Assembly (NCBI GenBank): GCA_012838135.1
Contig: DUPV01000060.1
Coordinates: forward strand, 22,498-86,497
Length of the DNA stretch: 64,000 bases
Source: Clostridiaceae bacterium
GTDB taxonomy: Bacteria; Bacillota; Clostridia; Saccharofermentanales; DTU023
Direction of reading: 5' to 3'
Below are positions 1-64,000 of the stretch, piece by piece. The notes beneath the pieces are model-generated. The model saw only the letters and a list, made by a program, of their open reading frames with translations. It had not been told where the DNA came from and searched no databases. Numbering within the stretch: position 1 is the first letter of the stretch; the number at the start of each line of letters is the position of its first letter. The position numbers and the translations under genes are program-made.

Positions 1-122
1 TGGCTGTCTGTCCGGCTCAAGTATTAGCAAAACCGGGAATGGGTGTTGATGAGGCATACATGATTGCATTCAATGAAATGCAAAGAATTTTAGCAATCAG
101 AGCAACGAAAAAGACAGAATAA
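1..122 (+). CDS. 3' end of an unidentified gene that runs off the left edge
   Basis: Frame is open from base 3 to TAA at 120-122 (..AVCPAQVLAKPGMGVDEAYMIAFNEMQRILAIRATKKTE*). No family recognised. Confidence 0.35.
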   Translation, partial: AVCPAQVLAKPGMGVDEAYMIAFNEMQRILAIRATKKTE

Positions 123-308
123 ATTTAATTAACAAAATCAGATAAACATGATAAATTTCGGTTTAAATAACGAAATGTGCTAGAATTATACCTTAGTTAT
201 ATAATCATATAGTAAGTTTATATTTATATTAATATATTAAAAAAGTTTTATTACGAATTATGTTGTATATAGAAATAATTTGTTAGGAGTTTTTTAGGAG
301 AGTAAAAT

Positions 309-1949
309 TTGGAATTCCCTTTTGAACAAGACAGAAAAAGACGCAAATCAAACTCCGGTCGTCTTTTAAGGAAAAACCATAATATCAAAGCAAATGATTC
401 GCAGACAATAGCAAGAGCAACGCTAATTTCGATGATAGGCCTGTTTATGGCGAAAATCACCGGTTTTTTGCGCGAAGTTTTGATTGTGCCGATTTTAGGT
501 TACGGAATGTATTCCGATCCCTATTATATTGCATTTGCAATTCCGGATTTTTTATTTGCTTTATTAATCGGCGGTGCAGTTGCGGCGGCAATTACACCGA
601 CTTTATCCGGTGGTATAGAACAAAATCGTGAACGCGAAGTTTGGCGCAGTATCAGTATTTTTATCAGCATTGCCGGTCTTGTTATGGTAGCGGTTTTAGG
701 TTTGTCGGCAATTCTGATGCAATGGTTGTTGCCTTCAATTAATCCGGGCAGATCACAAGAAGTTATAAATGCCGCAATTCCTGTTTCGAGAATTCTACTC
801 GTTCAATGCTTTTTCATGACTTTAATTGCATTGACTCAAGGAGTTTTAACTTCATATAAACGTTTCGGTTTAGCTGCTTTTGGCGTAATGATTTACAATA
901 TTCTCTATATGATTGCTCTGCTGGCTTATGGCGAACAGAGTTTAGCAGGATTAAAGAAAGTTGCTTGGGGGGTTGTCGGTTCTGCAGCAATTTATTTTTT
1001 ATTCCAATTAGTTTTAGCACGCAGAGAATTAAAGCATTTTAAATTCAATTTAGACTATAATGATCCCGGTTTCAAACAATTACTCAGTTTAGCGATTCCT
1101 ACACTTTTGTCCGGATCGGTGCTGCACTTGAATGGTTTGATTATGAATGCTTTTACCAATCAGTTTACCGGTGCAATCACTTCGGTCAAACAGGCAGATC
1201 AAACATTTATGCTACCATACGGTGTGGTCGCAGTGGCTATAGGAACGGTTATGTTGCCCAATCTGACCGGTTTTTATGCTAAACGAGATTATCAGCAATG
1301 CAAGACTTTATTTACCAAAAGTGTCAGACAAGCCTTGTTTTTGATCGGACCGATTGCCGTGATCTTCTTTGTTTTGGATTTTGAAACAATCCAATTGATT
1401 TTTCAATGGAGCCCTAAATATAAGAATAGTGATGTAGCAATCACCGGAGAAATTTTACAGTGGCTCTGTGTCAGCTTAATTGCTCAAACAATTGTCTATA
1501 TGACTAATCAGGCATTTTATGCGAGGAAAGTTACCAGAATTGCTTTATTTAACGGTATTCTGACAATAATTCTCAATCCTTTGTTTTGTATTTTATTTAC
1601 CCGAGTCTTTAATTTCGGTGTTAAAGGAATTGCGATGGCTCACGCCGCCTATAGTGTGATTAGCGCATTTATTGTATATACTCTTTACAAGCTGCATAAA
1701 CCGCAAGCTAAACCATATCGGATCTTTCCTTTCATGTTGCGTTTGGCTTATTGCCTGATAGTTATGGGTTTAGTTCTTTCAGCAATTAATTTAATTCCTC
1801 TCTATCCTTCTGGTAAAGTTTGGCAAGCTGTAGTTTATCTGATTAAATTAATAATCGGCTTAATCGTATATTATATTGCAGGTATTTCTATTAATCTATA
1901 TGAAGTGGTTGATTTGCGGAAGAAACTTAAAATTAAATTTAGTTATTAA
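309..1949 (+). CDS. murJ: Lipid II flippase, MurJ/MviN family
   Basis: 546 aa polytopic membrane protein. N-terminal LISMIGLFMAKITGFLREVLI is typical of MurJ. TTG start lies 8 nt after AGGAG. Confidence 0.8.
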   Translation: MEFPFEQDRKRRKSNSGRLLRKNHNIKANDSQTIARATLISMIGLFMAKITGFLREVLIVPILGYGMYSDPYYIAFAIPDFLFALLIGGAVAAAITPTLSGGIEQNREREVWRSISIFISIAGLVMVAVLGLSAILMQWLLPSINPGRSQEVINAAIPVSRILLVQCFFMTLIALTQGVLTSYKRFGLAAFGVMIYNILYMIALLAYGEQSLAGLKKVAWGVVGSAAIYFLFQLVLARRELKHFKFNLDYNDPGFKQLLSLAIPTLLSGSVLHLNGLIMNAFTNQFTGAITSVKQADQTFMLPYGVVAVAIGTVMLPNLTGFYAKRDYQQCKTLFTKSVRQALFLIGPIAVIFFVLDFETIQLIFQWSPKYKNSDVAITGEILQWLCVSLIAQTIVYMTNQAFYARKVTRIALFNGILTIILNPLFCILFTRVFNFGVKGIAMAHAAYSVISAFIVYTLYKLHKPQAKPYRIFPFMLRLAYCLIVMGLVLSAINLIPLYPSGKVWQAVVYLIKLIIGLIVYYIAGISINLYEVVDLRKKLKIKFSY

Positions 1950-1994
1950 TAGATTATTAAAAATTATAAACTGTTTGTAAAAGAGGAGAACCAG

Positions 1995-2636
1995 ATGTCA
2001 AATAATTTCTATCAAGAAAAAATTCGTGATATTCGTTTTGCGTATGTTGACCATAAGCAACAAAGAAAAGCTGATTTATTTATAGGTTTATGGTTAGAAT
2101 TAAAAATTTCAGTTGCGCAAAGTCAATCTAAGCGTGTGATTGGTAAACAGGAGAAACATTTAAACAAATTTTTCTCGAATAAAGAAATATTGACAATGTT
2201 GGAAGAGAATGAGCAGGCAGTACGGAAAGCACTTTATGCGGAAATTTTAGATTCAGCTCTGATTTATCAAAGGGCTTGCCTTGAAGATCATAATTATGGT
2301 TCAAAGTTTTTAAATTTGATCAGGATGAAAAATAATGAAATTGCATATAAGGCGGCAAAAGAAGTTTATCAAATAATTATTCCGGCTTTAATGAGAATGA
2401 ATGAGCAGATTTGGCGGAATCAAATGATTACGGCATTACATGTAGCTTATCAGGAAATTTTTGCAGAAGATGCATTAAAACCGGAGATTCTCTTTGATGA
2501 TGCGAAATTACAATTAAATGAAGAATTTAATAAAATTGTTATGTGTACGCTGAAAAATGAAAGAGATGAATCGTTGGCAAATATTAATTCGGCGGAAGCC
2601 AAAGTAAATACGTTAGAAAATAGAGGAGTCGAATAG
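1995..2636 (+). CDS. Hypothetical cytoplasmic protein, probably helical
   Basis: 213 aa ORF with GAGGAG upstream. No motif recognised. Confidence 0.5.
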   Translation: MSNNFYQEKIRDIRFAYVDHKQQRKADLFIGLWLELKISVAQSQSKRVIGKQEKHLNKFFSNKEILTMLEENEQAVRKALYAEILDSALIYQRACLEDHNYGSKFLNLIRMKNNEIAYKAAKEVYQIIIPALMRMNEQIWRNQMITALHVAYQEIFAEDALKPEILFDDAKLQLNEEFNKIVMCTLKNERDESLANINSAEAKVNTLENRGVE

Positions 2637-2637
2637 C

Positions 2638-3903
2638 TTGCAAGATAATAACAGAGCAATTGTTCTGGGAATCCATTTAACTTCTGAAGGAAATTTCAAA
2701 GAAATTGCGGAATATTCCTTGGCAGAGCTGACAGAATTGGCGGAAACAGCGGGCTTGGAAGTTGTGGCGGAATCTTTACAAAGCCGACCCAAAATTGATC
2801 CGACTTATGCTGCCGGTAAAGGGAAATTAGATGAAATCTCTGAAATGGCAAAAGCTATGGATGCAGACACTCTTGTCTTTGATCTCAATTTAAGCGGATC
2901 TCAAATGCGAAATATTTCGGAATTAACCGGATTAAAAATAATTGATCGTACGTTGCTTATTTTGGATATTTTTGCGTCGCGGGCAAATACGATGGAGGGA
3001 CGGCTTCAAGTTGAGATCGCTCAGTTGAATGATCGAGCAACCAGATTGGTCGGTGCAGGGATGGCTTTGTCACGTTTAGGCGGCGGTATCGGCACCAGAG
3101 GTCCGGGTGAAACCCAACTGGAAACTGATCGCCGACATATTCAAAGACGCATTAAAACTCTAAAAAAACGACTTAAAGAATTGAGCAGGCGCAGACAATT
3201 AACGCGTGAGAACAGAACGAAAAATCAATTGATTACCGGAGCTATCGTCGGCTATACGAATGCCGGGAAATCAACTTTGATGAACGCTTTATGTGAGTCT
3301 GATTTATTTACGATGGATCAGGTCTTCGCAACACTCGATCCGACTGCCAGACGAATTAAGGATTCCGATATTCCGATTTTGTTAATTGATACGGTCGGTT
3401 TTATTCGAAAAATACCTCATCAATTGATTGAAGCATTTCAGTCTACGCTGGAGGAAGTAAGCTATGCAGATTTTATCGTTCAAGTAACGGATATTTCCGA
3501 TCCGGAATTTGAAGCACAGATGGATATAGCTGAAAGACAATTGGAAGCATTAGCGGCAGATAGCAAACCGAGAATTCATGTTTTCAATAAAATTGATTTG
3601 GTAGATCGTAAGATAATTGACAAGATCATGCAAACCAATCGTCACGCTGCCAAGCAAATATTTATATCAGCTCGTGACGGAATAGGACTTACGGATTTAA
3701 AACAAGCAATTAACGAGATTCCGAAAGCTCAAATGCTACCGTTTCTTTTGACGATTCCCTTCGATCAAAGTCAGATTGTTTCGGAATTGCGCAATGTTGC
3801 ATATATAGACAATGTTGAGTATACCGAGCAAGGTACGAAAATCAGTTTTCGCATCCATCAAGGACATTTGGGAATAATTAAACCGCTTTTACAACAATTT
3901 TAG
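2638..3903 (+). CDS. hflX: GTPase HflX
   Basis: Shows the HflX N-domain motif RGPGETQLETDRR and the P-loop GYTNAGKST, followed by DTVGF. Confidence 0.9.
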   Translation: MQDNNRAIVLGIHLTSEGNFKEIAEYSLAELTELAETAGLEVVAESLQSRPKIDPTYAAGKGKLDEISEMAKAMDADTLVFDLNLSGSQMRNISELTGLKIIDRTLLILDIFASRANTMEGRLQVEIAQLNDRATRLVGAGMALSRLGGGIGTRGPGETQLETDRRHIQRRIKTLKKRLKELSRRRQLTRENRTKNQLITGAIVGYTNAGKSTLMNALCESDLFTMDQVFATLDPTARRIKDSDIPILLIDTVGFIRKIPHQLIEAFQSTLEEVSYADFIVQVTDISDPEFEAQMDIAERQLEALAADSKPRIHVFNKIDLVDRKIIDKIMQTNRHAAKQIFISARDGIGLTDLKQAINEIPKAQMLPFLLTIPFDQSQIVSELRNVAYIDNVEYTEQGTKISFRIHQGHLGIIKPLLQQF

Positions 3904-3927
3904 ATTTCAAATTGTGTGTTTTAGATT

Positions 3928-4734
3928 TTATATTTTAGATTGTGCCGTGCTTTTATGAATTCTTTTCGGTTTTTTCCTTTTCTTTTTCCGAACACCCTGC
4001 GGCAGATCACGCAAAAGCCCCTTGTTTTTGATAAAATATTCATTTTCTCTTTCGAGTAGCCAATCTTCCAAGGCACTGGTCATTTCATCCGGCGAAGAAT
4101 AATCTTCAGGCATCAAGGCTTTACCGAAAATGATATTGACAATGAATTTTTTGCCGGTTTTCGGATTTCTGAAACGCGGTCGCTTATCGTGGCGTGAAAA
4201 CACTTCAAAGCCACCTTCAATATACACAGGGACAAGGGGAACTTTCCCGGCCTGGGCAATATATGCTGCACCATTCTGTAAAGGGCCCAGAGTTCCGTCA
4301 TGAGTACGTGTGCCTTCGGGATGTACCATCAGAATATTACCGGCATTACAGGCGCGACGAGCCATAACCAGACCACGCACCGGATTGCCGTATCTTTCCA
4401 CCTCAACACCGCGAGATACAGGTACGATTAATTTTCCAATCAAACCATGTTTGGATTTCAGGTCAGAGCCGATCAGTGCAGAGAATTTCTCGAAATGCTC
4501 TTTCGACAATCCTTTGCCTACCAATAAACCGTCAACATATGTCTGATGATTTGGAGCAATGACATATGGGCTTTTTTCAGGAATGTTTTCTTGCCCGAAA
4601 TAATTAATTTCTGCACACATTTTGGCAACAGTCATACCGAACCATGAAAAAATCCGCCCGAATACACTTCGTTTGCCGGGTAAAGAAGAGTATATTTTTC
4701 GATTTTTTTTATTTCTGTTTTTCTGTTTGTCCAT
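3928..4734 (-). CDS. plsC: 1-acyl-sn-glycerol-3-phosphate acyltransferase family protein
   Basis: Shows the HX4D motif NHQTYVD and PEGTRT, both acyltransferase motifs. Confidence 0.75.
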   Translation of the reverse strand: MDKQKNRNKKNRKIYSSLPGKRSVFGRIFSWFGMTVAKMCAEINYFGQENIPEKSPYVIAPNHQTYVDGLLVGKGLSKEHFEKFSALIGSDLKSKHGLIGKLIVPVSRGVEVERYGNPVRGLVMARRACNAGNILMVHPEGTRTHDGTLGPLQNGAAYIAQAGKVPLVPVYIEGGFEVFSRHDKRPRFRNPKTGKKFIVNIIFGKALMPEDYSSPDEMTSALEDWLLERENEYFIKNKGLLRDLPQGVRKKKRKKPKRIHKSTAQSKI

Positions 4735-5239
4735 GTTCCTTAGCCTCCTCTCTATTGACTTTGTTTAGTTTTGCCCCCAAACGTTTTTTTTGAAAAAAAT
4801 CTGTTAGTTTTTTTGCGCATTCTTCCTTCAATAAACCGCCGACAATATTTGTATGATGATTAAGTGCGGAATCCTTGAGTGTTGCTGTTTCAGCTACAGA
4901 ACCGCAAGCTCCTGTTTTCGGATCGTATGCCCCGAAGTAAACATTGGCAATCCTTGCTTGAATTATAGCACCAAAACACATCAAACATGGTTCAAGAGTT
5001 ACATATAATTCGCAATCATCCAGTATCCATCTGCCCAGCTTTTGACAAGCTGCACGAATAGCGATAATTTCGGCATGTGCCGTTGTATCAATAGCAAATT
5101 CTCTTTTATTGTGACCTCGAGCTATGATTTGTCCTGATTTGACAATTACAGCCCCTACCGGCACATCTCCATTTTGTTCTGCTAAGTCGGCTTCCGACAA
5201 AGCCTGTTGCATGAACAAGGAAATTTTCTCTGTTGTCAC
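4709..5239 (-). CDS. tadA: tRNA adenosine(34) deaminase
   Basis: Shows the CDA zinc motifs HAE and PCLMC. Overlaps the plsC-like start by 26 nt. Confidence 0.9.
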   Translation of the reverse strand: MTTEKISLFMQQALSEADLAEQNGDVPVGAVIVKSGQIIARGHNKREFAIDTTAHAEIIAIRAACQKLGRWILDDCELYVTLEPCLMCFGAIIQARIANVYFGAYDPKTGACGSVAETATLKDSALNHHTNIVGGLLKEECAKKLTDFFQKKRLGAKLNKVNREEAKEHGQTEKQK

Positions 5240-5336
5240 GATCTTTTCCTATAACTTGAAAATTAATTATATGATAACTATAATAACATAGATTACATCA
5301 ACTAAACTATTTTTTTTAATCACAAAGAGGTAATTA

Positions 5337-6086
5337 ATGCAAGAGGGAATGTGTAAAAATTGCGGTTCGATTGTTTATGTGAACCCGAAACAAGAAAATT
5401 GCCATTGTTTATTTTGCGACTGTGTTTTTCCGGCTCAAGAAGCTTTGGAAATTGCAAAAAATCCGCAAGATTATGAATTTTTAAATGAAGAACAACCTGA
5501 ATATACAGGTGAATCAATAAATCCTCAACATAAAAAAGTCAATGCAAATCTGGATCAATTAATTGAGCGAAGAGAAAAAAAGGTCAAGGCTACAGCTAGA
5601 CCGAAACCTAAATATGCAATTGAGAAAAAAGAAATTCCTGATGTTAATTTAAGTAAAAAACAGATTTTTACAATTGTGGGCATCATCGTGGCAATAGTTG
5701 CCATTTTTCTGGTAATAACTTTGCCTCAAACGGTTGCCCGTGATCAACATCGAGCGAATATTACTGATAAGTTCAAAAAAGCTCTAAGTGATGAAAAATA
5801 TAAGGATTCAATTGATTACGAGCACGGATTTGCCATTTCTCACATGAAAAACACACATGTTGACTTAATTGTGGAGGCTGGTCTGACAAAAGAAGATGCA
5901 CGTGATATTTTTGCTTTATATTGCAAGGCAAGAGCTGATGTCCATAATATCAATTTAGACAATACAAATAAGGCATATTCCGATGTTTCAATCAGAATTG
6001 CCATGCCGGGCAAAGGCGGATATTTAATTCAAGATAAAAATCTGGCAGATATGGATAACTTGGAATTAATTGAAGTTTTGCCGTAA
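5337..6086 (+). CDS. Zinc-ribbon membrane protein of unknown function
   Basis: N-terminal CKNCGS..CHCLFCDC zinc ribbon, one central TM helix (IFTIVGIIVAIVAIFLVITL), and a C-terminal extracytoplasmic domain. Confidence 0.55.
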   Translation: MQEGMCKNCGSIVYVNPKQENCHCLFCDCVFPAQEALEIAKNPQDYEFLNEEQPEYTGESINPQHKKVNANLDQLIERREKKVKATARPKPKYAIEKKEIPDVNLSKKQIFTIVGIIVAIVAIFLVITLPQTVARDQHRANITDKFKKALSDEKYKDSIDYEHGFAISHMKNTHVDLIVEAGLTKEDARDIFALYCKARADVHNINLDNTNKAYSDVSIRIAMPGKGGYLIQDKNLADMDNLELIEVLP

Positions 6087-6114
6087 TGCTTAGCCTCATT
6101 TTGGTGAATTGCAG

Positions 6115-6155
6115 AACTTGTTTTTAATTTTGTTGCATTTAATTATCAGTTTATA
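6115..6155. repeat. Copy A of a ~41 nt direct repeat flanking the TCS-ABC cassette
   Basis: aacttgtttttaattttgttgcatttaattatcagtttata matches 9962-10002 at 36/41 positions. Weaker similarity extends ~10 nt upstream and ~20 nt downstream. Confidence 0.8.
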
Positions 6156-6177
6156 TCTCATTAAAAAATTTTGTATA

Positions 6178-6216
6178 AAAGTCCGAAGCGATGCCAAAAC
6201 TTCGGACTTTTGTTAT
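6178..6216 (+). terminator. Rho-independent terminator or attenuator hairpin
   Basis: aaagtccgaag / cttcggacttt forms an 11 bp stem with an 11 nt loop, followed by a T-rich tail. It lies between the stop of ORF 5337-6086 and the regulator start. Confidence 0.6.
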
Positions 6217-6247
6217 ATTAATACAAGGATGTAATATAGGGGTACTT

Positions 6248-6925
6248 ATGGAGAATACGGTACTGATCGTGGAAGACGATACAAATATTAATAATTTGAT
6301 CAAAGAGGCATTGGAACAAGCTGATTATCGATGCGTTCAATCGTTTTCGGGAACAGAAGCATTATTATTAGCTAAAGATACAAACTTTACAGTTATTATT
6401 CTTGACTTGATGTTACCCGGGTTGTCCGGTGAAGAGCTTTTGCCGAAAATCAAAGAAATTCAAACAGCTCCTGTTATCATTCTTTCCGCTAAAGATGCTT
6501 TGGACTCCAAATTGCGTTTGTTAACGAGTGGTGCGGATGATTATCTGACAAAGCCCTTTTCCGTTGAGGAATTGATTGCCAGAGTGAATATTTTGGCGAA
6601 ACGTCATCAAAATGTACCTGATTCTCATTTTTATCAATTTAAAGATCTGAAGCTGGATTCGAAAAATTATACAGCATCACTGGCTGATCAAGATCTCAAT
6701 TTAACAGTTTTGGAATTAAAGATTTTGGAGATATTAATAAAAAATCCCAATCGTGTTTTTTCAAAACAGGATATTTATGATCTTGTTTGGAATGATTATT
6801 ATATTGGCGGTGACAAAACAATCAATGTCCATATTTCCAATATACGTAAAAAAATTAAACTATACACCGATGAAGAATATATTGAAACGGTATGGGGGAT
6901 TGGATTCAAATTAAGTTCCCGCTAA
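6248..6925 (+). CDS. OmpR/PhoB-family response regulator
   Basis: Receiver domain (LIVEDD.., ILDLMLPG, KPF) plus a winged-helix C-terminus. ATG at 6248 is preferred because the 6191 extension overlaps the terminator hairpin. Confidence 0.85.
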   Translation: MENTVLIVEDDTNINNLIKEALEQADYRCVQSFSGTEALLLAKDTNFTVIILDLMLPGLSGEELLPKIKEIQTAPVIILSAKDALDSKLRLLTSGADDYLTKPFSVEELIARVNILAKRHQNVPDSHFYQFKDLKLDSKNYTASLADQDLNLTVLELKILEILIKNPNRVFSKQDIYDLVWNDYYIGGDKTINVHISNIRKKIKLYTDEEYIETVWGIGFKLSSR

Positions 6926-7027
6926 TCTTTAATCTTTCTTTACCATTTCTTTGCGATATATTAAATAAGATTGGGCATCATATACATAAGCAAATAATTG
7001 CTGAAATATAATGATGGAGGTTTCGAG

Positions 7028-7948
7028 ATGACAATAATTTTAGAAACAAGTAATCTGACAAAAATATACGGTACCCAAAAAGCCGTTGATAATATTTCCA
7101 TCTCGATTAAACAAGGCGATATTTATGGCCTGATCGGGAGAAACGGGGCGGGTAAAACAACTCTGATGCGAATTGTTTCCGGCTTGGCAAGACCGAGTTT
7201 GGGGGATTATAAAGTGTTCGGAGAATCAGATGAAAGTACTTCTTTAACGAGGATAGGCTGTCTGATTGAAAACACGGGAATTTACCCGAACCTGACGGCA
7301 TTTGAACATTTATATTTAAAAAAAATAGCTGTCGGAATCAAGGAAAAAGGGATTGAAAATAAATTACTTGATTTAGTCGGGCTGGCAGATACCGGCAAGA
7401 AAAAGGTCAAGCAGTTTTCTCTAGGAATGAAACAAAGACTGGGCATAGCTTTAGCTTTAATCGGATATCCGGATTTGGTCATATTAGACGAACCGATTAA
7501 CGGTTTAGATCCGCAGGGAATCGTTGAAATTCGCAATATTATAGAACAATTAAATCAGGAAGAAGGAATTACGTTTATAATTTCCAGTCATATTCTGGAT
7601 GAATTGGCAAAAATAGGAACTCGCTTCGGTATTATCGAGCGGGGACAACTATTAGAAGAAATTGATCGTGCATCGCTTCTGGAGAAAAACAGTGATCGTA
7701 TTGAATTACAAACATCTGCAGCTGCAAATGCTTTACCGCTTTTAGATCAAATTCAGATAAAAGATTACAAATTAATTTCAGATAATCTGATCTATATCTA
7801 TGATTCTGTTGAACGTACAGGTGATATTTCATTAGTTTTAGCACAGCATAGTATTCCGATTGAAGCCTTAAGCATTCATCAAAATACCTTGGAAGATTAT
7901 TATCTGAATTTAACCGGCTATGCTCAAATCAAAAATATGGGAGGTTGA
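7028..7948 (+). CDS. ABC transporter ATP-binding protein, lantibiotic/bacitracin-protection type
   Basis: Walker A GRNGAGKTT, signature FSLGMKQR, Walker B LVILDEP. ATG at 7028 follows GGAGG. Confidence 0.85.
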   Translation: MTIILETSNLTKIYGTQKAVDNISISIKQGDIYGLIGRNGAGKTTLMRIVSGLARPSLGDYKVFGESDESTSLTRIGCLIENTGIYPNLTAFEHLYLKKIAVGIKEKGIENKLLDLVGLADTGKKKVKQFSLGMKQRLGIALALIGYPDLVILDEPINGLDPQGIVEIRNIIEQLNQEEGITFIISSHILDELAKIGTRFGIIERGQLLEEIDRASLLEKNSDRIELQTSAAANALPLLDQIQIKDYKLISDNLIYIYDSVERTGDISLVLAQHSIPIEALSIHQNTLEDYYLNLTGYAQIKNMGG

Positions 7949-7952
7949 ATAA

Positions 7953-8888
7953 ATGTTCAATTATACATGTATGGAATTAAGACGCTTAAATAAACAAAAA
8001 TCGACTTATATTATTTTGTTGACAGCTGCAATCTTATTATTCGGCTTGACCTTGATGTTGAATATCAGTCTGAAAGCCTTAGGCAATTTAGATAATTCCG
8101 TAAATAAGTCACCGGACAAAGGACCGGTTACGTTTGAAGTATCCTTTGAAGAACAACAATCAAGTACTCCTCTGGCTGTAGAAAAAAATGAAAATCCGGA
8201 TCCGGAAAAGATTTTTGCGGAATCTCTGGATGAACATTTAGATGGTGAGCCATTAGTGACGGAAGAAACCGGGGAAGATTTGTTACTTCATTACTTCAGC
8301 GGTTATAGTATGTTAATATTTTTAATTATTTTTGCCGCATTATTTTTTACGGCACCTTATCAAAATGGTTATGTCAAAAACTTTTTGGGAACCACCCGCA
8401 ATCGTTCTAAATTTGTTTTTGCCCAATTTTTTACCGGTATTGTTTACACTATATTGTTATTTGTCGTGTCAGTAATTGTTCTGCTGATTGCTCAACATAT
8501 ATTTTTAGCTGATCAATTTCCCCTTTCAGATATGGGCGGAATGGTTAAAACTTTGATGTATCAATTGTTTGCTCATATTGCATTTTTGGCTATACTATTA
8601 TTTATTGCAACTATATCGGGCAAGATGTCTATGGTATTAATATCAAGCTTTCTCTACTATCTTATCGGTCATAAATTAATCTTTGATCTGTTGACTATGT
8701 TAATTAATAAAGTAGTAAATTTCGGGGATGATTGGCATTTGCGTACTTATACGGTAATGGGAAGTATTGCGCAGTTTACCAGGAATATCGAGACAAAGAA
8801 CTTGATACAACCGTTACTCGTTTGTGCGATAATTATGATTATTGCAATCGGGGCAAGCTGCTTTACTTTACAGAAAAAAGATATTTAA
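7953..8888 (+). CDS. ABC-2 type permease
   Basis: 311 aa. TM1 is followed by a ~90 aa acidic extracytoplasmic loop and about five more TM helices. Adjacent to the ATPase gene. Confidence 0.7.
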   Translation: MFNYTCMELRRLNKQKSTYIILLTAAILLFGLTLMLNISLKALGNLDNSVNKSPDKGPVTFEVSFEEQQSSTPLAVEKNENPDPEKIFAESLDEHLDGEPLVTEETGEDLLLHYFSGYSMLIFLIIFAALFFTAPYQNGYVKNFLGTTRNRSKFVFAQFFTGIVYTILLFVVSVIVLLIAQHIFLADQFPLSDMGGMVKTLMYQLFAHIAFLAILLFIATISGKMSMVLISSFLYYLIGHKLIFDLLTMLINKVVNFGDDWHLRTYTVMGSIAQFTRNIETKNLIQPLLVCAIIMIIAIGASCFTLQKKDI

Positions 8889-9840
8889 TTGTAAAAAATT
8901 GGTTGAGGAAAACATTTTGCAATATTTTGTAATTGCCGTTCTGATTATTATAAGTTTAGCCATAGGTATATACCTATGGCTAACTATGCGTCAAATCAAT
9001 GATTTGTTGAAACAACTGGAGTTTTTGATGCAACATGAAAGTCGGATGCAGTTAACGACTTCATTCAGCAACAAATCAATCCTGAAAATAACGACATTAA
9101 TCAACTCTCAAATGAAAGACATGGCAGATTTGAGGATTCATCTGAAAAAAGAAAAAGTTACAAGTGAAGATACCATCGCCGGTCTTTCTCATGATATCAG
9201 AACACCCCTTACTTCATTAGACGGATATTTACAACTGTTAAAAAACACGGATGATCCGGTCAAACAACAATCTTATCTTGCCATTATGCAGGAACGAGTG
9301 GAAAGTCTGAGAAAAATTCTCGATGAATTATTTATATATGCCAAATTACAACAAGCAGATTATCAATTGGAATTAGAAACTATTAATATTAATGAAACTC
9401 TGACACAAAACATTTTTATGTTTTATGAAGATTTTAAGCGGCACAATATAGAACCGGAAATCAGCTTTGAAAAAGAAAATGTGATGATTCAAGCAAATGC
9501 CAATGCTTTAGAACGTGTGCTGCAAAATGTTTTGCGAAATGTCTTATTACATGGTGCAGGCGATTTGAAAATTTCATTAAACTTAATAAAAGCAGGAGAA
9601 GATGAAGAGTATGAATCGAAGCTTTCCTTATCGTTCTCTAATCGAATGCGTCCTGATAGTATGCTATGCACAGAACAGGTTTTTGATAAGTTTTATAAAG
9701 GTGATTCCAGCAGACAAAATAGTTCTACCGGTCTCGGTTTAGCAATTGCAAAAAATCTTACTGAAAAAATGAACGGTAAGCTATATGTTGAAGCAGAAGA
9801 TAATATTTTTGTTCTTCAAATTCAATTTCCTCTAAAGTAA
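8842..9840 (+). CDS. Sensor histidine kinase with a short sensing region
   Basis: H-box LSHDIRTPL and G-box STGLGLAI. The more likely start is TTG at 8917, 6 nt after GAGGAA. Confidence 0.8.
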   Translation: MQSGQAALLYRKKIFNCKKLVEENILQYFVIAVLIIISLAIGIYLWLTMRQINDLLKQLEFLMQHESRMQLTTSFSNKSILKITTLINSQMKDMADLRIHLKKEKVTSEDTIAGLSHDIRTPLTSLDGYLQLLKNTDDPVKQQSYLAIMQERVESLRKILDELFIYAKLQQADYQLELETININETLTQNIFMFYEDFKRHNIEPEISFEKENVMIQANANALERVLQNVLRNVLLHGAGDLKISLNLIKAGEDEEYESKLSLSFSNRMRPDSMLCTEQVFDKFYKGDSSRQNSSTGLGLAIAKNLTEKMNGKLYVEAEDNIFVLQIQFPLK

Positions 9841-9961
9841 TTATCTGGGAAAAATATATTTATTAAACTGTTAAACTGCCAAAGATAGATCCTTTTATCC
9901 CAAATTTACAATTTCATAATCTGAAGACAAGTTATTTTACTGAACAGTTATCTGATTGTAA

Positions 9962-10002
9962 AACTTGTTTTTAATTTTGTTACATTTACGTTTTAGTTTA
10001 TA
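9962..10002. repeat. Copy B of the ~41 nt direct repeat
   Basis: aacttgtttttaattttgttacatttacgttttagtttata matches 6115-6155 at 36/41 positions. Confidence 0.8.
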
Positions 10003-10072
10003 CAATTATTTTTGTAATAATTATACCAAAGAGTAAGTTATTTCTTATTCATACTTTTCTCCTCCAATGTTT

Positions 10073-10108
10073 AAACAGTTCTGGCTTCGCCGGAACTGTT
10101 TGTTTTTG
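10073..10108 (+). terminator. Rho-independent terminator
   Basis: aaacagttctgg / ccggaactgttt forms a 12 bp stem with one G-U pair, loop cttcg, then gtttttg. Confidence 0.65.
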
Positions 10109-10281
10109 TCACTATTAATTGTCATTATTCTTTTTGAGAAATAACTGTCAATAATTTCCTTATCCGGCATATTAAGTTTTCCAGAAAAAATGAAACATAA
10201 CTGGCATAGAGTGTGTTTGACAGTACGGTAATATCTTTAAAAAATGCAATCCAACTGTAAACCGAACAAAATTTTGCTTTC

Positions 10282-10310
10282 TTGACTTTATGCAGTACAG
10301 ATGATAAATT
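10282..10310 (+). promoter_or_regulatory. Sigma-A type promoter candidate
   Basis: TTGACT, 17 nt spacer, TAAATT, located 35 nt upstream of ORF 10345. Confidence 0.45.
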
Positions 10311-10344
10311 GTTTAGAGAACAAATGTTCTGAAAGGTGATTAAT

Positions 10345-10692
10345 ATGATTACAATATTTTTTTATATAACATTATTCGCAGTTGCAACCTTTACTTATCA
10401 TCGAATGAAACAAGAAGTCAGAGCAGAGAACTTTTTATTAGATGAGATTATTGAACTTGAGCAAAAGTTGCAAAATTATCGCTCTCAAGAATATTGGCTG
10501 AAACAAAATCAAACAAATAAATCAGAAAAATCAGATTCCAAGAATTACAAACAGAACGAATCCGGAAACATCAATTACCGACAATATACATGCCGGCAGA
10601 AAAATCGAAAAATTGAATCTCAAATGAAGCCTGAAATAATATCTGCACGAGGTTCAGCTTTTTATCTTGAAGAGATAGATAAAATTGCTTAA
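10345..10692 (+). CDS. Small membrane-anchored hypothetical protein
   Basis: ATG lies 5 nt after AAAGGTGA. N-terminal TM helix ITIFFYITLFAVATFTY, then a charged low-complexity tail. Confidence 0.45.
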   Translation: MITIFFYITLFAVATFTYHRMKQEVRAENFLLDEIIELEQKLQNYRSQEYWLKQNQTNKSEKSDSKNYKQNESGNINYRQYTCRQKNRKIESQMKPEIISARGSAFYLEEIDKIA

Positions 10693-10856
10693 TTTGTATT
10701 ACTTCGCTATAATTCTAAAGCGACTGTTTTTGTGAATTAAAAATGACCGAATGCCTATTTTGAAGAATGAAGTATCTGATTATTTGATTTTAATATTTCA
10801 TCATTAGGATTCAGTATTTAGTTATTAGGCTTTAATTTACAAAAAAGTTTATACGA

Positions 10857-10948
10857 GGAAGCGTAGCGAAGATGGCCGTAACGCGCCGCACTCGAAATGC
10901 GGTTGTCCAGAGATGGGCACGTGGGTTCGAATCCCACCGCTTCCGCCA
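10857..10948 (+). tRNA. tRNA-Ser (anticodon CGA), class II with long variable arm and encoded CCA
   Basis: Acceptor GGAAGCG/CGCTTCC, anticodon stem ccgca/tgcgg with loop cTCGAaa, 6 bp variable-arm stem, T arm gtgggTTCGAATcccac, discriminator G plus CCA. Confidence 0.9.
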
Positions 10949-10951
10949 GAC

Positions 10952-10994
10952 AGGACATCATATTTTGATAGAATATGGTGTCCTTTTTCTTTTG
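10952..10994 (+). terminator. Rho-independent terminator after the tRNA
   Basis: aggacatcatatt / aatatggtgtcct forms a 13 bp stem with one G-U pair, followed by tttttctttt. Confidence 0.75.
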
Positions 10995-11103
10995 CTTAAA
11001 AGCGTTGATTTCAATCAACTTGAGGGTTTGAGATATAAAACAATCTGTTTCGAGGTCTTTTTCGGGACGGTTTTTTCTTGTTTTTGTTTTTTTTATATCC
11101 CTG

Positions 11104-11176
11104 CTTGAAATAAAGCGAGTGATGCAGCCATCTTATTTCAAGTTTAGTTGATAGATTGAAATAAGATGGCTATAAT
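11104..11176 (+). promoter_or_regulatory. Promoter embedded in a 16 bp perfect inverted repeat, upstream of fic
   Basis: -35 TTGATA (11148-53), 17 nt spacer, -10 TATAAT (11171-76). IR arms are AGCCATCTTATTTCAA (11126-41) and TTGAAATAAGATGGCT (11156-71). A third half-site cttgaaataa lies at 11104-13. Confidence 0.6.
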
Positions 11177-11211
11177 ATGATTGCTATTTCAATTAGAATG
11201 GAGACGCTGAT

Positions 11212-12354
11212 ATGAACAATCGAGCAGGATCATACAGAACGAACCTTTCCGGAGAGGCGGAGTACAAATCCTTTATACCGAATCCCCTGCCGCCAAAGCC
11301 TGAGGTGGAAATGAACAATGACATTGTCTCTTTGCTAGTAAAGGCGAATAGGATGATTTCAACCCTTGAGAGTATATCCTCAAGGATTCCCGATATGGAT
11401 CTGTTTATCTCCATGTATGTCAGAAAAGAAGCTCTGATGTCATCTCAGATTGAAGGAACGCAAGCAACGCTTGAAGACATCTTCGATCCGATGATTGAGA
11501 AGAATACCAATAGAAATGTGGCGGATGTCGTCAATTATATTAAAGCGACAGAATATGCGGTAAAAAGATTGAATACGCTTCCACTCTGCAACAGACTGAT
11601 TAAAGAAACACACGCGGTATTAATGGAAGATGTACGTGGACAGGAAAAGAGTCCCGGAGAGTTCAGGCGCTCTCAGAACTGGATCGGCGGTCAGGGCAGC
11701 ACATTGAAAAATGCCAGATATATTCCCCCGAATCCGGAGGATATGAATTCGGCTATGTCTGACCTCGAAAAATATATGAACGCCGAGGACGATTTGGACT
11801 TTCTTATCCGGGCAGCGCTGATTCATTATCAATTTGAAACTATTCACCCGTTCCTTGACGGAAATGGCAGAGTCGGACGTTTGCTGATTACCTTGTTTCT
11901 GATGGATAAGAAAGTTCTGACAACCCCGGCACTTTATATTTCTTATTTCCTAAAAAAGAACCGTGTAGAATATTATGACCGGATGACCGAGGTAAGACTC
12001 AAGGGAAATTATGAACAGTGGATCAGGTTCTTCCTCATGGCAATTGACGAGTCTGCACAAGATGCTATCGCAGCAATTGATGAAATAACAGCCTTGCAAG
12101 CCGAAAACCGCAAAAAAGTAAGCGCAATGGGCAGAGCATCGAAAAACGCACTGTTAGTATTTGAATATTTAGCGTCCCATCCGATTATTGACATTGGAAA
12201 GACGGCTGAAGCATTAGATGTTTCCTATAACACGGTTTCTGCTGCGGTAAAACGGTTTATGGATGCGGATATTCTCGTTCAAATGGAAAATATAAACAGG
12301 AACCGTACCTTTGCCTACAGAGATTATCTGGACATCCTACGTAAAGGAACTTGA
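11212..12354 (+). CDS. Fic/DOC family protein, AMPylase-type with intramolecular inhibitory motif
   Basis: Fic motif HPFLDGNGRVGR, upstream SSQIEG matching (S/T)xxxE(G/N), and a C-terminal wHTH-like region. Confidence 0.85.
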   Translation: MNNRAGSYRTNLSGEAEYKSFIPNPLPPKPEVEMNNDIVSLLVKANRMISTLESISSRIPDMDLFISMYVRKEALMSSQIEGTQATLEDIFDPMIEKNTNRNVADVVNYIKATEYAVKRLNTLPLCNRLIKETHAVLMEDVRGQEKSPGEFRRSQNWIGGQGSTLKNARYIPPNPEDMNSAMSDLEKYMNAEDDLDFLIRAALIHYQFETIHPFLDGNGRVGRLLITLFLMDKKVLTTPALYISYFLKKNRVEYYDRMTEVRLKGNYEQWIRFFLMAIDESAQDAIAAIDEITALQAENRKKVSAMGRASKNALLVFEYLASHPIIDIGKTAEALDVSYNTVSAAVKRFMDADILVQMENINRNRTFAYRDYLDILRKGT

Positions 12355-12545
12355 AATTAACAGAACAAAAAACGGAAGGCACAGGGGATTCCATCAGCGC
12401 CTTTATGTTTGAGCTGCACGAAACCGATGAGCCGGTCACGGAGTTCGACAATAAGCTTTGGATCTCGGTCATGGATAACGTGCTGATAAGGTCTGACGGA
12501 ACACTGGTCTTCAGGTTTAGAAATGGGATGAAGATTGAAGGATAA
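12351..12545 (+). pseudogene. C-terminal remnant of a large serine recombinase
   Basis: ..TEFDNKLWISVMDNVLIRSDGTLVFRFRNGMKIEG resembles the conserved extreme C-terminus of TndX-like large serine recombinases. No catalytic domain lies upstream, and the frame overlaps the fic stop. Confidence 0.55.
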
Positions 12546-12561
12546 TCTTTAATAACAAATG

Positions 12562-12590
12562 GGTGTCGGAATCAAATCCGGTACCTTTTT
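12562..12590 (+). terminator. Rho-independent terminator
   Basis: ggtgtcgga / tccggtacc forms a 9 bp stem with two wobble pairs, followed by ttttt. Confidence 0.5.
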
Positions 12591-12688
12591 GATATATGAA
12601 TCAAAAAGCCTGTTTTAATACTCTTTATATTTTAGGAGTAGCTTGAAAGGTAGTCTTGTATATATACTCTGAAATTTCCCGAAAGTTA

Positions 12689-12733
12689 TTGACATATGCC
12701 ATAAACGACGTATAATGAAAACAAATGGCATAT
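12689..12733 (+). promoter_or_regulatory. Promoter with a flanking 9 bp inverted repeat (candidate operator)
   Basis: TTGACA (12689-94), 16 nt spacer, TATAAT (12711-16). ATATGCCAT (12694-702) and ATGGCATAT (12725-33) bracket the -10 box. Confidence 0.6.
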
Positions 12734-12760
12734 CTCATAAACCATAAGGAGATGAATAGC

Positions 12761-12883
12761 GTGCCTGGAAGAGATGGAACTGACCCGGTAGGTGTCGGAG
12801 CGATTACCGGAAGAGGTTTAAGGAATAACCAGAGGGCACTCTGGTTATTCCTGTTTAGAGTGGAGGTGGTGTGTTATAGCTAG
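12761..12883 (+). pseudogene. Truncated DUF5320-like mini-ORF (40 codons)
   Basis: GTG lies 8 nt after AAGGAG. VPGRDGTDPVGVGAITGRG matches the N-terminal MPxxDGTGPxGxGPxTGRG signature of DUF5320 proteins. The rest is unrelated and contains a hairpin. Confidence 0.45.
12821..12852 (+). promoter_or_regulatory. Strong 14 bp hairpin in the leader between the promoter and the DUF134 gene
   Basis: aggaataaccagag / ctctggttattcct with loop ggca, followed only by a weak T tail (gttta). Confidence 0.45.
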
Positions 12884-12887
12884 ACCA

Positions 12888-13256
12888 ATGAAATGGAGAA
12901 GGGTTTGCCGTTTGCCTGAAAATAACAGGTTCGGTCCTCTTGATTTGCCCATTGATGCAGAAAACCATGTAACCATGACTGTAGATGAGTATGAAACCAT
13001 AAGACTTATTGATCAGGAAGGTTTTACTCAAGAAGAGTGTGCCAAGCAAATGAATATCGCTCGCAGCACCGTTCAAGGTATTTATATAGAAGCCAGAAAA
13101 AAATTGGCGAACTCCCTGGTAAACGGAAAAGTGTTGCTGATTGAAGGTGGTGAATATCGGCTTTGTGAAGGCTTGGGGAATGGTTGTGGGCGCGGCTGTC
13201 ATAGGCATAGGCGTGGTCGACGATTCATAAATGATGATGCGGACCGAGATAGTTGA
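12888..13256 (+). CDS. DUF134 (UPF0251) putative DNA-binding protein
   Basis: KWRRVCRLPENNRFGP..MTVDEYETIRLIDQEGFTQEECAKQMNIARSTVQ (sigma-70 region-4-like HTH). The conserved N-terminus continues upstream to an ATA codon at 12876, which is correctly spaced from GGAGGTG. Confidence 0.75.
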   Translation: MKWRRVCRLPENNRFGPLDLPIDAENHVTMTVDEYETIRLIDQEGFTQEECAKQMNIARSTVQGIYIEARKKLANSLVNGKVLLIEGGEYRLCEGLGNGCGRGCHRHRRGRRFINDDADRDS

Positions 13257-13260
13257 TTAT

Positions 13261-13458
13261 ATATATTCAGAAAAAGTGATTGAGCTTTTTATGTGTCCAT
13301 AAAATGCCTATAGCATGCCTGATGCGGATATCGAGAGAAACTGCGGGATTTGTCCTTCTTTGGATGGACTTCCTGAAAATAAAGTACATTGTTCAAACTT
13401 AGGTGTGAGTGCCCTACGAAACGCAATTGAAAATTATTTTAAAAAATGGCTCTGTTAA
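13261..13458 (+). pseudogene. Degraded NifU/IscU-like Fe-S scaffold gene
   Basis: IYSEKVIELFMCP*NA.. then ..KVHCSNLGVSALRNAIENYFKKW match the N- and C-terminal ends of IscU-type scaffolds. There is no ATG, an in-frame TAA at 13300-02, and the central ~70 codons are missing. Confidence 0.6.
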
Positions 13459-13512
13459 CTAAAGATGAATTTTTAAGTTAACAGAACATAAAAAATAGAA
13501 TGGAGAATTATT

Positions 13513-13881
13513 ATGAAAATAGCAATTCCGGCAGATGGGAAAAACATGGAATCGAATGTATGTGTATCCTTTGGTCGTGCTCCCTATTTTCTTATTTATG
13601 ATGTAGAAACCAAGAAAAGTATATTTATTAACAACAGTGCGGCGGCAAGCACAGGAGGTGCAGGGATTAAAGCTGCACAAATAATAGTGGATAGCAAAGC
13701 AAATGTTTTAATCACTCCCCGCTTAGGAGAGAATGCTGCTGATGTAATTAAATCTGCTGATATTAAAATCTATAAAACGATAGCTGGTTCAGTCAAAGAT
13801 AATATTGATGCTTTTACTGCAAATAAACTTTCTTTACTGAATGAAATCCATGCCGGGTTTCATGGACGAGAAGAAAATTAA
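13513..13881 (+). CDS. NifB/NifX-family (dinitrogenase FeMo-cofactor-binding fold) protein
   Basis: MKIAIPADG..VSFGRAPYFLIYD..GGAGIKAAQ is typical of the NifX/NifB-C family. Confidence 0.75.
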   Translation: MKIAIPADGKNMESNVCVSFGRAPYFLIYDVETKKSIFINNSAAASTGGAGIKAAQIIVDSKANVLITPRLGENAADVIKSADIKIYKTIAGSVKDNIDAFTANKLSLLNEIHAGFHGREEN

Positions 13882-13882
13882 T

Positions 13883-14746
13883 ATGAAAATAGCTGTACTA
13901 AGCGGCAAGGGAGGCACAGGAAAAACGCTGGTATCAGTGAATTTAGCTGCGGCAGCAAAAGCATCCACATATATAGACTGTGATGTCGAAGAACCGAACG
14001 GGCATTTGTTTTTTAAACCCGAAGGAGTTCAAGAGGAAAATGTAACTGTAAAAATTCCAAAAGCGGATGATAAATTATGCAATGCCTGTCGTAAATGCGT
14101 TGATTTTTGCAACTTTAACGCCCTTGCCCATGTTAAAGACAAGTTGATTGTCTTTGAGGAAGTTTGTCATTCTTGTGGTGGTTGTATTCTGGTCTGTCCT
14201 GAAAAAGCACTAACAGAGAGAGAAAAGGTTATCGGTAAAGTTCAAAAGGGGACCTCTGACCAAGTATCGATATACACAGGAATATTAAAGATCGGTGAAG
14301 CATCGGGGGTTCCGATCATTAAAAAGCTGCTTGATGAGAAAAATCCTAAAACAAATAAATTAACCATTATTGACTGTCCCCCTGGAAGCGCCTGTATTGT
14401 AATGGAAAGCATAAAAGATGTGGATTATTGTATTTTAGTAGCTGAGCCTACATTGTTCGGTGTACATAACCTCAACATGGTATATGAGCTGGTAACATTG
14501 TTAAATAAGCCGTTCGGAGTTGTCCTTAATAAATGTTTGTTGGAAGAAAAAAATCCGGCAGAAAAGTTTTGTATAGAAAAAAACATTAAGATTATAGAGC
14601 GAATTCCATTTGACAATGAGCTCGGAACGTTGAACTCAAACGGGGAAATTGCTGTTCATAAAAATGAAAAGTACCGAGAACTGTTTTCTTCTCTGCTTAA
14701 CACGGTGACAAAGGAAGTGTGGCATGAAACAACTATTAATCCTTAG
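13883..14746 (+). CDS. MinD/ParA-type P-loop ATPase with inserted 2x[4Fe-4S] ferredoxin domain
   Basis: Deviant Walker A GKGGTGKT, plus CNACRKCVDFC and CHSCGGCILVCP. Confidence 0.8.
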   Translation: MKIAVLSGKGGTGKTLVSVNLAAAAKASTYIDCDVEEPNGHLFFKPEGVQEENVTVKIPKADDKLCNACRKCVDFCNFNALAHVKDKLIVFEEVCHSCGGCILVCPEKALTEREKVIGKVQKGTSDQVSIYTGILKIGEASGVPIIKKLLDEKNPKTNKLTIIDCPPGSACIVMESIKDVDYCILVAEPTLFGVHNLNMVYELVTLLNKPFGVVLNKCLLEEKNPAEKFCIEKNIKIIERIPFDNELGTLNSNGEIAVHKNEKYRELFSSLLNTVTKEVWHETTINP

Positions 14747-15599
14747 CGGTAAAGGCGGTACCGGAAAAACGACAATAGCAAGCGCATTTATAAAACTTGC
14801 GGATGCCAAAGCATATGCAGATTGTGATGTGGACGCACCTAACCTGCACCTTATAGCCGGATGGGATGCTGAGCCGGAGAGAACAGACTATTATGGGCTG
14901 TCAAAAGCAGAAATACATCCGGAATTATGCACCCAATGCGGTCAGTGCCAACAAAATTGCCGCTTCGATGCTATTTCAATAGATGAGAACTACAAAGTCG
15001 ATCCTTTTTCGTGTGAAGGTTGTGGTGTTTGTGAGTATGTTTGTCCTGTAAATGCGATCACGCTGATCCCGTCAGTAGACGGTGAGCTGACTCTTTATTC
15101 GGACTCCGGAAGAGTTTTTTCCACAGCACAGCTTAAAATGGGTAGCGGTAACTCCGGATTGCTTGTTACAGAGGTGAAAAAGCGAATGAAGTCGGCAGCA
15201 GTTAATGCCGAACTGGCTATTATTGATGGCTCACCCGGAATAGGTTGTCCTATTATCGCATCACTCAGCGGTGTGGATATGGTTTTGATAGTCGCAGAAC
15301 CCTCTATATCAGGTATCAGCGATATGGAACGCATTATAAAAACAGCAACGAATTTCAGAATTAAGACAGCAGTATGTGTAAATAAATTCGATACGAATAT
15401 TGAAATTACAGAAAAAATAGAAAGCTTCTGTAATCAACAAGGTCTTGAGTTTATGGGTAGAATACCTTTTGACTCTAAGGCAGTAAAGGCTGTTAACAAC
15501 GGCCAAACCATTGCAGACATAGACTGCACATCGGGGACGGCGGTTAAAGAAGTTTATCACAACACAATGAAACTACTCCTTAAGAAAGTTGGTGCCTGA
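14724..15599 (+). CDS. Second MinD/ParA-type ATPase with a 2x[4Fe-4S] ferredoxin domain
   Basis: GKGGTGKT, plus CTQCGQCQQNC and CEGCGVCEYVCP. Overlaps the upstream paralogue by 23 nt. Confidence 0.8.
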   Translation: MKQLLILSGKGGTGKTTIASAFIKLADAKAYADCDVDAPNLHLIAGWDAEPERTDYYGLSKAEIHPELCTQCGQCQQNCRFDAISIDENYKVDPFSCEGCGVCEYVCPVNAITLIPSVDGELTLYSDSGRVFSTAQLKMGSGNSGLLVTEVKKRMKSAAVNAELAIIDGSPGIGCPIIASLSGVDMVLIVAEPSISGISDMERIIKTATNFRIKTAVCVNKFDTNIEITEKIESFCNQQGLEFMGRIPFDSKAVKAVNNGQTIADIDCTSGTAVKEVYHNTMKLLLKKVGA

Positions 15600-15602
15600 G
15601 TC

Positions 15603-16430
15603 ATGCTTATTAAAACTTTGGTTGAAAATACAACGATATCAAATGATTTTGGGAAAGAACATGGTCTTAGCCTGTATATAGAAACAGGGAAACATAAAAT
15701 ATTATTTGACGTGGGTGCAAGCGACTTGTTTCTGCAAAATGCAAAAAAACTTGATGTGAATATTGCTGATATTGACTTTCTTGTGATTTCGCATGGACAC
15801 TATGATCATGGCGGAGGGCTAAGAACATTTTTCAAAGAGAACACAAGAGCTGAAGTATTTGTACATCGACTCGCTTTTGGAAAACACTATGCTATTCGCT
15901 CGAATGATGAATTAGACTTTATAGGTCTTGCTGAAGAACTAAAACACAATAAACAAATCGTTTTCACCTCAGACCGCTTTTTTATCAACAGTAGAATTCA
16001 AGTTTTCTCGAATGTACTCCAAAGGGAGCCGCGCCTAAAATCAAACAATGGCTTGCTCAGAAAGCATGAGGTTCAGGGACAAATGCTAGATGATACATTT
16101 GCGCATGAACAACACCTTGTGATAGAGGAAGAAGGAACAATTCTATTGGTAACAGGCTGCGCTCATAATGGTATCATAAACATACTTGAGCATTTTTACA
16201 TGCTTAAGGGTCAAATGCCCGACTATGTGATAGGTGGATTCCACCTTTCCAGCCGTTCAGGCGGCGATGAAGACTCTGAAATGATAGATAGAATTGGTAA
16301 ATATCTAATGGGTACAAAAGCAAAGTTTTACACCTGCCACTGTACAGGTATCGAACCTTATAAAAGACTAAAAGCCAATATGGGTGACAACATTGACTAT
16401 CTGTCGACTGGAAACCAAATAAAAATTTAG
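15603..16430 (+). CDS. MBL-fold metallo-hydrolase
   Basis: Beta-lactamase-fold motif ISHGHYDHGGG, with later His/Cys ligands (GCAHNG, CHCTG). Confidence 0.7.
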   Translation: MLIKTLVENTTISNDFGKEHGLSLYIETGKHKILFDVGASDLFLQNAKKLDVNIADIDFLVISHGHYDHGGGLRTFFKENTRAEVFVHRLAFGKHYAIRSNDELDFIGLAEELKHNKQIVFTSDRFFINSRIQVFSNVLQREPRLKSNNGLLRKHEVQGQMLDDTFAHEQHLVIEEEGTILLVTGCAHNGIINILEHFYMLKGQMPDYVIGGFHLSSRSGGDEDSEMIDRIGKYLMGTKAKFYTCHCTGIEPYKRLKANMGDNIDYLSTGNQIKI

Positions 16431-16642
16431 TAACTAAGAAAACTACTAAATAAGTGGATGCGCATATGAAAGGGTTTAATACGTGTGCTTGAATTTAAAT
16501 TTTTGCAATTAGTGCGATGTTGGTAAACAGTTTTGGAATTTGTTCTATTCCCTGTTAAAACAAAGACCGGCATTGATATTATGTCCGTTAACTTGCTTAT
16601 AGAGCCGGTCGCGAAAATATTAAAAAAATGGAGGAAAACTAA

Positions 16643-17002
16643 ATGATTAAAATAGCAGTAGCAAGCGAAAATGATATGGTGACAGAGCATTTTGGACATT
16701 GTATAAACTTCAATATATTTGAAATCCAAAATGACCGAATTGTAAAGAGCGAGTCCATAGCAAATCCTGGACATAAGCCCGGATTTCTGCCAAACTTCCT
16801 GAATGATATGGGTGTGAATGTTGTTATATCAGGTGGTATGGGTGGTGGAGCCATCGATATTTTCAATGAGAAAGGGATCGAAGTAATTGTCGGTGCCAGT
16901 GGATATGCCAAAGCGGCTGCAGAAGCATATTTGGCAGGAACTTTAAAATCAACTGGTTCTATTTGCCATGAACATAAACACCACGATAAATGTGGAAATT
17001 AA
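16643..17002 (+). CDS. NifB/NifX-family protein, second copy
   Basis: MIKIAVASE..VTEHFGHC..GGMGGGAIDIF, with a C-terminal His/Cys-rich tail CHEHKHHDKCGN. Confidence 0.75.
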   Translation: MIKIAVASENDMVTEHFGHCINFNIFEIQNDRIVKSESIANPGHKPGFLPNFLNDMGVNVVISGGMGGGAIDIFNEKGIEVIVGASGYAKAAAEAYLAGTLKSTGSICHEHKHHDKCGN

Positions 17003-17300
17003 AATAATTCTTTTTTAGAGAGTTGTGTAAGTTCTGAGAAATAGAAATCACAGAGCGAAAAATAGAGAAAACAACTTCAAAACTCTATAGTTGGGTTGTG
17101 GGTTAGATGTTTTTAGCCTGCCGAGGCTGTACATTAGATGTTTTGATAGGTTATGGCTGTGGATAGATGGACCTGAAGTAAAAGTATAGATTAATTTGCA
17201 ATTTTATTGATTGCTTCATATGTTTATCTTGGTTTCGGGATATATAATATTGATGGGCAATCTTTATTCGGCCTCAATTTGTTTATATGGGGGTGTAATT

Positions 17301-17974
17301 GTGAAGTTACTATATGCCGAGGATGAATTGGCTCTATCCGAAGCAGTCGTAGATTATCTTACATATCATAAATATATCGTTGATGCCGTATATGACGGTG
17401 CTGATGCTTACGATTATGCCATATCCGGTGAATATGACGGCATCATTCTTGATATCATGATGCCAAAGTGTGATGGCTTGGAAGTTCTTTCTGCGCTTCG
17501 CAAAAATGGATGTAAAACACCTATACTTTTGTTAACTGCAAAAACACAGATAGAGGATCGGATTCGCGGTCTGGATATAGGTGCAGATGATTATCTGCCC
17601 AAGCCCTTTGACATGGGCGAGTTGATTGCAAGAATCCGCGCCATGCTGAGACGACGAGAAGAATTTCACCCTGATTTGATATGCTTTGGTGACTTAACGT
17701 TAAATATGAGTCCGGGGAAATATGTGTGAAAGATATTTCTTTTCAGTTGCCAAAGCAAGAATATCGTCTTATGGAGCAATTAATGCTGAATCATACGATG
17801 TATCTTTCCACGGAGGATTTACTTGTAAAAGCATGGGGTTATAACGCGGAAACAGATGTAAACAGCGTATGGTTATATATCTCATATTTACGGAAACGTC
17901 TTTCGGCAATTAACTCTAAGGTGAAGATTATCTCAAAACGGAATATTGGATATAAATTAGAGTTAAAGTCATGA
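17301..17974 (+). pseudogene. OmpR-family response regulator split by a frameshift
   Basis: The receiver domain (17301-17729) and winged-helix domain (17726-17974) lie in different frames. Adding one G to GGGG at 17714-17 restores ..NMSPGEICVKDISFQLPKQEY... The true start is probably GTG at 17301. Confidence 0.75.
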
Positions 17975-19191
17975 CGAAGACATTAAAAAAACGATTTATT
18001 ATATTCACAATGACGGCAGTTACTTGTCTTTTGGTATTTATTGTATTTGCTGTCAACGGACTTAATTGGATGATGCTGGAACGTCAATCCGATATGGTAA
18101 TGAAAATCCTTGTGGACTCTGATGGTGTCTTTAATAAGATGGATTTTAATCGTCCGCCGCCTTTCTCAAGACCGCTTGATATGGATAGAATGCGTTCTTC
18201 AAGATTCTTTATTGTTCTAAGTGATACAAACGGCAACATCATAGATGTAGATATTACTCAAATATCCTCGATAGATTACAAGACTGCAAAAAGCTATGCT
18301 TTGGCAGTATTAAAATCAGACAAAGAATCCGGACGGATGAACGGATATAAATTTGCCACAAAAAAGATGGGGCCGAATCAGCTTACATTTTTCATGGATA
18401 TGTCAGGGCAGAGCGAAAGCTTCTATAGAGTCTTGTTTGCTTCGGGTGCGATAGTGGCACTTTGCTGGCTTGTTCTCCTGATTATTGTTATTCTGCTTTC
18501 GGGCAAAGTTATTCATCCCGTTCTTATGGGCATGGAAAAGCAAAAGCAGTTTATAACCAACGCCGGCCATGAGATGAAAACGCCGCTTGCAATTATTCAA
18601 TCAAATAACGATACGATGGCACTCATTCACGGAGAGAACAAGTATAATGTCAATATTCGTACACAGACAAAAAGGCTTAACGTATTGATGTCGAACCTGC
18701 TGACACTCGCCAGGCTTGATGAGGAAATTCCTTTACAGGCGGAGCCGGTAAATGTAAGCGAAGTTACAACGAAAGTGCTTTCTGTCTATCAAGAGTATGC
18801 CGGGCTTCGCAATCTTCATTTTGATGTTAAGATTGAGCCTGATATTATTATATCGGTTAACAAAGACGGTTTTCGTCAGATTGTGACAATCCTTATGGAT
18901 AATGCTCTAAAGTACACCCCTGACAATGGATATATTAATTTGTCATTGGTTAGAAACGGCAGACATATTCAAATTATCGAAGAAAATACCTGTGACGTAT
19001 CTCTTGAGGCAGATCCGGAGAGACTGTTTGAAAGATTTTATCGTGGAGATGCCGCACGGACACAGAGTAAAGAATTCTCCGGTTACGGAATTGGTCTTTC
19101 CGCTGCCCGTGCAATTTGTGAGAATTTCGGCGGAAAGCTGACAGCGGAATACTCATCTTCAGAAAGTATCCGTTTTATTGCCCGATTTTGA
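17971..19191 (+). CDS. Sensor histidine kinase
   Basis: Two TM helices, H-box AGHEMKTPLA, and G-box GYGIGLS. Start/stop overlap with the regulator gene (ATGA). Confidence 0.85.
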   Translation: MTKTLKKRFIIFTMTAVTCLLVFIVFAVNGLNWMMLERQSDMVMKILVDSDGVFNKMDFNRPPPFSRPLDMDRMRSSRFFIVLSDTNGNIIDVDITQISSIDYKTAKSYALAVLKSDKESGRMNGYKFATKKMGPNQLTFFMDMSGQSESFYRVLFASGAIVALCWLVLLIIVILLSGKVIHPVLMGMEKQKQFITNAGHEMKTPLAIIQSNNDTMALIHGENKYNVNIRTQTKRLNVLMSNLLTLARLDEEIPLQAEPVNVSEVTTKVLSVYQEYAGLRNLHFDVKIEPDIIISVNKDGFRQIVTILMDNALKYTPDNGYINLSLVRNGRHIQIIEENTCDVSLEADPERLFERFYRGDAARTQSKEFSGYGIGLSAARAICENFGGKLTAEYSSSESIRFIARF

Positions 19192-19312
19192 AAATACAAC
19201 AAATTCGATATGCGTTCACAAACTTTCTTGTATTTGTTTACAAACAGTTTTTTTCTTATGTACATCATAGGTTCGTTTTTTATAATGCCAGTATGGAAAG
19301 GGGGAGTACCTT

Positions 19313-19984
19313 ATGCAATTCAGACATGAAGTTAAACATGAAATCAGTAATCACGATATGCTTATTCTGCGTCAGAGACTGCGGGCTGTAATGAAACCGG
19401 ACAGTCATGCCGTAAATGGAAAATATGAAATACGAAGTCTGTATTTTGACAATCTTGATGATAAAGCTCTTCGGGAGAAACTGGATGGTGTAAGCATTCG
19501 TGAAAAATATCGAATTCGTCTGTATAACAACGATAAATCCCAAATATGTTTGGAGAGAAAATATAAGTGCGGCGGACTCGGCTATAAAACCTCGGTCAAC
19601 CTTACGCCTAAGCAAGCTCAAGCGGTTGCAGACGGTGATATAGGTTGGATGGCTGCAAGCACCGATGAAGTTATTATAAACTTTTATATGTGTGCACGAA
19701 ACGAAGGACTGAGGGCCAAGGTAATTGTGGATTATACCCGTGAGCCGTTTGTATTTGCTTCCGGCAATACAAGAGTAACGATGGATTATAACATCCGCAC
19801 CGGTATGGGCTGCACGGATTTTCTGAATCCCGCTTGTGTAACAGTTCCGATTGAAGGTGCGCCTTGCATCCTCGAATTGAAGTGGGATGACTATCTTCCC
19901 GATGTAATCAGGGGTGCGATACAGCTTGAAGGCAGACACAGTGCGGCATTTTCAAAGTATGCCGCTTGTCGGATGTATGACTGA
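19313..19984 (+). CDS. VTC-domain (polyphosphate polymerase catalytic-type) protein
   Basis: FRHEVKHEI..GKYEIRSLYFDN..REKYRIRLYN..LERKYK matches the bacterial VTC-domain family. Confidence 0.75.
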   Translation: MQFRHEVKHEISNHDMLILRQRLRAVMKPDSHAVNGKYEIRSLYFDNLDDKALREKLDGVSIREKYRIRLYNNDKSQICLERKYKCGGLGYKTSVNLTPKQAQAVADGDIGWMAASTDEVIINFYMCARNEGLRAKVIVDYTREPFVFASGNTRVTMDYNIRTGMGCTDFLNPACVTVPIEGAPCILELKWDDYLPDVIRGAIQLEGRHSAAFSKYAACRMYD

Positions 19985-20024
19985 TGAATCATTTAATAAT
20001 AAACACAAAGGAGTAATATAAATC

Positions 20025-20696
20025 ATGACTTTTAACGATATTTTCAAATCAAGCTTTCTGGAAAATGTATCTTCTATCAGCATTCTTGATATGCTGCTCA
20101 CCATCGTGCTGTCTTTCGGAATAGGTCTGTTTATCTTTCTCATATATAAGAAAACCTACCGTGGTGTTATGTATTCCACAGGCTTTGGCACAACACTAAT
20201 CGCCCTTACAATGATAACTTCCATCGTTATCCTTGCCGTAACTTCTGATGTTGTCTTGTCTCTCGGTATGGTCGGTGCGCTTTCCATCGTCCGCTTTCGT
20301 ACAGCAATTAAAGATCCTTTGGATATTGCGTTTTTGTTTTGGGCTATCGGTGCAGGTATTATCCTTGCGGCAGGCATGATTCCGCTGGCAATAATAGGCA
20401 GCGTATGTATCGGTCTGATTTTGTTGGTATTTATCAATCAAAGATCCCATACACATCCCTACATGGTTGTACTGAACTGTATAAATCATGATGCGGAATT
20501 GAAAGCCAAGGAATTTCTTGTAAAGAATGTAACCCGCACCACGGTAAAAAGTAAATCCGCTGTAAAGGGTGCGGTTGAAATGAACATTGAAGTTCGTCTC
20601 AAGGAGGATGACACAGATTTTATCAATATCCTCTCCGAAATGCCCGGTGTGAACAGCGCAGTTATAGTCTCCTATAATGGCGATTACATGGGGTAA
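20025..20696 (+). CDS. DUF4956 membrane protein
   Basis: Four to five TM helices. SLGMVGALSIVRFRTAIKDPLDIAFLFWAIGAGI is the DUF4956 signature. Confidence 0.75.
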   Translation: MTFNDIFKSSFLENVSSISILDMLLTIVLSFGIGLFIFLIYKKTYRGVMYSTGFGTTLIALTMITSIVILAVTSDVVLSLGMVGALSIVRFRTAIKDPLDIAFLFWAIGAGIILAAGMIPLAIIGSVCIGLILLVFINQRSHTHPYMVVLNCINHDAELKAKEFLVKNVTRTTVKSKSAVKGAVEMNIEVRLKEDDTDFINILSEMPGVNSAVIVSYNGDYMG

Positions 20697-22678
20697 GTCG
20701 ATGGCAGGAAGTAAACATTTTGATAAAATTGCATGGATAGTCACAGCCTTGATGTTGATCATCACCGTTCTGTTTATGTATGGCGGCGCTTTTGGCCTTG
20801 AAGTTATGGCGCGTACTATTGGATACGAAAATCGTCTGTTCGACAATACAAGGGTACATACCATTGATATTGTCATGAACAATTGGGACGAATTTATTGC
20901 AGATGCCACAAGTGAAGAATACTATCCTGCCGCTGTAGTGATTGACGGTGAAACTTATAGAAATATCGGTATACGGGGCAAGGGCAATACATCTCTTTCA
21001 ACGGTTTCTTCCATGAACAGCGACCGCTACAGTTTCAAGGTGGAGTTTGACCACTACGACAGCTCAATCACATATTATGGCCTTGATAAATTGAATTTGA
21101 ATAATTTAATTCAGGATTCCACAATGATAAAAGACTATCTTACCTACACCATGATGAAAGAGTTCGGTGCGGTGACTCCTCTATGTAGTTTCGTATACAT
21201 CACGGTCAACGGTGAGGACTGGGGATTATATCTAGCGGTAGAAGGTGTGGAAGACAGTTTTCTTGAAAGAAATTACGGTTCAAATTACGGTAAGCTGTAT
21301 AAGCCGGACAGCATGAGTTTTGGGGGCGGTCGTGGTCATGGTAAAGATTTCAATATGGAAGATTTTATGAATCGTGATAACCCGGATGAAAACACCGATA
21401 AATCTACTCAAGTCATGACCGTGCCGGAAATGCCGGATATGACTCAGACTGAATCTGATTTCAGAAAAAGAGATGATTTACCCCTTAGCGGTAGCAGGGG
21501 CGGATTCGGCAGCAGGGGGAGCTTCCGATGTGAAGTTACAGTATATAGATGACGATGCTGATAGTTATTCGAACATCTGGGAAAGTGCCAAAACCGATAT
21601 TACTACAGCCGACCGGATACGGCTCATTGAATCTTTGAAAAATCTGTCAAACGGCGAACAGATTGAATCGGTGGTAGATATTGAGCAAGTTATTCGTTAT
21701 TTTGTGGTACATAACTATGTTTGCAACGGAGACAGCTACACCGGGACTATGATTCATAATTACTATCTGTATGAAGAAAACGGGCAGATGGTGATGATTC
21801 CATGGGATTACAATCTGGCATTCGGTACTTTCCAAGGAGGAAATGCGCAGAGTACAATCAATACACCCATTGACTCCCCTATATCCGGCGGCTCTTCCAC
21901 TGACCGTCCGATGTGGAACTGGATTGTAGCAAATAAAGAATATACCGAACTGTACCATCAGTATTTTGAGGAGTTTTTTGATACAGTGGATATTGACGGA
22001 ATTATCAACAACACCTATAGTCTGATAAAATCTTATGTAGAAAAGGATCCGACATCATTCTATTCTTACGAGGAATTTAAAACAGGTATTAATACAATGC
22101 GGCAGTTTTGTACACTGCGTTCTGAATGCATATCCATGCAGCTTGAAAACAATGAAACTAAAAGCAATATGAGCTATGTGGACGGTTCCGAGCTTACATT
22201 GTCCGATATGGGTTCTATGGAGATGGGTGGTAGATTCGGTAGAAGCGGCATGCCGGATATGGGTGAAAATCAAGGTAGCTTAGGTGGGGAGATCCCAGAA
22301 GGCTTCAATCCTCCGCAGATGCCTGATGACTTTGGTGGTAACATCCCGGAAGGTTTCGATCCTTCGCAGATACCCGACGGCGAAATACCAAAAGGTTTTG
22401 ATCCTTCACAAATGCCCGGAGGATTTAACGGTAGATTCCCGGAGCAGTCGTTTGATGGAGCAGAAATAACACCTTCAGAAAATGAAAACCGAACAGATAT
22501 AAAGGGGAACGGCAACCGTTCTTCCCGCGACAATATGCAAATGCCCGGAGGCGATTTTAATTTCAATATAAACGGTATGGACAATCCTGATTCGAGTAGC
22601 ACAAACTTGATACCGCTCGTCGTATCCGTACTGATTCTTTGCGCGGGTTTAATCATTGCAAAAGCATATAAGTATTAA
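20677..22678 (+). pseudogene. CotH-family kinase-like protein, frameshifted
   Basis: The CotH core (RYSFKVEFD.., GLDKLNLNN, GKLYKPD) is in ORF 20677-21552 and continues (DVKLQYIDDDADSY..) in ORF 21473-22678. Removing one G from GGGGG at 21515-19 fuses them. N-terminal anchor and C-terminal TM helix are present. Confidence 0.75.
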
Positions 22679-22689
22679 CGAGAAATAGG

Positions 22690-22740
22690 AAAATCGCTGT
22701 AGTTTTTATCTTCATGTAGGACAGAAGTTACAGCGATTTT
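22690..22740. terminator. Hairpin between convergent genes (putative bidirectional terminator)
   Basis: aaaatcgctgta / tacagcgatttt forms a perfect 12 bp stem with a 27 nt loop. A/T runs flank both sides. Confidence 0.5.
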
Positions 22741-22745
22741 GTATT

Positions 22746-23339
22746 TTAAGAACAAGGGTGTAAAAGTTGATTTTGGTTACCTAAGAGGAAATAACCAGAA
22801 ATTAATATTAACCCCAAAATAGGAATCACAAGAGCGAAAATATTCTTAAAGCCATTTTGAAGAAAAATAAAACCGAACAAGGCGTTTTCGGATCCTATAA
22901 AAATCTCGGGAACAAAACCGTGCGAGGCGGCTCTCTGGGAAAAAAGGGAAATTTCTATTTCTTTTCCCTTACACTCCGCTTCGGTCTTTATAAACGCCCA
23001 AAAGTCACCGAAATCTTTTCCTGAAAATTTACTGCTGTCATTGCCTATGTCATAAACCGTTTCTCCGTCAATTTTTACAAGAACGGACTGTGCATTGGAT
23101 TTCATAGCTATAACTGAACCGTCCGGCATATTGCCGGGAAGAGTGTTTTTTATCACTAAAGGTTCGGTTTCTTCCATATTAAAATGGTAAGGCAAACTAA
23201 ATTTTTCCTTATATCCGTCGCCTTTCCAAGTCCAACCGTCTGAAAAAGCGATCACGTTTTTATCAATAAGATAGATATCCGGCATATCTATCTTATTCGG
23301 ATAAATCAATATGGAAGAAAATAAAACGGCTAATAGCAC
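22746..23339 (-). CDS. Probable 5' fragment of a membrane sensor: TM helix, ~150 aa extracytoplasmic domain, one TM helix
   Basis: 197 aa. The architecture resembles the N-terminus of 7TMR-DISM-type sensors but stops right after the first distal TM helix. No output domain. Confidence 0.4.
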   Translation of the reverse strand: MLLAVLFSSILIYPNKIDMPDIYLIDKNVIAFSDGWTWKGDGYKEKFSLPYHFNMEETEPLVIKNTLPGNMPDGSVIAMKSNAQSVLVKIDGETVYDIGNDSSKFSGKDFGDFWAFIKTEAECKGKEIEISLFSQRAASHGFVPEIFIGSENALFGFIFLQNGFKNIFALVIPILGLILISGYFLLGNQNQLLHPCS

Positions 23340-23387
23340 AAAGAAAACAATCTCATTAATTTTTTTAAACCTTACTTACCCCAAAGT

Positions 23388-24290
23388 TTAAATTAATGCA
23401 GTACTGAAATATCTTTCCACCCTGTCCGGCAGAATAGTGACGATGTTTGTATCTTGACCATATTTTTGCGAGATCTGAATAGATGCCCAGACATTGGCGC
23501 CGGCCGAAGTGCCAACCAAAAGACCTTGCCCGCTGGCCAATGCTCTTGTAGTATTAAAAGCATCTTCATCCGTCACCTCAATAACTTCGCTAATCAGGCT
23601 GACATCAAGCACGCTGGGGATGAAACCATCGCCAATACCCTGAATCTTATGAAATCCCGGTTCGTGTCCTAATAGCGCAGAAACATTTTTCGGCTCCACG
23701 GCGATGATCCTGGCCTGTGGATTCTTTTCTTTAATAAAGCGGCCAACTCCCGTCAATGTTCCACCGCTCCCCAGCCCGGAAACAAAGACATCTACTTTGC
23801 CATCCATTTGTTCCCATATTTCCGCCGCCGTGGTTAAGTAGTGGATATAAGGATTATGCATATTTTCAAACTGTTGCGGAACAAAAATATTCACATCAGC
23901 AGCTTGTTGCCGTTCTACCTCCGCGACTGCTCCACCAATGTTTTCCTCGGCATCAGTCAGGATCAGCTCGGCACCCAGAGCGCGGATGATCTTTTTTCTT
24001 TCCTCACTCATATTTTCCGGCATGACTATTACCACCCGGTAGCCCTTTTGCACACCGACTAATGCCAGACCAATTCCGGTATTGCCCGAGGTGGGCTCCA
24101 TTATCGTCATGCCGGGCTTTAATTTCCCTTCAGCTTCAGCCTGCTCAATCATATATTTAGCCACCCGGTCTTTGATGCTGCCGCCGGGATTCAAGTACTC
24201 AGCCTTTGCAAATATATTTAGTCCTGTGGCCTTTTTTAGGTTAATAATCGGTGTATTGCCGATAATATCAAGAATGCTTTCAGTAATCAT
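23388..24290 (-). CDS. cysK: Cysteine synthase A (O-acetylserine sulfhydrylase)
   Basis: PLP lysine motif GGSIKDR, plus SGNTGIGLA and GSGGTLTG. Confidence 0.9.
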   Translation of the reverse strand: MITESILDIIGNTPIINLKKATGLNIFAKAEYLNPGGSIKDRVAKYMIEQAEAEGKLKPGMTIMEPTSGNTGIGLALVGVQKGYRVVIVMPENMSEERKKIIRALGAELILTDAEENIGGAVAEVERQQAADVNIFVPQQFENMHNPYIHYLTTAAEIWEQMDGKVDVFVSGLGSGGTLTGVGRFIKEKNPQARIIAVEPKNVSALLGHEPGFHKIQGIGDGFIPSVLDVSLISEVIEVTDEDAFNTTRALASGQGLLVGTSAGANVWASIQISQKYGQDTNIVTILPDRVERYFSTALI

Positions 24291-24395
24291 ATTTATCCAT
24301 CTTTCATATCAGTATTTTTTCTTGCATAACCTGGAATAACTTAGCAAACGAAAAATGCCATATTAATTCCTGGTAGTGTACTAATTTAATATATT

Positions 24396-24424
24396 AATTT
24401 AATAAGTTAAACTGTACAAGTCAA
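24396..24424 (-). promoter_or_regulatory. Sigma-A type promoter candidate for cysK
   Basis: On the minus strand: TTGACT, 17 nt spacer, TAAATT. Confidence 0.45.
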
Positions 24425-24675
24425 AAGAATGCCGAGTTTGATCAAGTCGTTTCGGTTCATGAAGTCCTCCTGATTAAATAACCGCATTGCTACTGCGAAA
24501 GAAAATGTTATGCCAAAAGTAACTGATATCTTCTCACTGGAGGATTACAAAGAATCAAAGAGGTTGTTGGCTCTAAACGTGATAATAAAATTTATAGAAT
24601 TAAATATAGAGATATAGCGGACTATCTTTTGAACTGGTACGCAAAGTATAGGTGATATTGAAAGGGCTGAAGAAC

Positions 24676-25851
24676 TTAGTCACACTTATTGAGCGCATCT
24701 CTTCTATCGGGAAGTATTCCTTCACAAATCTTTCTATTCTTTTCTTCATACATAGAAACATCGATTCTCCTCAAAAAATTATCTATTGAGTCATGCTTGC
24801 TTTTGTATGTACTGTAACCGATTGAATAAGTTATCTTATAAGGTTTCTTTTCTGATTCATTGAACAATGTTGCTTGTGTTTTAATGATATCAATCATATC
24901 TGTAATTTCTTTCTGAGAGTTTACTTGCATTAATATGACAAACTCATCACCTCCACACCTAAATATTATCCCTTTATTATTCACAGCTGTGCGTAATATC
25001 TTTCCGGTTATAGAAATAGCATCATCACCTACAAGATGTCCAAATCTATCATTTATGCTTTTGAAGCCATCAATGTCTAACATGATTCCGGCAAGTATAT
25101 AAGGAGTATCTCCTTTTTCACTATACAGTAACAACATCTTATTAAAGTACTGTCTGTTGAATAATCCCGTCAGTACATCTATATACGCTGCTTCATTTTG
25201 AACACTAATGAATAGCGAAACTATCCCTACAGCCACTCCAAGCCACATGAGAGAGTATCCATAAAAGAAGAACTGCAACAGACTTCCGATTATAATGGGA
25301 GTTATAAATACAAGAGCAGGAAAAAACAAGTACTTATGAACCTTCTTACGATACAAATAAATTAATATAACCCCGTATGCAACATAAAAATACGTCACAG
25401 CATATGGAATTATATATAAATCTGCTCTTTGATAAACATTATATTCATCGATTAAAAAAAATACAGGTGTGACCAAGTTTATTAAGCAGCCAATTATTGT
25501 TAGCACGGCAGGTATAGCAACAAAAGAATATAGTCGCTTGATTCTTTTCATATTTGCAAACAATTTATAGTCCACATAAATTACCCATAAATAAGAAAAT
25601 ATAATACTGTTAATAAATAGAGTGGTATTCAGTACTAGCGTCAGCGTACGATATCCATCTTCCATTTTACCATCCATAAAAAAACCGGCTGATTCAAGAA
25701 AGCATTGCAGAATATTTAAAATAACCATTGCATAGAATATCTTTTCTTCAAACAATCCATGCCGTAGTGGACTTTTAAAATTCAATAAGATAACTGCTAA
25801 CAACAGAATTGCTGTTCCATTTGCAATATATATAGCCGGAAAATTAATCAT
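24676..25851 (-). CDS. Membrane-bound diguanylate cyclase (polytopic TM domain plus GGDEF)
   Basis: About 6-7 TM helices, then a GGDEF domain with an intact RCGGDEF. No RxxD I-site seen upstream. Confidence 0.85.
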   Translation of the reverse strand: MINFPAIYIANGTAILLLAVILLNFKSPLRHGLFEEKIFYAMVILNILQCFLESAGFFMDGKMEDGYRTLTLVLNTTLFINSIIFSYLWVIYVDYKLFANMKRIKRLYSFVAIPAVLTIIGCLINLVTPVFFLIDEYNVYQRADLYIIPYAVTYFYVAYGVILIYLYRKKVHKYLFFPALVFITPIIIGSLLQFFFYGYSLMWLGVAVGIVSLFISVQNEAAYIDVLTGLFNRQYFNKMLLLYSEKGDTPYILAGIMLDIDGFKSINDRFGHLVGDDAISITGKILRTAVNNKGIIFRCGGDEFVILMQVNSQKEITDMIDIIKTQATLFNESEKKPYKITYSIGYSTYKSKHDSIDNFLRRIDVSMYEEKNRKICEGILPDRRDALNKCD

Positions 25852-26168
25852 TTCTGAGATGTCCCTTCTTTCTCTACTATACTATAACTCAATAACCTAT
25901 TTCATGTTAATTTTATGTGAGTTAGACAGCGAAAAAATTGAGAACTATTTCCGCAACCACTAAGGCGGAAATCGTGTTTCCCTGTACGGTACTATCTCAT
26001 ATGATTTTTGCTTCGCGGGCTTTTTATTATTACGATAATCTGATAAAGCAAAGAGGACGCAAAGAGAATTCTTCCCGGTGCTGGAAGTTCCCATCAGTTA
26101 CCATGATTTGAACATCTGCAATGATGCGAAAGCTACCGGGAGAAGCAGCAGAGACAAACGACTATTTG

Positions 26169-27410
26169 TTAATGGAAGAAATCTTCATTCAAATTGGGAT
26201 ATTCGCAAGTCATACTTGCCTCGGCAAGTATGTGCCCCTTAATAGCAGCATCAAATTCCTCTTTCGTAAATCCATTCTGTAAGTCGAGCATGGTGTCCAA
26301 TGCATAGGCGGTAATGACATAAGTGTGCGTCTTGTCAGGTGGAGTTGGACCGCCGTAGCCGATGGTTCCGAAATCGTTTGTTCCCTGGATCAATTGTGCA
26401 GCTCTTAGTTTGCTGGCGTTCTCGGGAAGATCGACGGTTTCAAGATTTACGACCATCCAGTGTACCCATTCATATCCTGCAATCGGTACAGAATCCGGGT
26501 CGGTCATCAGAATGGCAAATGATACTGTGTCTGCCGGTGCAAATTCTACCAACAGGGGCATTGAGCATGTCGGAACATCCCCATCCTTCTGTTCACCGAA
26601 CATTCCATGTTGCGGGAAGAGTTGTCCGTCCATAAGATTATCACTGCTTACAGTCATTTCGATTTCATTGTTGGCATATTTTAAAGCGCAGTTTACGGCA
26701 TCCAATATAGGAAAGCTTCCATCAATATATTTGTCGTCCTTATGATAGGTAACTAAGCCTTGGGGGCGACTTCCGGTAAAAAAATCAAAAAATGTTTTGC
26801 CGGTATCCGTATACAGACAGGAAACCTGAATTTCCCACTGGATGATGCTTAACTTCCCCTGAGTTGAAACAAGATTAGGGCTGGCGATGATTTCAATGAG
26901 CTTGTCATAGTTGCGCAGGCTGTCCGGAATCTTTTCATCAGGCAGCTGTGCCATGACATCCAGTAGAATACCGGAGTGTTCTTTTATGGAATCATAATCA
27001 CCGAACTGGGTATAAGAGATCATAACTTTATCGGAGCCTGTCGGTTGAGCATTGGCAGGCAGATTCACCTTAAAGAGCGTTCCGGTGTGAAATGCTCTAA
27101 AATCCTCAGGATTTACAATTCCCAGGTGATTCTCTGTCTTATAGTCCGCAAAAAATGCGCCGAACGTACCGGGATCTGCTTGAACCCGATCCAATCCGTC
27201 TGCTATAAATTCATCGCTGACGTAGCCTTCCTGATCTGCCGGAGTAGCTGGTGCATCTGTAGGCTCAGCCGGCTGAGCTGCCGGCTCTGTCATAGCAGAA
27301 CTGCCCGGAGCTGATACATTGTTTGGTACAGAAGACTTCTTAGATGCACAAGAACAAACTGTAAGCATTAAAAATATGATTATAAGTATACTTGATATTT
27401 TTTGTTTCAT
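26169..27410 (-). CDS. Lipoprotein with C-terminal YbhB/YbcL (PEBP) family domain
   Basis: Start at MKQK follows GAGAGG. Lipobox LTVCSC. C-terminal YGGPTPPDKTHTYVITAYALD is the bacterial PEBP signature. Confidence 0.7.
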   Translation of the reverse strand: MKQKISSILIIIFLMLTVCSCASKKSSVPNNVSAPGSSAMTEPAAQPAEPTDAPATPADQEGYVSDEFIADGLDRVQADPGTFGAFFADYKTENHLGIVNPEDFRAFHTGTLFKVNLPANAQPTGSDKVMISYTQFGDYDSIKEHSGILLDVMAQLPDEKIPDSLRNYDKLIEIIASPNLVSTQGKLSIIQWEIQVSCLYTDTGKTFFDFFTGSRPQGLVTYHKDDKYIDGSFPILDAVNCALKYANNEIEMTVSSDNLMDGQLFPQHGMFGEQKDGDVPTCSMPLLVEFAPADTVSFAILMTDPDSVPIAGYEWVHWMVVNLETVDLPENASKLRAAQLIQGTNDFGTIGYGGPTPPDKTHTYVITAYALDTMLDLQNGFTKEEFDAAIKGHILAEASMTCEYPNLNEDFFH

Positions 27411-27595
27411 TTTCACACCTCTCGTGTCATTCTTTAAAATAGAAAAGATCATCTTTTCACTATCAAATAAATTTTACCAGGGAGTATGCCTTTAGCAATA
27501 CCTTGGAATCGTCTTGCTGCAACAATACCATGGTTTGGGGTCTTCATTATTATTTTAAAAGCCCGTCCTTCTTCAATTGTATGCTATCTGCATAC

Positions 27596-27629
27596 AATTA
27601 AAAAAGCCTTTAGAACGAATTCTAAAGGC
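27596..27629 (-). terminator. Rho-independent terminator (minus strand)
   Basis: gcctttagaa / ttctaaaggc forms a 10 bp stem with loop cgaa. A T5 run follows on the minus strand. Confidence 0.7.
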
Positions 27630-27673
27630 AACAAATTGTAAAATTGGGATTTCTAATATGGGATTAATACTAT

Positions 27674-28333
27674 TTATTCCAATTCGACAATTTCATTTTT
27701 GTTTTTGTAAATTTTATTCGGTTCAATGACGCCTCTGACCATTGAGAGCGGATAGATTACTGCATTTCTGCCGATGATAACTCCCGGATTAAGCACTGCA
27801 TTGCAACCGACTTCGACATGATCACCGATGATCGCACCGAATTTTTTCAAGCCGGTTTCAAATTTTTGATTTTGATAATTTATTACTACATTCTTGCGAT
27901 CAGATTTAATGTTTGAAGTGATTGATCCGGCACCGAGATGACTATATGGGGCAAGAATTGAGTCACCAACATAATTAAAATGAGGAGCTTCCACATGAGA
28001 AATTAAAATACAGTTTTTTAATTCGGTTGAATTCCCTACTACACAGGAATCTCCGACAATAACGCTACCTCTGATAAATGCATTATGTCTGATTTCATTG
28101 TCAGGTCCAATGATCAGTGGTCCGTTGAGTAAAGCAGATTCTGTTATTTTTGCAGTATGGTGAACCCAAATGTCATCTTTGATTTGTTTGTATTCTGATT
28201 CCGGCAAAGTAGGTCCTAAGTCTAGAATATATTGATTAATCAGGGGGAGAGCCTGCCAAGGATATTCTACTTGTTCTAATAATTTTTCCGCTAGGGTTCC
28301 CTGGTATGAAATTAAATTTTTAGTTTTTAGCAT
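27674..28333 (-). CDS. Left-handed beta-helix (hexapeptide-repeat) transferase-like protein
   Basis: Repeated [LIV]G-x4 hexapeptide pattern (IRGSVIVGDSCVVGNSTELKNCIL, IGDHVEVGCNAVLNPGVIIG). Confidence 0.6.
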   Translation of the reverse strand: MLKTKNLISYQGTLAEKLLEQVEYPWQALPLINQYILDLGPTLPESEYKQIKDDIWVHHTAKITESALLNGPLIIGPDNEIRHNAFIRGSVIVGDSCVVGNSTELKNCILISHVEAPHFNYVGDSILAPYSHLGAGSITSNIKSDRKNVVINYQNQKFETGLKKFGAIIGDHVEVGCNAVLNPGVIIGRNAVIYPLSMVRGVIEPNKIYKNKNEIVELE

Positions 28334-28462
28334 AATTCACTCCGTATTCTTAATTGAAATTATTAAATCTAAGTTTTTATATTTTAATTGTCAGTTTTTA
28401 AAAAAATATTTTTTCTTTAAAATCAGAATGGCACTAATGACACTCTAATATATTTAAATCAA

Positions 28463-29239
28463 TTATTTAAATAAGTCAAAAGGTTTTTGCTTCGGTTGAC
28501 TTTTAAAAATGCACATCTCATTTTTGGTAGGATGTTTGAATTGTAAAAATGAAGCATATAGAGCCGGTCCGTCCGTATTACGATCTAAATCGGTAATTTT
28601 GCCGTATAACCTGTCACCGACCAAAGGATTTTTATGGGCTTTCATTTGTGCTCTGATCTGATGACTGCGTCCGGTTTTCAAGTCAACCTCAACTAGGCTG
28701 ATATCGACCTTGGGCAAATAATCTTGCAATTGATAACTTAACTCACATTTCTGATATTTCGTTTGATGTGATTTGTCAGGTTGATTTGTCACGATATATT
28801 TTCCCTGAATTTTATTACGTGAAATATAATCAGACCAAATAGCATTTTTCGCTTCAGGTTGTCCATGGATTACCGCTGCATATTTTCTGACGAATCGATG
28901 TTCTCTGATTTGAACGGATAACCTTGAAGCTGATTTTGAAGTTTTGGCGAAAACCATTAAACCGCCGACCGGACGATCTAAACGATGGACCAAGCCCAGC
29001 CAGGCATCACCGGGTTTATTATATTTAACACGCAGATATTCTTTGACTATATTGAGGAGATCGGGATCTCCGCTATGATCTTCTTGTGATAGTAAACCGA
29101 CCGGTTTTTCTACAACAATTAAATGATTGTCTTCGAAAACAATTGGTATGTTATATTCTTTATTTTTATAAATTATTTTTGTCATATTTTCCCTTTTGAC
29201 TATTGACCATTGATGAGACTCGGCATTATTGTCAAGCAT
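28463..29239 (-). CDS. RluA-family pseudouridine synthase
   Basis: Catalytic motif HRLDRPVGG, plus GRSHQIR. The start may be the internal MTKIIY (29185). Confidence 0.8.
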   Translation of the reverse strand: MLDNNAESHQWSIVKRENMTKIIYKNKEYNIPIVFEDNHLIVVEKPVGLLSQEDHSGDPDLLNIVKEYLRVKYNKPGDAWLGLVHRLDRPVGGLMVFAKTSKSASRLSVQIREHRFVRKYAAVIHGQPEAKNAIWSDYISRNKIQGKYIVTNQPDKSHQTKYQKCELSYQLQDYLPKVDISLVEVDLKTGRSHQIRAQMKAHKNPLVGDRLYGKITDLDRNTDGPALYASFLQFKHPTKNEMCIFKSQPKQKPFDLFK

Positions 29240-29366
29240 GAAATATCTATAATATTATCATTTAAAAACCGGTTTTTCTTGAGAATATATAATGTACTAA
29301 CAATTAAACAAAGAATCATATAAATAATTGTAAAAATTAGCTATAATGTAAAAAACATATAGAAAT

Positions 29367-30740
29367 ATGAGAGATATGGGAAAAGCACAACTTGAACGAA
29401 ATCAACAAAGACTGAATGATAAAAAACAAATTAAATCTAATTTGAGTGAAAATTCAGATTCAGATGTGTATATCAAATACAATTGGTTAATCTGCTTGAC
29501 AATGTTTTCAGTATTCATGATTTTGGGATTTGTTCTGGATACCCCAAGTAATTTATGGCGTGGAATTACCCGGATTCTTTTGTCTTCTTCAATATTAACT
29601 ACAGACTATCTAGCGGTTGGCGGAGTCGGTGCAGCTTTAATCCACAATGCTTGTTTTATGCTTTTGCTTTTGGTGATAGTTTTGCTTAGCAGAACAAAAT
29701 TAACCGGAATAATTATGGTGCATATTTTTATGCCGGTAGGTTTTGCTTTTTTCGGAATGAATATTTTAAACATTTTGCCATTTATTCTAGGTGTCTATTT
29801 ATATGCTAAACGACAAAAACAATCATTTAGTGATTATATCATCAATGCTTATAATTTCGGATCTCTGGGACCTATAGTCAGTTTTATCGCTTTACACAGC
29901 GGATTGCCGCTTTATTTTTCGATCCCTTTGGCCATTATGTGCGGTACGATGATCGGATTTTTCGGCGTTCCTTTTGCTGCGAACTGTTTTAAGCTACATC
30001 AAGGATTTACTTTATATAATACGGGATTTACCGGAGGTTTTATCGGGATCTTGATTTTTGCGCTCTTAAGTGTTTTTAAGATTGAGGTAATTAGGCCGAA
30101 TATCTTAATTGAGCGAACCTCTTTGCCTCTTGCTGTTTTTTTAATTACTTATTCTGTTTGTATTCTTTTTCTGGGAATTTTTCTTACCCGAAAAAACGGT
30201 TCTTCTGATTCGAAAAAATCAAAATCGTATTACAAGCTTCTTAAATGCACCGGATATAATGAAATTATTTACGAGTCTTACGGAGCAGAAACGACCTATA
30301 TCAATATGGGAATAATGGGTTTGTTGGCAATCGGGTTTGCTTTATTAATGGGAGTAACTCTAACCGGACCGATTCTGGCAGGTATCCTATCTGTAATAGG
30401 CTATGCGGCACTCGGGAAGCAGCCATTCAACACTATTCCAATTATAACCGGAGTGACTTTAAGCGGATTGGTGGCGGGTGCTGATTTATCAAGTACAGGT
30501 TTTGTAATGACAGGACTTTTCAGTACTGCTCTGGCACCGGTGACAGGTAAGTTCGGCTTAATTCCGGGTGTGGTTGCCGGTTTTGTACATTATGCCATTG
30601 CCAGAATGACTTCGGATTTTCATGGCGGATTTGTTTTATATAATAACGGATTTACCAGTGGTATAGTTGCCATTTTGTTAATAAGTATTCTGATGAATTT
30701 ACCGCAAAACATCTTTCGCAGAAATAATACAAATTCTTAA
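29367..30740 (+). CDS. DUF1576-like polytopic membrane protein
   Basis: About 11 TM helices. TPSNLWRGITRILLSSSILTTDY and HQGFTLYNTGFTGG resemble DUF1576 signatures recalled from memory. Confidence 0.55.
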   Translation: MRDMGKAQLERNQQRLNDKKQIKSNLSENSDSDVYIKYNWLICLTMFSVFMILGFVLDTPSNLWRGITRILLSSSILTTDYLAVGGVGAALIHNACFMLLLLVIVLLSRTKLTGIIMVHIFMPVGFAFFGMNILNILPFILGVYLYAKRQKQSFSDYIINAYNFGSLGPIVSFIALHSGLPLYFSIPLAIMCGTMIGFFGVPFAANCFKLHQGFTLYNTGFTGGFIGILIFALLSVFKIEVIRPNILIERTSLPLAVFLITYSVCILFLGIFLTRKNGSSDSKKSKSYYKLLKCTGYNEIIYESYGAETTYINMGIMGLLAIGFALLMGVTLTGPILAGILSVIGYAALGKQPFNTIPIITGVTLSGLVAGADLSSTGFVMTGLFSTALAPVTGKFGLIPGVVAGFVHYAIARMTSDFHGGFVLYNNGFTSGIVAILLISILMNLPQNIFRRNNTNS

Positions 30741-30974
30741 TAAAAACAACATTTTTTCCTGTTAGATTAGTAAATATTATATTTAAACGTGTTTTATTAA
30801 TTAAAATCTGTTTATTATGGTTTACGATTAATACTGTCAATTTATCTTTAAAGTGAAGTATAAATTGATATGAGTATTAATAGAGAGAAAAATTTTTACT
30901 TAACTTAATATAATAAAAATTGCAGAAAGAACAAACTATACTTAATAAAAGAAAAGATATATTAGGAGAAAAAA

Positions 30975-31724
30975 ATGTCAGAAAGAAATAGAAAATTTGT
31001 ACCGGAAGTTAAATCCAGTTTAAGAGATGATTCTATAATTATTACACCTTCGGTCATCCGCAATTCAAGTGGAATAAAAGTATATAATCGGAGAATTAAA
31101 TCATTTATTTTTACGACTGATGTTGCGACTATCACATATTCCGATGCAGATGCCATTATGGCGGTTTATCCTCAAACACCGCATCCGTCAATTATTGAAG
31201 CAATTACTGCTGTGGCAAGTCAGCCGGTTTTTGCCGGTGTCGGTGGCGGAACGACAGGTGGTAAGCGTAGTGCATATGTTGCCGAATTTGCCGAAGCAAG
31301 AGGTGCAATGGGGATCGTAGTTAATTCTCCGACTACAATATCGACTATTCGTTTACTGGAGAATTCGGTAGAGTGCCCGATTGTTGCAACTATTGTTTCT
31401 CATTATGATGATATTGAAAGCAAATTAAACGCCGGAGCTGATATTTTGAATGTTGCAAATGGTAAAGAAACTGCAGCACTTGTAAAATGGCTTCGCGAGC
31501 GTTATCCGGAAGTTCCGATTATAGCTACCGGTGGTCCGACCGATGAAACGATTCAAGAAGCGATTGATGCCGGGGCTAATGCTATCAGCTGGACTCCGCC
31601 GACTAATGCTGAACTGTTCAAAAACAAAATGGTCAAGTACAGAATAGAGAAACGTCAGACTTTCATGGATAATCATGGAGGCATGACAATGAATGAATAT
31701 GAAAATAGAAATTTCGAACATTAA
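30975..31724 (+). CDS. Putative TIM-barrel protein of unknown function
   Basis: Alternating beta/alpha pattern with GVGGGTTGG and IIATGGPTDETI phosphate-binding-like loops. Family not recognised. Confidence 0.4.
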   Translation: MSERNRKFVPEVKSSLRDDSIIITPSVIRNSSGIKVYNRRIKSFIFTTDVATITYSDADAIMAVYPQTPHPSIIEAITAVASQPVFAGVGGGTTGGKRSAYVAEFAEARGAMGIVVNSPTTISTIRLLENSVECPIVATIVSHYDDIESKLNAGADILNVANGKETAALVKWLRERYPEVPIIATGGPTDETIQEAIDAGANAISWTPPTNAELFKNKMVKYRIEKRQTFMDNHGGMTMNEYENRNFEH

Positions 31725-32032
31725 TTAATACGGTTATTATTTGTAATAATCAGATTTTTGTTTTATCTTAACTATATTGAATTGATGTTTTATAAGAAAT
31801 CTGTTACTTATAATTGATCAAGCTTATTAGAAGAACAGCAAGGGCAAATGAGATTCAATGATAAGTTATTTGAGATACTTTTCATGAAATCTGAATTGTC
31901 CTTTCTCAGAGGTAGAGATTATTTCTTCAGACATTCTGCCGGAGGCTTTTCAAACAGAGGCTTTTCAAATTTTTTCAGATCTCTTTTTAATTTTTGAGTT
32001 TACAAAACAACATAGCGAGCCGGGAGGAGAGT

Positions 32033-32728
32033 ATGGGCAATATACCACTAATTTTAATCAGCGATGATGATCCTGTTGTACATGAAGCTTTAAGTATTTA
32101 CTTAGATGAAGAAAACTATCAATATATTTCAGTTTATGATGGTGAAGCAGCATTGACAGCATTTAAAGAAAAACAACCTGACTTAATTATTTTGGATTTA
32201 ATGATGCCTAAAATGTCAGGAATGGATGTTTGCAAAGAAATCAGGAAATCAAGCAATGTACCGATTATTATATTGACCGCTAAAGGTGAAGAAATTGATC
32301 GGATTTTGGGATTGGAGCTCGGTGCTGATGACTATATAGTAAAACCTTTCAGTCCACGCGAAGTAGTAGCCAGGATCAAAGCCGTTTTACGCAGAGCCAA
32401 TGATCCGGAAAGTGGTAAATCTTCCTCGATTTTGCGTTTTGACGGATTGGAAATTAATATCGATAATTATGAAGTGTTAGTTGACGGTGTTCCGGTAGCA
32501 TGTACGCCGAAAGAAGTTGAAATATTGCATCTTTTAGCTGCTAATCCGGGTCAGGTTATGGACCGCGAACAAATACTATCTAAAGTTTGGGGTTATGATT
32601 ATTTTGGTGATACCAGGACTGTGGATACCCATATTAAAAGAATCAGACAAAAAATTGACAGTGATAATCACAAATATGCATTGCTTACGGTCTATGGTGT
32701 AGGTTACAAATTCGAACCGGGTCAATAA
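32033..32728 (+). CDS. OmpR/PhoB-family response regulator (WalR/PhoP-like)
   Basis: ATG follows GGGAGGAG. Shows DLIILDLMMP, LTAKGEEIDRILGLELGADDYIVKPF and a winged-helix C-terminus. Confidence 0.9.
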   Translation: MGNIPLILISDDDPVVHEALSIYLDEENYQYISVYDGEAALTAFKEKQPDLIILDLMMPKMSGMDVCKEIRKSSNVPIIILTAKGEEIDRILGLELGADDYIVKPFSPREVVARIKAVLRRANDPESGKSSSILRFDGLEINIDNYEVLVDGVPVACTPKEVEILHLLAANPGQVMDREQILSKVWGYDYFGDTRTVDTHIKRIRQKIDSDNHKYALLTVYGVGYKFEPGQ

Positions 32729-32749
32729 ACAATTGATTAGCGAATCTTT

Positions 32750-34600
32750 ATGCAGAAAAATTTTATTTTACGTCGAATTTTATTTTTGTTGCTTTTGGCT
32801 ATTGTTTTATGGTCTATTTTAACCAGCATCGTATATCTGAGAATCGCCCGTCCGATTTTTCGCAATTTAAAATCCGAAGATCTATATGATCAAGCCAGAA
32901 TAATTTCTTACGTGGCATCCAAAGGAGATAAAATTATTACCGATGATGTCATTCAGCTTTTGACTTTGTCGATTCAATTTTATGAATCCGGCGTATTTAT
33001 TTCTGATGAAACCGGAATGAATTTAATCAGTAATTATCCTCAGGATATAGCGGACTATTATTTGGACGGTATAGATCATGAATTCAATCATTTTGTTAAT
33101 GATATTTTGTCATTGCAGTCACGCCAATCAATGATTATTTTTTCGAAAAATTTAAATAAAGATTTGATTTTTGTCGGTGTACCGATTATTAAAACGATTG
33201 CAAATAAGAGCTATCTGATGGGTTCAGTTGTCATAATGCAAACAGTTGATGAACTTCAAGCGAGTTACTCAAGCCTGAACTCGGCACTTCTGATTTCGAC
33301 GATTATTGTCGGCTTATTAGTTGCAATTCCGATTGTATTCTTTGCAGGTAAAGTGGTACAACCTTTGACTGAAATGCGAGAAGCGGCATCTGCAATGGTT
33401 AAAGGCGATTTTTCACAAAGGCTGGAACCGATGGAAGAAGATAATGAAATTTCCTATCTGATCAATGCCTTTAACCATTTAGCAAGTGAGCTGGATTCCA
33501 ATATCTCAAAACTGACCAATGAGCGTAATCAATTACAACATATTATTGATGGTATTGCCGAAGGTATTATTGCAGTTAACAGTGACGGTAAAGTCACCCA
33601 AAATAATGATATGGTTTGGCATTTATTCCACCAAAATACACGACTTTACACTTCTGATGAATTGTTGAAAATCACCGGTTTAGATAAATTATTTAAAATT
33701 TGTTTAAATGAACAAAGAATTGTTATCGAAATTAAGGAGTCAGGTAACGATTTAATTAATTGTTTGATCTCTCCTTTGCTGGATCAGGAAAATGTTCTCT
33801 ACGGAGCGGTCGGTCTGTTCAGAGATGTTACCGAATCGGAAAAACTGGAAGAAACCAGGCGTGAATATGTTGCCAATGTATCCCATGAATTGAGAACTCC
33901 GATTACTGCAATGCGCGGATTACTTGAACCGTTGAATGATGGTCTGGTCAAAAATGAAGAAAATCAACAAAAATATTATGCGATTTTATTACGTGAAACC
34001 AAGCGTTTATCAGATTTGATTGATGATATGCTTGAATTGTCACGCATCCAAACTTCAGAAAAAATTATCAACTTGGAACCGGTATATTTGAAAAACGACC
34101 TGCTTGATTTGGCGGTTCGTTTTGAGGTTTTGGCAGATCAAAAACAGGTTACTTTTGAAATACAGGATTCGAAAGAACAATGGTCAACGGTTTGGGGCAA
34201 AGCGGATCGGATAATTCAAATTCTTTCGGCAATTATGGAGAATGCTGTTAAATTTACTCCGGAAGGCGGTAAGATTGTGATGTCGGTTGCTGAAGATGAA
34301 ACCGGCTTAACCGTATCAATCACCGATAACGGACCGGGTATTTCGATTGAAGACTTGCCTCATGTTTTTGAAAGATTTTATAAAGCCGATAAAGCGCATA
34401 ATGAGCGTGGAACAGGACTTGGTTTATCAATTGCTGCTGAGTTAGCCGAACAGATGGGACATACTTTGGAGGTGACCAGTGCAGAGGGAAAAGGCTCAAC
34501 TTTTTCACTTACGATGCCGTTTGCCAGAGATGTTATGAAATCGGAACCGCATCTTAAAGATGTTTATGAAAGTGATTTTGATCACGAAGAACAGATGTGA
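32750..34600 (+). CDS. Sensor histidine kinase (2 TM, HAMP, PAS, HisKA, HATPase)
   Basis: H-box VSHELRTPIT and G-box GTGLGLSI. Domain order is WalK-like. Confidence 0.85.
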   Translation: MQKNFILRRILFLLLLAIVLWSILTSIVYLRIARPIFRNLKSEDLYDQARIISYVASKGDKIITDDVIQLLTLSIQFYESGVFISDETGMNLISNYPQDIADYYLDGIDHEFNHFVNDILSLQSRQSMIIFSKNLNKDLIFVGVPIIKTIANKSYLMGSVVIMQTVDELQASYSSLNSALLISTIIVGLLVAIPIVFFAGKVVQPLTEMREAASAMVKGDFSQRLEPMEEDNEISYLINAFNHLASELDSNISKLTNERNQLQHIIDGIAEGIIAVNSDGKVTQNNDMVWHLFHQNTRLYTSDELLKITGLDKLFKICLNEQRIVIEIKESGNDLINCLISPLLDQENVLYGAVGLFRDVTESEKLEETRREYVANVSHELRTPITAMRGLLEPLNDGLVKNEENQQKYYAILLRETKRLSDLIDDMLELSRIQTSEKIINLEPVYLKNDLLDLAVRFEVLADQKQVTFEIQDSKEQWSTVWGKADRIIQILSAIMENAVKFTPEGGKIVMSVAEDETGLTVSITDNGPGISIEDLPHVFERFYKADKAHNERGTGLGLSIAAELAEQMGHTLEVTSAEGKGSTFSLTMPFARDVMKSEPHLKDVYESDFDHEEQM

Positions 34601-34661
34601 TGTTCAAAGATGATTTTAAATTTAAATATGAAGATAAGATGCTTATAATGTGATTTAGATC

Positions 34662-35375
34662 ATGAAAAACAATGGTATTCGTTTAAATAAATATATTGCG
34701 TCTGCCGGATATTGCAGCCGCCGTCAAGCTGATCGGTTAATTGCAGAGAATAAAGTTCTTCTGAATGGAGCAATTGCTGAATTGGGAACAATCGTTATGC
34801 CTGGTGATACAGTTGAAATAGAAGGCAAATTGATTGTTGCGCAAACTGAGGAAGATTTAATTTATTTAGCATTTAACAAACCTCAAGGTATAGTGTGTAC
34901 TGCCAATCCTAAAGCAAAAAATAATATTATTGATTTTATTGATTATCCGCAAAGAATTTTCACAATCGGACGTTTGGATAAGGATTCAGAAGGATTAATT
35001 CTTTTAACTAATGATGGTTCGATTTTTAATAAGATTGTCAGAGCTGAAAATCAAAATGAAAAAGAATATATTGTGGAATTAAATCGTCCTTATAACCGGT
35101 CTTTTGTTGAGTCCATGGAAAAAGGAGTGCAAATTTCGGATCAGATGACCAATCCGACCCAAGTTAAACCATTGAGCAATACAAAATTCAAACTGATTTT
35201 AACACAAGGTTTAAATCGACAGATTCGTCGCATGTGTGATGCACTTGGTTATCGGGTAATATTTTTGCAAAGAATTCGAATTATGAACATAACTTTGGGC
35301 AAATTGTCACACGGTATGTATCGAAAACTTTCACAACCTGAATTACGAGATTTATTTGAACTTTTAAATAAGTAA
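34662..35375 (+). CDS. RsuA/RluB/RluF-family pseudouridine synthase with S4 domain
   Basis: S4 domain RLNKYIASAGYCSRRQADRLI and catalytic motif GRLDKDSEGL. Confidence 0.85.
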   Translation: MKNNGIRLNKYIASAGYCSRRQADRLIAENKVLLNGAIAELGTIVMPGDTVEIEGKLIVAQTEEDLIYLAFNKPQGIVCTANPKAKNNIIDFIDYPQRIFTIGRLDKDSEGLILLTNDGSIFNKIVRAENQNEKEYIVELNRPYNRSFVESMEKGVQISDQMTNPTQVKPLSNTKFKLILTQGLNRQIRRMCDALGYRVIFLQRIRIMNITLGKLSHGMYRKLSQPELRDLFELLNK

Positions 35376-35478
35376 GTAATTTGCTTATTTTGGATATTTG
35401 CTTAAACTTTTAATAGAAGTTAAATGGCTATGGCAATAAGACAGGATACACGGTATTTCAGATTAGACAGGGGGAAAA

Positions 35479-36348
35479 ATGCGAAAAACAAAATTTTTCT
35501 TAGGAGTTATATTAAGTTTTAGCCTGCTGACGAGTCTGGCAGGTTGTGGTTACAGCTCTGATCAAAGTACTAACTTTGAAAAACAATCAACGATTGTTTC
35601 TGAAAATGAGATAACAGATCGAATTGAATCGGATCAACCGGCAGACCGAAAATCCGATATTCAAGCAGAGCAATCTTCTGAAAAAACAGCAAATGTAGAG
35701 AAAAAATCAAAACAAGATAATACGATTAATGCAAATTCAGAATCAAATCCAAATTCAAATTCAGCAGACACTTCAGAGAAAACAAATGGCACAACCCGGA
35801 ACCGTTCAACTGCCGATACGACGTCAAAAGAGAACTCATCCGATACAGGATCGACTCATCTGAGCACAACATCAAGTAACCGGACTTCCAATGTACCGAC
35901 TGAACCGGCAATTCAAACTGAAGCAACTTCTACAGCAACAACTCCGGTAGCAACAACGAGTCCGCCGACAACGACAGAAGCTGTTCCTGATACAATTCGG
36001 GTACAAATCAGTGTGGACTGTATCAATGCGTATAAAGCCGGCAATGAGATAGCACAGGCGATTTCTTCTGAGGGTTGGATTCTGGGTGCAACGGTCTATG
36101 AAATGCCGAAAAATTCGACTGCCTACGATTTATTAATGGCTACCGGTCTGGTTATAGGTTCAACTTCAACAAACCTCGGTGTATATGTTTATTCGATTCA
36201 GTCTTTAGCGGAATTTGCTTTAGGCGGAAGCAGCGGCTGGATCTATACTGTAAATGGCTCAATGCCTTCAGTTGGAGTTGATTCCTACATTCTGCAGCCG
36301 GGAGACATTGTGCGTTTCAGCTATACGATTGAATTAGGGGATATTTGA
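35479..36348 (+). CDS. Lipoprotein with S/T-rich stalk and C-terminal DUF4430 (transcobalamin-like) domain
   Basis: Lipobox LAGC, a long S/T/N-rich linker, and C-terminal GWIYTVNGSMPSVGVDSYILQPGDIVRFSYT. Confidence 0.7.
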   Translation: MRKTKFFLGVILSFSLLTSLAGCGYSSDQSTNFEKQSTIVSENEITDRIESDQPADRKSDIQAEQSSEKTANVEKKSKQDNTINANSESNPNSNSADTSEKTNGTTRNRSTADTTSKENSSDTGSTHLSTTSSNRTSNVPTEPAIQTEATSTATTPVATTSPPTTTEAVPDTIRVQISVDCINAYKAGNEIAQAISSEGWILGATVYEMPKNSTAYDLLMATGLVIGSTSTNLGVYVYSIQSLAEFALGGSSGWIYTVNGSMPSVGVDSYILQPGDIVRFSYTIELGDI

Positions 36349-36372
36349 TGTAAAGCACATAGGAGATGTCTG

Positions 36373-37311
36373 ATGCAAAGTTTAAAAGATTATCATCCAA
36401 TAGTCAGTTTTTTATATTTTATTTGTGTTTTGACTTGCAGCATGATCACCAGAAATCCGATCTGGGTTTTGCTTTGTTTGATTTTTGCTGTAATCTATGT
36501 AATTCAACTTAAAGGTATCAAATATTTCCTGTTTCAATTGCTCTACTTTTTTCCGATGTTGATTTTTATTATTTTTATGAATAGCTATTTTAACAGTTTG
36601 GGACTTACGGTTTTGTTTTATTTGGGTAAAGGTAGTCCGGTTACAGTAGAAAATCTGACCTATGGTTTGATCAGCGGTTTAGCCTTATTTACAATATTAT
36701 TATGGTTTATTTGTTTTAATTCACTTCTGACTGCTGATGAAATTTTGGCAATTATGGGTAAGCGTTTACCGACAATCGGTTTAAGCTTAGCGATGATCAT
36801 TAAATTTATTCCGGATACAATCAAGCAGGGCAGAGAGGTATTATTAAACCAAAAAGCAATGCTCGGTGAACAAAAATTGACCGGACAGCAAAAAGTAAAA
36901 TTTGCTGCTCGGATGCTTACAGTATTGCTTAGCTGGAGTATGGAAAATTCGTTGGAAACAGCAGACAGTATGTTAGCCAAAGGATATCCTGCGAAGAATC
37001 GGATCAATTACAGCAGAGAGCATTTCAATTTAGGAGATGCCGGTATGATTTTGACCATGTTGCTTTTGTTTATAGGTCATTTGATGTGTGCATTTTCCGG
37101 TTCAATCAAATTTGCCTATTATCCATTTCTGAATTGGACCGGTTTAACAACAAATAGAGTTCTGCTGATTATTTCGCTGATCAGTCTATGTCTGATTTTG
37201 ATATTTCCTTTGATTTTAGACATGATTAATTGGTTCAAATGGCAGAAAATTCTTAAACAAGAACAAACAATGCAACAACAGATTATTGACGGAATTATAG
37301 TATATGAATGA
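36373..37311 (+). CDS. ecfT: ECF transporter transmembrane (T) component, CbiQ/EcfT family
   Basis: Polytopic membrane protein directly upstream of and overlapping the duplicated ECF-type ATPase gene. Confidence 0.65.
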   Translation: MQSLKDYHPIVSFLYFICVLTCSMITRNPIWVLLCLIFAVIYVIQLKGIKYFLFQLLYFFPMLIFIIFMNSYFNSLGLTVLFYLGKGSPVTVENLTYGLISGLALFTILLWFICFNSLLTADEILAIMGKRLPTIGLSLAMIIKFIPDTIKQGREVLLNQKAMLGEQKLTGQQKVKFAARMLTVLLSWSMENSLETADSMLAKGYPAKNRINYSREHFNLGDAGMILTMLLLFIGHLMCAFSGSIKFAYYPFLNWTGLTTNRVLLIISLISLCLILIFPLILDMINWFKWQKILKQEQTMQQQIIDGIIVYE

Positions 37312-39049
37312 ACCGCTAACCTTAATTGAATTTCGAGATTTTTCTTTTACCTATTCTACGGGCGAGGATCTGCCGGCTTTGCAAAAAATTAATTTACAGA
37401 TTAAGGCCGGTAATTTGACTGTGCTTTGCGGAATGAGCGGCAGCGGAAAAACAACCCTCTTGCGCCACTTAAAGCCGGAATTAAGTCCTGCCGGGAAAAA
37501 TACGGGTGATTTAATATTCGCAGACAGTTTAAGTCAAAAAAACACCCCGAATAATCGACAAAAAATTGCTTATGTAATGCAAAATCCATCCAATCAAATA
37601 ATTATGGATTCAGTCTGGCATGAATTAGCTTTCGGTTTAGAAAATCAAGGTCTGAAAGTCCAAGAAATAGAACGCCGGATAGCTGAAATTGCAATTTTTT
37701 TCGGTATAGAAACTTGGATTGAGAAAAAAGTCACAGAGCTCTCAGGCGGCGAAAAACAAATCTTGAATTTGGCATCAAATATGATTTTACAGCCGGATTT
37801 ACTGGTTCTGGATGAACCGACTGCTCAATTAGATCCGATTGCAAGGCGTGACTTTTTACAAATGCTGTTTTATATACATTCGGAAACCGGAATTTCTATC
37901 GTCATTTCTGAACATAATCTCAATGATTTATTGGAAAATGCTGATCATGTATTTTTCTTGGATGAGGGCAAGCTTGATTTTTCAGGTTCAGCAACCGGCT
38001 TGGCAGATTATCTGTTCAACAATAATCATCCTTATAAAGCTGTACTGCCAATTGCAACCCAAATCGGGTACTTACCGGGTGTAAATCAAATAACGGATAA
38101 TTCCTTAATTCGTTCATTAAGCATCAAACAAGGTCGTGATTTATTAAATCGGATTTTGTTGAAACAATCGGCTGCAATTTTTGCTGATACTGAAATTAAT
38201 ATTTCTAATGATAAGAATAGAAATTCAAATAAAAATACTAAAATATCTAATGATTCGATAAAAAAATCAGATCTCAAATCGGATAAGATGGTTAAAATTC
38301 TTACTGCTGATCGAATTTGGTATCGCTATAATCCGGATGATGATTTAGTTCTCAAAGAAGCCGATCTCGATTTATATAAAAATGAAATTTTTGTCATTAT
38401 GGGTGGTAATGGCAGCGGCAAAAGCACTTTGCTTTATTTAATGAGCAGAGCTTTAAAACCTTTTAAAGGACAAATCAAAAGTGCAGAACAAAAAAGAATT
38501 GCGATGTTAGGACAAAATCCGGAGGCTGTTTTTGCTCAAGACACCGTATTGCAAGTACTGACCGAATTCAGACAGCGTTTTGCAAATACCGAGCAGGAGA
38601 TCAGCGACATGATTGATTTATTTGATTTACGTGAATTTTTACAACGTCATCCCTATGATTTGAGCGGTGGTGAAAAACAAAAACTGGCTTTAGCAAAAGT
38701 TTTGTTAATTAAACCGGATATCTTATTGCTTGATGAGCCTCTCAAGGGTCTGGATATAATTAACAAACAGAAAATTAAGCGAATACTGTTAGAGTTAAAA
38801 CAAAAAATGTCAATTGTGATTGTGACGCATGATGTGGATTTTATTGCTGAAATTGCGGATCGTTGTGCGATGATCTTTAACAGACAAATAATAGCACAGG
38901 CTCCTACGACAGACTTTTTTCAAAAAAATTCATATTTTACAACGACCACTTATCGTTTAACCAGAGATATTATACCGGAATGTATAGTTTTTCAAGATTT
39001 ACAAAAAAAACTGCAAAATCTCGTAAACGGAGCATTATCTGATGCGTAA
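37304..39049 (+). CDS. Fused tandem ABC ATPase (EcfA-EcfA' type)
   Basis: Two complete cassettes: GMSGSGKTT..LSGGEKQ..LLVLDEP and GGNGSGKST..LSGGEKQ..ILLLDEP. They are joined by an N/K/S-rich linker. Confidence 0.85.
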   Translation: MNEPLTLIEFRDFSFTYSTGEDLPALQKINLQIKAGNLTVLCGMSGSGKTTLLRHLKPELSPAGKNTGDLIFADSLSQKNTPNNRQKIAYVMQNPSNQIIMDSVWHELAFGLENQGLKVQEIERRIAEIAIFFGIETWIEKKVTELSGGEKQILNLASNMILQPDLLVLDEPTAQLDPIARRDFLQMLFYIHSETGISIVISEHNLNDLLENADHVFFLDEGKLDFSGSATGLADYLFNNNHPYKAVLPIATQIGYLPGVNQITDNSLIRSLSIKQGRDLLNRILLKQSAAIFADTEINISNDKNRNSNKNTKISNDSIKKSDLKSDKMVKILTADRIWYRYNPDDDLVLKEADLDLYKNEIFVIMGGNGSGKSTLLYLMSRALKPFKGQIKSAEQKRIAMLGQNPEAVFAQDTVLQVLTEFRQRFANTEQEISDMIDLFDLREFLQRHPYDLSGGEKQKLALAKVLLIKPDILLLDEPLKGLDIINKQKIKRILLELKQKMSIVIVTHDVDFIAEIADRCAMIFNRQIIAQAPTTDFFQKNSYFTTTTYRLTRDIIPECIVFQDLQKKLQNLVNGALSDA

Positions 39050-39713
39050 ATGGGGTTGGCTGGCAATAATCAGTTTGATTTCAGTAATGGTTATTTGCAC
39101 TATATTGCGGATTGAGCAAACTGCTTTATTTATTTTTTTTGCGGCAGTTATTGCCATAATTCCCTTTTTTATTTCTTATGAACAAAAGAAGCCCAAACCG
39201 CGTGATTTGATGCCGGTGGTTGTTATGTCGGCTTTAGCCGTTGCCGGCAGAATATTGTTTGCGGCATTGCCGAACTTTAAACCGGTAACTGCAATTGTCA
39301 TAATTACCGGTATGGCTTTCGGCTCAGAAAGCGGATTTATGACCGGAGCATTGTCCGGTTTAGTCAGCAACCTGTTTTTCGGTCAAGGTCCGTGGACGCC
39401 GTGGCAGATGTTAGCTTGGGGTATAATCGGCTTTGTAGCCGGGATATTATCTGAAAAAAATATTTTAGTCAAACCGTGGTCGATATTTTTGTATGGCTTT
39501 TTGGCAAGTATCGGTTTCGGTTTGTTTATGGACACATGGACTATTTTGGGTTTTGTTCAACCTTTAAATTATAAAAATATAATTTCATCTTATCTTTTAG
39601 GTGTTCCTTTTAATATCAGTCATGCGGTTTCCACCGTGGTTTTTCTTTTGCCGATTTATAAAACCTGGCTTTGTCAATTAAATCGAATCAAACTCAAATT
39701 TAATCTCAAATAA
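39042..39713 (+). CDS. ECF transporter substrate-capture (S) component candidate
   Basis: 223 aa with six TM helices. Overlaps the ATPase stop. Substrate unknown. Confidence 0.6.
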   Translation: MRKWGWLAIISLISVMVICTILRIEQTALFIFFAAVIAIIPFFISYEQKKPKPRDLMPVVVMSALAVAGRILFAALPNFKPVTAIVIITGMAFGSESGFMTGALSGLVSNLFFGQGPWTPWQMLAWGIIGFVAGILSEKNILVKPWSIFLYGFLASIGFGLFMDTWTILGFVQPLNYKNIISSYLLGVPFNISHAVSTVVFLLPIYKTWLCQLNRIKLKFNLK

Positions 39714-39742
39714 TGTGCATTTAATAAATTTACAATATCTTA

Positions 39743-39771
39743 TTGACAGTTATTACATGATTAAGTATATT
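39743..39771 (+). promoter_or_regulatory. Sigma-A type promoter of the fatty-acid synthesis operon
   Basis: TTGACA, 17 nt spacer, TATATT, ~70 nt upstream of acpP. Confidence 0.5.
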
Positions 39772-39839
39772 TTATTTAGTTAAAAAAATTTAATTAAAAT
39801 GTTAAAACTATTTAAGTTCTTAGTTTGAAAGGGCATGAA

Positions 39840-40067
39840 ATGATATTTAATCAAGTTAAAGCTGTACTAGTTGATGTGATGGGCGTAGCTGAAGCGGACG
39901 TAGTTCCAAGTGCGTATCTGATTGACGATTTGGGTGCAGATTCATTAGATGCAGTTGAAATATCAATTGCTTTACAAGATATATTCAAGATTGAAATAGA
40001 GGATGACGATATCCTTGAAATGCATACAGTTAGCGATATTGTTGATTACATTGAGCAATATAAATAG
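39840..40067 (+). CDS. acpP: Acyl carrier protein
   Basis: Phosphopantetheine-attachment motif DLGADSLDAVE. 75 aa from ATG at 39840. Confidence 0.85.
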   Translation: MIFNQVKAVLVDVMGVAEADVVPSAYLIDDLGADSLDAVEISIALQDIFKIEIEDDDILEMHTVSDIVDYIEQYK

Positions 40068-40079
40068 AACGGTAGAATT

Positions 40080-40535
40080 ATGGATAAACAAGATATAAAA
40101 GATTTAATGCAACAATTTGATCGCAGTTCTCTAACTAAATTCAAATTTAAAAATACAGATTTTGAATTGAGTTTTACCAAAGAAATTAATGTTGATTTTT
40201 CACAAGCGGAGTTGACAAAAATGATGCAAGTAACACCTCAATCTGTTGCTGCTAATGCCGATTTTGAACAAGCTGAACCAGATAATTTAGTTGAAGTCAG
40301 ATCACCGATGGTTGGGACATTCTATGCTTCAGGTGAGGAAGGCGGTAAACCTTATGTTGAGATAGGTGACCAAATTAAAGCCGGTCAGATTGTTTGCATA
40401 ATTGATGTAATGAAGACAATGAATGAAATTCCGGCACCTGTCGATGGAAAAGTTGTCAGCATTCATGCTGAGGATGGTGAATTAATCGAATTTGATTCAT
40501 TATTAATGATATTGGATACTGAAAATGTTTCGTAA
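40080..40535 (+). CDS. accB: Biotin carboxyl carrier protein
   Basis: Biotinyl-lysine motif IDVMKTMNEI in a lipoyl-like C-terminal domain. Confidence 0.85.
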   Translation: MDKQDIKDLMQQFDRSSLTKFKFKNTDFELSFTKEINVDFSQAELTKMMQVTPQSVAANADFEQAEPDNLVEVRSPMVGTFYASGEEGGKPYVEIGDQIKAGQIVCIIDVMKTMNEIPAPVDGKVVSIHAEDGELIEFDSLLMILDTENVS

Positions 40536-41934
40536 GATCTTAATTGCCAATCGGGGAGAGATAGCGGTTCGCATCATGCGTTCATGCCGTGAAATGGGAA
40601 TTGAGACGGTGATGATCTATTCGACAGCGGATAAGCATGCATTGCATGTCCAATTGGCCAGGGAGGCTTATTGCATTGGCGGACCGGCACCGAAAGACAG
40701 CTATCTCAATATGCAGGCAATTCTCACAGTTGCCTTGGCAACAGGTTGTGAAGCGATTCATCCCGGTTACGGCCTTTTATCGGAAAACGCAGATTTTGCC
40801 GATATGGTAGAAGCAGCCGGTCTGAAATTCATAGGACCTTCCGGCAAGACGATTGATGTATTGGGCGATAAAGCCAATGCCAGACGTTTGATGATAGAAG
40901 CCGGTGTTCCTGTTCCTCCCGGTTCCGACGGAGTTTTAACCGATGTTCAACAGGCGATTGAAATTGCAAATCAAATCGGATATCCGGTCCTAATTAAAGC
41001 CTCCGCCGGTGGCGGCGGTCGCGGTATGCGCCGAGTTGATAGTGCGGAGCAAATGCTGCAAGCTTTTAATGAAGCAACTCTGGAGGCCAAAAGTGCATTT
41101 GGCGACGGGTCTTTATATCTGGAAAAATTAATTGAGAATCCGAAACATATTGAATTTCAGATATTGGCGGATCAACAAGGCAATGCAATCCATCTCGGAG
41201 ATCGTGATTGCTCATGGCAAAGACGCAAACAAAAAGTAATTGAAGAAACTCCATGTACCAGATTGTCCGATGATTTAAGAATTAAAATGGGAGAGGCTGC
41301 CATTCGTGCGATTAAATCTGTTGAATATGAGGGTGCAGGTACAGTTGAATTTGTTTTAGACAAGCAGCAAAATTTCTACTTCATAGAAGTAAATACCCGA
41401 ATTCAAGTGGAACACCCGGTTACTGAAATGGTAACCGGAATCGATATTGTGCGTGAACAAATTCGGATTGCCAACGGTGCCGGTTTACCGATTACGCAAG
41501 ATGAAATGCAAATTAAAGGTCATGCGATTGAATGTCGAATCAATGCGGAAAAGCCTTCGGATAACTTCAGACCGAGTCCCGGAAAAATAAACAACTATAT
41601 TATGCCGGGTGGCCGTTCGGTCAGAATCGACTCAGCAATATATCCCGGATATGAAATAAGTCCGTTTTATGATTCGATGGTGGCGAAAATTATTGTCCAC
41701 GGCAACAACCGTAGTCATGCGATCAGACGTATGCGCCGCTGTCTGGAAGAATTGATTATTGACGGAGTGGAGACCAATGCTGCTTTGCTTTATGTATCAC
41801 TGTTTGATCAATCAATGATTCGTGGAACTTATGACACTTCCACTTTAGAAAATAAATTAGATGAGTTGTTAAAATATGAAACCGTTTTTCATCTTCCGAC
41901 AGATGTGGAAATTAATGTTGAAGAAAACGAATAA
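40525..41934 (+). CDS. accC: Biotin carboxylase
   Basis: KILIANRGEIAVR, the ATP-grasp loop GGGGRGMR, and EVNTRIQVEHPVTE. Confidence 0.95.
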   Translation: MFRKILIANRGEIAVRIMRSCREMGIETVMIYSTADKHALHVQLAREAYCIGGPAPKDSYLNMQAILTVALATGCEAIHPGYGLLSENADFADMVEAAGLKFIGPSGKTIDVLGDKANARRLMIEAGVPVPPGSDGVLTDVQQAIEIANQIGYPVLIKASAGGGGRGMRRVDSAEQMLQAFNEATLEAKSAFGDGSLYLEKLIENPKHIEFQILADQQGNAIHLGDRDCSWQRRKQKVIEETPCTRLSDDLRIKMGEAAIRAIKSVEYEGAGTVEFVLDKQQNFYFIEVNTRIQVEHPVTEMVTGIDIVREQIRIANGAGLPITQDEMQIKGHAIECRINAEKPSDNFRPSPGKINNYIMPGGRSVRIDSAIYPGYEISPFYDSMVAKIIVHGNNRSHAIRRMRRCLEELIIDGVETNAALLYVSLFDQSMIRGTYDTSTLENKLDELLKYETVFHLPTDVEINVEENE

Positions 41935-41961
41935 TATTTGCATAAGAAAGGAAATCAGACA

Positions 41962-43674
41962 ATGAAAGATTTTTTTAATCTTAGGCGTAACCAACTGGAA
42001 AAAATGGATAAATTGACACGTTTAAGAGCTCCGGCAAAGAAAAAAGAGATTCCGGCAAATATTTTTACGGCTTGTCCTAAATGTGGAAAATCATTTACGC
42101 ATCAGGTTTGGCATGAAAATCTTTATGTTTGTCCGGAATGTAATAAACATCTTAGATTAGGTGTTAAAGCCCGTCTTAATCTCATTATGGATGACGATTA
42201 TGAATTTATTGATGAGCCGGCTGAATTCCGTAATCCGATCGATTTTCCGGGATATGAAGAAAAGTGGCGTAACGCATACGATAATACCGATGCTGATGAG
42301 GCGATTGTTTTTGTTAAAGGGACAATTGCTGAACAACCTTGTATTGTCGGTGTAATGGATACCAATTTTCTAATGGGTTCATTGGGCAGTATAGTCGGAG
42401 AAAGAATTATTAAAGCTTTGGAGCTGGCGACACAAGAAGAGCTGCCGGTAATAATATTTACGGCAAGTGGCGGAGCAAGAATGCAAGAAGCTATTATCAG
42501 TTTAATGCAAATGCGTTATGTTTCAGCTGCTGTAGGCAAGTTCCAACGTGCCGGAGGTTTATATATTACAGTAATGACCGATCCGACAACCGGTGGAGTT
42601 ACTGCGAGTTATGCCTCTTTGGGTAATATTATTTTGACGGAACCTGGCACTTTGATTGCTTTTGCCGGACCGCGGGTGATTCGCGATACAATCAAAGAGG
42701 AATTACCTGAAGGTTTCCAAACTGCTGAACATTTGGAAAAACGTGGTTTTGTAGATCGGATTATTGAACGAAAAGACATTAAAATAAGTTTAGCAAAGTT
42801 GCTGAAAATGCATAACAGCAAACAGGTAAAAGTGGAATTTTCAGATGCCGACTTAGAACCCCTCAGATGTTTGATCAATGATAAAAAATTAAACGAACAA
42901 AAATCCGACAATTTAACAGCTTTTGAACGGGTTAAAATGGCACGCGATCCTGATCGGATCAGTCCGAAGCAAGTATTGGAATATCTTTGTTCGGATATTT
43001 TTGAATTACGAGGAGATCGCTTATACGGTGATGATCAAACGATTTGCGGCGGACTTGCCTCTCTTGGCGGCTTGCCGATAACGTATATCTATACGCAAAA
43101 AGGTGACGATCTGGAAAGCCGAATAAAATTGAATTTTGGAATGCCGCATCCTGAAGGTTATAGAAAAGCCCGACGTTTAATGCAAGAAGCAGAAAATTTC
43201 GGTCGACCGATTCTGACAATTATTGATACTCCGGGGGCATACCCGGGCATAGGTTCGGAAAACAGGGGAATGGGTGAGGCTATTGCCCAGAATTTGAGAT
43301 TCATGTCAGCTCTGAAAACACCGACTATAGCTTTGATTACCGGTGAAGCCGGCAGTGGCGGAGCGATAGCTCTGGCATGTACGGATAAATTATTTATGCT
43401 CGAAAATGCAGTCTATACAATTTTGTCACCTGAGGGTTTTGCAACCATTCTCTGGAAAGACGTTTCAAGAGTAGAAGAAGCATCAACCAATATGCGTTTA
43501 ACAGCTGAGGATATGTATGAATTACAAGTGTGCGATCAGATTTTTCCGGATGATTTGACGGGCTTGAAACGAGCAATTGCAGATACATTTAACCAATTGT
43601 TGGAAGAAAAAGCGAATCAAATGCCGGAAGAAAAAATTATTCAATTGATGAAAAAAAGTCTAATCAATTTTTAG
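41962..43674 (+). CDS. accD-accA: Fused acetyl-CoA carboxylase carboxyltransferase, beta (AccD) and alpha (AccA) in one polypeptide
   Basis: N-terminal half has the Zn ribbon CPKCG..CPECNKH and ASGGARMQE. C-terminal half has IDTPGAYPG and GEAGSGGA. There is no stop between the halves. Confidence 0.85.
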   Translation: MKDFFNLRRNQLEKMDKLTRLRAPAKKKEIPANIFTACPKCGKSFTHQVWHENLYVCPECNKHLRLGVKARLNLIMDDDYEFIDEPAEFRNPIDFPGYEEKWRNAYDNTDADEAIVFVKGTIAEQPCIVGVMDTNFLMGSLGSIVGERIIKALELATQEELPVIIFTASGGARMQEAIISLMQMRYVSAAVGKFQRAGGLYITVMTDPTTGGVTASYASLGNIILTEPGTLIAFAGPRVIRDTIKEELPEGFQTAEHLEKRGFVDRIIERKDIKISLAKLLKMHNSKQVKVEFSDADLEPLRCLINDKKLNEQKSDNLTAFERVKMARDPDRISPKQVLEYLCSDIFELRGDRLYGDDQTICGGLASLGGLPITYIYTQKGDDLESRIKLNFGMPHPEGYRKARRLMQEAENFGRPILTIIDTPGAYPGIGSENRGMGEAIAQNLRFMSALKTPTIALITGEAGSGGAIALACTDKLFMLENAVYTILSPEGFATILWKDVSRVEEASTNMRLTAEDMYELQVCDQIFPDDLTGLKRAIADTFNQLLEEKANQMPEEKIIQLMKKSLINF

Positions 43675-43766
43675 AATAAAATATAGTTAACAGATAGGGT
43701 AGTTAGAAAAAAGCCTAATCGTTTGATGGCAGAAACTAATTAATTGTCAGAAGAAAAGAGGATAGA

Positions 43767-44708
43767 ATGGGCGTTAGTTTGATAAGTGCAGCAAGATATT
43801 TGCCAAAAGGCAGTTTAACCAATTTTGATTTGGAAAAAATGGTTGAAACCAGTGATGAGTGGATTCAGCAAAGGACCGGTTTAATTTCCCGGACAATCGC
43901 TGAAGATGAAACGATTGCGGACATGGCAATTAAAGCCGGTACTAAATGTTTAGAAAATGTAGCTCCGGAAATTAAAGACAAGATCAAGATTTTAATTGTG
44001 ACCACAGCTTCTTATCTGCAAGTTGTACCGCATGTTTCATCGGAAATTGTTGAACCGTTAGGATTAAACAAGGATATTTTGGCATATGACTTAAATGCCG
44101 GATGTACAACTTTTATTTATGCGCTTAATACAGTTGAAAGGTTCTTAACCGAACCCGGGGACTATGCTTTGATCGTATCTTCAGATAAATTAAGTGATTA
44201 TATCGACTATACGGATCGCGGAACTTGTATTTTATTCGGTGACGGTGCAGCGGCAACACTTTGGGGATATGCGCAAGCAACGGATTATTATTCAATTAAT
44301 CAAACTATAACCAATCCTGAAGTTCTTTACCGTGAAGGGAAATATGTTCATATGAACGGAGCGGAAATATTTAAATTTGCCGTGGGTACTTTGCCTGGTT
44401 TAATCGAAGATGTTTGTGCAAAAGGTAATGTCGCAATTGAAGACGTGGATTTATTTCTTTTACATCAAGCAAACGGTCGTATTATTGAGTCTGTAGCTCG
44501 TAAATTAAAAATTGATAATGAAAAATTCCCAGTCAGATACCAAAATATTGGCAACACATCATCACCGAGCATCCCGATTTTGATGACTCAATTGATGGAT
44601 GAAAATATATTGCAAAAAGCAAAAAACATAGTTTTAGCCGGTTTCGGTGCCGGATTAAGTTTAGGCATTGTTTTATTGAAAGGAAACGGACAATATGTGG
44701 TTAAGTGA
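43767..44708 (+). CDS. fabH: 3-oxoacyl-ACP synthase III
   Basis: Catalytic triad contexts NAGCTTF, LHQANGRI and GNTSSPS. Confidence 0.9.
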   Translation: MGVSLISAARYLPKGSLTNFDLEKMVETSDEWIQQRTGLISRTIAEDETIADMAIKAGTKCLENVAPEIKDKIKILIVTTASYLQVVPHVSSEIVEPLGLNKDILAYDLNAGCTTFIYALNTVERFLTEPGDYALIVSSDKLSDYIDYTDRGTCILFGDGAAATLWGYAQATDYYSINQTITNPEVLYREGKYVHMNGAEIFKFAVGTLPGLIEDVCAKGNVAIEDVDLFLLHQANGRIIESVARKLKIDNEKFPVRYQNIGNTSSPSIPILMTQLMDENILQKAKNIVLAGFGAGLSLGIVLLKGNGQYVVK

Positions 44709-45639
44709 AAAATTCAATTTAAAATATCCGGTAATATCAGGCGGCATGGCAAATATCAGTACAGCCGTTTTTGCAGCTGCGGTAAGTAATGCGGGAGCTC
44801 TCGGAATGATCGGTACCGGTGCCTGGACAGCTGATCAGGTAAGAGCTGAAATCAGAAAAGCAAGAGAATTAACTGATAAACCTTTTGGTGTCAACTTGAT
44901 GTTGATGAATCCGCATTCGGAAGAAGTTTCAGATGTTGTAGTGGAAGAAGGTATCAAAGTAGTCACAACCGGCGCCGGCAATCCGGCCCCTTATATAGAT
45001 AAATGGCATGAAGCAGGAATTTCGGTCATACCGGTAATTTCTTCACTATCCCAGGGTGAACGTATGCAAAAATTGGGTGTCGATGCTGTTGTCGGTGAAG
45101 GCCAGGAAGCCGGTGGACATATCGGCGATTCAACTTCGATGATCCTGTGGCCTTTATTAGCGAAAAATCTTGATATACCGGTAATCGGTGCAGGTGGTGT
45201 GGCATTAGGCAGTCATATTATTGCCGGTCGTGTTTTAGGCGTTCAGGGTTTTCAATTAGGTACTTTGTTGCTTTCAGCAGAAGAATGTCCGATTCATGAC
45301 GGTTTCCGCGAACAATTACTTAAAGCCCGTGACTCACAAATTACAGTTGTCGGTCGTGCCGGTGGCGGTATGCCAACCAGAATTATGAAGAATCCTTTAG
45401 CCAGAAAATATATACAATTTGAAAAAGAAAACAGACCGAAAGAAGATTATGAGCAAATCATGAATGGTGCTTTGAAGAAAGCTGTTTTCTATGGCGATAA
45501 AAATGAAGGATGTTTCATGATGGGCTTGGTAGCTTCTTTAATCGATGAAATCAAACCGATGGAAAAAGTATTAGCTGATTTGTTTGCAGAAGCTGAAGCC
45601 GAATATGCAAGAATTAAAACAGAGGATATTTTAGCATGA
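44695..45639 (+). CDS. fabK: Enoyl-ACP reductase II (FMN-dependent, FabK type)
   Basis: YPVISGGMA, KPFGVNLML, VVTTGAGNP and QEAGGHIG closely resemble streptococcal FabK. Confidence 0.85.
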   Translation: MWLSEKFNLKYPVISGGMANISTAVFAAAVSNAGALGMIGTGAWTADQVRAEIRKARELTDKPFGVNLMLMNPHSEEVSDVVVEEGIKVVTTGAGNPAPYIDKWHEAGISVIPVISSLSQGERMQKLGVDAVVGEGQEAGGHIGDSTSMILWPLLAKNLDIPVIGAGGVALGSHIIAGRVLGVQGFQLGTLLLSAEECPIHDGFREQLLKARDSQITVVGRAGGGMPTRIMKNPLARKYIQFEKENRPKEDYEQIMNGALKKAVFYGDKNEGCFMMGLVASLIDEIKPMEKVLADLFAEAEAEYARIKTEDILA

Positions 45640-46586
45640 AAAAAGTATTTCTTTTTGGGGGACAGGGTAGTCAATTGCCCGGAATGGCATTGGATATACG
45701 TCAGGAGTTTCCTCAAACCGAAGAACTCTTTCAAACAGCATTCAATGTGAATCCGGATTTAGAGAAAGTGTTGCAGAGCGGATCAGAAGATATTAATCAA
45801 ACCAGATTCACACAAGCGGCAATTGCTTTATTCGGGGCAGCAATGACTTATATTTTAAGTGAAAATGGTATTGCAGCAGATGCTGCAATCGGTTCAAGTA
45901 TAGGTGAATATCCTGCACTTGCTGCACTTGGTGTCTGGTCTTTAACCGATATGATCAAAATTGCATCCGCTCGCGGCAGTCTGATGACAGAACGATTAAA
46001 TAGACGCAAAGCTGAAGGCTATTCAGATGGTATGCATGCAGTACTGGGTCTGACTGAAACTACGATTGCACCTTTGCTTAAAAAATATGATCAAATATGG
46101 ATTACAAATATCAATGATGAACACCAGGTGGTAATCAGCGGTCAGACTGAGCAATTGGCTGAACTTAAAGCAGAACTTAAACAAGCCGGGGCACGCAGAA
46201 TTGTACCCTTAGCTGTAGAAGGAGCCTTCCACACACCGATTTTTGAGGAAGAACAAAAAGAATTGTTGAATATCATTGAACAATATCCGCTAACCGTTTT
46301 ACAAAAAGAATTCTACTTTAATCGTAATGCTGAACCGTTATATGATACTTCAATCTCGGCTGATCAGCAGCAAAGAAATGTTCAACTCCGGATGTCCGAA
46401 CAAATGATTTCACCGGTCAGATTTTACGAATGTGGTGAGAAACTGTTCACAGATAATGAATTTGATTTGGCGATCGAAATTTCGGCAAAACCGGTTATAG
46501 CAGGAATGTTGAGAAGAAAACTGAAGAATATTCCAACTGTACAAATCAATTCGGCAGAACAGTTGAAAGAGTTTTTACAACAATAA
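45636..46586 (+). CDS. fabD: Malonyl-CoA:ACP transacylase
   Basis: FGGQGSQ, the active-site GSSIGEY, and GAFHT. Confidence 0.9.
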   Translation: MKKVFLFGGQGSQLPGMALDIRQEFPQTEELFQTAFNVNPDLEKVLQSGSEDINQTRFTQAAIALFGAAMTYILSENGIAADAAIGSSIGEYPALAALGVWSLTDMIKIASARGSLMTERLNRRKAEGYSDGMHAVLGLTETTIAPLLKKYDQIWITNINDEHQVVISGQTEQLAELKAELKQAGARRIVPLAVEGAFHTPIFEEEQKELLNIIEQYPLTVLQKEFYFNRNAEPLYDTSISADQQQRNVQLRMSEQMISPVRFYECGEKLFTDNEFDLAIEISAKPVIAGMLRRKLKNIPTVQINSAEQLKEFLQQ

Positions 46587-46602
46587 AGAAAGGTTAGCTT
46601 AA

Positions 46603-47340
46603 ATGGAAAAAGAAATTGTATTAGTCACAGGTGGTGGTACAGGTATCGGTCAAGCCATTTGCGAACAATTGGCAAACCCTGATAGACACATTTATATACA
46701 TTATGGCGGTTCACAACAAGGTGCTGAACAGACTTTGAGTTTAGTAGAGGCCCAAGGCGGATCAGGTGAAATTATTCAAGCCGATCTCAATGACAGCACG
46801 CAAATTACTGCAATGATTCAAAAAATCAAAGAACAATCAGGTCGTTTGGATATTCTGGTTAATAATGCCGGGATTACTAAAGACGGTTTGGCAGTTCGGA
46901 TGTCTGATCAAATGTATGACGATGTAATCAGAGTTAATCAAAAAGCGGTTTTTGTCACGATGCGGGAAGCCGGTAAACTCATGATGCGTCAAAGAAAAGG
47001 CAAAATTATCAATATCAGCAGTGTCGTGGGTTTACACGGTAATGCCGGTCAGATTAATTATGCGGCAGCCAAATCAGCAGTTTTTGCCATGAGTAAATCT
47101 TTGGCACAAGAATTGGCTACCAGAAACATTACGGTTAATTGTGTTGCGCCGGGCTATATTAATACGGCAATGACGGACGAGTTATCCGACCAGGTTAAAG
47201 AGGCAATTATCAGTCAAATTCCGATGCAAAGAACCGGTGAACCGAAAGAAGTTGCTTATGCAGTAAAGTTTTTGGCAAGCAGGGAAGCCGATTATATCAC
47301 GGGACAAAGCATTTCTGTTGATGGCGGAATGAACATGTAA
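46603..47340 (+). CDS. fabG: 3-oxoacyl-ACP reductase
   Basis: SDR motifs TGGGTGIG, NNAG and YAAAK. Confidence 0.9.
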   Translation: MEKEIVLVTGGGTGIGQAICEQLANPDRHIYIHYGGSQQGAEQTLSLVEAQGGSGEIIQADLNDSTQITAMIQKIKEQSGRLDILVNNAGITKDGLAVRMSDQMYDDVIRVNQKAVFVTMREAGKLMMRQRKGKIINISSVVGLHGNAGQINYAAAKSAVFAMSKSLAQELATRNITVNCVAPGYINTAMTDELSDQVKEAIISQIPMQRTGEPKEVAYAVKFLASREADYITGQSISVDGGMNM

Positions 47341-47354
47341 AAGGAAGGCTAATT

Positions 47355-48593
47355 ATGGATAATAGAGTAGTTATAACAGGTATTGGTTTAGTCACCCCGC
47401 TGGGAATTGATCGTGAAACAACATGGCAGAATCTTAAAGACGGAAAGGTCGGGATTACCGAACTTACCAGATTCAGTGCGCCGGAGATTGATGTACATGT
47501 AGCCGGTCAGATTCATGATTTTAATACAAAAGAATATTTTGATCATAGAACAGCACGTCGTATGGATCCTTTTACACAATATGCGGTAGTTGCTGCCAGA
47601 GAAGCTTTTGTACAAAGCGGACTGAATGACGCTGAATTCGATCGTGATCGAGTTAATGTTATTGTATCCACCGGTATTGGAGGAATTATAACATTGGAAG
47701 CGAATAAAGTAACCGGCGAAGAAAAAGGCTATAACAGAATATCACCTTTCTTTATTCCGATGGCAATAGCAAACATGGCTTCTGCAGCCATTTCCATGGA
47801 GTTCGGTCTGCATGGTCACTCCTCTTCGATTATTACAGCTTGTGCCGGCGGTACTGATGCCATCGGTGAATCTTATCGCCAAATTAAGCACGGGTATACG
47901 GATGTAGCAATTACCGGAGGTACGGAAGCAACAATTACACCTCTATGTATCGGTGGATTTGCTGCGATGCGAGCTTTATCCACATCCAAAGATCCTTTAT
48001 CCGCCTCAAGACCTTTTGATAAAGATCGTGACGGTTTTGTCCCAAGTGAAGGTGCCGGAATTCTGATTCTTGAATCATTGGATCATGCTTTGGCAAGGAA
48101 AGCACCGATTATTGCGGAAATTATCAGCTATGCTACAACCAGCGATGCATACCATATAACAGCTCCGGATCCCGAAGGTACTCAAGCAACCAGAGCGATG
48201 CAAGAATGTATGAATTTTGCCGGTCTTGAACCGACGGATATCGATTATGTTAATGCTCATGGGACATCAACACCGTTAAATGATACAATTGAAACTCAAG
48301 TTATCAAAAATGCACTTGGCGAACATGCGTATAATGTAAAAATATCATCTACCAAATCCATGTTAGGACATGCTTTAGGTGGCAGCGGTGCTATAGAACT
48401 TTCAGTTGCGGCTCTAACCATTCGTGATCAATTTATCCATCCGACCATGGGCTTGAAAGAAGCTGATCCGGAATGCGATTTGGACTATGTACCGGGCAAA
48501 GGGCAATCACATCAAGTTAACACTGCAATCAGTAATTCGCTAGGTTTCGGCGGACATAATGCCTGTATCGCAATCAAGAAATTCAACGGATAA
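47355..48593 (+). CDS. fabF: 3-oxoacyl-ACP synthase II
   Basis: Active-site contexts ACAGGT, NAHGTSTP and GHALGGSG. Confidence 0.95.
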   Translation: MDNRVVITGIGLVTPLGIDRETTWQNLKDGKVGITELTRFSAPEIDVHVAGQIHDFNTKEYFDHRTARRMDPFTQYAVVAAREAFVQSGLNDAEFDRDRVNVIVSTGIGGIITLEANKVTGEEKGYNRISPFFIPMAIANMASAAISMEFGLHGHSSSIITACAGGTDAIGESYRQIKHGYTDVAITGGTEATITPLCIGGFAAMRALSTSKDPLSASRPFDKDRDGFVPSEGAGILILESLDHALARKAPIIAEIISYATTSDAYHITAPDPEGTQATRAMQECMNFAGLEPTDIDYVNAHGTSTPLNDTIETQVIKNALGEHAYNVKISSTKSMLGHALGGSGAIELSVAALTIRDQFIHPTMGLKEADPECDLDYVPGKGQSHQVNTAISNSLGFGGHNACIAIKKFNG

Positions 48594-48746
48594 TTAAGAA
48601 AACTTGTATTAAAATCAAAAACAAAACTTATGTCGGAATTAAGAAAAGAAGAAGGCATCTATTGCAATTGTGGATTTTAGTGAATAAATCTAAAAGAAAG
48701 GTTGTCTGCCAATAAAAAAGTTCAGTAAAATAGTCTAGGAGGAAAA

Positions 48747-49193
48747 ATGTCATTAAAATTAGAAAGTTTTGAAATAGAAAAAATTTTACCGCATCGTTAT
48801 CCCTTTCTTTTGGTAGATCGAATTATAGATGGTGAGTGGGGAGAATTTGCGGTAGGAATTAAACAGGTAACTCGCAATGAATGGTATTTTGACGGACACT
48901 TTCCGGGAAAACCGATCATGCCCGGTGTCTTACAACTTGAAGCAATGGCACAAGTTGGCGGAATAGCTTTTCTCGGCTTACCTGAAAACGAAGGAAAATT
49001 GGCTCTGTTTGCCGGCGTAAAAAATGCGCGTTTTGCAAAACCGGTCTTGCCCGGCGATACGCTGACTATTCGCACAGAATTTACCGGTAAAAAGTTGAAT
49101 ATCGGTTTTGCCACGGGTGAAATTCGTTCAACTGATCAATTGGTATGTAAAGCTGAAATGATATTTTCCATAGTTGATACCGACCAAATTTAA
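48747..49193 (+). CDS. fabZ: 3-hydroxyacyl-ACP dehydratase
   Basis: LPHRYPFLLVDR and HFPGKPIMPGVLQLEAMAQ. Confidence 0.95.
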   Translation: MSLKLESFEIEKILPHRYPFLLVDRIIDGEWGEFAVGIKQVTRNEWYFDGHFPGKPIMPGVLQLEAMAQVGGIAFLGLPENEGKLALFAGVKNARFAKPVLPGDTLTIRTEFTGKKLNIGFATGEIRSTDQLVCKAEMIFSIVDTDQI

Positions 49194-49267
49194 TTGAAAA
49201 AATATTATAAAATGATTTAAGGCAAAAAGACAAACGAATACAAATTATATAAATGAGGGCTGTTAAA

Positions 49268-49750
49268 ATGCGTAATACTGTAACCGGAGATAATATTGCT
49301 CAAGATCTATATGAGATTTATCGAAAAGTTAAATTGTACACTTTTCATAGAATATTTCGTAAAATAACAACCAAAGAAGAAGATTCTTTAACAGCGCTTG
49401 AAGTATTGAGCCTGGATTTAATCCAAGGGATGGATAATCCGACTCAAACAGAATTTGCCAGATATATCAATGTTTCGATGCCGAATGCAACATACAAATT
49501 GAATAGTCTTGAGAAAAAAGGTTATTTGACCAAGGAGCAATCGGCTGAAGACGGTAGAATATTTTATTTAAGAGTCACCGAAAAAACAAGGGAACTTCTC
49601 GGAACGAGTGAAAGATATTTAGATATTCTTTACAGAAGGCTTCAACGCGAATTTAAACCGGAAGAACTAAAGGTATTTGAAAAGGTAATCCATACTGTTT
49701 CCAAAGATTTGATGGTTGAATTAGATCGTTACGTAGAATATAAAATATAA
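49268..49750 (+). CDS. MarR-family transcriptional regulator (candidate FabT-like regulator of the fab operon)
   Basis: wHTH core PTQTEFARYINVSMPNATYKLNSLEKKGYL. Last gene of the fab cluster. ATG at 49268 follows GAGGG. Confidence 0.65.
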   Translation: MRNTVTGDNIAQDLYEIYRKVKLYTFHRIFRKITTKEEDSLTALEVLSLDLIQGMDNPTQTEFARYINVSMPNATYKLNSLEKKGYLTKEQSAEDGRIFYLRVTEKTRELLGTSERYLDILYRRLQREFKPEELKVFEKVIHTVSKDLMVELDRYVEYKI

Positions 49751-50013
49751 GAAAAACCATACGTTAATCAATTATAGCGGAACTAACTGGCGCTTTGGCG
49801 AGTAATCTCATTGTTAATGACAATAAGAAGCAAATTAAGAAGAATAGAGTTGTGTTAAGAAGCCTGTCTCTTTTCTTTTAATGTGCTTTGTTTTTGTATA
49901 TAATGTATATATTAGATTAAATATATGTAAATATACTAAGTAAATATATTTACATCTGGAAGTAGTTATAAACTTAATTCTGTTTGGGCAGAATGCAGAA
50001 GGGAGTACATAAA

Positions 50014-50556
50014 ATGAAAATCAATATCGTAGGACAAGGTGTAAAAATTACGGATCATTTAGAGGACATGATAAAAAGCAGATTAGATAAATTTCATCGT
50101 TATTTTGATGATCGAACAACTGCTGAAGTCAAATTACAGCCTGTTCAAGAACAATTAAAAGTAGAGATTACTTTGAATATTGATCGTCATTATTATCGGG
50201 CAGAAGCTGTTGCACCGGATGCACTTTCGGCTATGCAAGTTGCGGTAGATATTATGGAAGGTCAGATCCGCAAGCATAAAAGCAGAATCAAACGGCAGCG
50301 TAAACAATTCGGTTATATGAAACAATACTTGACTGAAGAAGCATTTGAATCCGATATTCAAAATGAAGAACATTCCAGTATCTCGCGGCGTAAATCTTTT
50401 CAAATTTTACCTATGGATCCGGATGAAGCAACTCTGCAAATGGAAATGTTGGGTCATGACTTTTTTGCTTTCCTCAATGTGGATACCGGTATGGTAAATC
50501 TTGTCTATAAAAGACACGATGATGCGGATTACGGTTGGATAGAGTTTGAATACTAA
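50014..50556 (+). CDS. hpf: Ribosome hibernation promoting factor, long form
   Basis: MKINIVGQGVKITDHLEDMI.. N-domain plus the C-terminal dimerisation domain (FFAFLNVDTGMVNLVYKR.DGDYGWIE). Confidence 0.9.
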   Translation: MKINIVGQGVKITDHLEDMIKSRLDKFHRYFDDRTTAEVKLQPVQEQLKVEITLNIDRHYYRAEAVAPDALSAMQVAVDIMEGQIRKHKSRIKRQRKQFGYMKQYLTEEAFESDIQNEEHSSISRRKSFQILPMDPDEATLQMEMLGHDFFAFLNVDTGMVNLVYKRHDDADYGWIEFEY

Positions 50557-50615
50557 TAATGCTAATTAATATAAATTAAAATACAGATTAAATATTGATT
50601 ATTTTATTTCATTTT

Positions 50616-50646
50616 AAAATCGCCTCAGTCGAGGCGATTTTGTTTA
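50616..50646 (+). terminator. Rho-independent terminator
   Basis: aaaatcgcctc / gaggcgatttt forms an 11 bp stem with loop agtc, followed by gttt. Confidence 0.75.
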
Positions 50647-50692
50647 TGTCAGTATGCTAGAATATGAAAGAAACTTTTTGCTTGGAGTGTAT

Positions 50693-53170
50693 ATGAACAA
50701 GTCGGAAATTCAATCGGAAATATTAAACAAGGCTGAATTACGGGAGTTATTTACGGATGACTTAAATCAGATTCAAAAAGAGGCCGTTTTACATGAAAAC
50801 GGACCATTATTGATTTTGGCCGGAGCAGGTTCAGGCAAAACCAGAGTAATTACTTATCGTATTGCTTATCTGGTTAAGTTTTGCAATATTTGGCCGAGTG
50901 AAATACTGGCTATTACTTTTACTAATAAAGCTGCTAATGAAATGAAGGAAAGAGTTGAGCAATTATTAGGTTTTAACAGCCGAGGCATTTGGATCGGTAC
51001 TTTTCATTCGATGATGTTGCGCATACTTCGTCAACATGCGGATCGCATCGGTTTTGAAGCAAATTTTACGATTTTAAATACTGATGACCAACAACGATTG
51101 ATTAAGGAAATAATGACTGAGTTAAAGATTAATGATGATCTTTTGAATTTACGCTATGTGCAAAACCGCATAAGTTCAGCTAAAAATCAAATGCAGACTT
51201 GGCAGGAACTTGAGCAGGAATCCGGTTATGATAACCTGCATAAGCAGATTGTCGAAATATACAGACTTTATCAAGCGGCTTTGAAACGTGGCAACAGTAT
51301 GGATTTTGATGATATTTTGGTTTATGCGGTAGAACTTTTGCAGCAGAATGCGGATGTTCTGGATGCTTATCAGACGAGGTTCAAACATATCTTGGTAGAT
51401 GAATATCAAGATACGAATCATGTTCAGTATTTATTGGTTAAATTATTATCCGGTAAATATAAAAATGTTTGTGTGGTAGGTGATGATGATCAATCAATCT
51501 ATAGTTTCCGCGGTGCCAATATTGAAAATATTCTCAATTTCGAAAAAGATTTTAAAGACAGTAAAGTCATTAAATTAGAACAAAATTATCGATCGACTCA
51601 GACAATTCTTGCAGCTGCCAATTCAGTTATTAAGCAAAATGCAGGTCGTAAGAGTAAGCGTCTTTGGACCGAGAAGGTTAAGGGTGATCCGATCAACTTT
51701 TATTTGGCGGAAAATCAATATGAAGAAGCACGTTATGTAGCCACGGAGATCAGACGTTTAACTAAACGGGGCAAAGATCCGATTCCGGCAGGTAATATCG
51801 GAATATTATATCGTGTGAATGCTCTATCCAGAAATTTGGAGTTCGCTTTAAGGGAGCAAGGTATCAAATATAATATCTATGGAGGTTTACGTTTTTATGA
51901 TCGCAAAGAAATTCGCGATTTCCTAGCTTACTTGCGTGTGATTTTTTCGGATAATGATGAACTGGCGATTGCTCGAATAATCAATGTACCACGTCGAGGT
52001 ATCGGAGATTTAACAATAGAGCGTTCACGTAATATTGCTCACAGAGAGAATTTACCTTTAATGCAAGTACTTGCCAATGCAGATCAATTTCCGGAATTAT
52101 CCCGTACTGCGAATAATATTAGACAATTTGTTCAGATCATTGCGGAATTACGTACAATAATGCTTGATAACCAAATTTCTTTTCCGGAATTTGCTCGGAT
52201 AATTCAAGAAAAAAGTGGTTTGCTGCAGGAATTAATTGAGCAAAAAGAGGGCGGCCAGGAACAAGCTATCAGCAGAATAGAGAATTTGCAGGAAATTCTG
52301 TCTGATACAATTGAATTTACCGAAAGGACCAAACAAGAAATTGAACAATTTAAATTATTGGATGAAAATTTTGATCAAGCTGAAGTTCCTGGATTAGCTC
52401 AAGACAATATGGATATTTATTGTCAGGACTTAAGTTTGTATTCATTGATGAAGGGTTTTTTAGAACAGACAGCTTTGTTTTCCGATTTGGATCAGGAAGA
52501 AGCAGAAAATACCGTACGTTTAATGGCAATTCATAGTGCAAAAGGCTTGGAATTTGATGCTGTTTTTTTAATTGGTATGGAGGAAGGCTTATTCCCCGGT
52601 TATCGTTCATTTGAAACACCCGAACAAATGGAAGAAGAACGCCGTTTGGCATATGTTGGAATTACGAGAGCCAGACGTTTTTTACATATGACAGCAACCA
52701 GATCCCGTTTGCTATATGGTCAGACTAAATATAATTTGGTTTCACGTTTTATGTCTGAAATTCCGGATGAATATATTAGAGAAATTGGTGGCAGCAGACA
52801 AAGTAATTTCGACAATAAGTTCGGAGCGGGAAATTTTGGTGGTGATGATTCGGGTGTACGAGTTTTTGGAGGCAGTTATTCCGGTACATCAATTCCGGAT
52901 AAAAGCAGCTATTCTAACCATAGTCCGGGGGGAAAATCCAAGATTTTAGGCTCATTCGGTTTAAGAGATAAGCAACAGGCAAATTTAAACAAGAATACCA
53001 AGCTGAATTTAAGTGATATTTCAATCGGACAATCTTTTAAGCATAAAAAATTCGGTATAGGTATAATTGAGAAGATAGATTATGTGGCCAGTGATGCAAT
53101 CTTGACTCTGAATTTTAACGGTCGAATAAAACGTATGATGGCAAGTTCAGCACCGCTCGAAAAAAATTGA
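50693..53170 (+). CDS. pcrA: ATP-dependent DNA helicase PcrA (UvrD family)
   Basis: GAGSGKT, VDEYQDTN, QNYRST, and a C-terminal Tudor-like KHKKFGIGII. ATG at 50693 follows GGAG. Confidence 0.9.
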   Translation: MNKSEIQSEILNKAELRELFTDDLNQIQKEAVLHENGPLLILAGAGSGKTRVITYRIAYLVKFCNIWPSEILAITFTNKAANEMKERVEQLLGFNSRGIWIGTFHSMMLRILRQHADRIGFEANFTILNTDDQQRLIKEIMTELKINDDLLNLRYVQNRISSAKNQMQTWQELEQESGYDNLHKQIVEIYRLYQAALKRGNSMDFDDILVYAVELLQQNADVLDAYQTRFKHILVDEYQDTNHVQYLLVKLLSGKYKNVCVVGDDDQSIYSFRGANIENILNFEKDFKDSKVIKLEQNYRSTQTILAAANSVIKQNAGRKSKRLWTEKVKGDPINFYLAENQYEEARYVATEIRRLTKRGKDPIPAGNIGILYRVNALSRNLEFALREQGIKYNIYGGLRFYDRKEIRDFLAYLRVIFSDNDELAIARIINVPRRGIGDLTIERSRNIAHRENLPLMQVLANADQFPELSRTANNIRQFVQIIAELRTIMLDNQISFPEFARIIQEKSGLLQELIEQKEGGQEQAISRIENLQEILSDTIEFTERTKQEIEQFKLLDENFDQAEVPGLAQDNMDIYCQDLSLYSLMKGFLEQTALFSDLDQEEAENTVRLMAIHSAKGLEFDAVFLIGMEEGLFPGYRSFETPEQMEEERRLAYVGITRARRFLHMTATRSRLLYGQTKYNLVSRFMSEIPDEYIREIGGSRQSNFDNKFGAGNFGGDDSGVRVFGGSYSGTSIPDKSSYSNHSPGGKSKILGSFGLRDKQQANLNKNTKLNLSDISIGQSFKHKKFGIGIIEKIDYVASDAILTLNFNGRIKRMMASSAPLEKN

Positions 53171-53192
53171 GAATTTTTAACGGAGAAAGCAT

Positions 53193-54335
53193 ATGCAAGT
53201 TATTCCTCGAAAACTCAAGCAACAGAGAGAATTGGAACATTTGAGCAAATATGCTACGGCAAGCTTAAAGACACGAGGACGTCAAAGGCAGGAAACGGAT
53301 TGTCGGATCAGAAGTCCTTTTGAACGAGATGTTGGTCGAATTATATACTCGGTTGATTTCAGGCGTTTAAGGCAAAAGACCCAAGTTTTCTTTAATCCGC
53401 GTAATGATCATATATGTACGCGGATGGAACATGTTTTATATGTGAATTATATTGCTTCAACCATCGGCAAAGCGTTAAATCTGAATGTTGATTTGATTGA
53501 AGCAATTGCCTTGGGTCATGATATCGGTCATACTCCTTTTGGCCACACCGGTGAAAAAGAGTTGCAAGTCTGTTTAGAAAAATATAATGCAGATTTCAGT
53601 TTTCAACATGAATTACACAGTTTACGTGTGGTTGATGTTTTAGCTCAACGCAAACCGAATCAAAATGGGCTTAACCTAACTTTTGAAGTTCGTGATGGCA
53701 TCGTCTCACATTGTGGTGAAAAATATAATGAATATGAATTAAGACCAAATCGGGAGAAAACTGAATTGGAATTAATTACCGACGCCCAGAATCATAAACC
53801 TCCGGCAACACTGGAAGGTTGTGTCGTGAGAATGGCTGATAAAATCGCATATGTCGGACGTGATATTGAAGACGGCGCAAGAGCCGGTCTGATGAGCTTT
53901 GATGCTTTGCCGGTAGAGATTAAAACCGAACTAGGTACGACAAATGGCGAAATCATCAATACTTTAGTTGAAGATATTATCGAGCACAGTTACGGTTATG
54001 ATGCTGTTATAATGTCGCAGGGCAAGGGGCAGGCGATGGAAGAACTCCTGAATAATAATATGCGCCATATCTATCGTTCAGATCGGATTCAGCGTTATGA
54101 TTTTACTGTACGCAATATAGTACGTGGTTTATTTGAAGTTTTTCTCGAATATGCAATGAAGCCGAATCGGTTGGCAAAAGAATCAGAATATAATATGATG
54201 TTTCGCAATTTCAAAGAATATCTTGTAAAACATCCTGAACCGAAAGCTAATGCAATTCGTAAGGTTACAGATTATATAGCAGGTATGACGGATCATTTTG
54301 CCCAAACCTGTTTTAATCAAATTTTCCAGATCTAA
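53193..54335 (+). CDS. dGTPase-family HD-domain triphosphohydrolase
   Basis: RSPFERDVGRIIYS, HD motif GHDIGHTPFGH, and C-terminal DYIAGMTD. Confidence 0.8.
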   Translation: MQVIPRKLKQQRELEHLSKYATASLKTRGRQRQETDCRIRSPFERDVGRIIYSVDFRRLRQKTQVFFNPRNDHICTRMEHVLYVNYIASTIGKALNLNVDLIEAIALGHDIGHTPFGHTGEKELQVCLEKYNADFSFQHELHSLRVVDVLAQRKPNQNGLNLTFEVRDGIVSHCGEKYNEYELRPNREKTELELITDAQNHKPPATLEGCVVRMADKIAYVGRDIEDGARAGLMSFDALPVEIKTELGTTNGEIINTLVEDIIEHSYGYDAVIMSQGKGQAMEELLNNNMRHIYRSDRIQRYDFTVRNIVRGLFEVFLEYAMKPNRLAKESEYNMMFRNFKEYLVKHPEPKANAIRKVTDYIAGMTDHFAQTCFNQIFQI

Positions 54336-54438
54336 AGCAATAGTGAAGTTAAATTGGTGTAAAGTTTTAAGAAATATAAGCAGAAAATCAAGAGGTAATG
54401 TTTCAAGGTTTTTTAAGAGATTAATTTGAGGTAATAAT

Positions 54439-55143
54439 GTGAAAAATAATTGTCCCGTAGCATTCTTCGCAATGTTATACAGAATGAAATATATTGAACG
54501 CTGGGGTTTGATGCGTAATACGGAAAAAGAAAACTTGAAAGAACACACTTTTGATGTTGCGTTACTTGCCCATGCTTTATGTGAAATACGCCAAGTCTAT
54601 TTTCCGGAAGAGAAACCGCAACCGGATCCGGGCAAGGTTGTTTTGTATGCTCTTTATCACGATGCAAGTGAAATTATTACGGGCGATTTGCCTACTCCGG
54701 TCAAATATTTTAATTCGCAAATACGTACTCAATATTCCAAAGTTGAAAATTATGCGATTGAACATCTGCTGAACATGCTGCCTGAAAAACTACAACAACG
54801 ATATGCTGAATATTTTCCCTGCGATGTAAATAACTTAAATTCAGCAGATAATTTAAACTCTATAGATGCAGAAATTACTGAATTTGTTGATGATAATGTT
54901 ATTTCTGAAAGAGTTTATCTGCAAAAAATGGTTAAGCAAGCAGATCGTTTAGCGGCTTATATTAAATGTATTATTGAAATAAAACAGGGTAATACTGAAT
55001 TTGTTGATGCGGCAGAAGCAACCAAAGCAAAACTGACCAATGACAGTTCGCCGGAATTGCAATGGTTTATCACGAATATTTTGCCGGCTTATCAGTTAAA
55101 TCTGGATCAATTGCAAGTATCACAAACAGAAGAATCAATATAA
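54439..55143 (+). CDS. YfbR-like HD-domain 5'-deoxynucleotidase
   Basis: RMKYIERWGLMRNTEKENLKEHTF..LYHDASE..GD. GTG start follows GAGGT. Confidence 0.75.
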   Translation: MKNNCPVAFFAMLYRMKYIERWGLMRNTEKENLKEHTFDVALLAHALCEIRQVYFPEEKPQPDPGKVVLYALYHDASEIITGDLPTPVKYFNSQIRTQYSKVENYAIEHLLNMLPEKLQQRYAEYFPCDVNNLNSADNLNSIDAEITEFVDDNVISERVYLQKMVKQADRLAAYIKCIIEIKQGNTEFVDAAEATKAKLTNDSSPELQWFITNILPAYQLNLDQLQVSQTEESI

Positions 55144-55299
55144 ACCGTATAATCTCGAGTGCTGATAAAAATTCAAAAACTAAGGCTTATTACCTATAAA
55201 TCGCAAACTCGGGCTAACGCCCTCAAACATGCGATTTATTAACGGTAATTTCGCCAAGTTTTTTAGAATTTTTCCATCAATCTCTCGCTCATACGGTTT
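55142..55299. repeat. ~158 nt extended imperfect palindrome / long hairpin
   Basis: Paired blocks: aaaccgtat/atacggttt, tgat/atca, aaaaattc/gaattttt, attacc/ggtaat, ataaatcgca/tgcgatttat, gggc/gccc. The apex is taac at 55215-18. Confidence 0.7.
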
Positions 55300-55526
55300 A
55301 TATTGAAAATAAATATTTGTTTTAAAACACTCATACATCATAAAGTTTAAATATTCATTTTGTATATTTTAAAGCAAGATTACTATTACAAAATAATCTC
55401 TGATTTCAGTTATTGTTGCAACGATTTTACAGACATAATAAATCTGCATCACGTACCGGTTTTCTTGTTCTGAAGAGCTTTTTAACATGTTAAAATAATT
55501 TTTACAACAAATGTTTGGAGTGGCGG

Positions 55527-57584
55527 ATGAATAAAGAACGTGCGAAAAATATCAGTACAATTATTATTGCTGTTTTTTTGTTAAGCATAATTCCTTTTAC
55601 TTTGCTTCTTAATCGAGAAACCGTAGCTGAATTGAATTTTCCGATTGAAGCAAAAGTTATTGCCATGCCCAGCCTTAACATCAGAAAAACTCCTGATTTA
55701 TCGCAAAATCCGATTGGTTCAATTCCTGCAGGTCAAGAGATTCTGCTTTTAGAACATACTGAAGGTCAGGCAATTAACGGTGATACAAATTGGTACAGAA
55801 TTGATTTCAGAAACCAGGATGGCTATGTTTCTGCCCAATTTATTGAATTTTCACCTTGGGAGATTGAGTTGCCACCGACAGCAAACGATCAGGATTTTGA
55901 AAACTATCTCGAAGAGCAGGGTTTTCCTTTTTCTTATCGAGCCGGATTACATAAATTACATAAAAAATATCCGAATTGGGTTTTTACACCGATCAAATTA
56001 AATATCGATTTTAGTTCTGCAGTCAATGGACAGTATAAGCCTGACAGTTCAATTAATTTCGTTCCTGCTGCATCAGAGGATGCTTTAAAATCAACCTCGT
56101 CAGCAGATTTTAACAAGGAAGCTAATCAATGGATTGAGAAAGAACGAGGTTGGGTTGCCGCAAGTAAAGAAATAATTGCTCATCAGCTTGACCCGAGAAA
56201 TTTTTTAGATGAACAGCATATCTTTCAATTTGAAAGTTTGAGCTATAATCCGGATGTTCAAAATTGGCAAGGTATTCGCAGTCAACTGACAGGAACGTTT
56301 ATGGATTCAGATGAATATGCAGATATTTTCTATAATGCAGCAGTGACTTCATCAGTATCCCCCTATCATTTGATTGCCAGAGTCAGACAAGAAGTATCAC
56401 CTAATGGTTCCGGCTCTTCAAGCGGCACTTATCCCGGCGTTGAAGGTTATTACAACTTCTTTAATATCGGTGCATATGGTACGGATCCGGTCTATGAGGG
56501 TTTAGTCTTCGCTCGGGACGGTTACAAAAACAATCCTGCAGCTAACGAGCGAATTATGATTCCTTGGAATACACCTGAAAGATCGATTACGGGGGGAGCT
56601 ATCTTTTTAGGTAATGATTATATTAATAATTTGCAAAACACTTTGTATTTTCAAAAATTCGACTTAAGACATGGTCCGGATTATTGGCACCAATATATGG
56701 CAAATGTATTTGCTCCGCAAAGTGAATCACGTACAATCTATCATGCTTATGCAGCGCAAGGCAGTCTGGCTGAGCCGAAGGAATTTTTAATTCCGGTATT
56801 TACTTCAATATCTGATTTGCCGACACCTTATCCAACCGGAGGTTTGGGCACACCAAATAACTGGTTGCGTTCAATCTCAATTGACGGAGCGTTATTGCCC
56901 GGCTTCGAGAGCTCTACCTATTCATATCAGCTGGAAGTAGATGCACCGAATTCTGAAATTACAATAGATGCAACACCATATAATCCTTATGCCGAAGTTA
57001 CCGGTCGAGGATCTTATTTTTTAAAAGAAGGCAAAAATCCGATTTTAATTGCGGTTACTGCAACCAACGGTTCAATTCGCAATTATGAAATAATTATCAA
57101 TTATCATGGCGGAACAACGGCAGAAGTTCCGCGAGTAGAGAGTTCTGTTTATCAAATCCAACCGGATGGTAATATTTACGGTTTGGATTTTACCCGGAAT
57201 TTAAACCTGGTAGAAAATGCTTTAAGCAATATAACAACTACAGATCAATATACATTGAGTATAGTTGATCTTGCTGATCAGGAAGTGACTCAAGGTTCAA
57301 TTGCCACCGGATATAAACTATTACAAAAACAAAACGGCAATGTAGTAGGTAAATATACATTTATCATATTGGGCGATGTGAATCGTGACGGTGATGTTGA
57401 TGTTTTGGACGTGGATTCGATATATCGATACATCACAGGTTTTTTGAATCTGGATGATACGCAGCTGCTTGCTGCAAATGTTTTACAAGATTCGGAAGTA
57501 GATATTTTGGATGCAGATCAGATTTATCGTTCTGTAGTCGGCTACACAAAAATTTCTCAATATTTAGAACCGTTATCCGAGTAG
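55527..57584 (+). CDS. Membrane-anchored peptidoglycan hydrolase: SH3b, GH73-like glucosaminidase, cadherin-like beta-sandwich, C-terminal dockerin
   Basis: SPYHLIARVRQE..YNFFNIGAYG..TLYFQKFD (glucosaminidase), LRSISIDGALLPGFESSTYSYQLEV, and dockerin repeats GDVNRDGDVDVLDVDSIYRYI / ANVLQDSEVDILDADQIYRSV. Confidence 0.75.
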   Translation: MNKERAKNISTIIIAVFLLSIIPFTLLLNRETVAELNFPIEAKVIAMPSLNIRKTPDLSQNPIGSIPAGQEILLLEHTEGQAINGDTNWYRIDFRNQDGYVSAQFIEFSPWEIELPPTANDQDFENYLEEQGFPFSYRAGLHKLHKKYPNWVFTPIKLNIDFSSAVNGQYKPDSSINFVPAASEDALKSTSSADFNKEANQWIEKERGWVAASKEIIAHQLDPRNFLDEQHIFQFESLSYNPDVQNWQGIRSQLTGTFMDSDEYADIFYNAAVTSSVSPYHLIARVRQEVSPNGSGSSSGTYPGVEGYYNFFNIGAYGTDPVYEGLVFARDGYKNNPAANERIMIPWNTPERSITGGAIFLGNDYINNLQNTLYFQKFDLRHGPDYWHQYMANVFAPQSESRTIYHAYAAQGSLAEPKEFLIPVFTSISDLPTPYPTGGLGTPNNWLRSISIDGALLPGFESSTYSYQLEVDAPNSEITIDATPYNPYAEVTGRGSYFLKEGKNPILIAVTATNGSIRNYEIIINYHGGTTAEVPRVESSVYQIQPDGNIYGLDFTRNLNLVENALSNITTTDQYTLSIVDLADQEVTQGSIATGYKLLQKQNGNVVGKYTFIILGDVNRDGDVDVLDVDSIYRYITGFLNLDDTQLLAANVLQDSEVDILDADQIYRSVVGYTKISQYLEPLSE

Positions 57585-57599
57585 TATTTAGGAGATAAT

Positions 57600-58925
57600 A
57601 TGCGCAAATATATGAAACAATTATTTTTATTCATAATAAGCTTGTTGTATCTCGGGGTTTTGATGGTCCGTCCGGTTTACGCTGCGGGTGCGGAATTCGT
57701 CATATCAGCGGAAAATGCATCTCCCGGTGATACCGTTACGGTTTCAATTGTAAATAACAGCGGTATAGCAGTTACTTCAGGTCAATTTGATTTAGTGTAT
57801 GATTCGGAGCGTTTTGAACTTGTGGGGGCAACTTTGTTTCAGGAAAGTGCAATGCCGTTTTATCTTGAAGAAGGCAGAACTGATAAATTCAGAATATCTA
57901 CGATACCTCTTACACCGAATCAGGCATATGCCGAACAGGTTATTGCATCAATTACTTTTAAGTTAAAAGATTCAGCAGATGGTCAAGCAACTTTTGAATT
58001 AGTAAAATCAAAAATCGGTTATGGCAATATTTATGAAAATGTTCAAAATTTGGAAGTTAGCGGAACAACCGTAGGCGTAAAAATTATGAATCCTGAACCG
58101 GGTGAACCGGCTGATCAGGGAATGGAAATTTCTGAAAAACCTGATCCGGATCCGCCACAACAGCCGACAGAAGATGAGCATTTGCAACCGTCAGAGCCTA
58201 AGCCGACCGAATCAACTGAACCGACCGAATCAACTGAACCAAACGAGCCAACGGAATCGAGCAAGCCGACTGACTTGAATGAGTTGACCGAACCGACCAA
58301 GCAGGAACAGCCAATTGTGACTTCTCAGCCGGACGGATCGGCAAAATCTGGCGATGATGTTACAACTAATCAATCAGACAATGAAAACAGAGAAACCAAT
58401 ACGACAACTTCTGAAGTTCTAAAGATTGCGACTGATGCTACAACACAAGATGAAATAAGAATTATTTCTACATTGGCACCCGCTGATACACAGACAACAC
58501 CTGCTCAGATTACGGAGCAGGCGATGAGTCGAACTGTGGTGCATACTGTTGAGACCGTGCCGACAATTGCTCTGGCTGTAATTACTTCTGCCGAAACGGA
58601 AGAAGTGTTGCAAAATAATACGCAAACTATGACCGAGCAATCTCAAACAATTACTACTAAAACTGAAACGACTACGAGTGCTGCAACTGAAAAAACGACT
58701 CCTGCAACTGTGCAGCAAATTATGGAAAATAGTCAAAATACTGAATTAAATTCAATTAATATAGAAGAACAGAAACAAGCTAAACAAGAACAAGCTTTTG
58801 AATTGACAGGTAATGAATTAAATATTAATAATAAACTTATGGTGGGAGGCTTGGCTATTACGGCAATAAGTTCCTTAGGAGCTCTGATTTTTTTAATCAT
58901 CAAAAATAATCTCAGACTAAGGTAG
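57600..58925 (+). CDS. Cohesin-domain protein with P/T/E-rich stalk and C-terminal membrane anchor
   Basis: Signal peptide ..VRPVYAAGA. Cohesin-like FVISAENASPGDTVTVSIVNNSGIAVTSGQFDLVYDSERFELVG. C-terminal TM helix LMVGGLAITAISSLGALIFLII. Confidence 0.7.
   Translation: MRKYMKQLFLFIISLLYLGVLMVRPVYAAGAEFVISAENASPGDTVTVSIVNNSGIAVTSGQFDLVYDSERFELVGATLFQESAMPFYLEEGRTDKFRISTIPLTPNQAYAEQVIASITFKLKDSADGQATFELVKSKIGYGNIYENVQNLEVSGTTVGVKIMNPEPGEPADQGMEISEKPDPDPPQQPTEDEHLQPSEPKPTESTEPTESTEPNEPTESSKPTDLNELTEPTKQEQPIVTSQPDGSAKSGDDVTTNQSDNENRETNTTTSEVLKIATDATTQDEIRIISTLAPADTQTTPAQITEQAMSRTVVHTVETVPTIALAVITSAETEEVLQNNTQTMTEQSQTITTKTETTTSAATEKTTPATVQQIMENSQNTELNSINIEEQKQAKQEQAFELTGNELNINNKLMVGGLAITAISSLGALIFLIIKNNLRLR
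58203..58292 (+). repeat. 18 bp in-frame tandem repeats encoding PTESTE-like hexapeptides
   Basis: ccgaccgaatcaactgaa occurs twice exactly (58203-38), followed by three degenerate units. Confidence 0.8.
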
Positions 58926-58946
58926 GAAGGCCACCTGTTCTTAATA

Positions 58947-59402
58947 ATGAGTAAAGCAGTCTTGGAAAAATTCCGTCAACGTGAATTTATTCTGTACTTA
59001 ATCAGTGGAATAATTGTTACGTTAACGAATTGGATAACTTATTATCTATTAGAGAATTTAGTTGAATTTGCCAATTGGCGAATTTCGAATATTATTTCAA
59101 TAGGTTTTTCAATTTTCGTTGCATATCTTTTGAACCGAATTTTTGTTTTTCACTCTGAACAAAATATTTTTCCGGAAATATTTAAATTCTTTGTTTCAAG
59201 ATTTTTAATATCTTTGATTTTTGAGCATGGGCTAATGGAACTTCTTCTCACAGTAATCGGTTTTGACCCGAGAATATTAATATTTGGTTATGAATTCCAA
59301 GTTGTAAAAGTCTTAGGTTCAGTATTTGTAGTTTTGGCAAATTATTTTGTCAGCAAATATCTGGTATTTAGAAAAAGTAAAAGCAAAATAAAGGAATCAT
59401 GA
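58947..59402 (+). CDS. GtrA-family membrane protein
   Basis: 151 aa with four TM helices. Shows ..LNRIFVF.. and a C-terminal ..NYFVSKYLVFRK typical of GtrA-like proteins. Confidence 0.7.
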   Translation: MSKAVLEKFRQREFILYLISGIIVTLTNWITYYLLENLVEFANWRISNIISIGFSIFVAYLLNRIFVFHSEQNIFPEIFKFFVSRFLISLIFEHGLMELLLTVIGFDPRILIFGYEFQVVKVLGSVFVVLANYFVSKYLVFRKSKSKIKES

Positions 59403-61030
59403 TAATGGGCATGAACGTTTGGAAAAAAAGGTATAAAAGCAGAAATGGTGAAGGTATATACTGGTCTTTAGAAAAATCACTTGAATATTTGGCTGAAGCC
59501 AGAAAGTTTGGGATTAGACCCGGTTTGGCAAGAATTGAACAATTGTTAGAACGTTTAGGGAATCCGCAAAATGCTTGTCCGGTTATTCACATTGCAGGAA
59601 CTAACGGAAAAGGCTCAATCAGTTCTATGTGTGCTTATATCGCAGCAAATTCCGGTTTGCGTACAGGTCTTTTTACTTCACCGTATTTAACAAATTTCAA
59701 CGAACGGATTCGCATTATTGACGGACATGAAGGAATTCAAAATCTATATAAAGATGCACGTTCATCAGAAATCAGTGATGAAGATTTTGCTAAAACTTTA
59801 ATGTTAATTGCTTATGAAGTAGAAATCATGAGTGTCAGAGGTTTTGACAGACCGACCGAATTCGAAATGATCACAGCTGCTGCATTCGTATATTTTGCAG
59901 AAATGCGTTGTGATTTGGTCGTATTGGAAACCGGCATGGGTGGCAGACTGGACTCAACAAATGTTGTAGAAGAACCGCTTGCGACAATTATTTCGGCTTT
60001 GAGTTATGATCACACAGGCAGATTAGGCAGTACAATCTCAAAAATTGCTGCGGAAAAAGCCGGAATCATGCGACCGAATGTACCTGTTTTCGTGTATAAT
60101 CCTTATGATACGGAATTGACAGAATCAGATGCAGCTATTGTTAAACAAACATTATCAGAACACGCAAAAAATGTTAATGCACCGTTATCAATAGTCAATA
60201 GATCGGATATTGAATATCAATCGTCATATTTAACAGGTCAGACTTTTACTTATAAATCTGCCGGACCTTTCCATCTTCAATTAAGCGGTGACTATCAAGC
60301 TCAAAATGCGGCGTTGGCAATTGAAGCTTGTCGTTTGATTATCAAAGATGAAAATTTAATTCAGAGTGGTATTTCTTTAGCAAAATGGGCGGGGCGTTTG
60401 GAGTGTATTTCACAAGCGCCTTTTATTTTGATTGACGGAGCTCACAATAAGCAAGGAGTTTACGGTTTGAGGCAACATCTGGAAAAATTCCTCAAAGGTC
60501 ATAAATTAGTTATTTTAGCGGGTGTTTTACACGACAAAGACTATAAAGCAATGTTGGATATTATTTGCAGTTCTGAACTTTATGATATTGCTGAAATAAT
60601 TTGTACTAGTCCGGATTTCCCGCGTGCTCTTAAAGCAAAGAATTTGGCTGTTGAATTTGCTAAACATTATAATCAAAAAAATTCACGTACTAAATTCCGA
60701 GAAGAGTCACAAAATAAATTTCTAGAGAAATCAGATATTGATTCACGAGATAATTTTTACGATCAATTACCAAACAAGTCACAACTCAAAACACAAAACA
60801 AGCCTCGGGATAAATATCAAATCAAGGAAATAACTGAACTGGAATCGAAAGAAATTCCTTTGTATAATGAAAATCGGATTTGGTTTACGTCTGACAGAAA
60901 AGCAGCAACTGAATTTGCTTATGGATTAGCATGCAAAAAACGCTTGCCGCTGGTTATGTTTGGTTCGCTTTATTTGCTTGGTGAAGTCAGACCCTATTTA
61001 CTTGATTTATTGGAGGGATTAGATAATTGA
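59399..61030 (+). CDS. folC: Folylpolyglutamate synthase / dihydrofolate synthase
   Basis: Mur-ligase P-loop HIAGTNGKGS, plus LETGMGGRLD and IDGAHN. Carries a ~80 aa K/N/Q-rich insertion near the C-terminus. Confidence 0.85.
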   Translation: MIMGMNVWKKRYKSRNGEGIYWSLEKSLEYLAEARKFGIRPGLARIEQLLERLGNPQNACPVIHIAGTNGKGSISSMCAYIAANSGLRTGLFTSPYLTNFNERIRIIDGHEGIQNLYKDARSSEISDEDFAKTLMLIAYEVEIMSVRGFDRPTEFEMITAAAFVYFAEMRCDLVVLETGMGGRLDSTNVVEEPLATIISALSYDHTGRLGSTISKIAAEKAGIMRPNVPVFVYNPYDTELTESDAAIVKQTLSEHAKNVNAPLSIVNRSDIEYQSSYLTGQTFTYKSAGPFHLQLSGDYQAQNAALAIEACRLIIKDENLIQSGISLAKWAGRLECISQAPFILIDGAHNKQGVYGLRQHLEKFLKGHKLVILAGVLHDKDYKAMLDIICSSELYDIAEIICTSPDFPRALKAKNLAVEFAKHYNQKNSRTKFREESQNKFLEKSDIDSRDNFYDQLPNKSQLKTQNKPRDKYQIKEITELESKEIPLYNENRIWFTSDRKAATEFAYGLACKKRLPLVMFGSLYLLGEVRPYLLDLLEGLDN

Positions 61031-61956
61031 ATTGGCAAAAACAATATCAATTTTTTGAAGAATTAACGATAGATCAGGTGGGGTTGTTTGCGACACCGCG
61101 CGAATTAGAAAAAGCTCTTATGACCTATAATCGAGCTCTGGATTTGTTGAAATCAGGTAAGCAAAATCAAGCAATTCCGATGTTAAAGACAGTAGCTGAT
61201 GATTATCCGATGTTCTCATATGCTTCACATCTTTATGGCACTGTGATGGCTGCACAAAAAGATTTCAAACAAGCGAATGACTATTTCAAAAAAGTTGCTC
61301 TGTTGGACATTGACCAAGATCAAGCTGATTTGTTGCAACAACAGATGAAACTTGTTGCTCATGAAATAAATTTGCTTGAACATCAAGAAAGCTTGCTGAA
61401 AAAACGAAATGCTGCATACAGCTCAGTTAAAAAAGAAATTTCTATTGCGGATATTTTGGAAAAGGCACCGCGTAAAAAATATGTTTCCGGTGCAAACAAA
61501 GAAGAAATAGCTTTGATAAATCGTCAATTAGGTAATGAAGATCCTGCTGATTTATCCGGTGAAATGGCTTTGGAAGATCGCAAAGCAAATTTGAAGTTTG
61601 CTGCAATTGTTGTTGCAATTGCGGGAATAGTTTTTTTAATTTTTTATTTTGGTATTAGACCGGTTATTTTGAATTATCGTACGGAATCTAACCAATCTCT
61701 TAAGCATTTGCAATGGTTGGAACGAGAAATGGAATCCAGAGCAGAGCAAGGTCAAATGGAAATTCAAAAATTATTGACGGATTATCTAAACAATTATTCT
61801 ACCTCTGAACCGGCTGATTCAACGAAAGTAACTGATATATCCGATACAACAATCCGGGAGTCTTCTGATAAAACAAGCCAAGAATCTGTCGAACCAACAG
61901 CAGAGGAATCTACTCAAGAGGCAACAGAAGAATCTGCGGTTGAAACCGGAGAATAG
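61027..61956 (+). CDS. Hypothetical bitopic membrane protein with a possibly TPR-like N-terminus and an acidic S/T/E-rich tail
   Basis: TTG start overlaps the folC stop (TTGA). Central TM helix FAAIVVAIAGIVFLIFYFGI. No catalytic motif seen. Confidence 0.5.
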   Translation: MNWQKQYQFFEELTIDQVGLFATPRELEKALMTYNRALDLLKSGKQNQAIPMLKTVADDYPMFSYASHLYGTVMAAQKDFKQANDYFKKVALLDIDQDQADLLQQQMKLVAHEINLLEHQESLLKKRNAAYSSVKKEISIADILEKAPRKKYVSGANKEEIALINRQLGNEDPADLSGEMALEDRKANLKFAAIVVAIAGIVFLIFYFGIRPVILNYRTESNQSLKHLQWLEREMESRAEQGQMEIQKLLTDYLNNYSTSEPADSTKVTDISDTTIRESSDKTSQESVEPTAEESTQEATEESAVETGE

Positions 61957-61965
61957 GAGAATAAA

Positions 61966-63627
61966 ATGCAATATCAATCGACGATTCAAGCAAGCAGAAA
62001 ATATACATTTTCTCAAATGCTGCGTGAAAGTGTGCCAATGCACGGAGGACTTTTTGTGCCTTGTGAATTGCCGAAGATTGACCAGGATTTCCTCAATCAA
62101 TTAAAACCGCTCTCTTTTCAAGCTCGGGCAGCCTGCATAATTCGATTATTTGCGCCTGAATTATCTGAACCGCAAATTAATCAAATATGTCAAACAGCAT
62201 TTAATCCGATGCATTTTCAATCAGAATTACTTTATGAAGCAAAACCGCTCAATCCATATTTAACCAACCCTTTATTTTTGTTTGTTGAGCGTGGACCTAC
62301 AAGTTGTTATATGGACTTAACTCATGCATTCAGTTTAGCTTGCCTGCAAACAGTGATGCAAGAAAATGAACAATGGCTTGTAATGACCGGTGAATCGTTG
62401 CAAAGTATTAAAAGTTTGGTTGCTTTGCATCTTGATGATTCGGCATGGGTTCCTGTCTTAATTACTGATAGTAAAGCAACCAACACTTATATTCTGAAAG
62501 AAATCCAACATATGCACAGTGTGGCAGCTCGATCTCAATATCGCTTATCCTATGCATTTTCTGACAAGGATTCAAATGATATGCCAAAACAAAATAAATT
62601 GGCTGTTGAGATGCCGATTATAGGCGATGCAGATGAATCGGAAAAAATAACAAATGATAATTTTAGCGAGCATGACGGTCGATTAAAATTGTACACAATC
62701 AACGGTAGAGTTCAAGATGTAGAATATTTTACACAAAATTTATTTTATCAAGAAAAACTTCGTTTAAGACTTAAAGAACAAAACAAATTTCTCGCAGCCA
62801 CGGGAAGTTTGTCCTTTACTCATCATTTAGCACTGATCATCATATTGCTATCGGCTTATTTGGATTTATTGAAGCAAGAATTAATTGCTGACAGCGAAAA
62901 TTTTTGCTTAGCCTTCCCCAATATGAATCTTGATTTCCTATATGCCGGTCAACTTTTGCAAAAAATGGGTTTGCCGGTGTCAAACTTGATTGCTGCATCC
63001 AATAGCAATCGGGCAATTGATGATTTTCTGCGTCAGGGAAAATACAAATTGAAACGCAGATTTTCACGAACTACTGCACCGGCTCTTGATCAAATCTATT
63101 TACCGAATTTGGAACGAGTCCTGTTTGAGATTACTGAGCATGATTGTCAAACAACATATCAAATAATGACAGATTTATTTAAATTCGGACGGATCAATTT
63201 AGTTCCTGAAATTAAGCAGAAACTTTCTGACTTGATTCAATCAGGTTATGCCAACAATAACCAAATTATAGAACAAATTCGAAATTGGTATCTAAGGACA
63301 GATTATCTTTTTGATCCGTATACGGCTTTAGCTTTAATTGTATTGGAGCGTTTTGAGCAAAGTCTATCAAATACAAACAAAACGATTGTGCCTGTGATTG
63401 AGAGTCCGTTATTGTCTGTTCAAGTTACAGCTGAGGCAATTATTGAACAAGACAAAAACATTAAAATGAATTACAATCGCTTACTGGAGGCACTATCTGA
63501 AGAATCCGGCATTGAAATTCCTTTGGCTGCTCTTTCCGGTGAACAAAAACCGGAAGTCATCAACCTTGATATTGAACAGATGAGTGAGCGTATTCAGGCA
63601 GATTTACTCAAGATTGGTCAAAACTGA
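61966..63627 (+). CDS. Threonine-synthase-like protein lacking the PLP lysine (probable pseudoenzyme)
   Basis: Thr_synth_N-like YQSTIQ..HGGLFVPCELPKI. Colinear with long-type ThrC, but GPTLAFKD is replaced by GPTSCYMD, and SGDTG and SGNFG are replaced by GESLQ and NMNLD. Confidence 0.65.
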   Translation: MQYQSTIQASRKYTFSQMLRESVPMHGGLFVPCELPKIDQDFLNQLKPLSFQARAACIIRLFAPELSEPQINQICQTAFNPMHFQSELLYEAKPLNPYLTNPLFLFVERGPTSCYMDLTHAFSLACLQTVMQENEQWLVMTGESLQSIKSLVALHLDDSAWVPVLITDSKATNTYILKEIQHMHSVAARSQYRLSYAFSDKDSNDMPKQNKLAVEMPIIGDADESEKITNDNFSEHDGRLKLYTINGRVQDVEYFTQNLFYQEKLRLRLKEQNKFLAATGSLSFTHHLALIIILLSAYLDLLKQELIADSENFCLAFPNMNLDFLYAGQLLQKMGLPVSNLIAASNSNRAIDDFLRQGKYKLKRRFSRTTAPALDQIYLPNLERVLFEITEHDCQTTYQIMTDLFKFGRINLVPEIKQKLSDLIQSGYANNNQIIEQIRNWYLRTDYLFDPYTALALIVLERFEQSLSNTNKTIVPVIESPLLSVQVTAEAIIEQDKNIKMNYNRLLEALSEESGIEIPLAALSGEQKPEVINLDIEQMSERIQADLLKIGQN

Positions 63628-63959
63628 ATTTTAAAAACGTTCTTTAAGCCTTGTTCGCGGCATTTGTGAAAGAGTAGCGGTAATACTGAACCCGGATAAA
63701 AACGTATTATCAAATTCCCGGAACTGAACTAACATCATCAATTGAGATAGAACCCATCGGGCATGCTTTGGCACAAGCTTTATAATCTAACCTTTGAGAT
63801 TATTCTATAAGATTACACATAAATTACTGCAAATAAAAATTGTGCTATACTGTCTAGGTTAAGATGAATTAATTGATTTTATAGAAAGCCAATATCTATT
63901 AATGATTGCTTTGTATAGTTTTTAATATAGCAGAAATTTGAAATTGTTTGGTGGTATTT

Positions 63960-64000
63960 ATGAAAAAAATTAAAAGTAGATTTCCCGAAATCAGCAAAAT
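63960..64000 (+). CDS. 5' end of an unidentified gene that runs off the right edge
   Basis: ATG lies 5 nt after GGTGG. MKKIKSRFPEISK.. Too short to classify. Confidence 0.3.
   Translation, partial: MKKIKSRFPEISK

Follow-up and report, generated by a model that had tools for sequence, protein, structure and literature searches.

We show that the open reading frame at positions 61966-63627 of the window, i.e. the 64,000-nucleotide stretch of Clostridiaceae DNA analysed here, is a full-length homologue of long-type threonine synthase (ThrC), with a similarity far beyond chance. By its operon position the gene is the orthologue of a true thrC and, judged from the encoded sequence, it appears to have lost catalysis while being kept as a gene. 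Our data make it fairly probable that the product is a ThrC-fold pseudoenzyme which derives from the thrC of the operon and works as a non-catalytic scaffold or regulator of its operon neighbours. New in this analysis are the probable membership of the gene in a clade of ThrC-like proteins without the Schiff-base lysine (Lys-less), the linkage to folC at every clade locus examined and the positional orthology to true thrC.

The gene, like all features of the locus described here, is encoded on the forward strand, starts with ATG and encodes 553 amino acids; its assignment is based on ThrC homology, predicted structure and dN/dS. The nearest known counterparts of the protein are the long-type (class II) enzymes, such as S. 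pneumoniae ThrC (8g1y), yeast Thr4 (1kl7) and E. coli ThrC (1vb3). Colinearity with these enzymes and retention of the ThrC fold had both been claimed in the original prediction, and both hold. Alignment of the family with canonical ThrCs using hhalign results in a probability of 100% and an E-value of 1e-59, colinear over residues 1-550, and phmmer against the PDB finds 8g1y with an E-value of 6e-36, the match spanning residues 241-522, and 1kl7 with an E-value of 1e-18. The AlphaFold2 model (pLDDT 85.6, pTM 0.87) is matched by Foldseek to 8g1y (E-value 1e-30, TM-scores 0.80/0.88), the five following matches all being ThrC, supporting the retained fold at the level of predicted structure. The N-terminal ThrC domain (residues 2-79; 61969-62202) is retained and shared with the long-type enzymes, matching PF14821 (Thr_synth_N) with 49.6 bits at a cut-off of 25. 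The GGLFVP sequence and adjacent residues are conserved across the family, the other Lys-less proteins and canonical ThrC, while the arginine of the STR motif is replaced by Ile7 in the window protein's own subclade. The C-terminal half (residues 331-522; 62956-63531) is the best conserved part according to the phmmer alignment to 8g1y and the conservation table; it keeps many canonical motifs, i.e. GLP, ASNxN, DF, R364, TxxPxxD, NLER and Y..Y..D, to which the clade-specific residues E388, R392, D446, E513 and G515 are added; Y98 is specific to the clade as well.

In contrast to canonical relatives, which contain PF14821, PF00291 and PF24857 together, the ThrC-like protein shows no match to PF00291 (PALP) or PF24857 (THR4_C) at E≤1 and fails the TIGR00260 equivalog with 39 bits at a cut-off of 167.1. 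It furthermore differs from long-type ThrC by an acidic insertion of about 45 residues, which had been noticed before and which we locate to residues ~192-240 (62539-62685), with 11 D/E versus 6 K/R, a pI of 4.5 and predicted disorder (pLDDT below 50 for residues 192-237). This insertion is lineage-variable, being absent from P0002, P0003 and P0006 and differing in length and sequence in other members, the sole feature common to the insertions being a [DE][DE]F motif near the end.

The active-site motifs of canonical ThrC are gone as well. MAFFT and hhalign reproduce all motif pairings proposed earlier, among them the N-terminus and LAATGSLSF opposite LNSANSINI, and agree on the placement of each of the degenerate motifs. 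The Schiff-base block ERGPTSCYMDL (residues 108-118; 62287-62319) lies opposite WHGPTSAFKD and, as had been predicted, the catalytic Lys is replaced by Met, Met116 (62311-62313) occupying the Lys column of the HGPTxAFKD block. In all 15 family sequences this column contains M, T, L or Q and never Lys, and the conservation table offers no other conserved Lys as a substitute. The substrate loop is degenerated to GESLQSIK (62389-62412; canonical ATSGDTGK), the O-phosphohomoserine phosphate motif to AATGSLSFTH (62794-62823; canonical SSANSINWGR), with ATGSLSFTHH as the counterpart of SANSINxGR, and the PLP-phosphate glycine loop to FPNMNLDFL (62914-62940; canonical VPTGNFGNI). Within the latter PTGNFG reads PNMNLD, D323 being invariant at a glycine position and FPNxNLDFLY being near-invariant across the family. 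Both methods also align GLPVSNLIAASNSNRAIDDFLRQG opposite GLPVNRLICASNRNNVLTDFFESG, and the TAxPxKF block of canonical ThrC is replaced as well.

The residues of TSGDTG and SANSINxGR, 91-97% conserved in canonical ThrC, have disappeared from both the family and the other Lys-less proteins. We take TSGDTG to be the "asparagine" substrate loop of fold-type-II enzymes rather than a phosphate loop, and SANSINxGR is presumably the substrate-phosphate motif, an assignment originating from short-type ThrC structures. The claim that both phosphate loops were lost therefore stands in that the counterparts of SGDTG and SGNFG are both degenerate, but not in its naming of TSGDTG, which belongs to the substrate loop. 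The proposed loss of PLP chemistry, and with it of threonine synthase activity, is supported by the column devoid of Lys together with the failure of PF00291 and TIGR00260. With four motif classes lost, neither covalent PLP binding nor threonine synthesis should be possible for a protein of this sequence.

Upstream of the ThrC-like gene we find a gene for a gtrA-family small membrane protein (58947-59402; PF04138, 56 bits), folC encoding a 543-residue member of the folylpolyglutamate/dihydrofolate synthase family (59399-61030; TIGR01499, 315 bits at a cut-off of 162.65), and a gene for a 309-residue operon partner, X (61027-61956), with weak TPR matches. X has a TPR-like region at its N-terminus, a single transmembrane (TM) helix and a tail of low complexity. 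The close spacing to folC and a gene for a membrane protein, described before, is evident from the ORF list of the window: gtrA and folC as well as folC and the TPR/TM gene overlap by 4 nt, and 9 nt separate the TPR/TM gene from the ThrC-like ORF, whose AGGAG Shine-Dalgarno sequence (61955-61959) overlaps the stop codon of the gene upstream. A promoter and terminator scan from 55 to 64 kb gave the same counts as in shuffled sequence. The combination of a small membrane protein, a Mur-ligase-type enzyme and a membrane-anchored protein might also suggest a PgsB/PgsC-like poly-gamma-glutamate system, which we rejected as the ligase clearly passes TIGR01499 and the membrane protein belongs to the GtrA family and not to CapC. 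A Pfam scan of the locus genes and the 40 ORFs outside the locus revealed neither a canonical thrC nor hom or thrB in the window; apart from the ThrC-like gene, an intact cysK is the sole representative of the fold-type-II PLP enzymes there.

Two metagenomic loci, L046 and L048, carry a gtrA-folC-X-thrC operon in which X is the TPR/TM protein and ThrC has every catalytic motif intact, and L048 shares a convergent RF3 gene with L001, L004 and L020. Close relatives of these canonical ThrCs are named Saccharofermentans, Clostridiales and Oscillospiraceae. The presence of a canonical ThrC at the same operon position shows the window gene to be orthologous, by position, to a real thrC.

Loss of the Schiff-base lysine extends beyond the narrow family, as about 45 of the best 150 representatives of 50%-identity clusters are without it; P0021, P0027 and P0043 have the lysine and lack the loop. 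Among these 150 the window protein would belong to a deeply branching clade of ThrC-like proteins, in which 33 of 36 tips are without Lys, also with the motif windows removed, in a neighbour-joining tree without bootstrap, a method prone to long-branch attraction at such divergence. A profile of 21 diverse Lys-less proteins gave 12 matches in a word-indexed search. Only D117, G335 and D450 are invariant across the clade, all common to canonical ThrC.

The ThrC-like gene lies directly downstream of gtrA-folC, with or without the TPR/TM gene, in all 11 genome loci of its own family, representing 11 species, and in L016, and gtrA-folC is found upstream in seven of seven distant Lys-less representatives (P0017, P0019, P0020, P0024, P0068, P0070 and P0189), compared to folC upstream in 2 of 50 assessable canonical ThrC loci in a metagenome scan serving as control. 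Within the clade gtrA is always upstream of folC, and in L023 both are fused (GtrA::FolC), which argues for GtrA and FolC acting jointly at the membrane. In L001, L004, L017, L019, L020 and L024 the TPR/TM gene separates folC from the ThrC-like gene, but it is missing from three Lys-less lineages (L018, L022 and L023), which rules it out as an obligatory partner; the N-terminal GtrA extensions of these three show no similarity to the TPR/TM protein in BLAST. Within the narrow family a far longer block, from PcrA to the ThrC-like gene, is syntenic, so that over such distances adjacency by itself says little about a functional link. In L024, genes of the ThrE-family threonine/serine exporter follow 5 nt after the ThrC-like gene.

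Comparison of orthologues, suggested originally as a check on conservation, revealed purifying selection: dN/dS of the ThrC-like gene is 0.12-0.18 (at least 10 pairs, with dS up to saturation), equal to that of folC (0.15-0.17) and the TPR/TM gene. By region the values range from 0.05 to 0.16, and purifying selection acts on the fold as a whole as well as on its N-terminal domain and C-terminal half. At identities down to 36% the ORF remains uninterrupted in 11 species, and intact ORFs of 500-600 amino acids are found across these species and dozens of 50%-identity clusters. A dN/dS in this range shows the protein to be functional and not the product of a decaying pseudogene.

These observations support a model according to which the ancestor was the thrC of a gtrA-folC-TPR/TM-thrC operon in Saccharofermentanales-type Clostridia, and the window lineage and its relatives have lost the Schiff-base lysine, the substrate loop, the O-phosphohomoserine phosphate motif and the PLP-phosphate glycine loop. 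The ThrC-like protein may act as a non-catalytic binding subunit for co-translated proteins, co-translation being suggested by the 4-nt gene overlaps and the Shine-Dalgarno sequence overlapping the upstream stop codon. Its partners would be FolC, which GtrA would link to the membrane, and, in lineages that have it, the TPR membrane protein. A second role might have been present already in the catalytic ancestor, which would account for retention of the gene after catalysis was lost. We only tentatively consider the wider possibility that a non-catalytic role of threonine synthase is older than the loss of catalysis and tied to a membrane-associated GtrA-FolC module. If true, this would explain why a canonical thrC sits in the gtrA-folC-TPR/TM-thrC operon, and the Lys-less clade would represent a natural "separation-of-function" series presenting the moonlighting role in pure form.

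Counting against a scaffold, constraint within the window's subclade is strongest in the segments of the former active site, with a dN/dS of 0.054 compared to 0.11-0.16 elsewhere, which would also fit a remodelled ligand pocket. The protein could accordingly be a small-molecule binder or sensor, in which the old cleft has become a PLP-free metabolite pocket lined by Y115, D117, E143, N319, N321 and D323, signalling or sequestering for the neighbouring functions. The conservation within the 13-member family, where FPNxNLDFLY, Y115 and D117 show no variation and E143 hardly any, is in agreement with such a pocket, as are the canonical residues N346, N348, R364, T369, D375 and NLER kept in the C-terminal half and the exporter genes next to the ThrC-like gene in L024. 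However, the pocket-lining positions vary between lineages of the wider Lys-less clade, the equivalents of the glycine loop reading for example SNDLDF, MLDPGF, SSDLSN or AFDLHR, which is not expected for a single shared ligand. Moreover, buried core segments evolve slowly whatever the function, and the ThrE neighbour occurs at one locus only. We judge a sensor to be rather unlikely and favour the non-catalytic scaffold or regulator.

Strong purifying selection and the conserved polar cleft residues within the family might also be expected from an enzyme that performs a new, PLP-independent chemistry on the ThrC scaffold. We regard this as improbable, as no candidate catalytic constellation is conserved across the Lys-less clade, D117, G335 and D450 being found in canonical ThrC as well, and to our knowledge no fold-type-II PLP enzyme has been described that catalyses without its cofactor. 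A decaying gene, i.e. a recently inactivated and functionless thrC in a threonine auxotroph, is strongly disfavoured and in our view very improbable: recent inactivation is possible at this locus, as exemplified by the near-canonical P0019 carrying a Lys-to-Gln exchange, and the ThrC-like gene is among the faster-evolving genes of the syntenic block (36-40% identity compared to 46-58% for FolC), but the low dN/dS at dS up to saturation, the intact ORFs across species and clusters and the newly conserved clade-specific residues (LNPY, E388, R392, D446 and E513) do not fit decay. Equally remote is a threonine synthase still working with PLP, bound non-covalently or by a different lysine such as K149, which is near-invariant in the family and aligned with the Lys of the canonical TSGDTGK, since the Schiff base of canonical enzymes is formed by a different lysine and the one at K149 is unconserved in the wider clade, the glycine loop is replaced with the invariant D323 at a glycine position, the substrate-phosphate Asn and Arg are gone, and PF00291 and TIGR00260 both fail.

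The non-catalytic scaffold favoured here resembles pseudoenzymes in general in preserving an enzyme fold without catalytic residues under purifying selection, and differs in that it is the enzyme's positional orthologue, rather than a duplicated paralogue, that has gone dead. In the literature searched we found no description of a Lys-less ThrC or of a ThrC-derived or folC-linked pseudoenzyme. The locus thus presents a rare clean case of a core biosynthetic enzyme whose positional orthologue has, by its sequence, wholly lost the active site and is under selection across deep divergence, with an intermediate (P0019) and canonical forms available for comparison at the same locus. It offers a tractable way to learn what function a PLP fold can have in the absence of PLP. 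A further question is why FolC should be coupled to a GtrA-type membrane protein, with which it is fused in one lineage.

Databases label these proteins as "hypothetical protein" or, in at least one source, wrongly as "threonine synthase", and some match only the N-terminal Pfam domain. Threonine prototrophy may therefore be wrongly scored in metabolic reconstructions of Saccharofermentanales, Mageeibacillus-like bacteria and other digester or gut Clostridia. Repurposed ThrC homologues are also present in vertebrates, i.e. THNSL1 and THNSL2, which are not engaged in threonine synthesis in their hosts; the PLP lysine is present in both, and THNSL2 is active as a phospho-lyase. They are not known to be linked to folC, in contrast to the ThrC-like gene of the same operon as folC. 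Bacterial proteins of the P0018 type, possibly THNSL1-like, carry a kinase-like N-terminal extension fused to a ThrC with intact Lys, and by tree distances their separation from the window protein is no smaller than that of other canonical ThrCs.

The ThrC-like gene (61966-63627, forward strand) encodes 553 amino acids and is preceded by a Shine-Dalgarno sequence AGGAG (61955-61959) overlapping the stop codon of the upstream gene. Homology of the encoded protein to long-type threonine synthases (ThrC) is unambiguous. The top phmmer match is S. pneumoniae ThrC (8g1y, E 6e-36), followed by the ThrC structures of yeast, Burkholderia, Brucella and E. coli, and hhalign of a profile of the window protein and its close relatives against one built from 20 canonical ThrCs gives an alignment with probability 100% and E 1e-59, colinear over residues 1-550, confirming the colinearity proposed in the original prediction. 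The sole Pfam match is the N-terminal threonine-synthase domain PF14821 (49.6 bits), neither the PLP-enzyme model PF00291 nor the ThrC C-terminal model PF24857 matching at E<=1, and the NCBIfam thrC equivalog scores 39 bits vs. a cut-off of 167. An AlphaFold2 model built from an alignment of 13 sequences is confident save for residues 192-237 (pLDDT 85.6, pTM 0.87), and ThrC structures take the first six places among its PDB matches, led again by 8g1y (TM 0.80/0.88), showing a predicted ThrC fold being kept. By descent and fold the protein is a member of the ThrC superfamily.

MAFFT and hhalign agree in all motif correspondences. In the Schiff-base block the canonical WHGPTSAFKD reads ERGPTSCYMD, both methods placing Met116 opposite the PLP-binding lysine, as originally claimed. 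Of three further motifs we presume the roles from fold-type-II and short-type ThrC structures: the substrate ('asparagine') loop TSGDTGK reads ESLQSIK, the O-phosphohomoserine phosphate motif SSANSINWGR reads AATGSLSFTH and the PLP 5'-phosphate glycine loop VPTGNFGN reads FPNMNLDF. The conserved C-terminal block TASPxKF is replaced by IESPLLS. The other motif observations of the original prediction are likewise correct, save that TSGDTG, although indeed replaced, is the substrate loop and not a phosphate loop. The lysine column holds M, T, L or Q in the 15 family sequences and K in none. Comparing, position by position, eight diverse members of the family with 29 further Lys-less proteins and 112 canonical ThrCs revealed no substitute conserved lysine; practically all canonical motifs of the central PLP domain are lost, the N-terminal domain is retained, and so are many motifs of the C-terminal half (GLP, ASNxN, DF, R364, TxxPxxD375, NLER, Y..Y..D450). 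These alignments show every cofactor and substrate motif to be lost from the window protein, which would form no internal aldimine, have no hold on the PLP phosphate and therefore presumably make no threonine. It appears to work like a pseudoenzyme.

The gene stands last in the order gtrA (58947-59402), folC (59399-61030), a TPR-like single-pass membrane protein gene termed X (61027-61956) and the ThrC-like gene, with two 4-nt overlaps and one 9-nt gap, in line with the small overlaps and gaps noted originally. As a control we scanned metagenome contigs with a canonical ThrC alignment, yielding 80 canonical ThrC loci, 50 of which were assessable by having 3 kb or more of sequence upstream. Two of these 50 carry folC upstream, both in the order gtrA, folC, X homologue, ThrC (L046:163-4870 and L048:2088-6494), their X homologues matching the window X over the full length (blastp E 1e-7 to 1e-9). 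All catalytic motifs of the two ThrCs are intact (ELWHGPTAAFKD, ATSGDTGKA, SSANSINWGRL, VPTGNFGN, DTHTA, TASPFKF), and the names of close relatives point to Saccharofermentans sp., Clostridiales and Oscillospiraceae. L048 contains a convergent RF3 gene as do the Lys-less loci L001, L004 and L020. Because the same operon ends in a canonical ThrC, the window gene is orthologous by position to a genuine thrC and no stray paralogue. As judged from the motifs, catalysis has been lost at this locus and the gene retained. At L046 and L048 thrC, a threonine biosynthesis gene, resides in this operon, not with hom and thrB.

A word-indexed search returned 13 relatives (98-36% identity), all with PF14821 alone, the next matches being canonical ThrCs at just 24-25% identity. 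Among the genomes of 185,579 species, each represented once, 11 MAGs encode a family member; most come from anaerobic digesters, and their labels are Saccharofermentanales, Mageeibacillus or 'Clostridiaceae bacterium'. When 1.8 billion cluster representatives were searched exhaustively with a profile, five family clusters scored 855-377 bits and a continuum followed from 242 bits down. About 45 of the best 150 representatives align without the lysine, which is substituted by L, Q, M, T, H, A, R, F, D, E, P or Y. The other motifs, too, are lost from most of these 45, differently per lineage. In neighbour-joining (NJ) trees, the only kind computed, 33 Lys-less sequences and the window protein fall into one 36-tip clade, which persists with the motif windows cut from the alignment, long-branch attraction being possible. 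The taxonomy of this wider clade is known from contig names alone; its Lys-less proteins are called 'hypothetical protein' and in one case 'threonine synthase'. P0021, P0027 and P0043, grouping with the Lys-less clade in NJ, keep the lysine, have lost the glycine loop (LPDGHLAEL in P0021) and carry large inserts. P0018 (675 aa) joins a canonical Lys-containing ThrC to an N-terminal extension of ~165 residues with the P-loop GPPGCGKS, which by eye resembles a shikimate-kinase-like domain, the architecture of vertebrate THNSL1; P0066, P0093 and P0139 (~650-675 aa) are similar in length and match positions.

Linkage to gtrA-folC is found at every clade locus examined. The window arrangement recurs at 11/11 genome loci and in the 98% relative L016, within a longer shared block of PcrA, HD dGTPase-like, HD_3, SH3_3 wall hydrolase and cohesin protein genes followed by gtrA-folC-X-ThrC-like. 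All seven distant Lys-less representatives looked up (P0017, P0019, P0020, P0024, P0068, P0070, P0189) lie directly downstream of (gtrA-)folC, four with an X orthologue and three without X and with an N-terminally extended GtrA. Directly upstream of the gene for P0019, a near-canonical ThrC except for Lys to Gln, L023:5483-7900 (forward strand) encodes an 805-residue GtrA::FolC fusion with the GtrA transmembrane domain (residues 177-300) preceding FolC-type Mur-ligase M and C domains. This fusion indicates a probable membrane-associated FolC module and, with the separate GtrA proteins of L018 and L022 bearing extra N-terminal TM segments, suggests FolC being membrane-tethered in the clade. Neither the Lys-keeping P0021 nor the canonical P0022 adjoins folC, the P0021 gene (L025) lying between glycogen phosphorylase and tRNA-methyltransferase-like genes.

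The comparison of orthologues proposed with the original prediction (Nei-Gojobori; window gene vs. five orthologues, and these among themselves) gave dN/dS of 0.10-0.18 at dS from 0.66 to saturation, equal to folC (0.15-0.17) and the TPR/TM gene (0.07-0.22) of the same genomes; with just 16 substitutions, the 98%-identical pair yields 0.44. Regional values are 0.11 (N-terminal domain), 0.135 (former PLP core) and 0.16 (C-terminal half). The gene is under purifying selection and is not a pseudogene, rendering simple decay unlikely. The acidic insertion described originally is present, mildly acidic (pI 4.5) and predicted to be disordered (residues 192-237). It is missing from the three next-closest species, and others carry versions of different length and sequence that share only a [DE][DE]F motif immediately ahead of the next strand. 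Two more proteins of this organism, FolC and the cohesin protein, also have low-complexity inserts. We read the acidic insertion as a tolerated surface-loop expansion. The FolC insert (residues ~425-495) comprises ~70 K/E/Q/N-rich residues (KHYNQKNSRTKFREESQNKFLEKSDIDSRDNFYDQLPNKSQLKTQNKPRDKYQIKEITELESKE), the window FolC having 543 aa vs. 464-500 aa in relatives.

We propose that the window protein may act without catalysis, by binding proteins that are co-translated with it from neighbouring genes, GtrA/FolC being the only neighbour found at every locus examined. This is favoured over a small-molecule ligand common to the clade because the pocket residues vary among Lys-less lineages and other parts are shared, i.e. 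the N-terminal domain, the C-terminal half and the clade-specific LNPY, E388, R392, D446 and E513. The alternative we keep alive is a sensor binding a small molecule, consistent with the very low dN/dS of 0.054 across the six former motif windows within the window's subclade and with genes for a putative threonine/serine exporter (ThrE, ThrE_2) 5 nt downstream of the Lys-less gene at a single locus, that of P0017 (L024:9788-11103, forward strand). New PLP-free catalysis is unlikely, no constellation of candidate catalytic residues being conserved across the Lys-less clade, and so is residual ThrC activity, the window protein failing each sequence-level criterion of ThrC function that was applied. 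In the literature searched we found no description of Lys-less ThrC homologues and none of a folC-thrC linkage. A protein-binding role or not, the label 'threonine synthase' on Lys-less ThrC-like proteins is likely an annotation error corrected here, and one locus provides a natural series from canonical via Lys to Gln to fully degenerate, suited to studying what becomes of a PLP fold after PLP loss.

Just upstream of gtrA, 55515-58925 (forward strand) encodes two surface proteins, the first (689 aa) with SH3_3, a weak match to the peptidoglycan glucosaminidase SagB and a dockerin in relatives, the second (441 aa) with a cohesin domain, a long stretch rich in T/E/P/Q and a TM helix at the C-terminus; both are absent from L013, which retains gtrA-folC-X-ThrC-like. 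About 330 nt downstream of the ThrC-like gene an ORF starts (63958-64000, forward strand) and continues past the window end; the 98%-identical relative has an S11 D-Ala-D-Ala carboxypeptidase at the corresponding position (L016:3287-4378), at the P0020 locus there is an 8-nt overlap between the S11 gene and the ThrC-like stop, and a convergent RF3 (prfC) gene intervenes in other relatives. Elsewhere in the window an intact cysteine synthase A (23388-24290, reverse strand; TIGR01139 389 bits vs. cut-off 351, PF00291 252 bits) is encoded, and the organism therefore makes PLP and uses it in a fold-type-II enzyme. The fatty-acid synthesis cluster at 40080-48593 (forward strand; biotin carboxylase, fused carboxyltransferase, FabH, NMO-type enoyl reductase, FabD, FabF) is ordinary and bears no relation to the ThrC-like gene. 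At 19313-22678 (forward strand) genes for a VTC-domain protein and DUF4956 accompany two consecutive overlapping CotH-kinase-family ORFs (20677-21552 and 21473-22678), the first corresponding to the N-terminal and the second to the C-terminal part of the CotH model, perhaps because a single CotH gene has been split or frameshifted.
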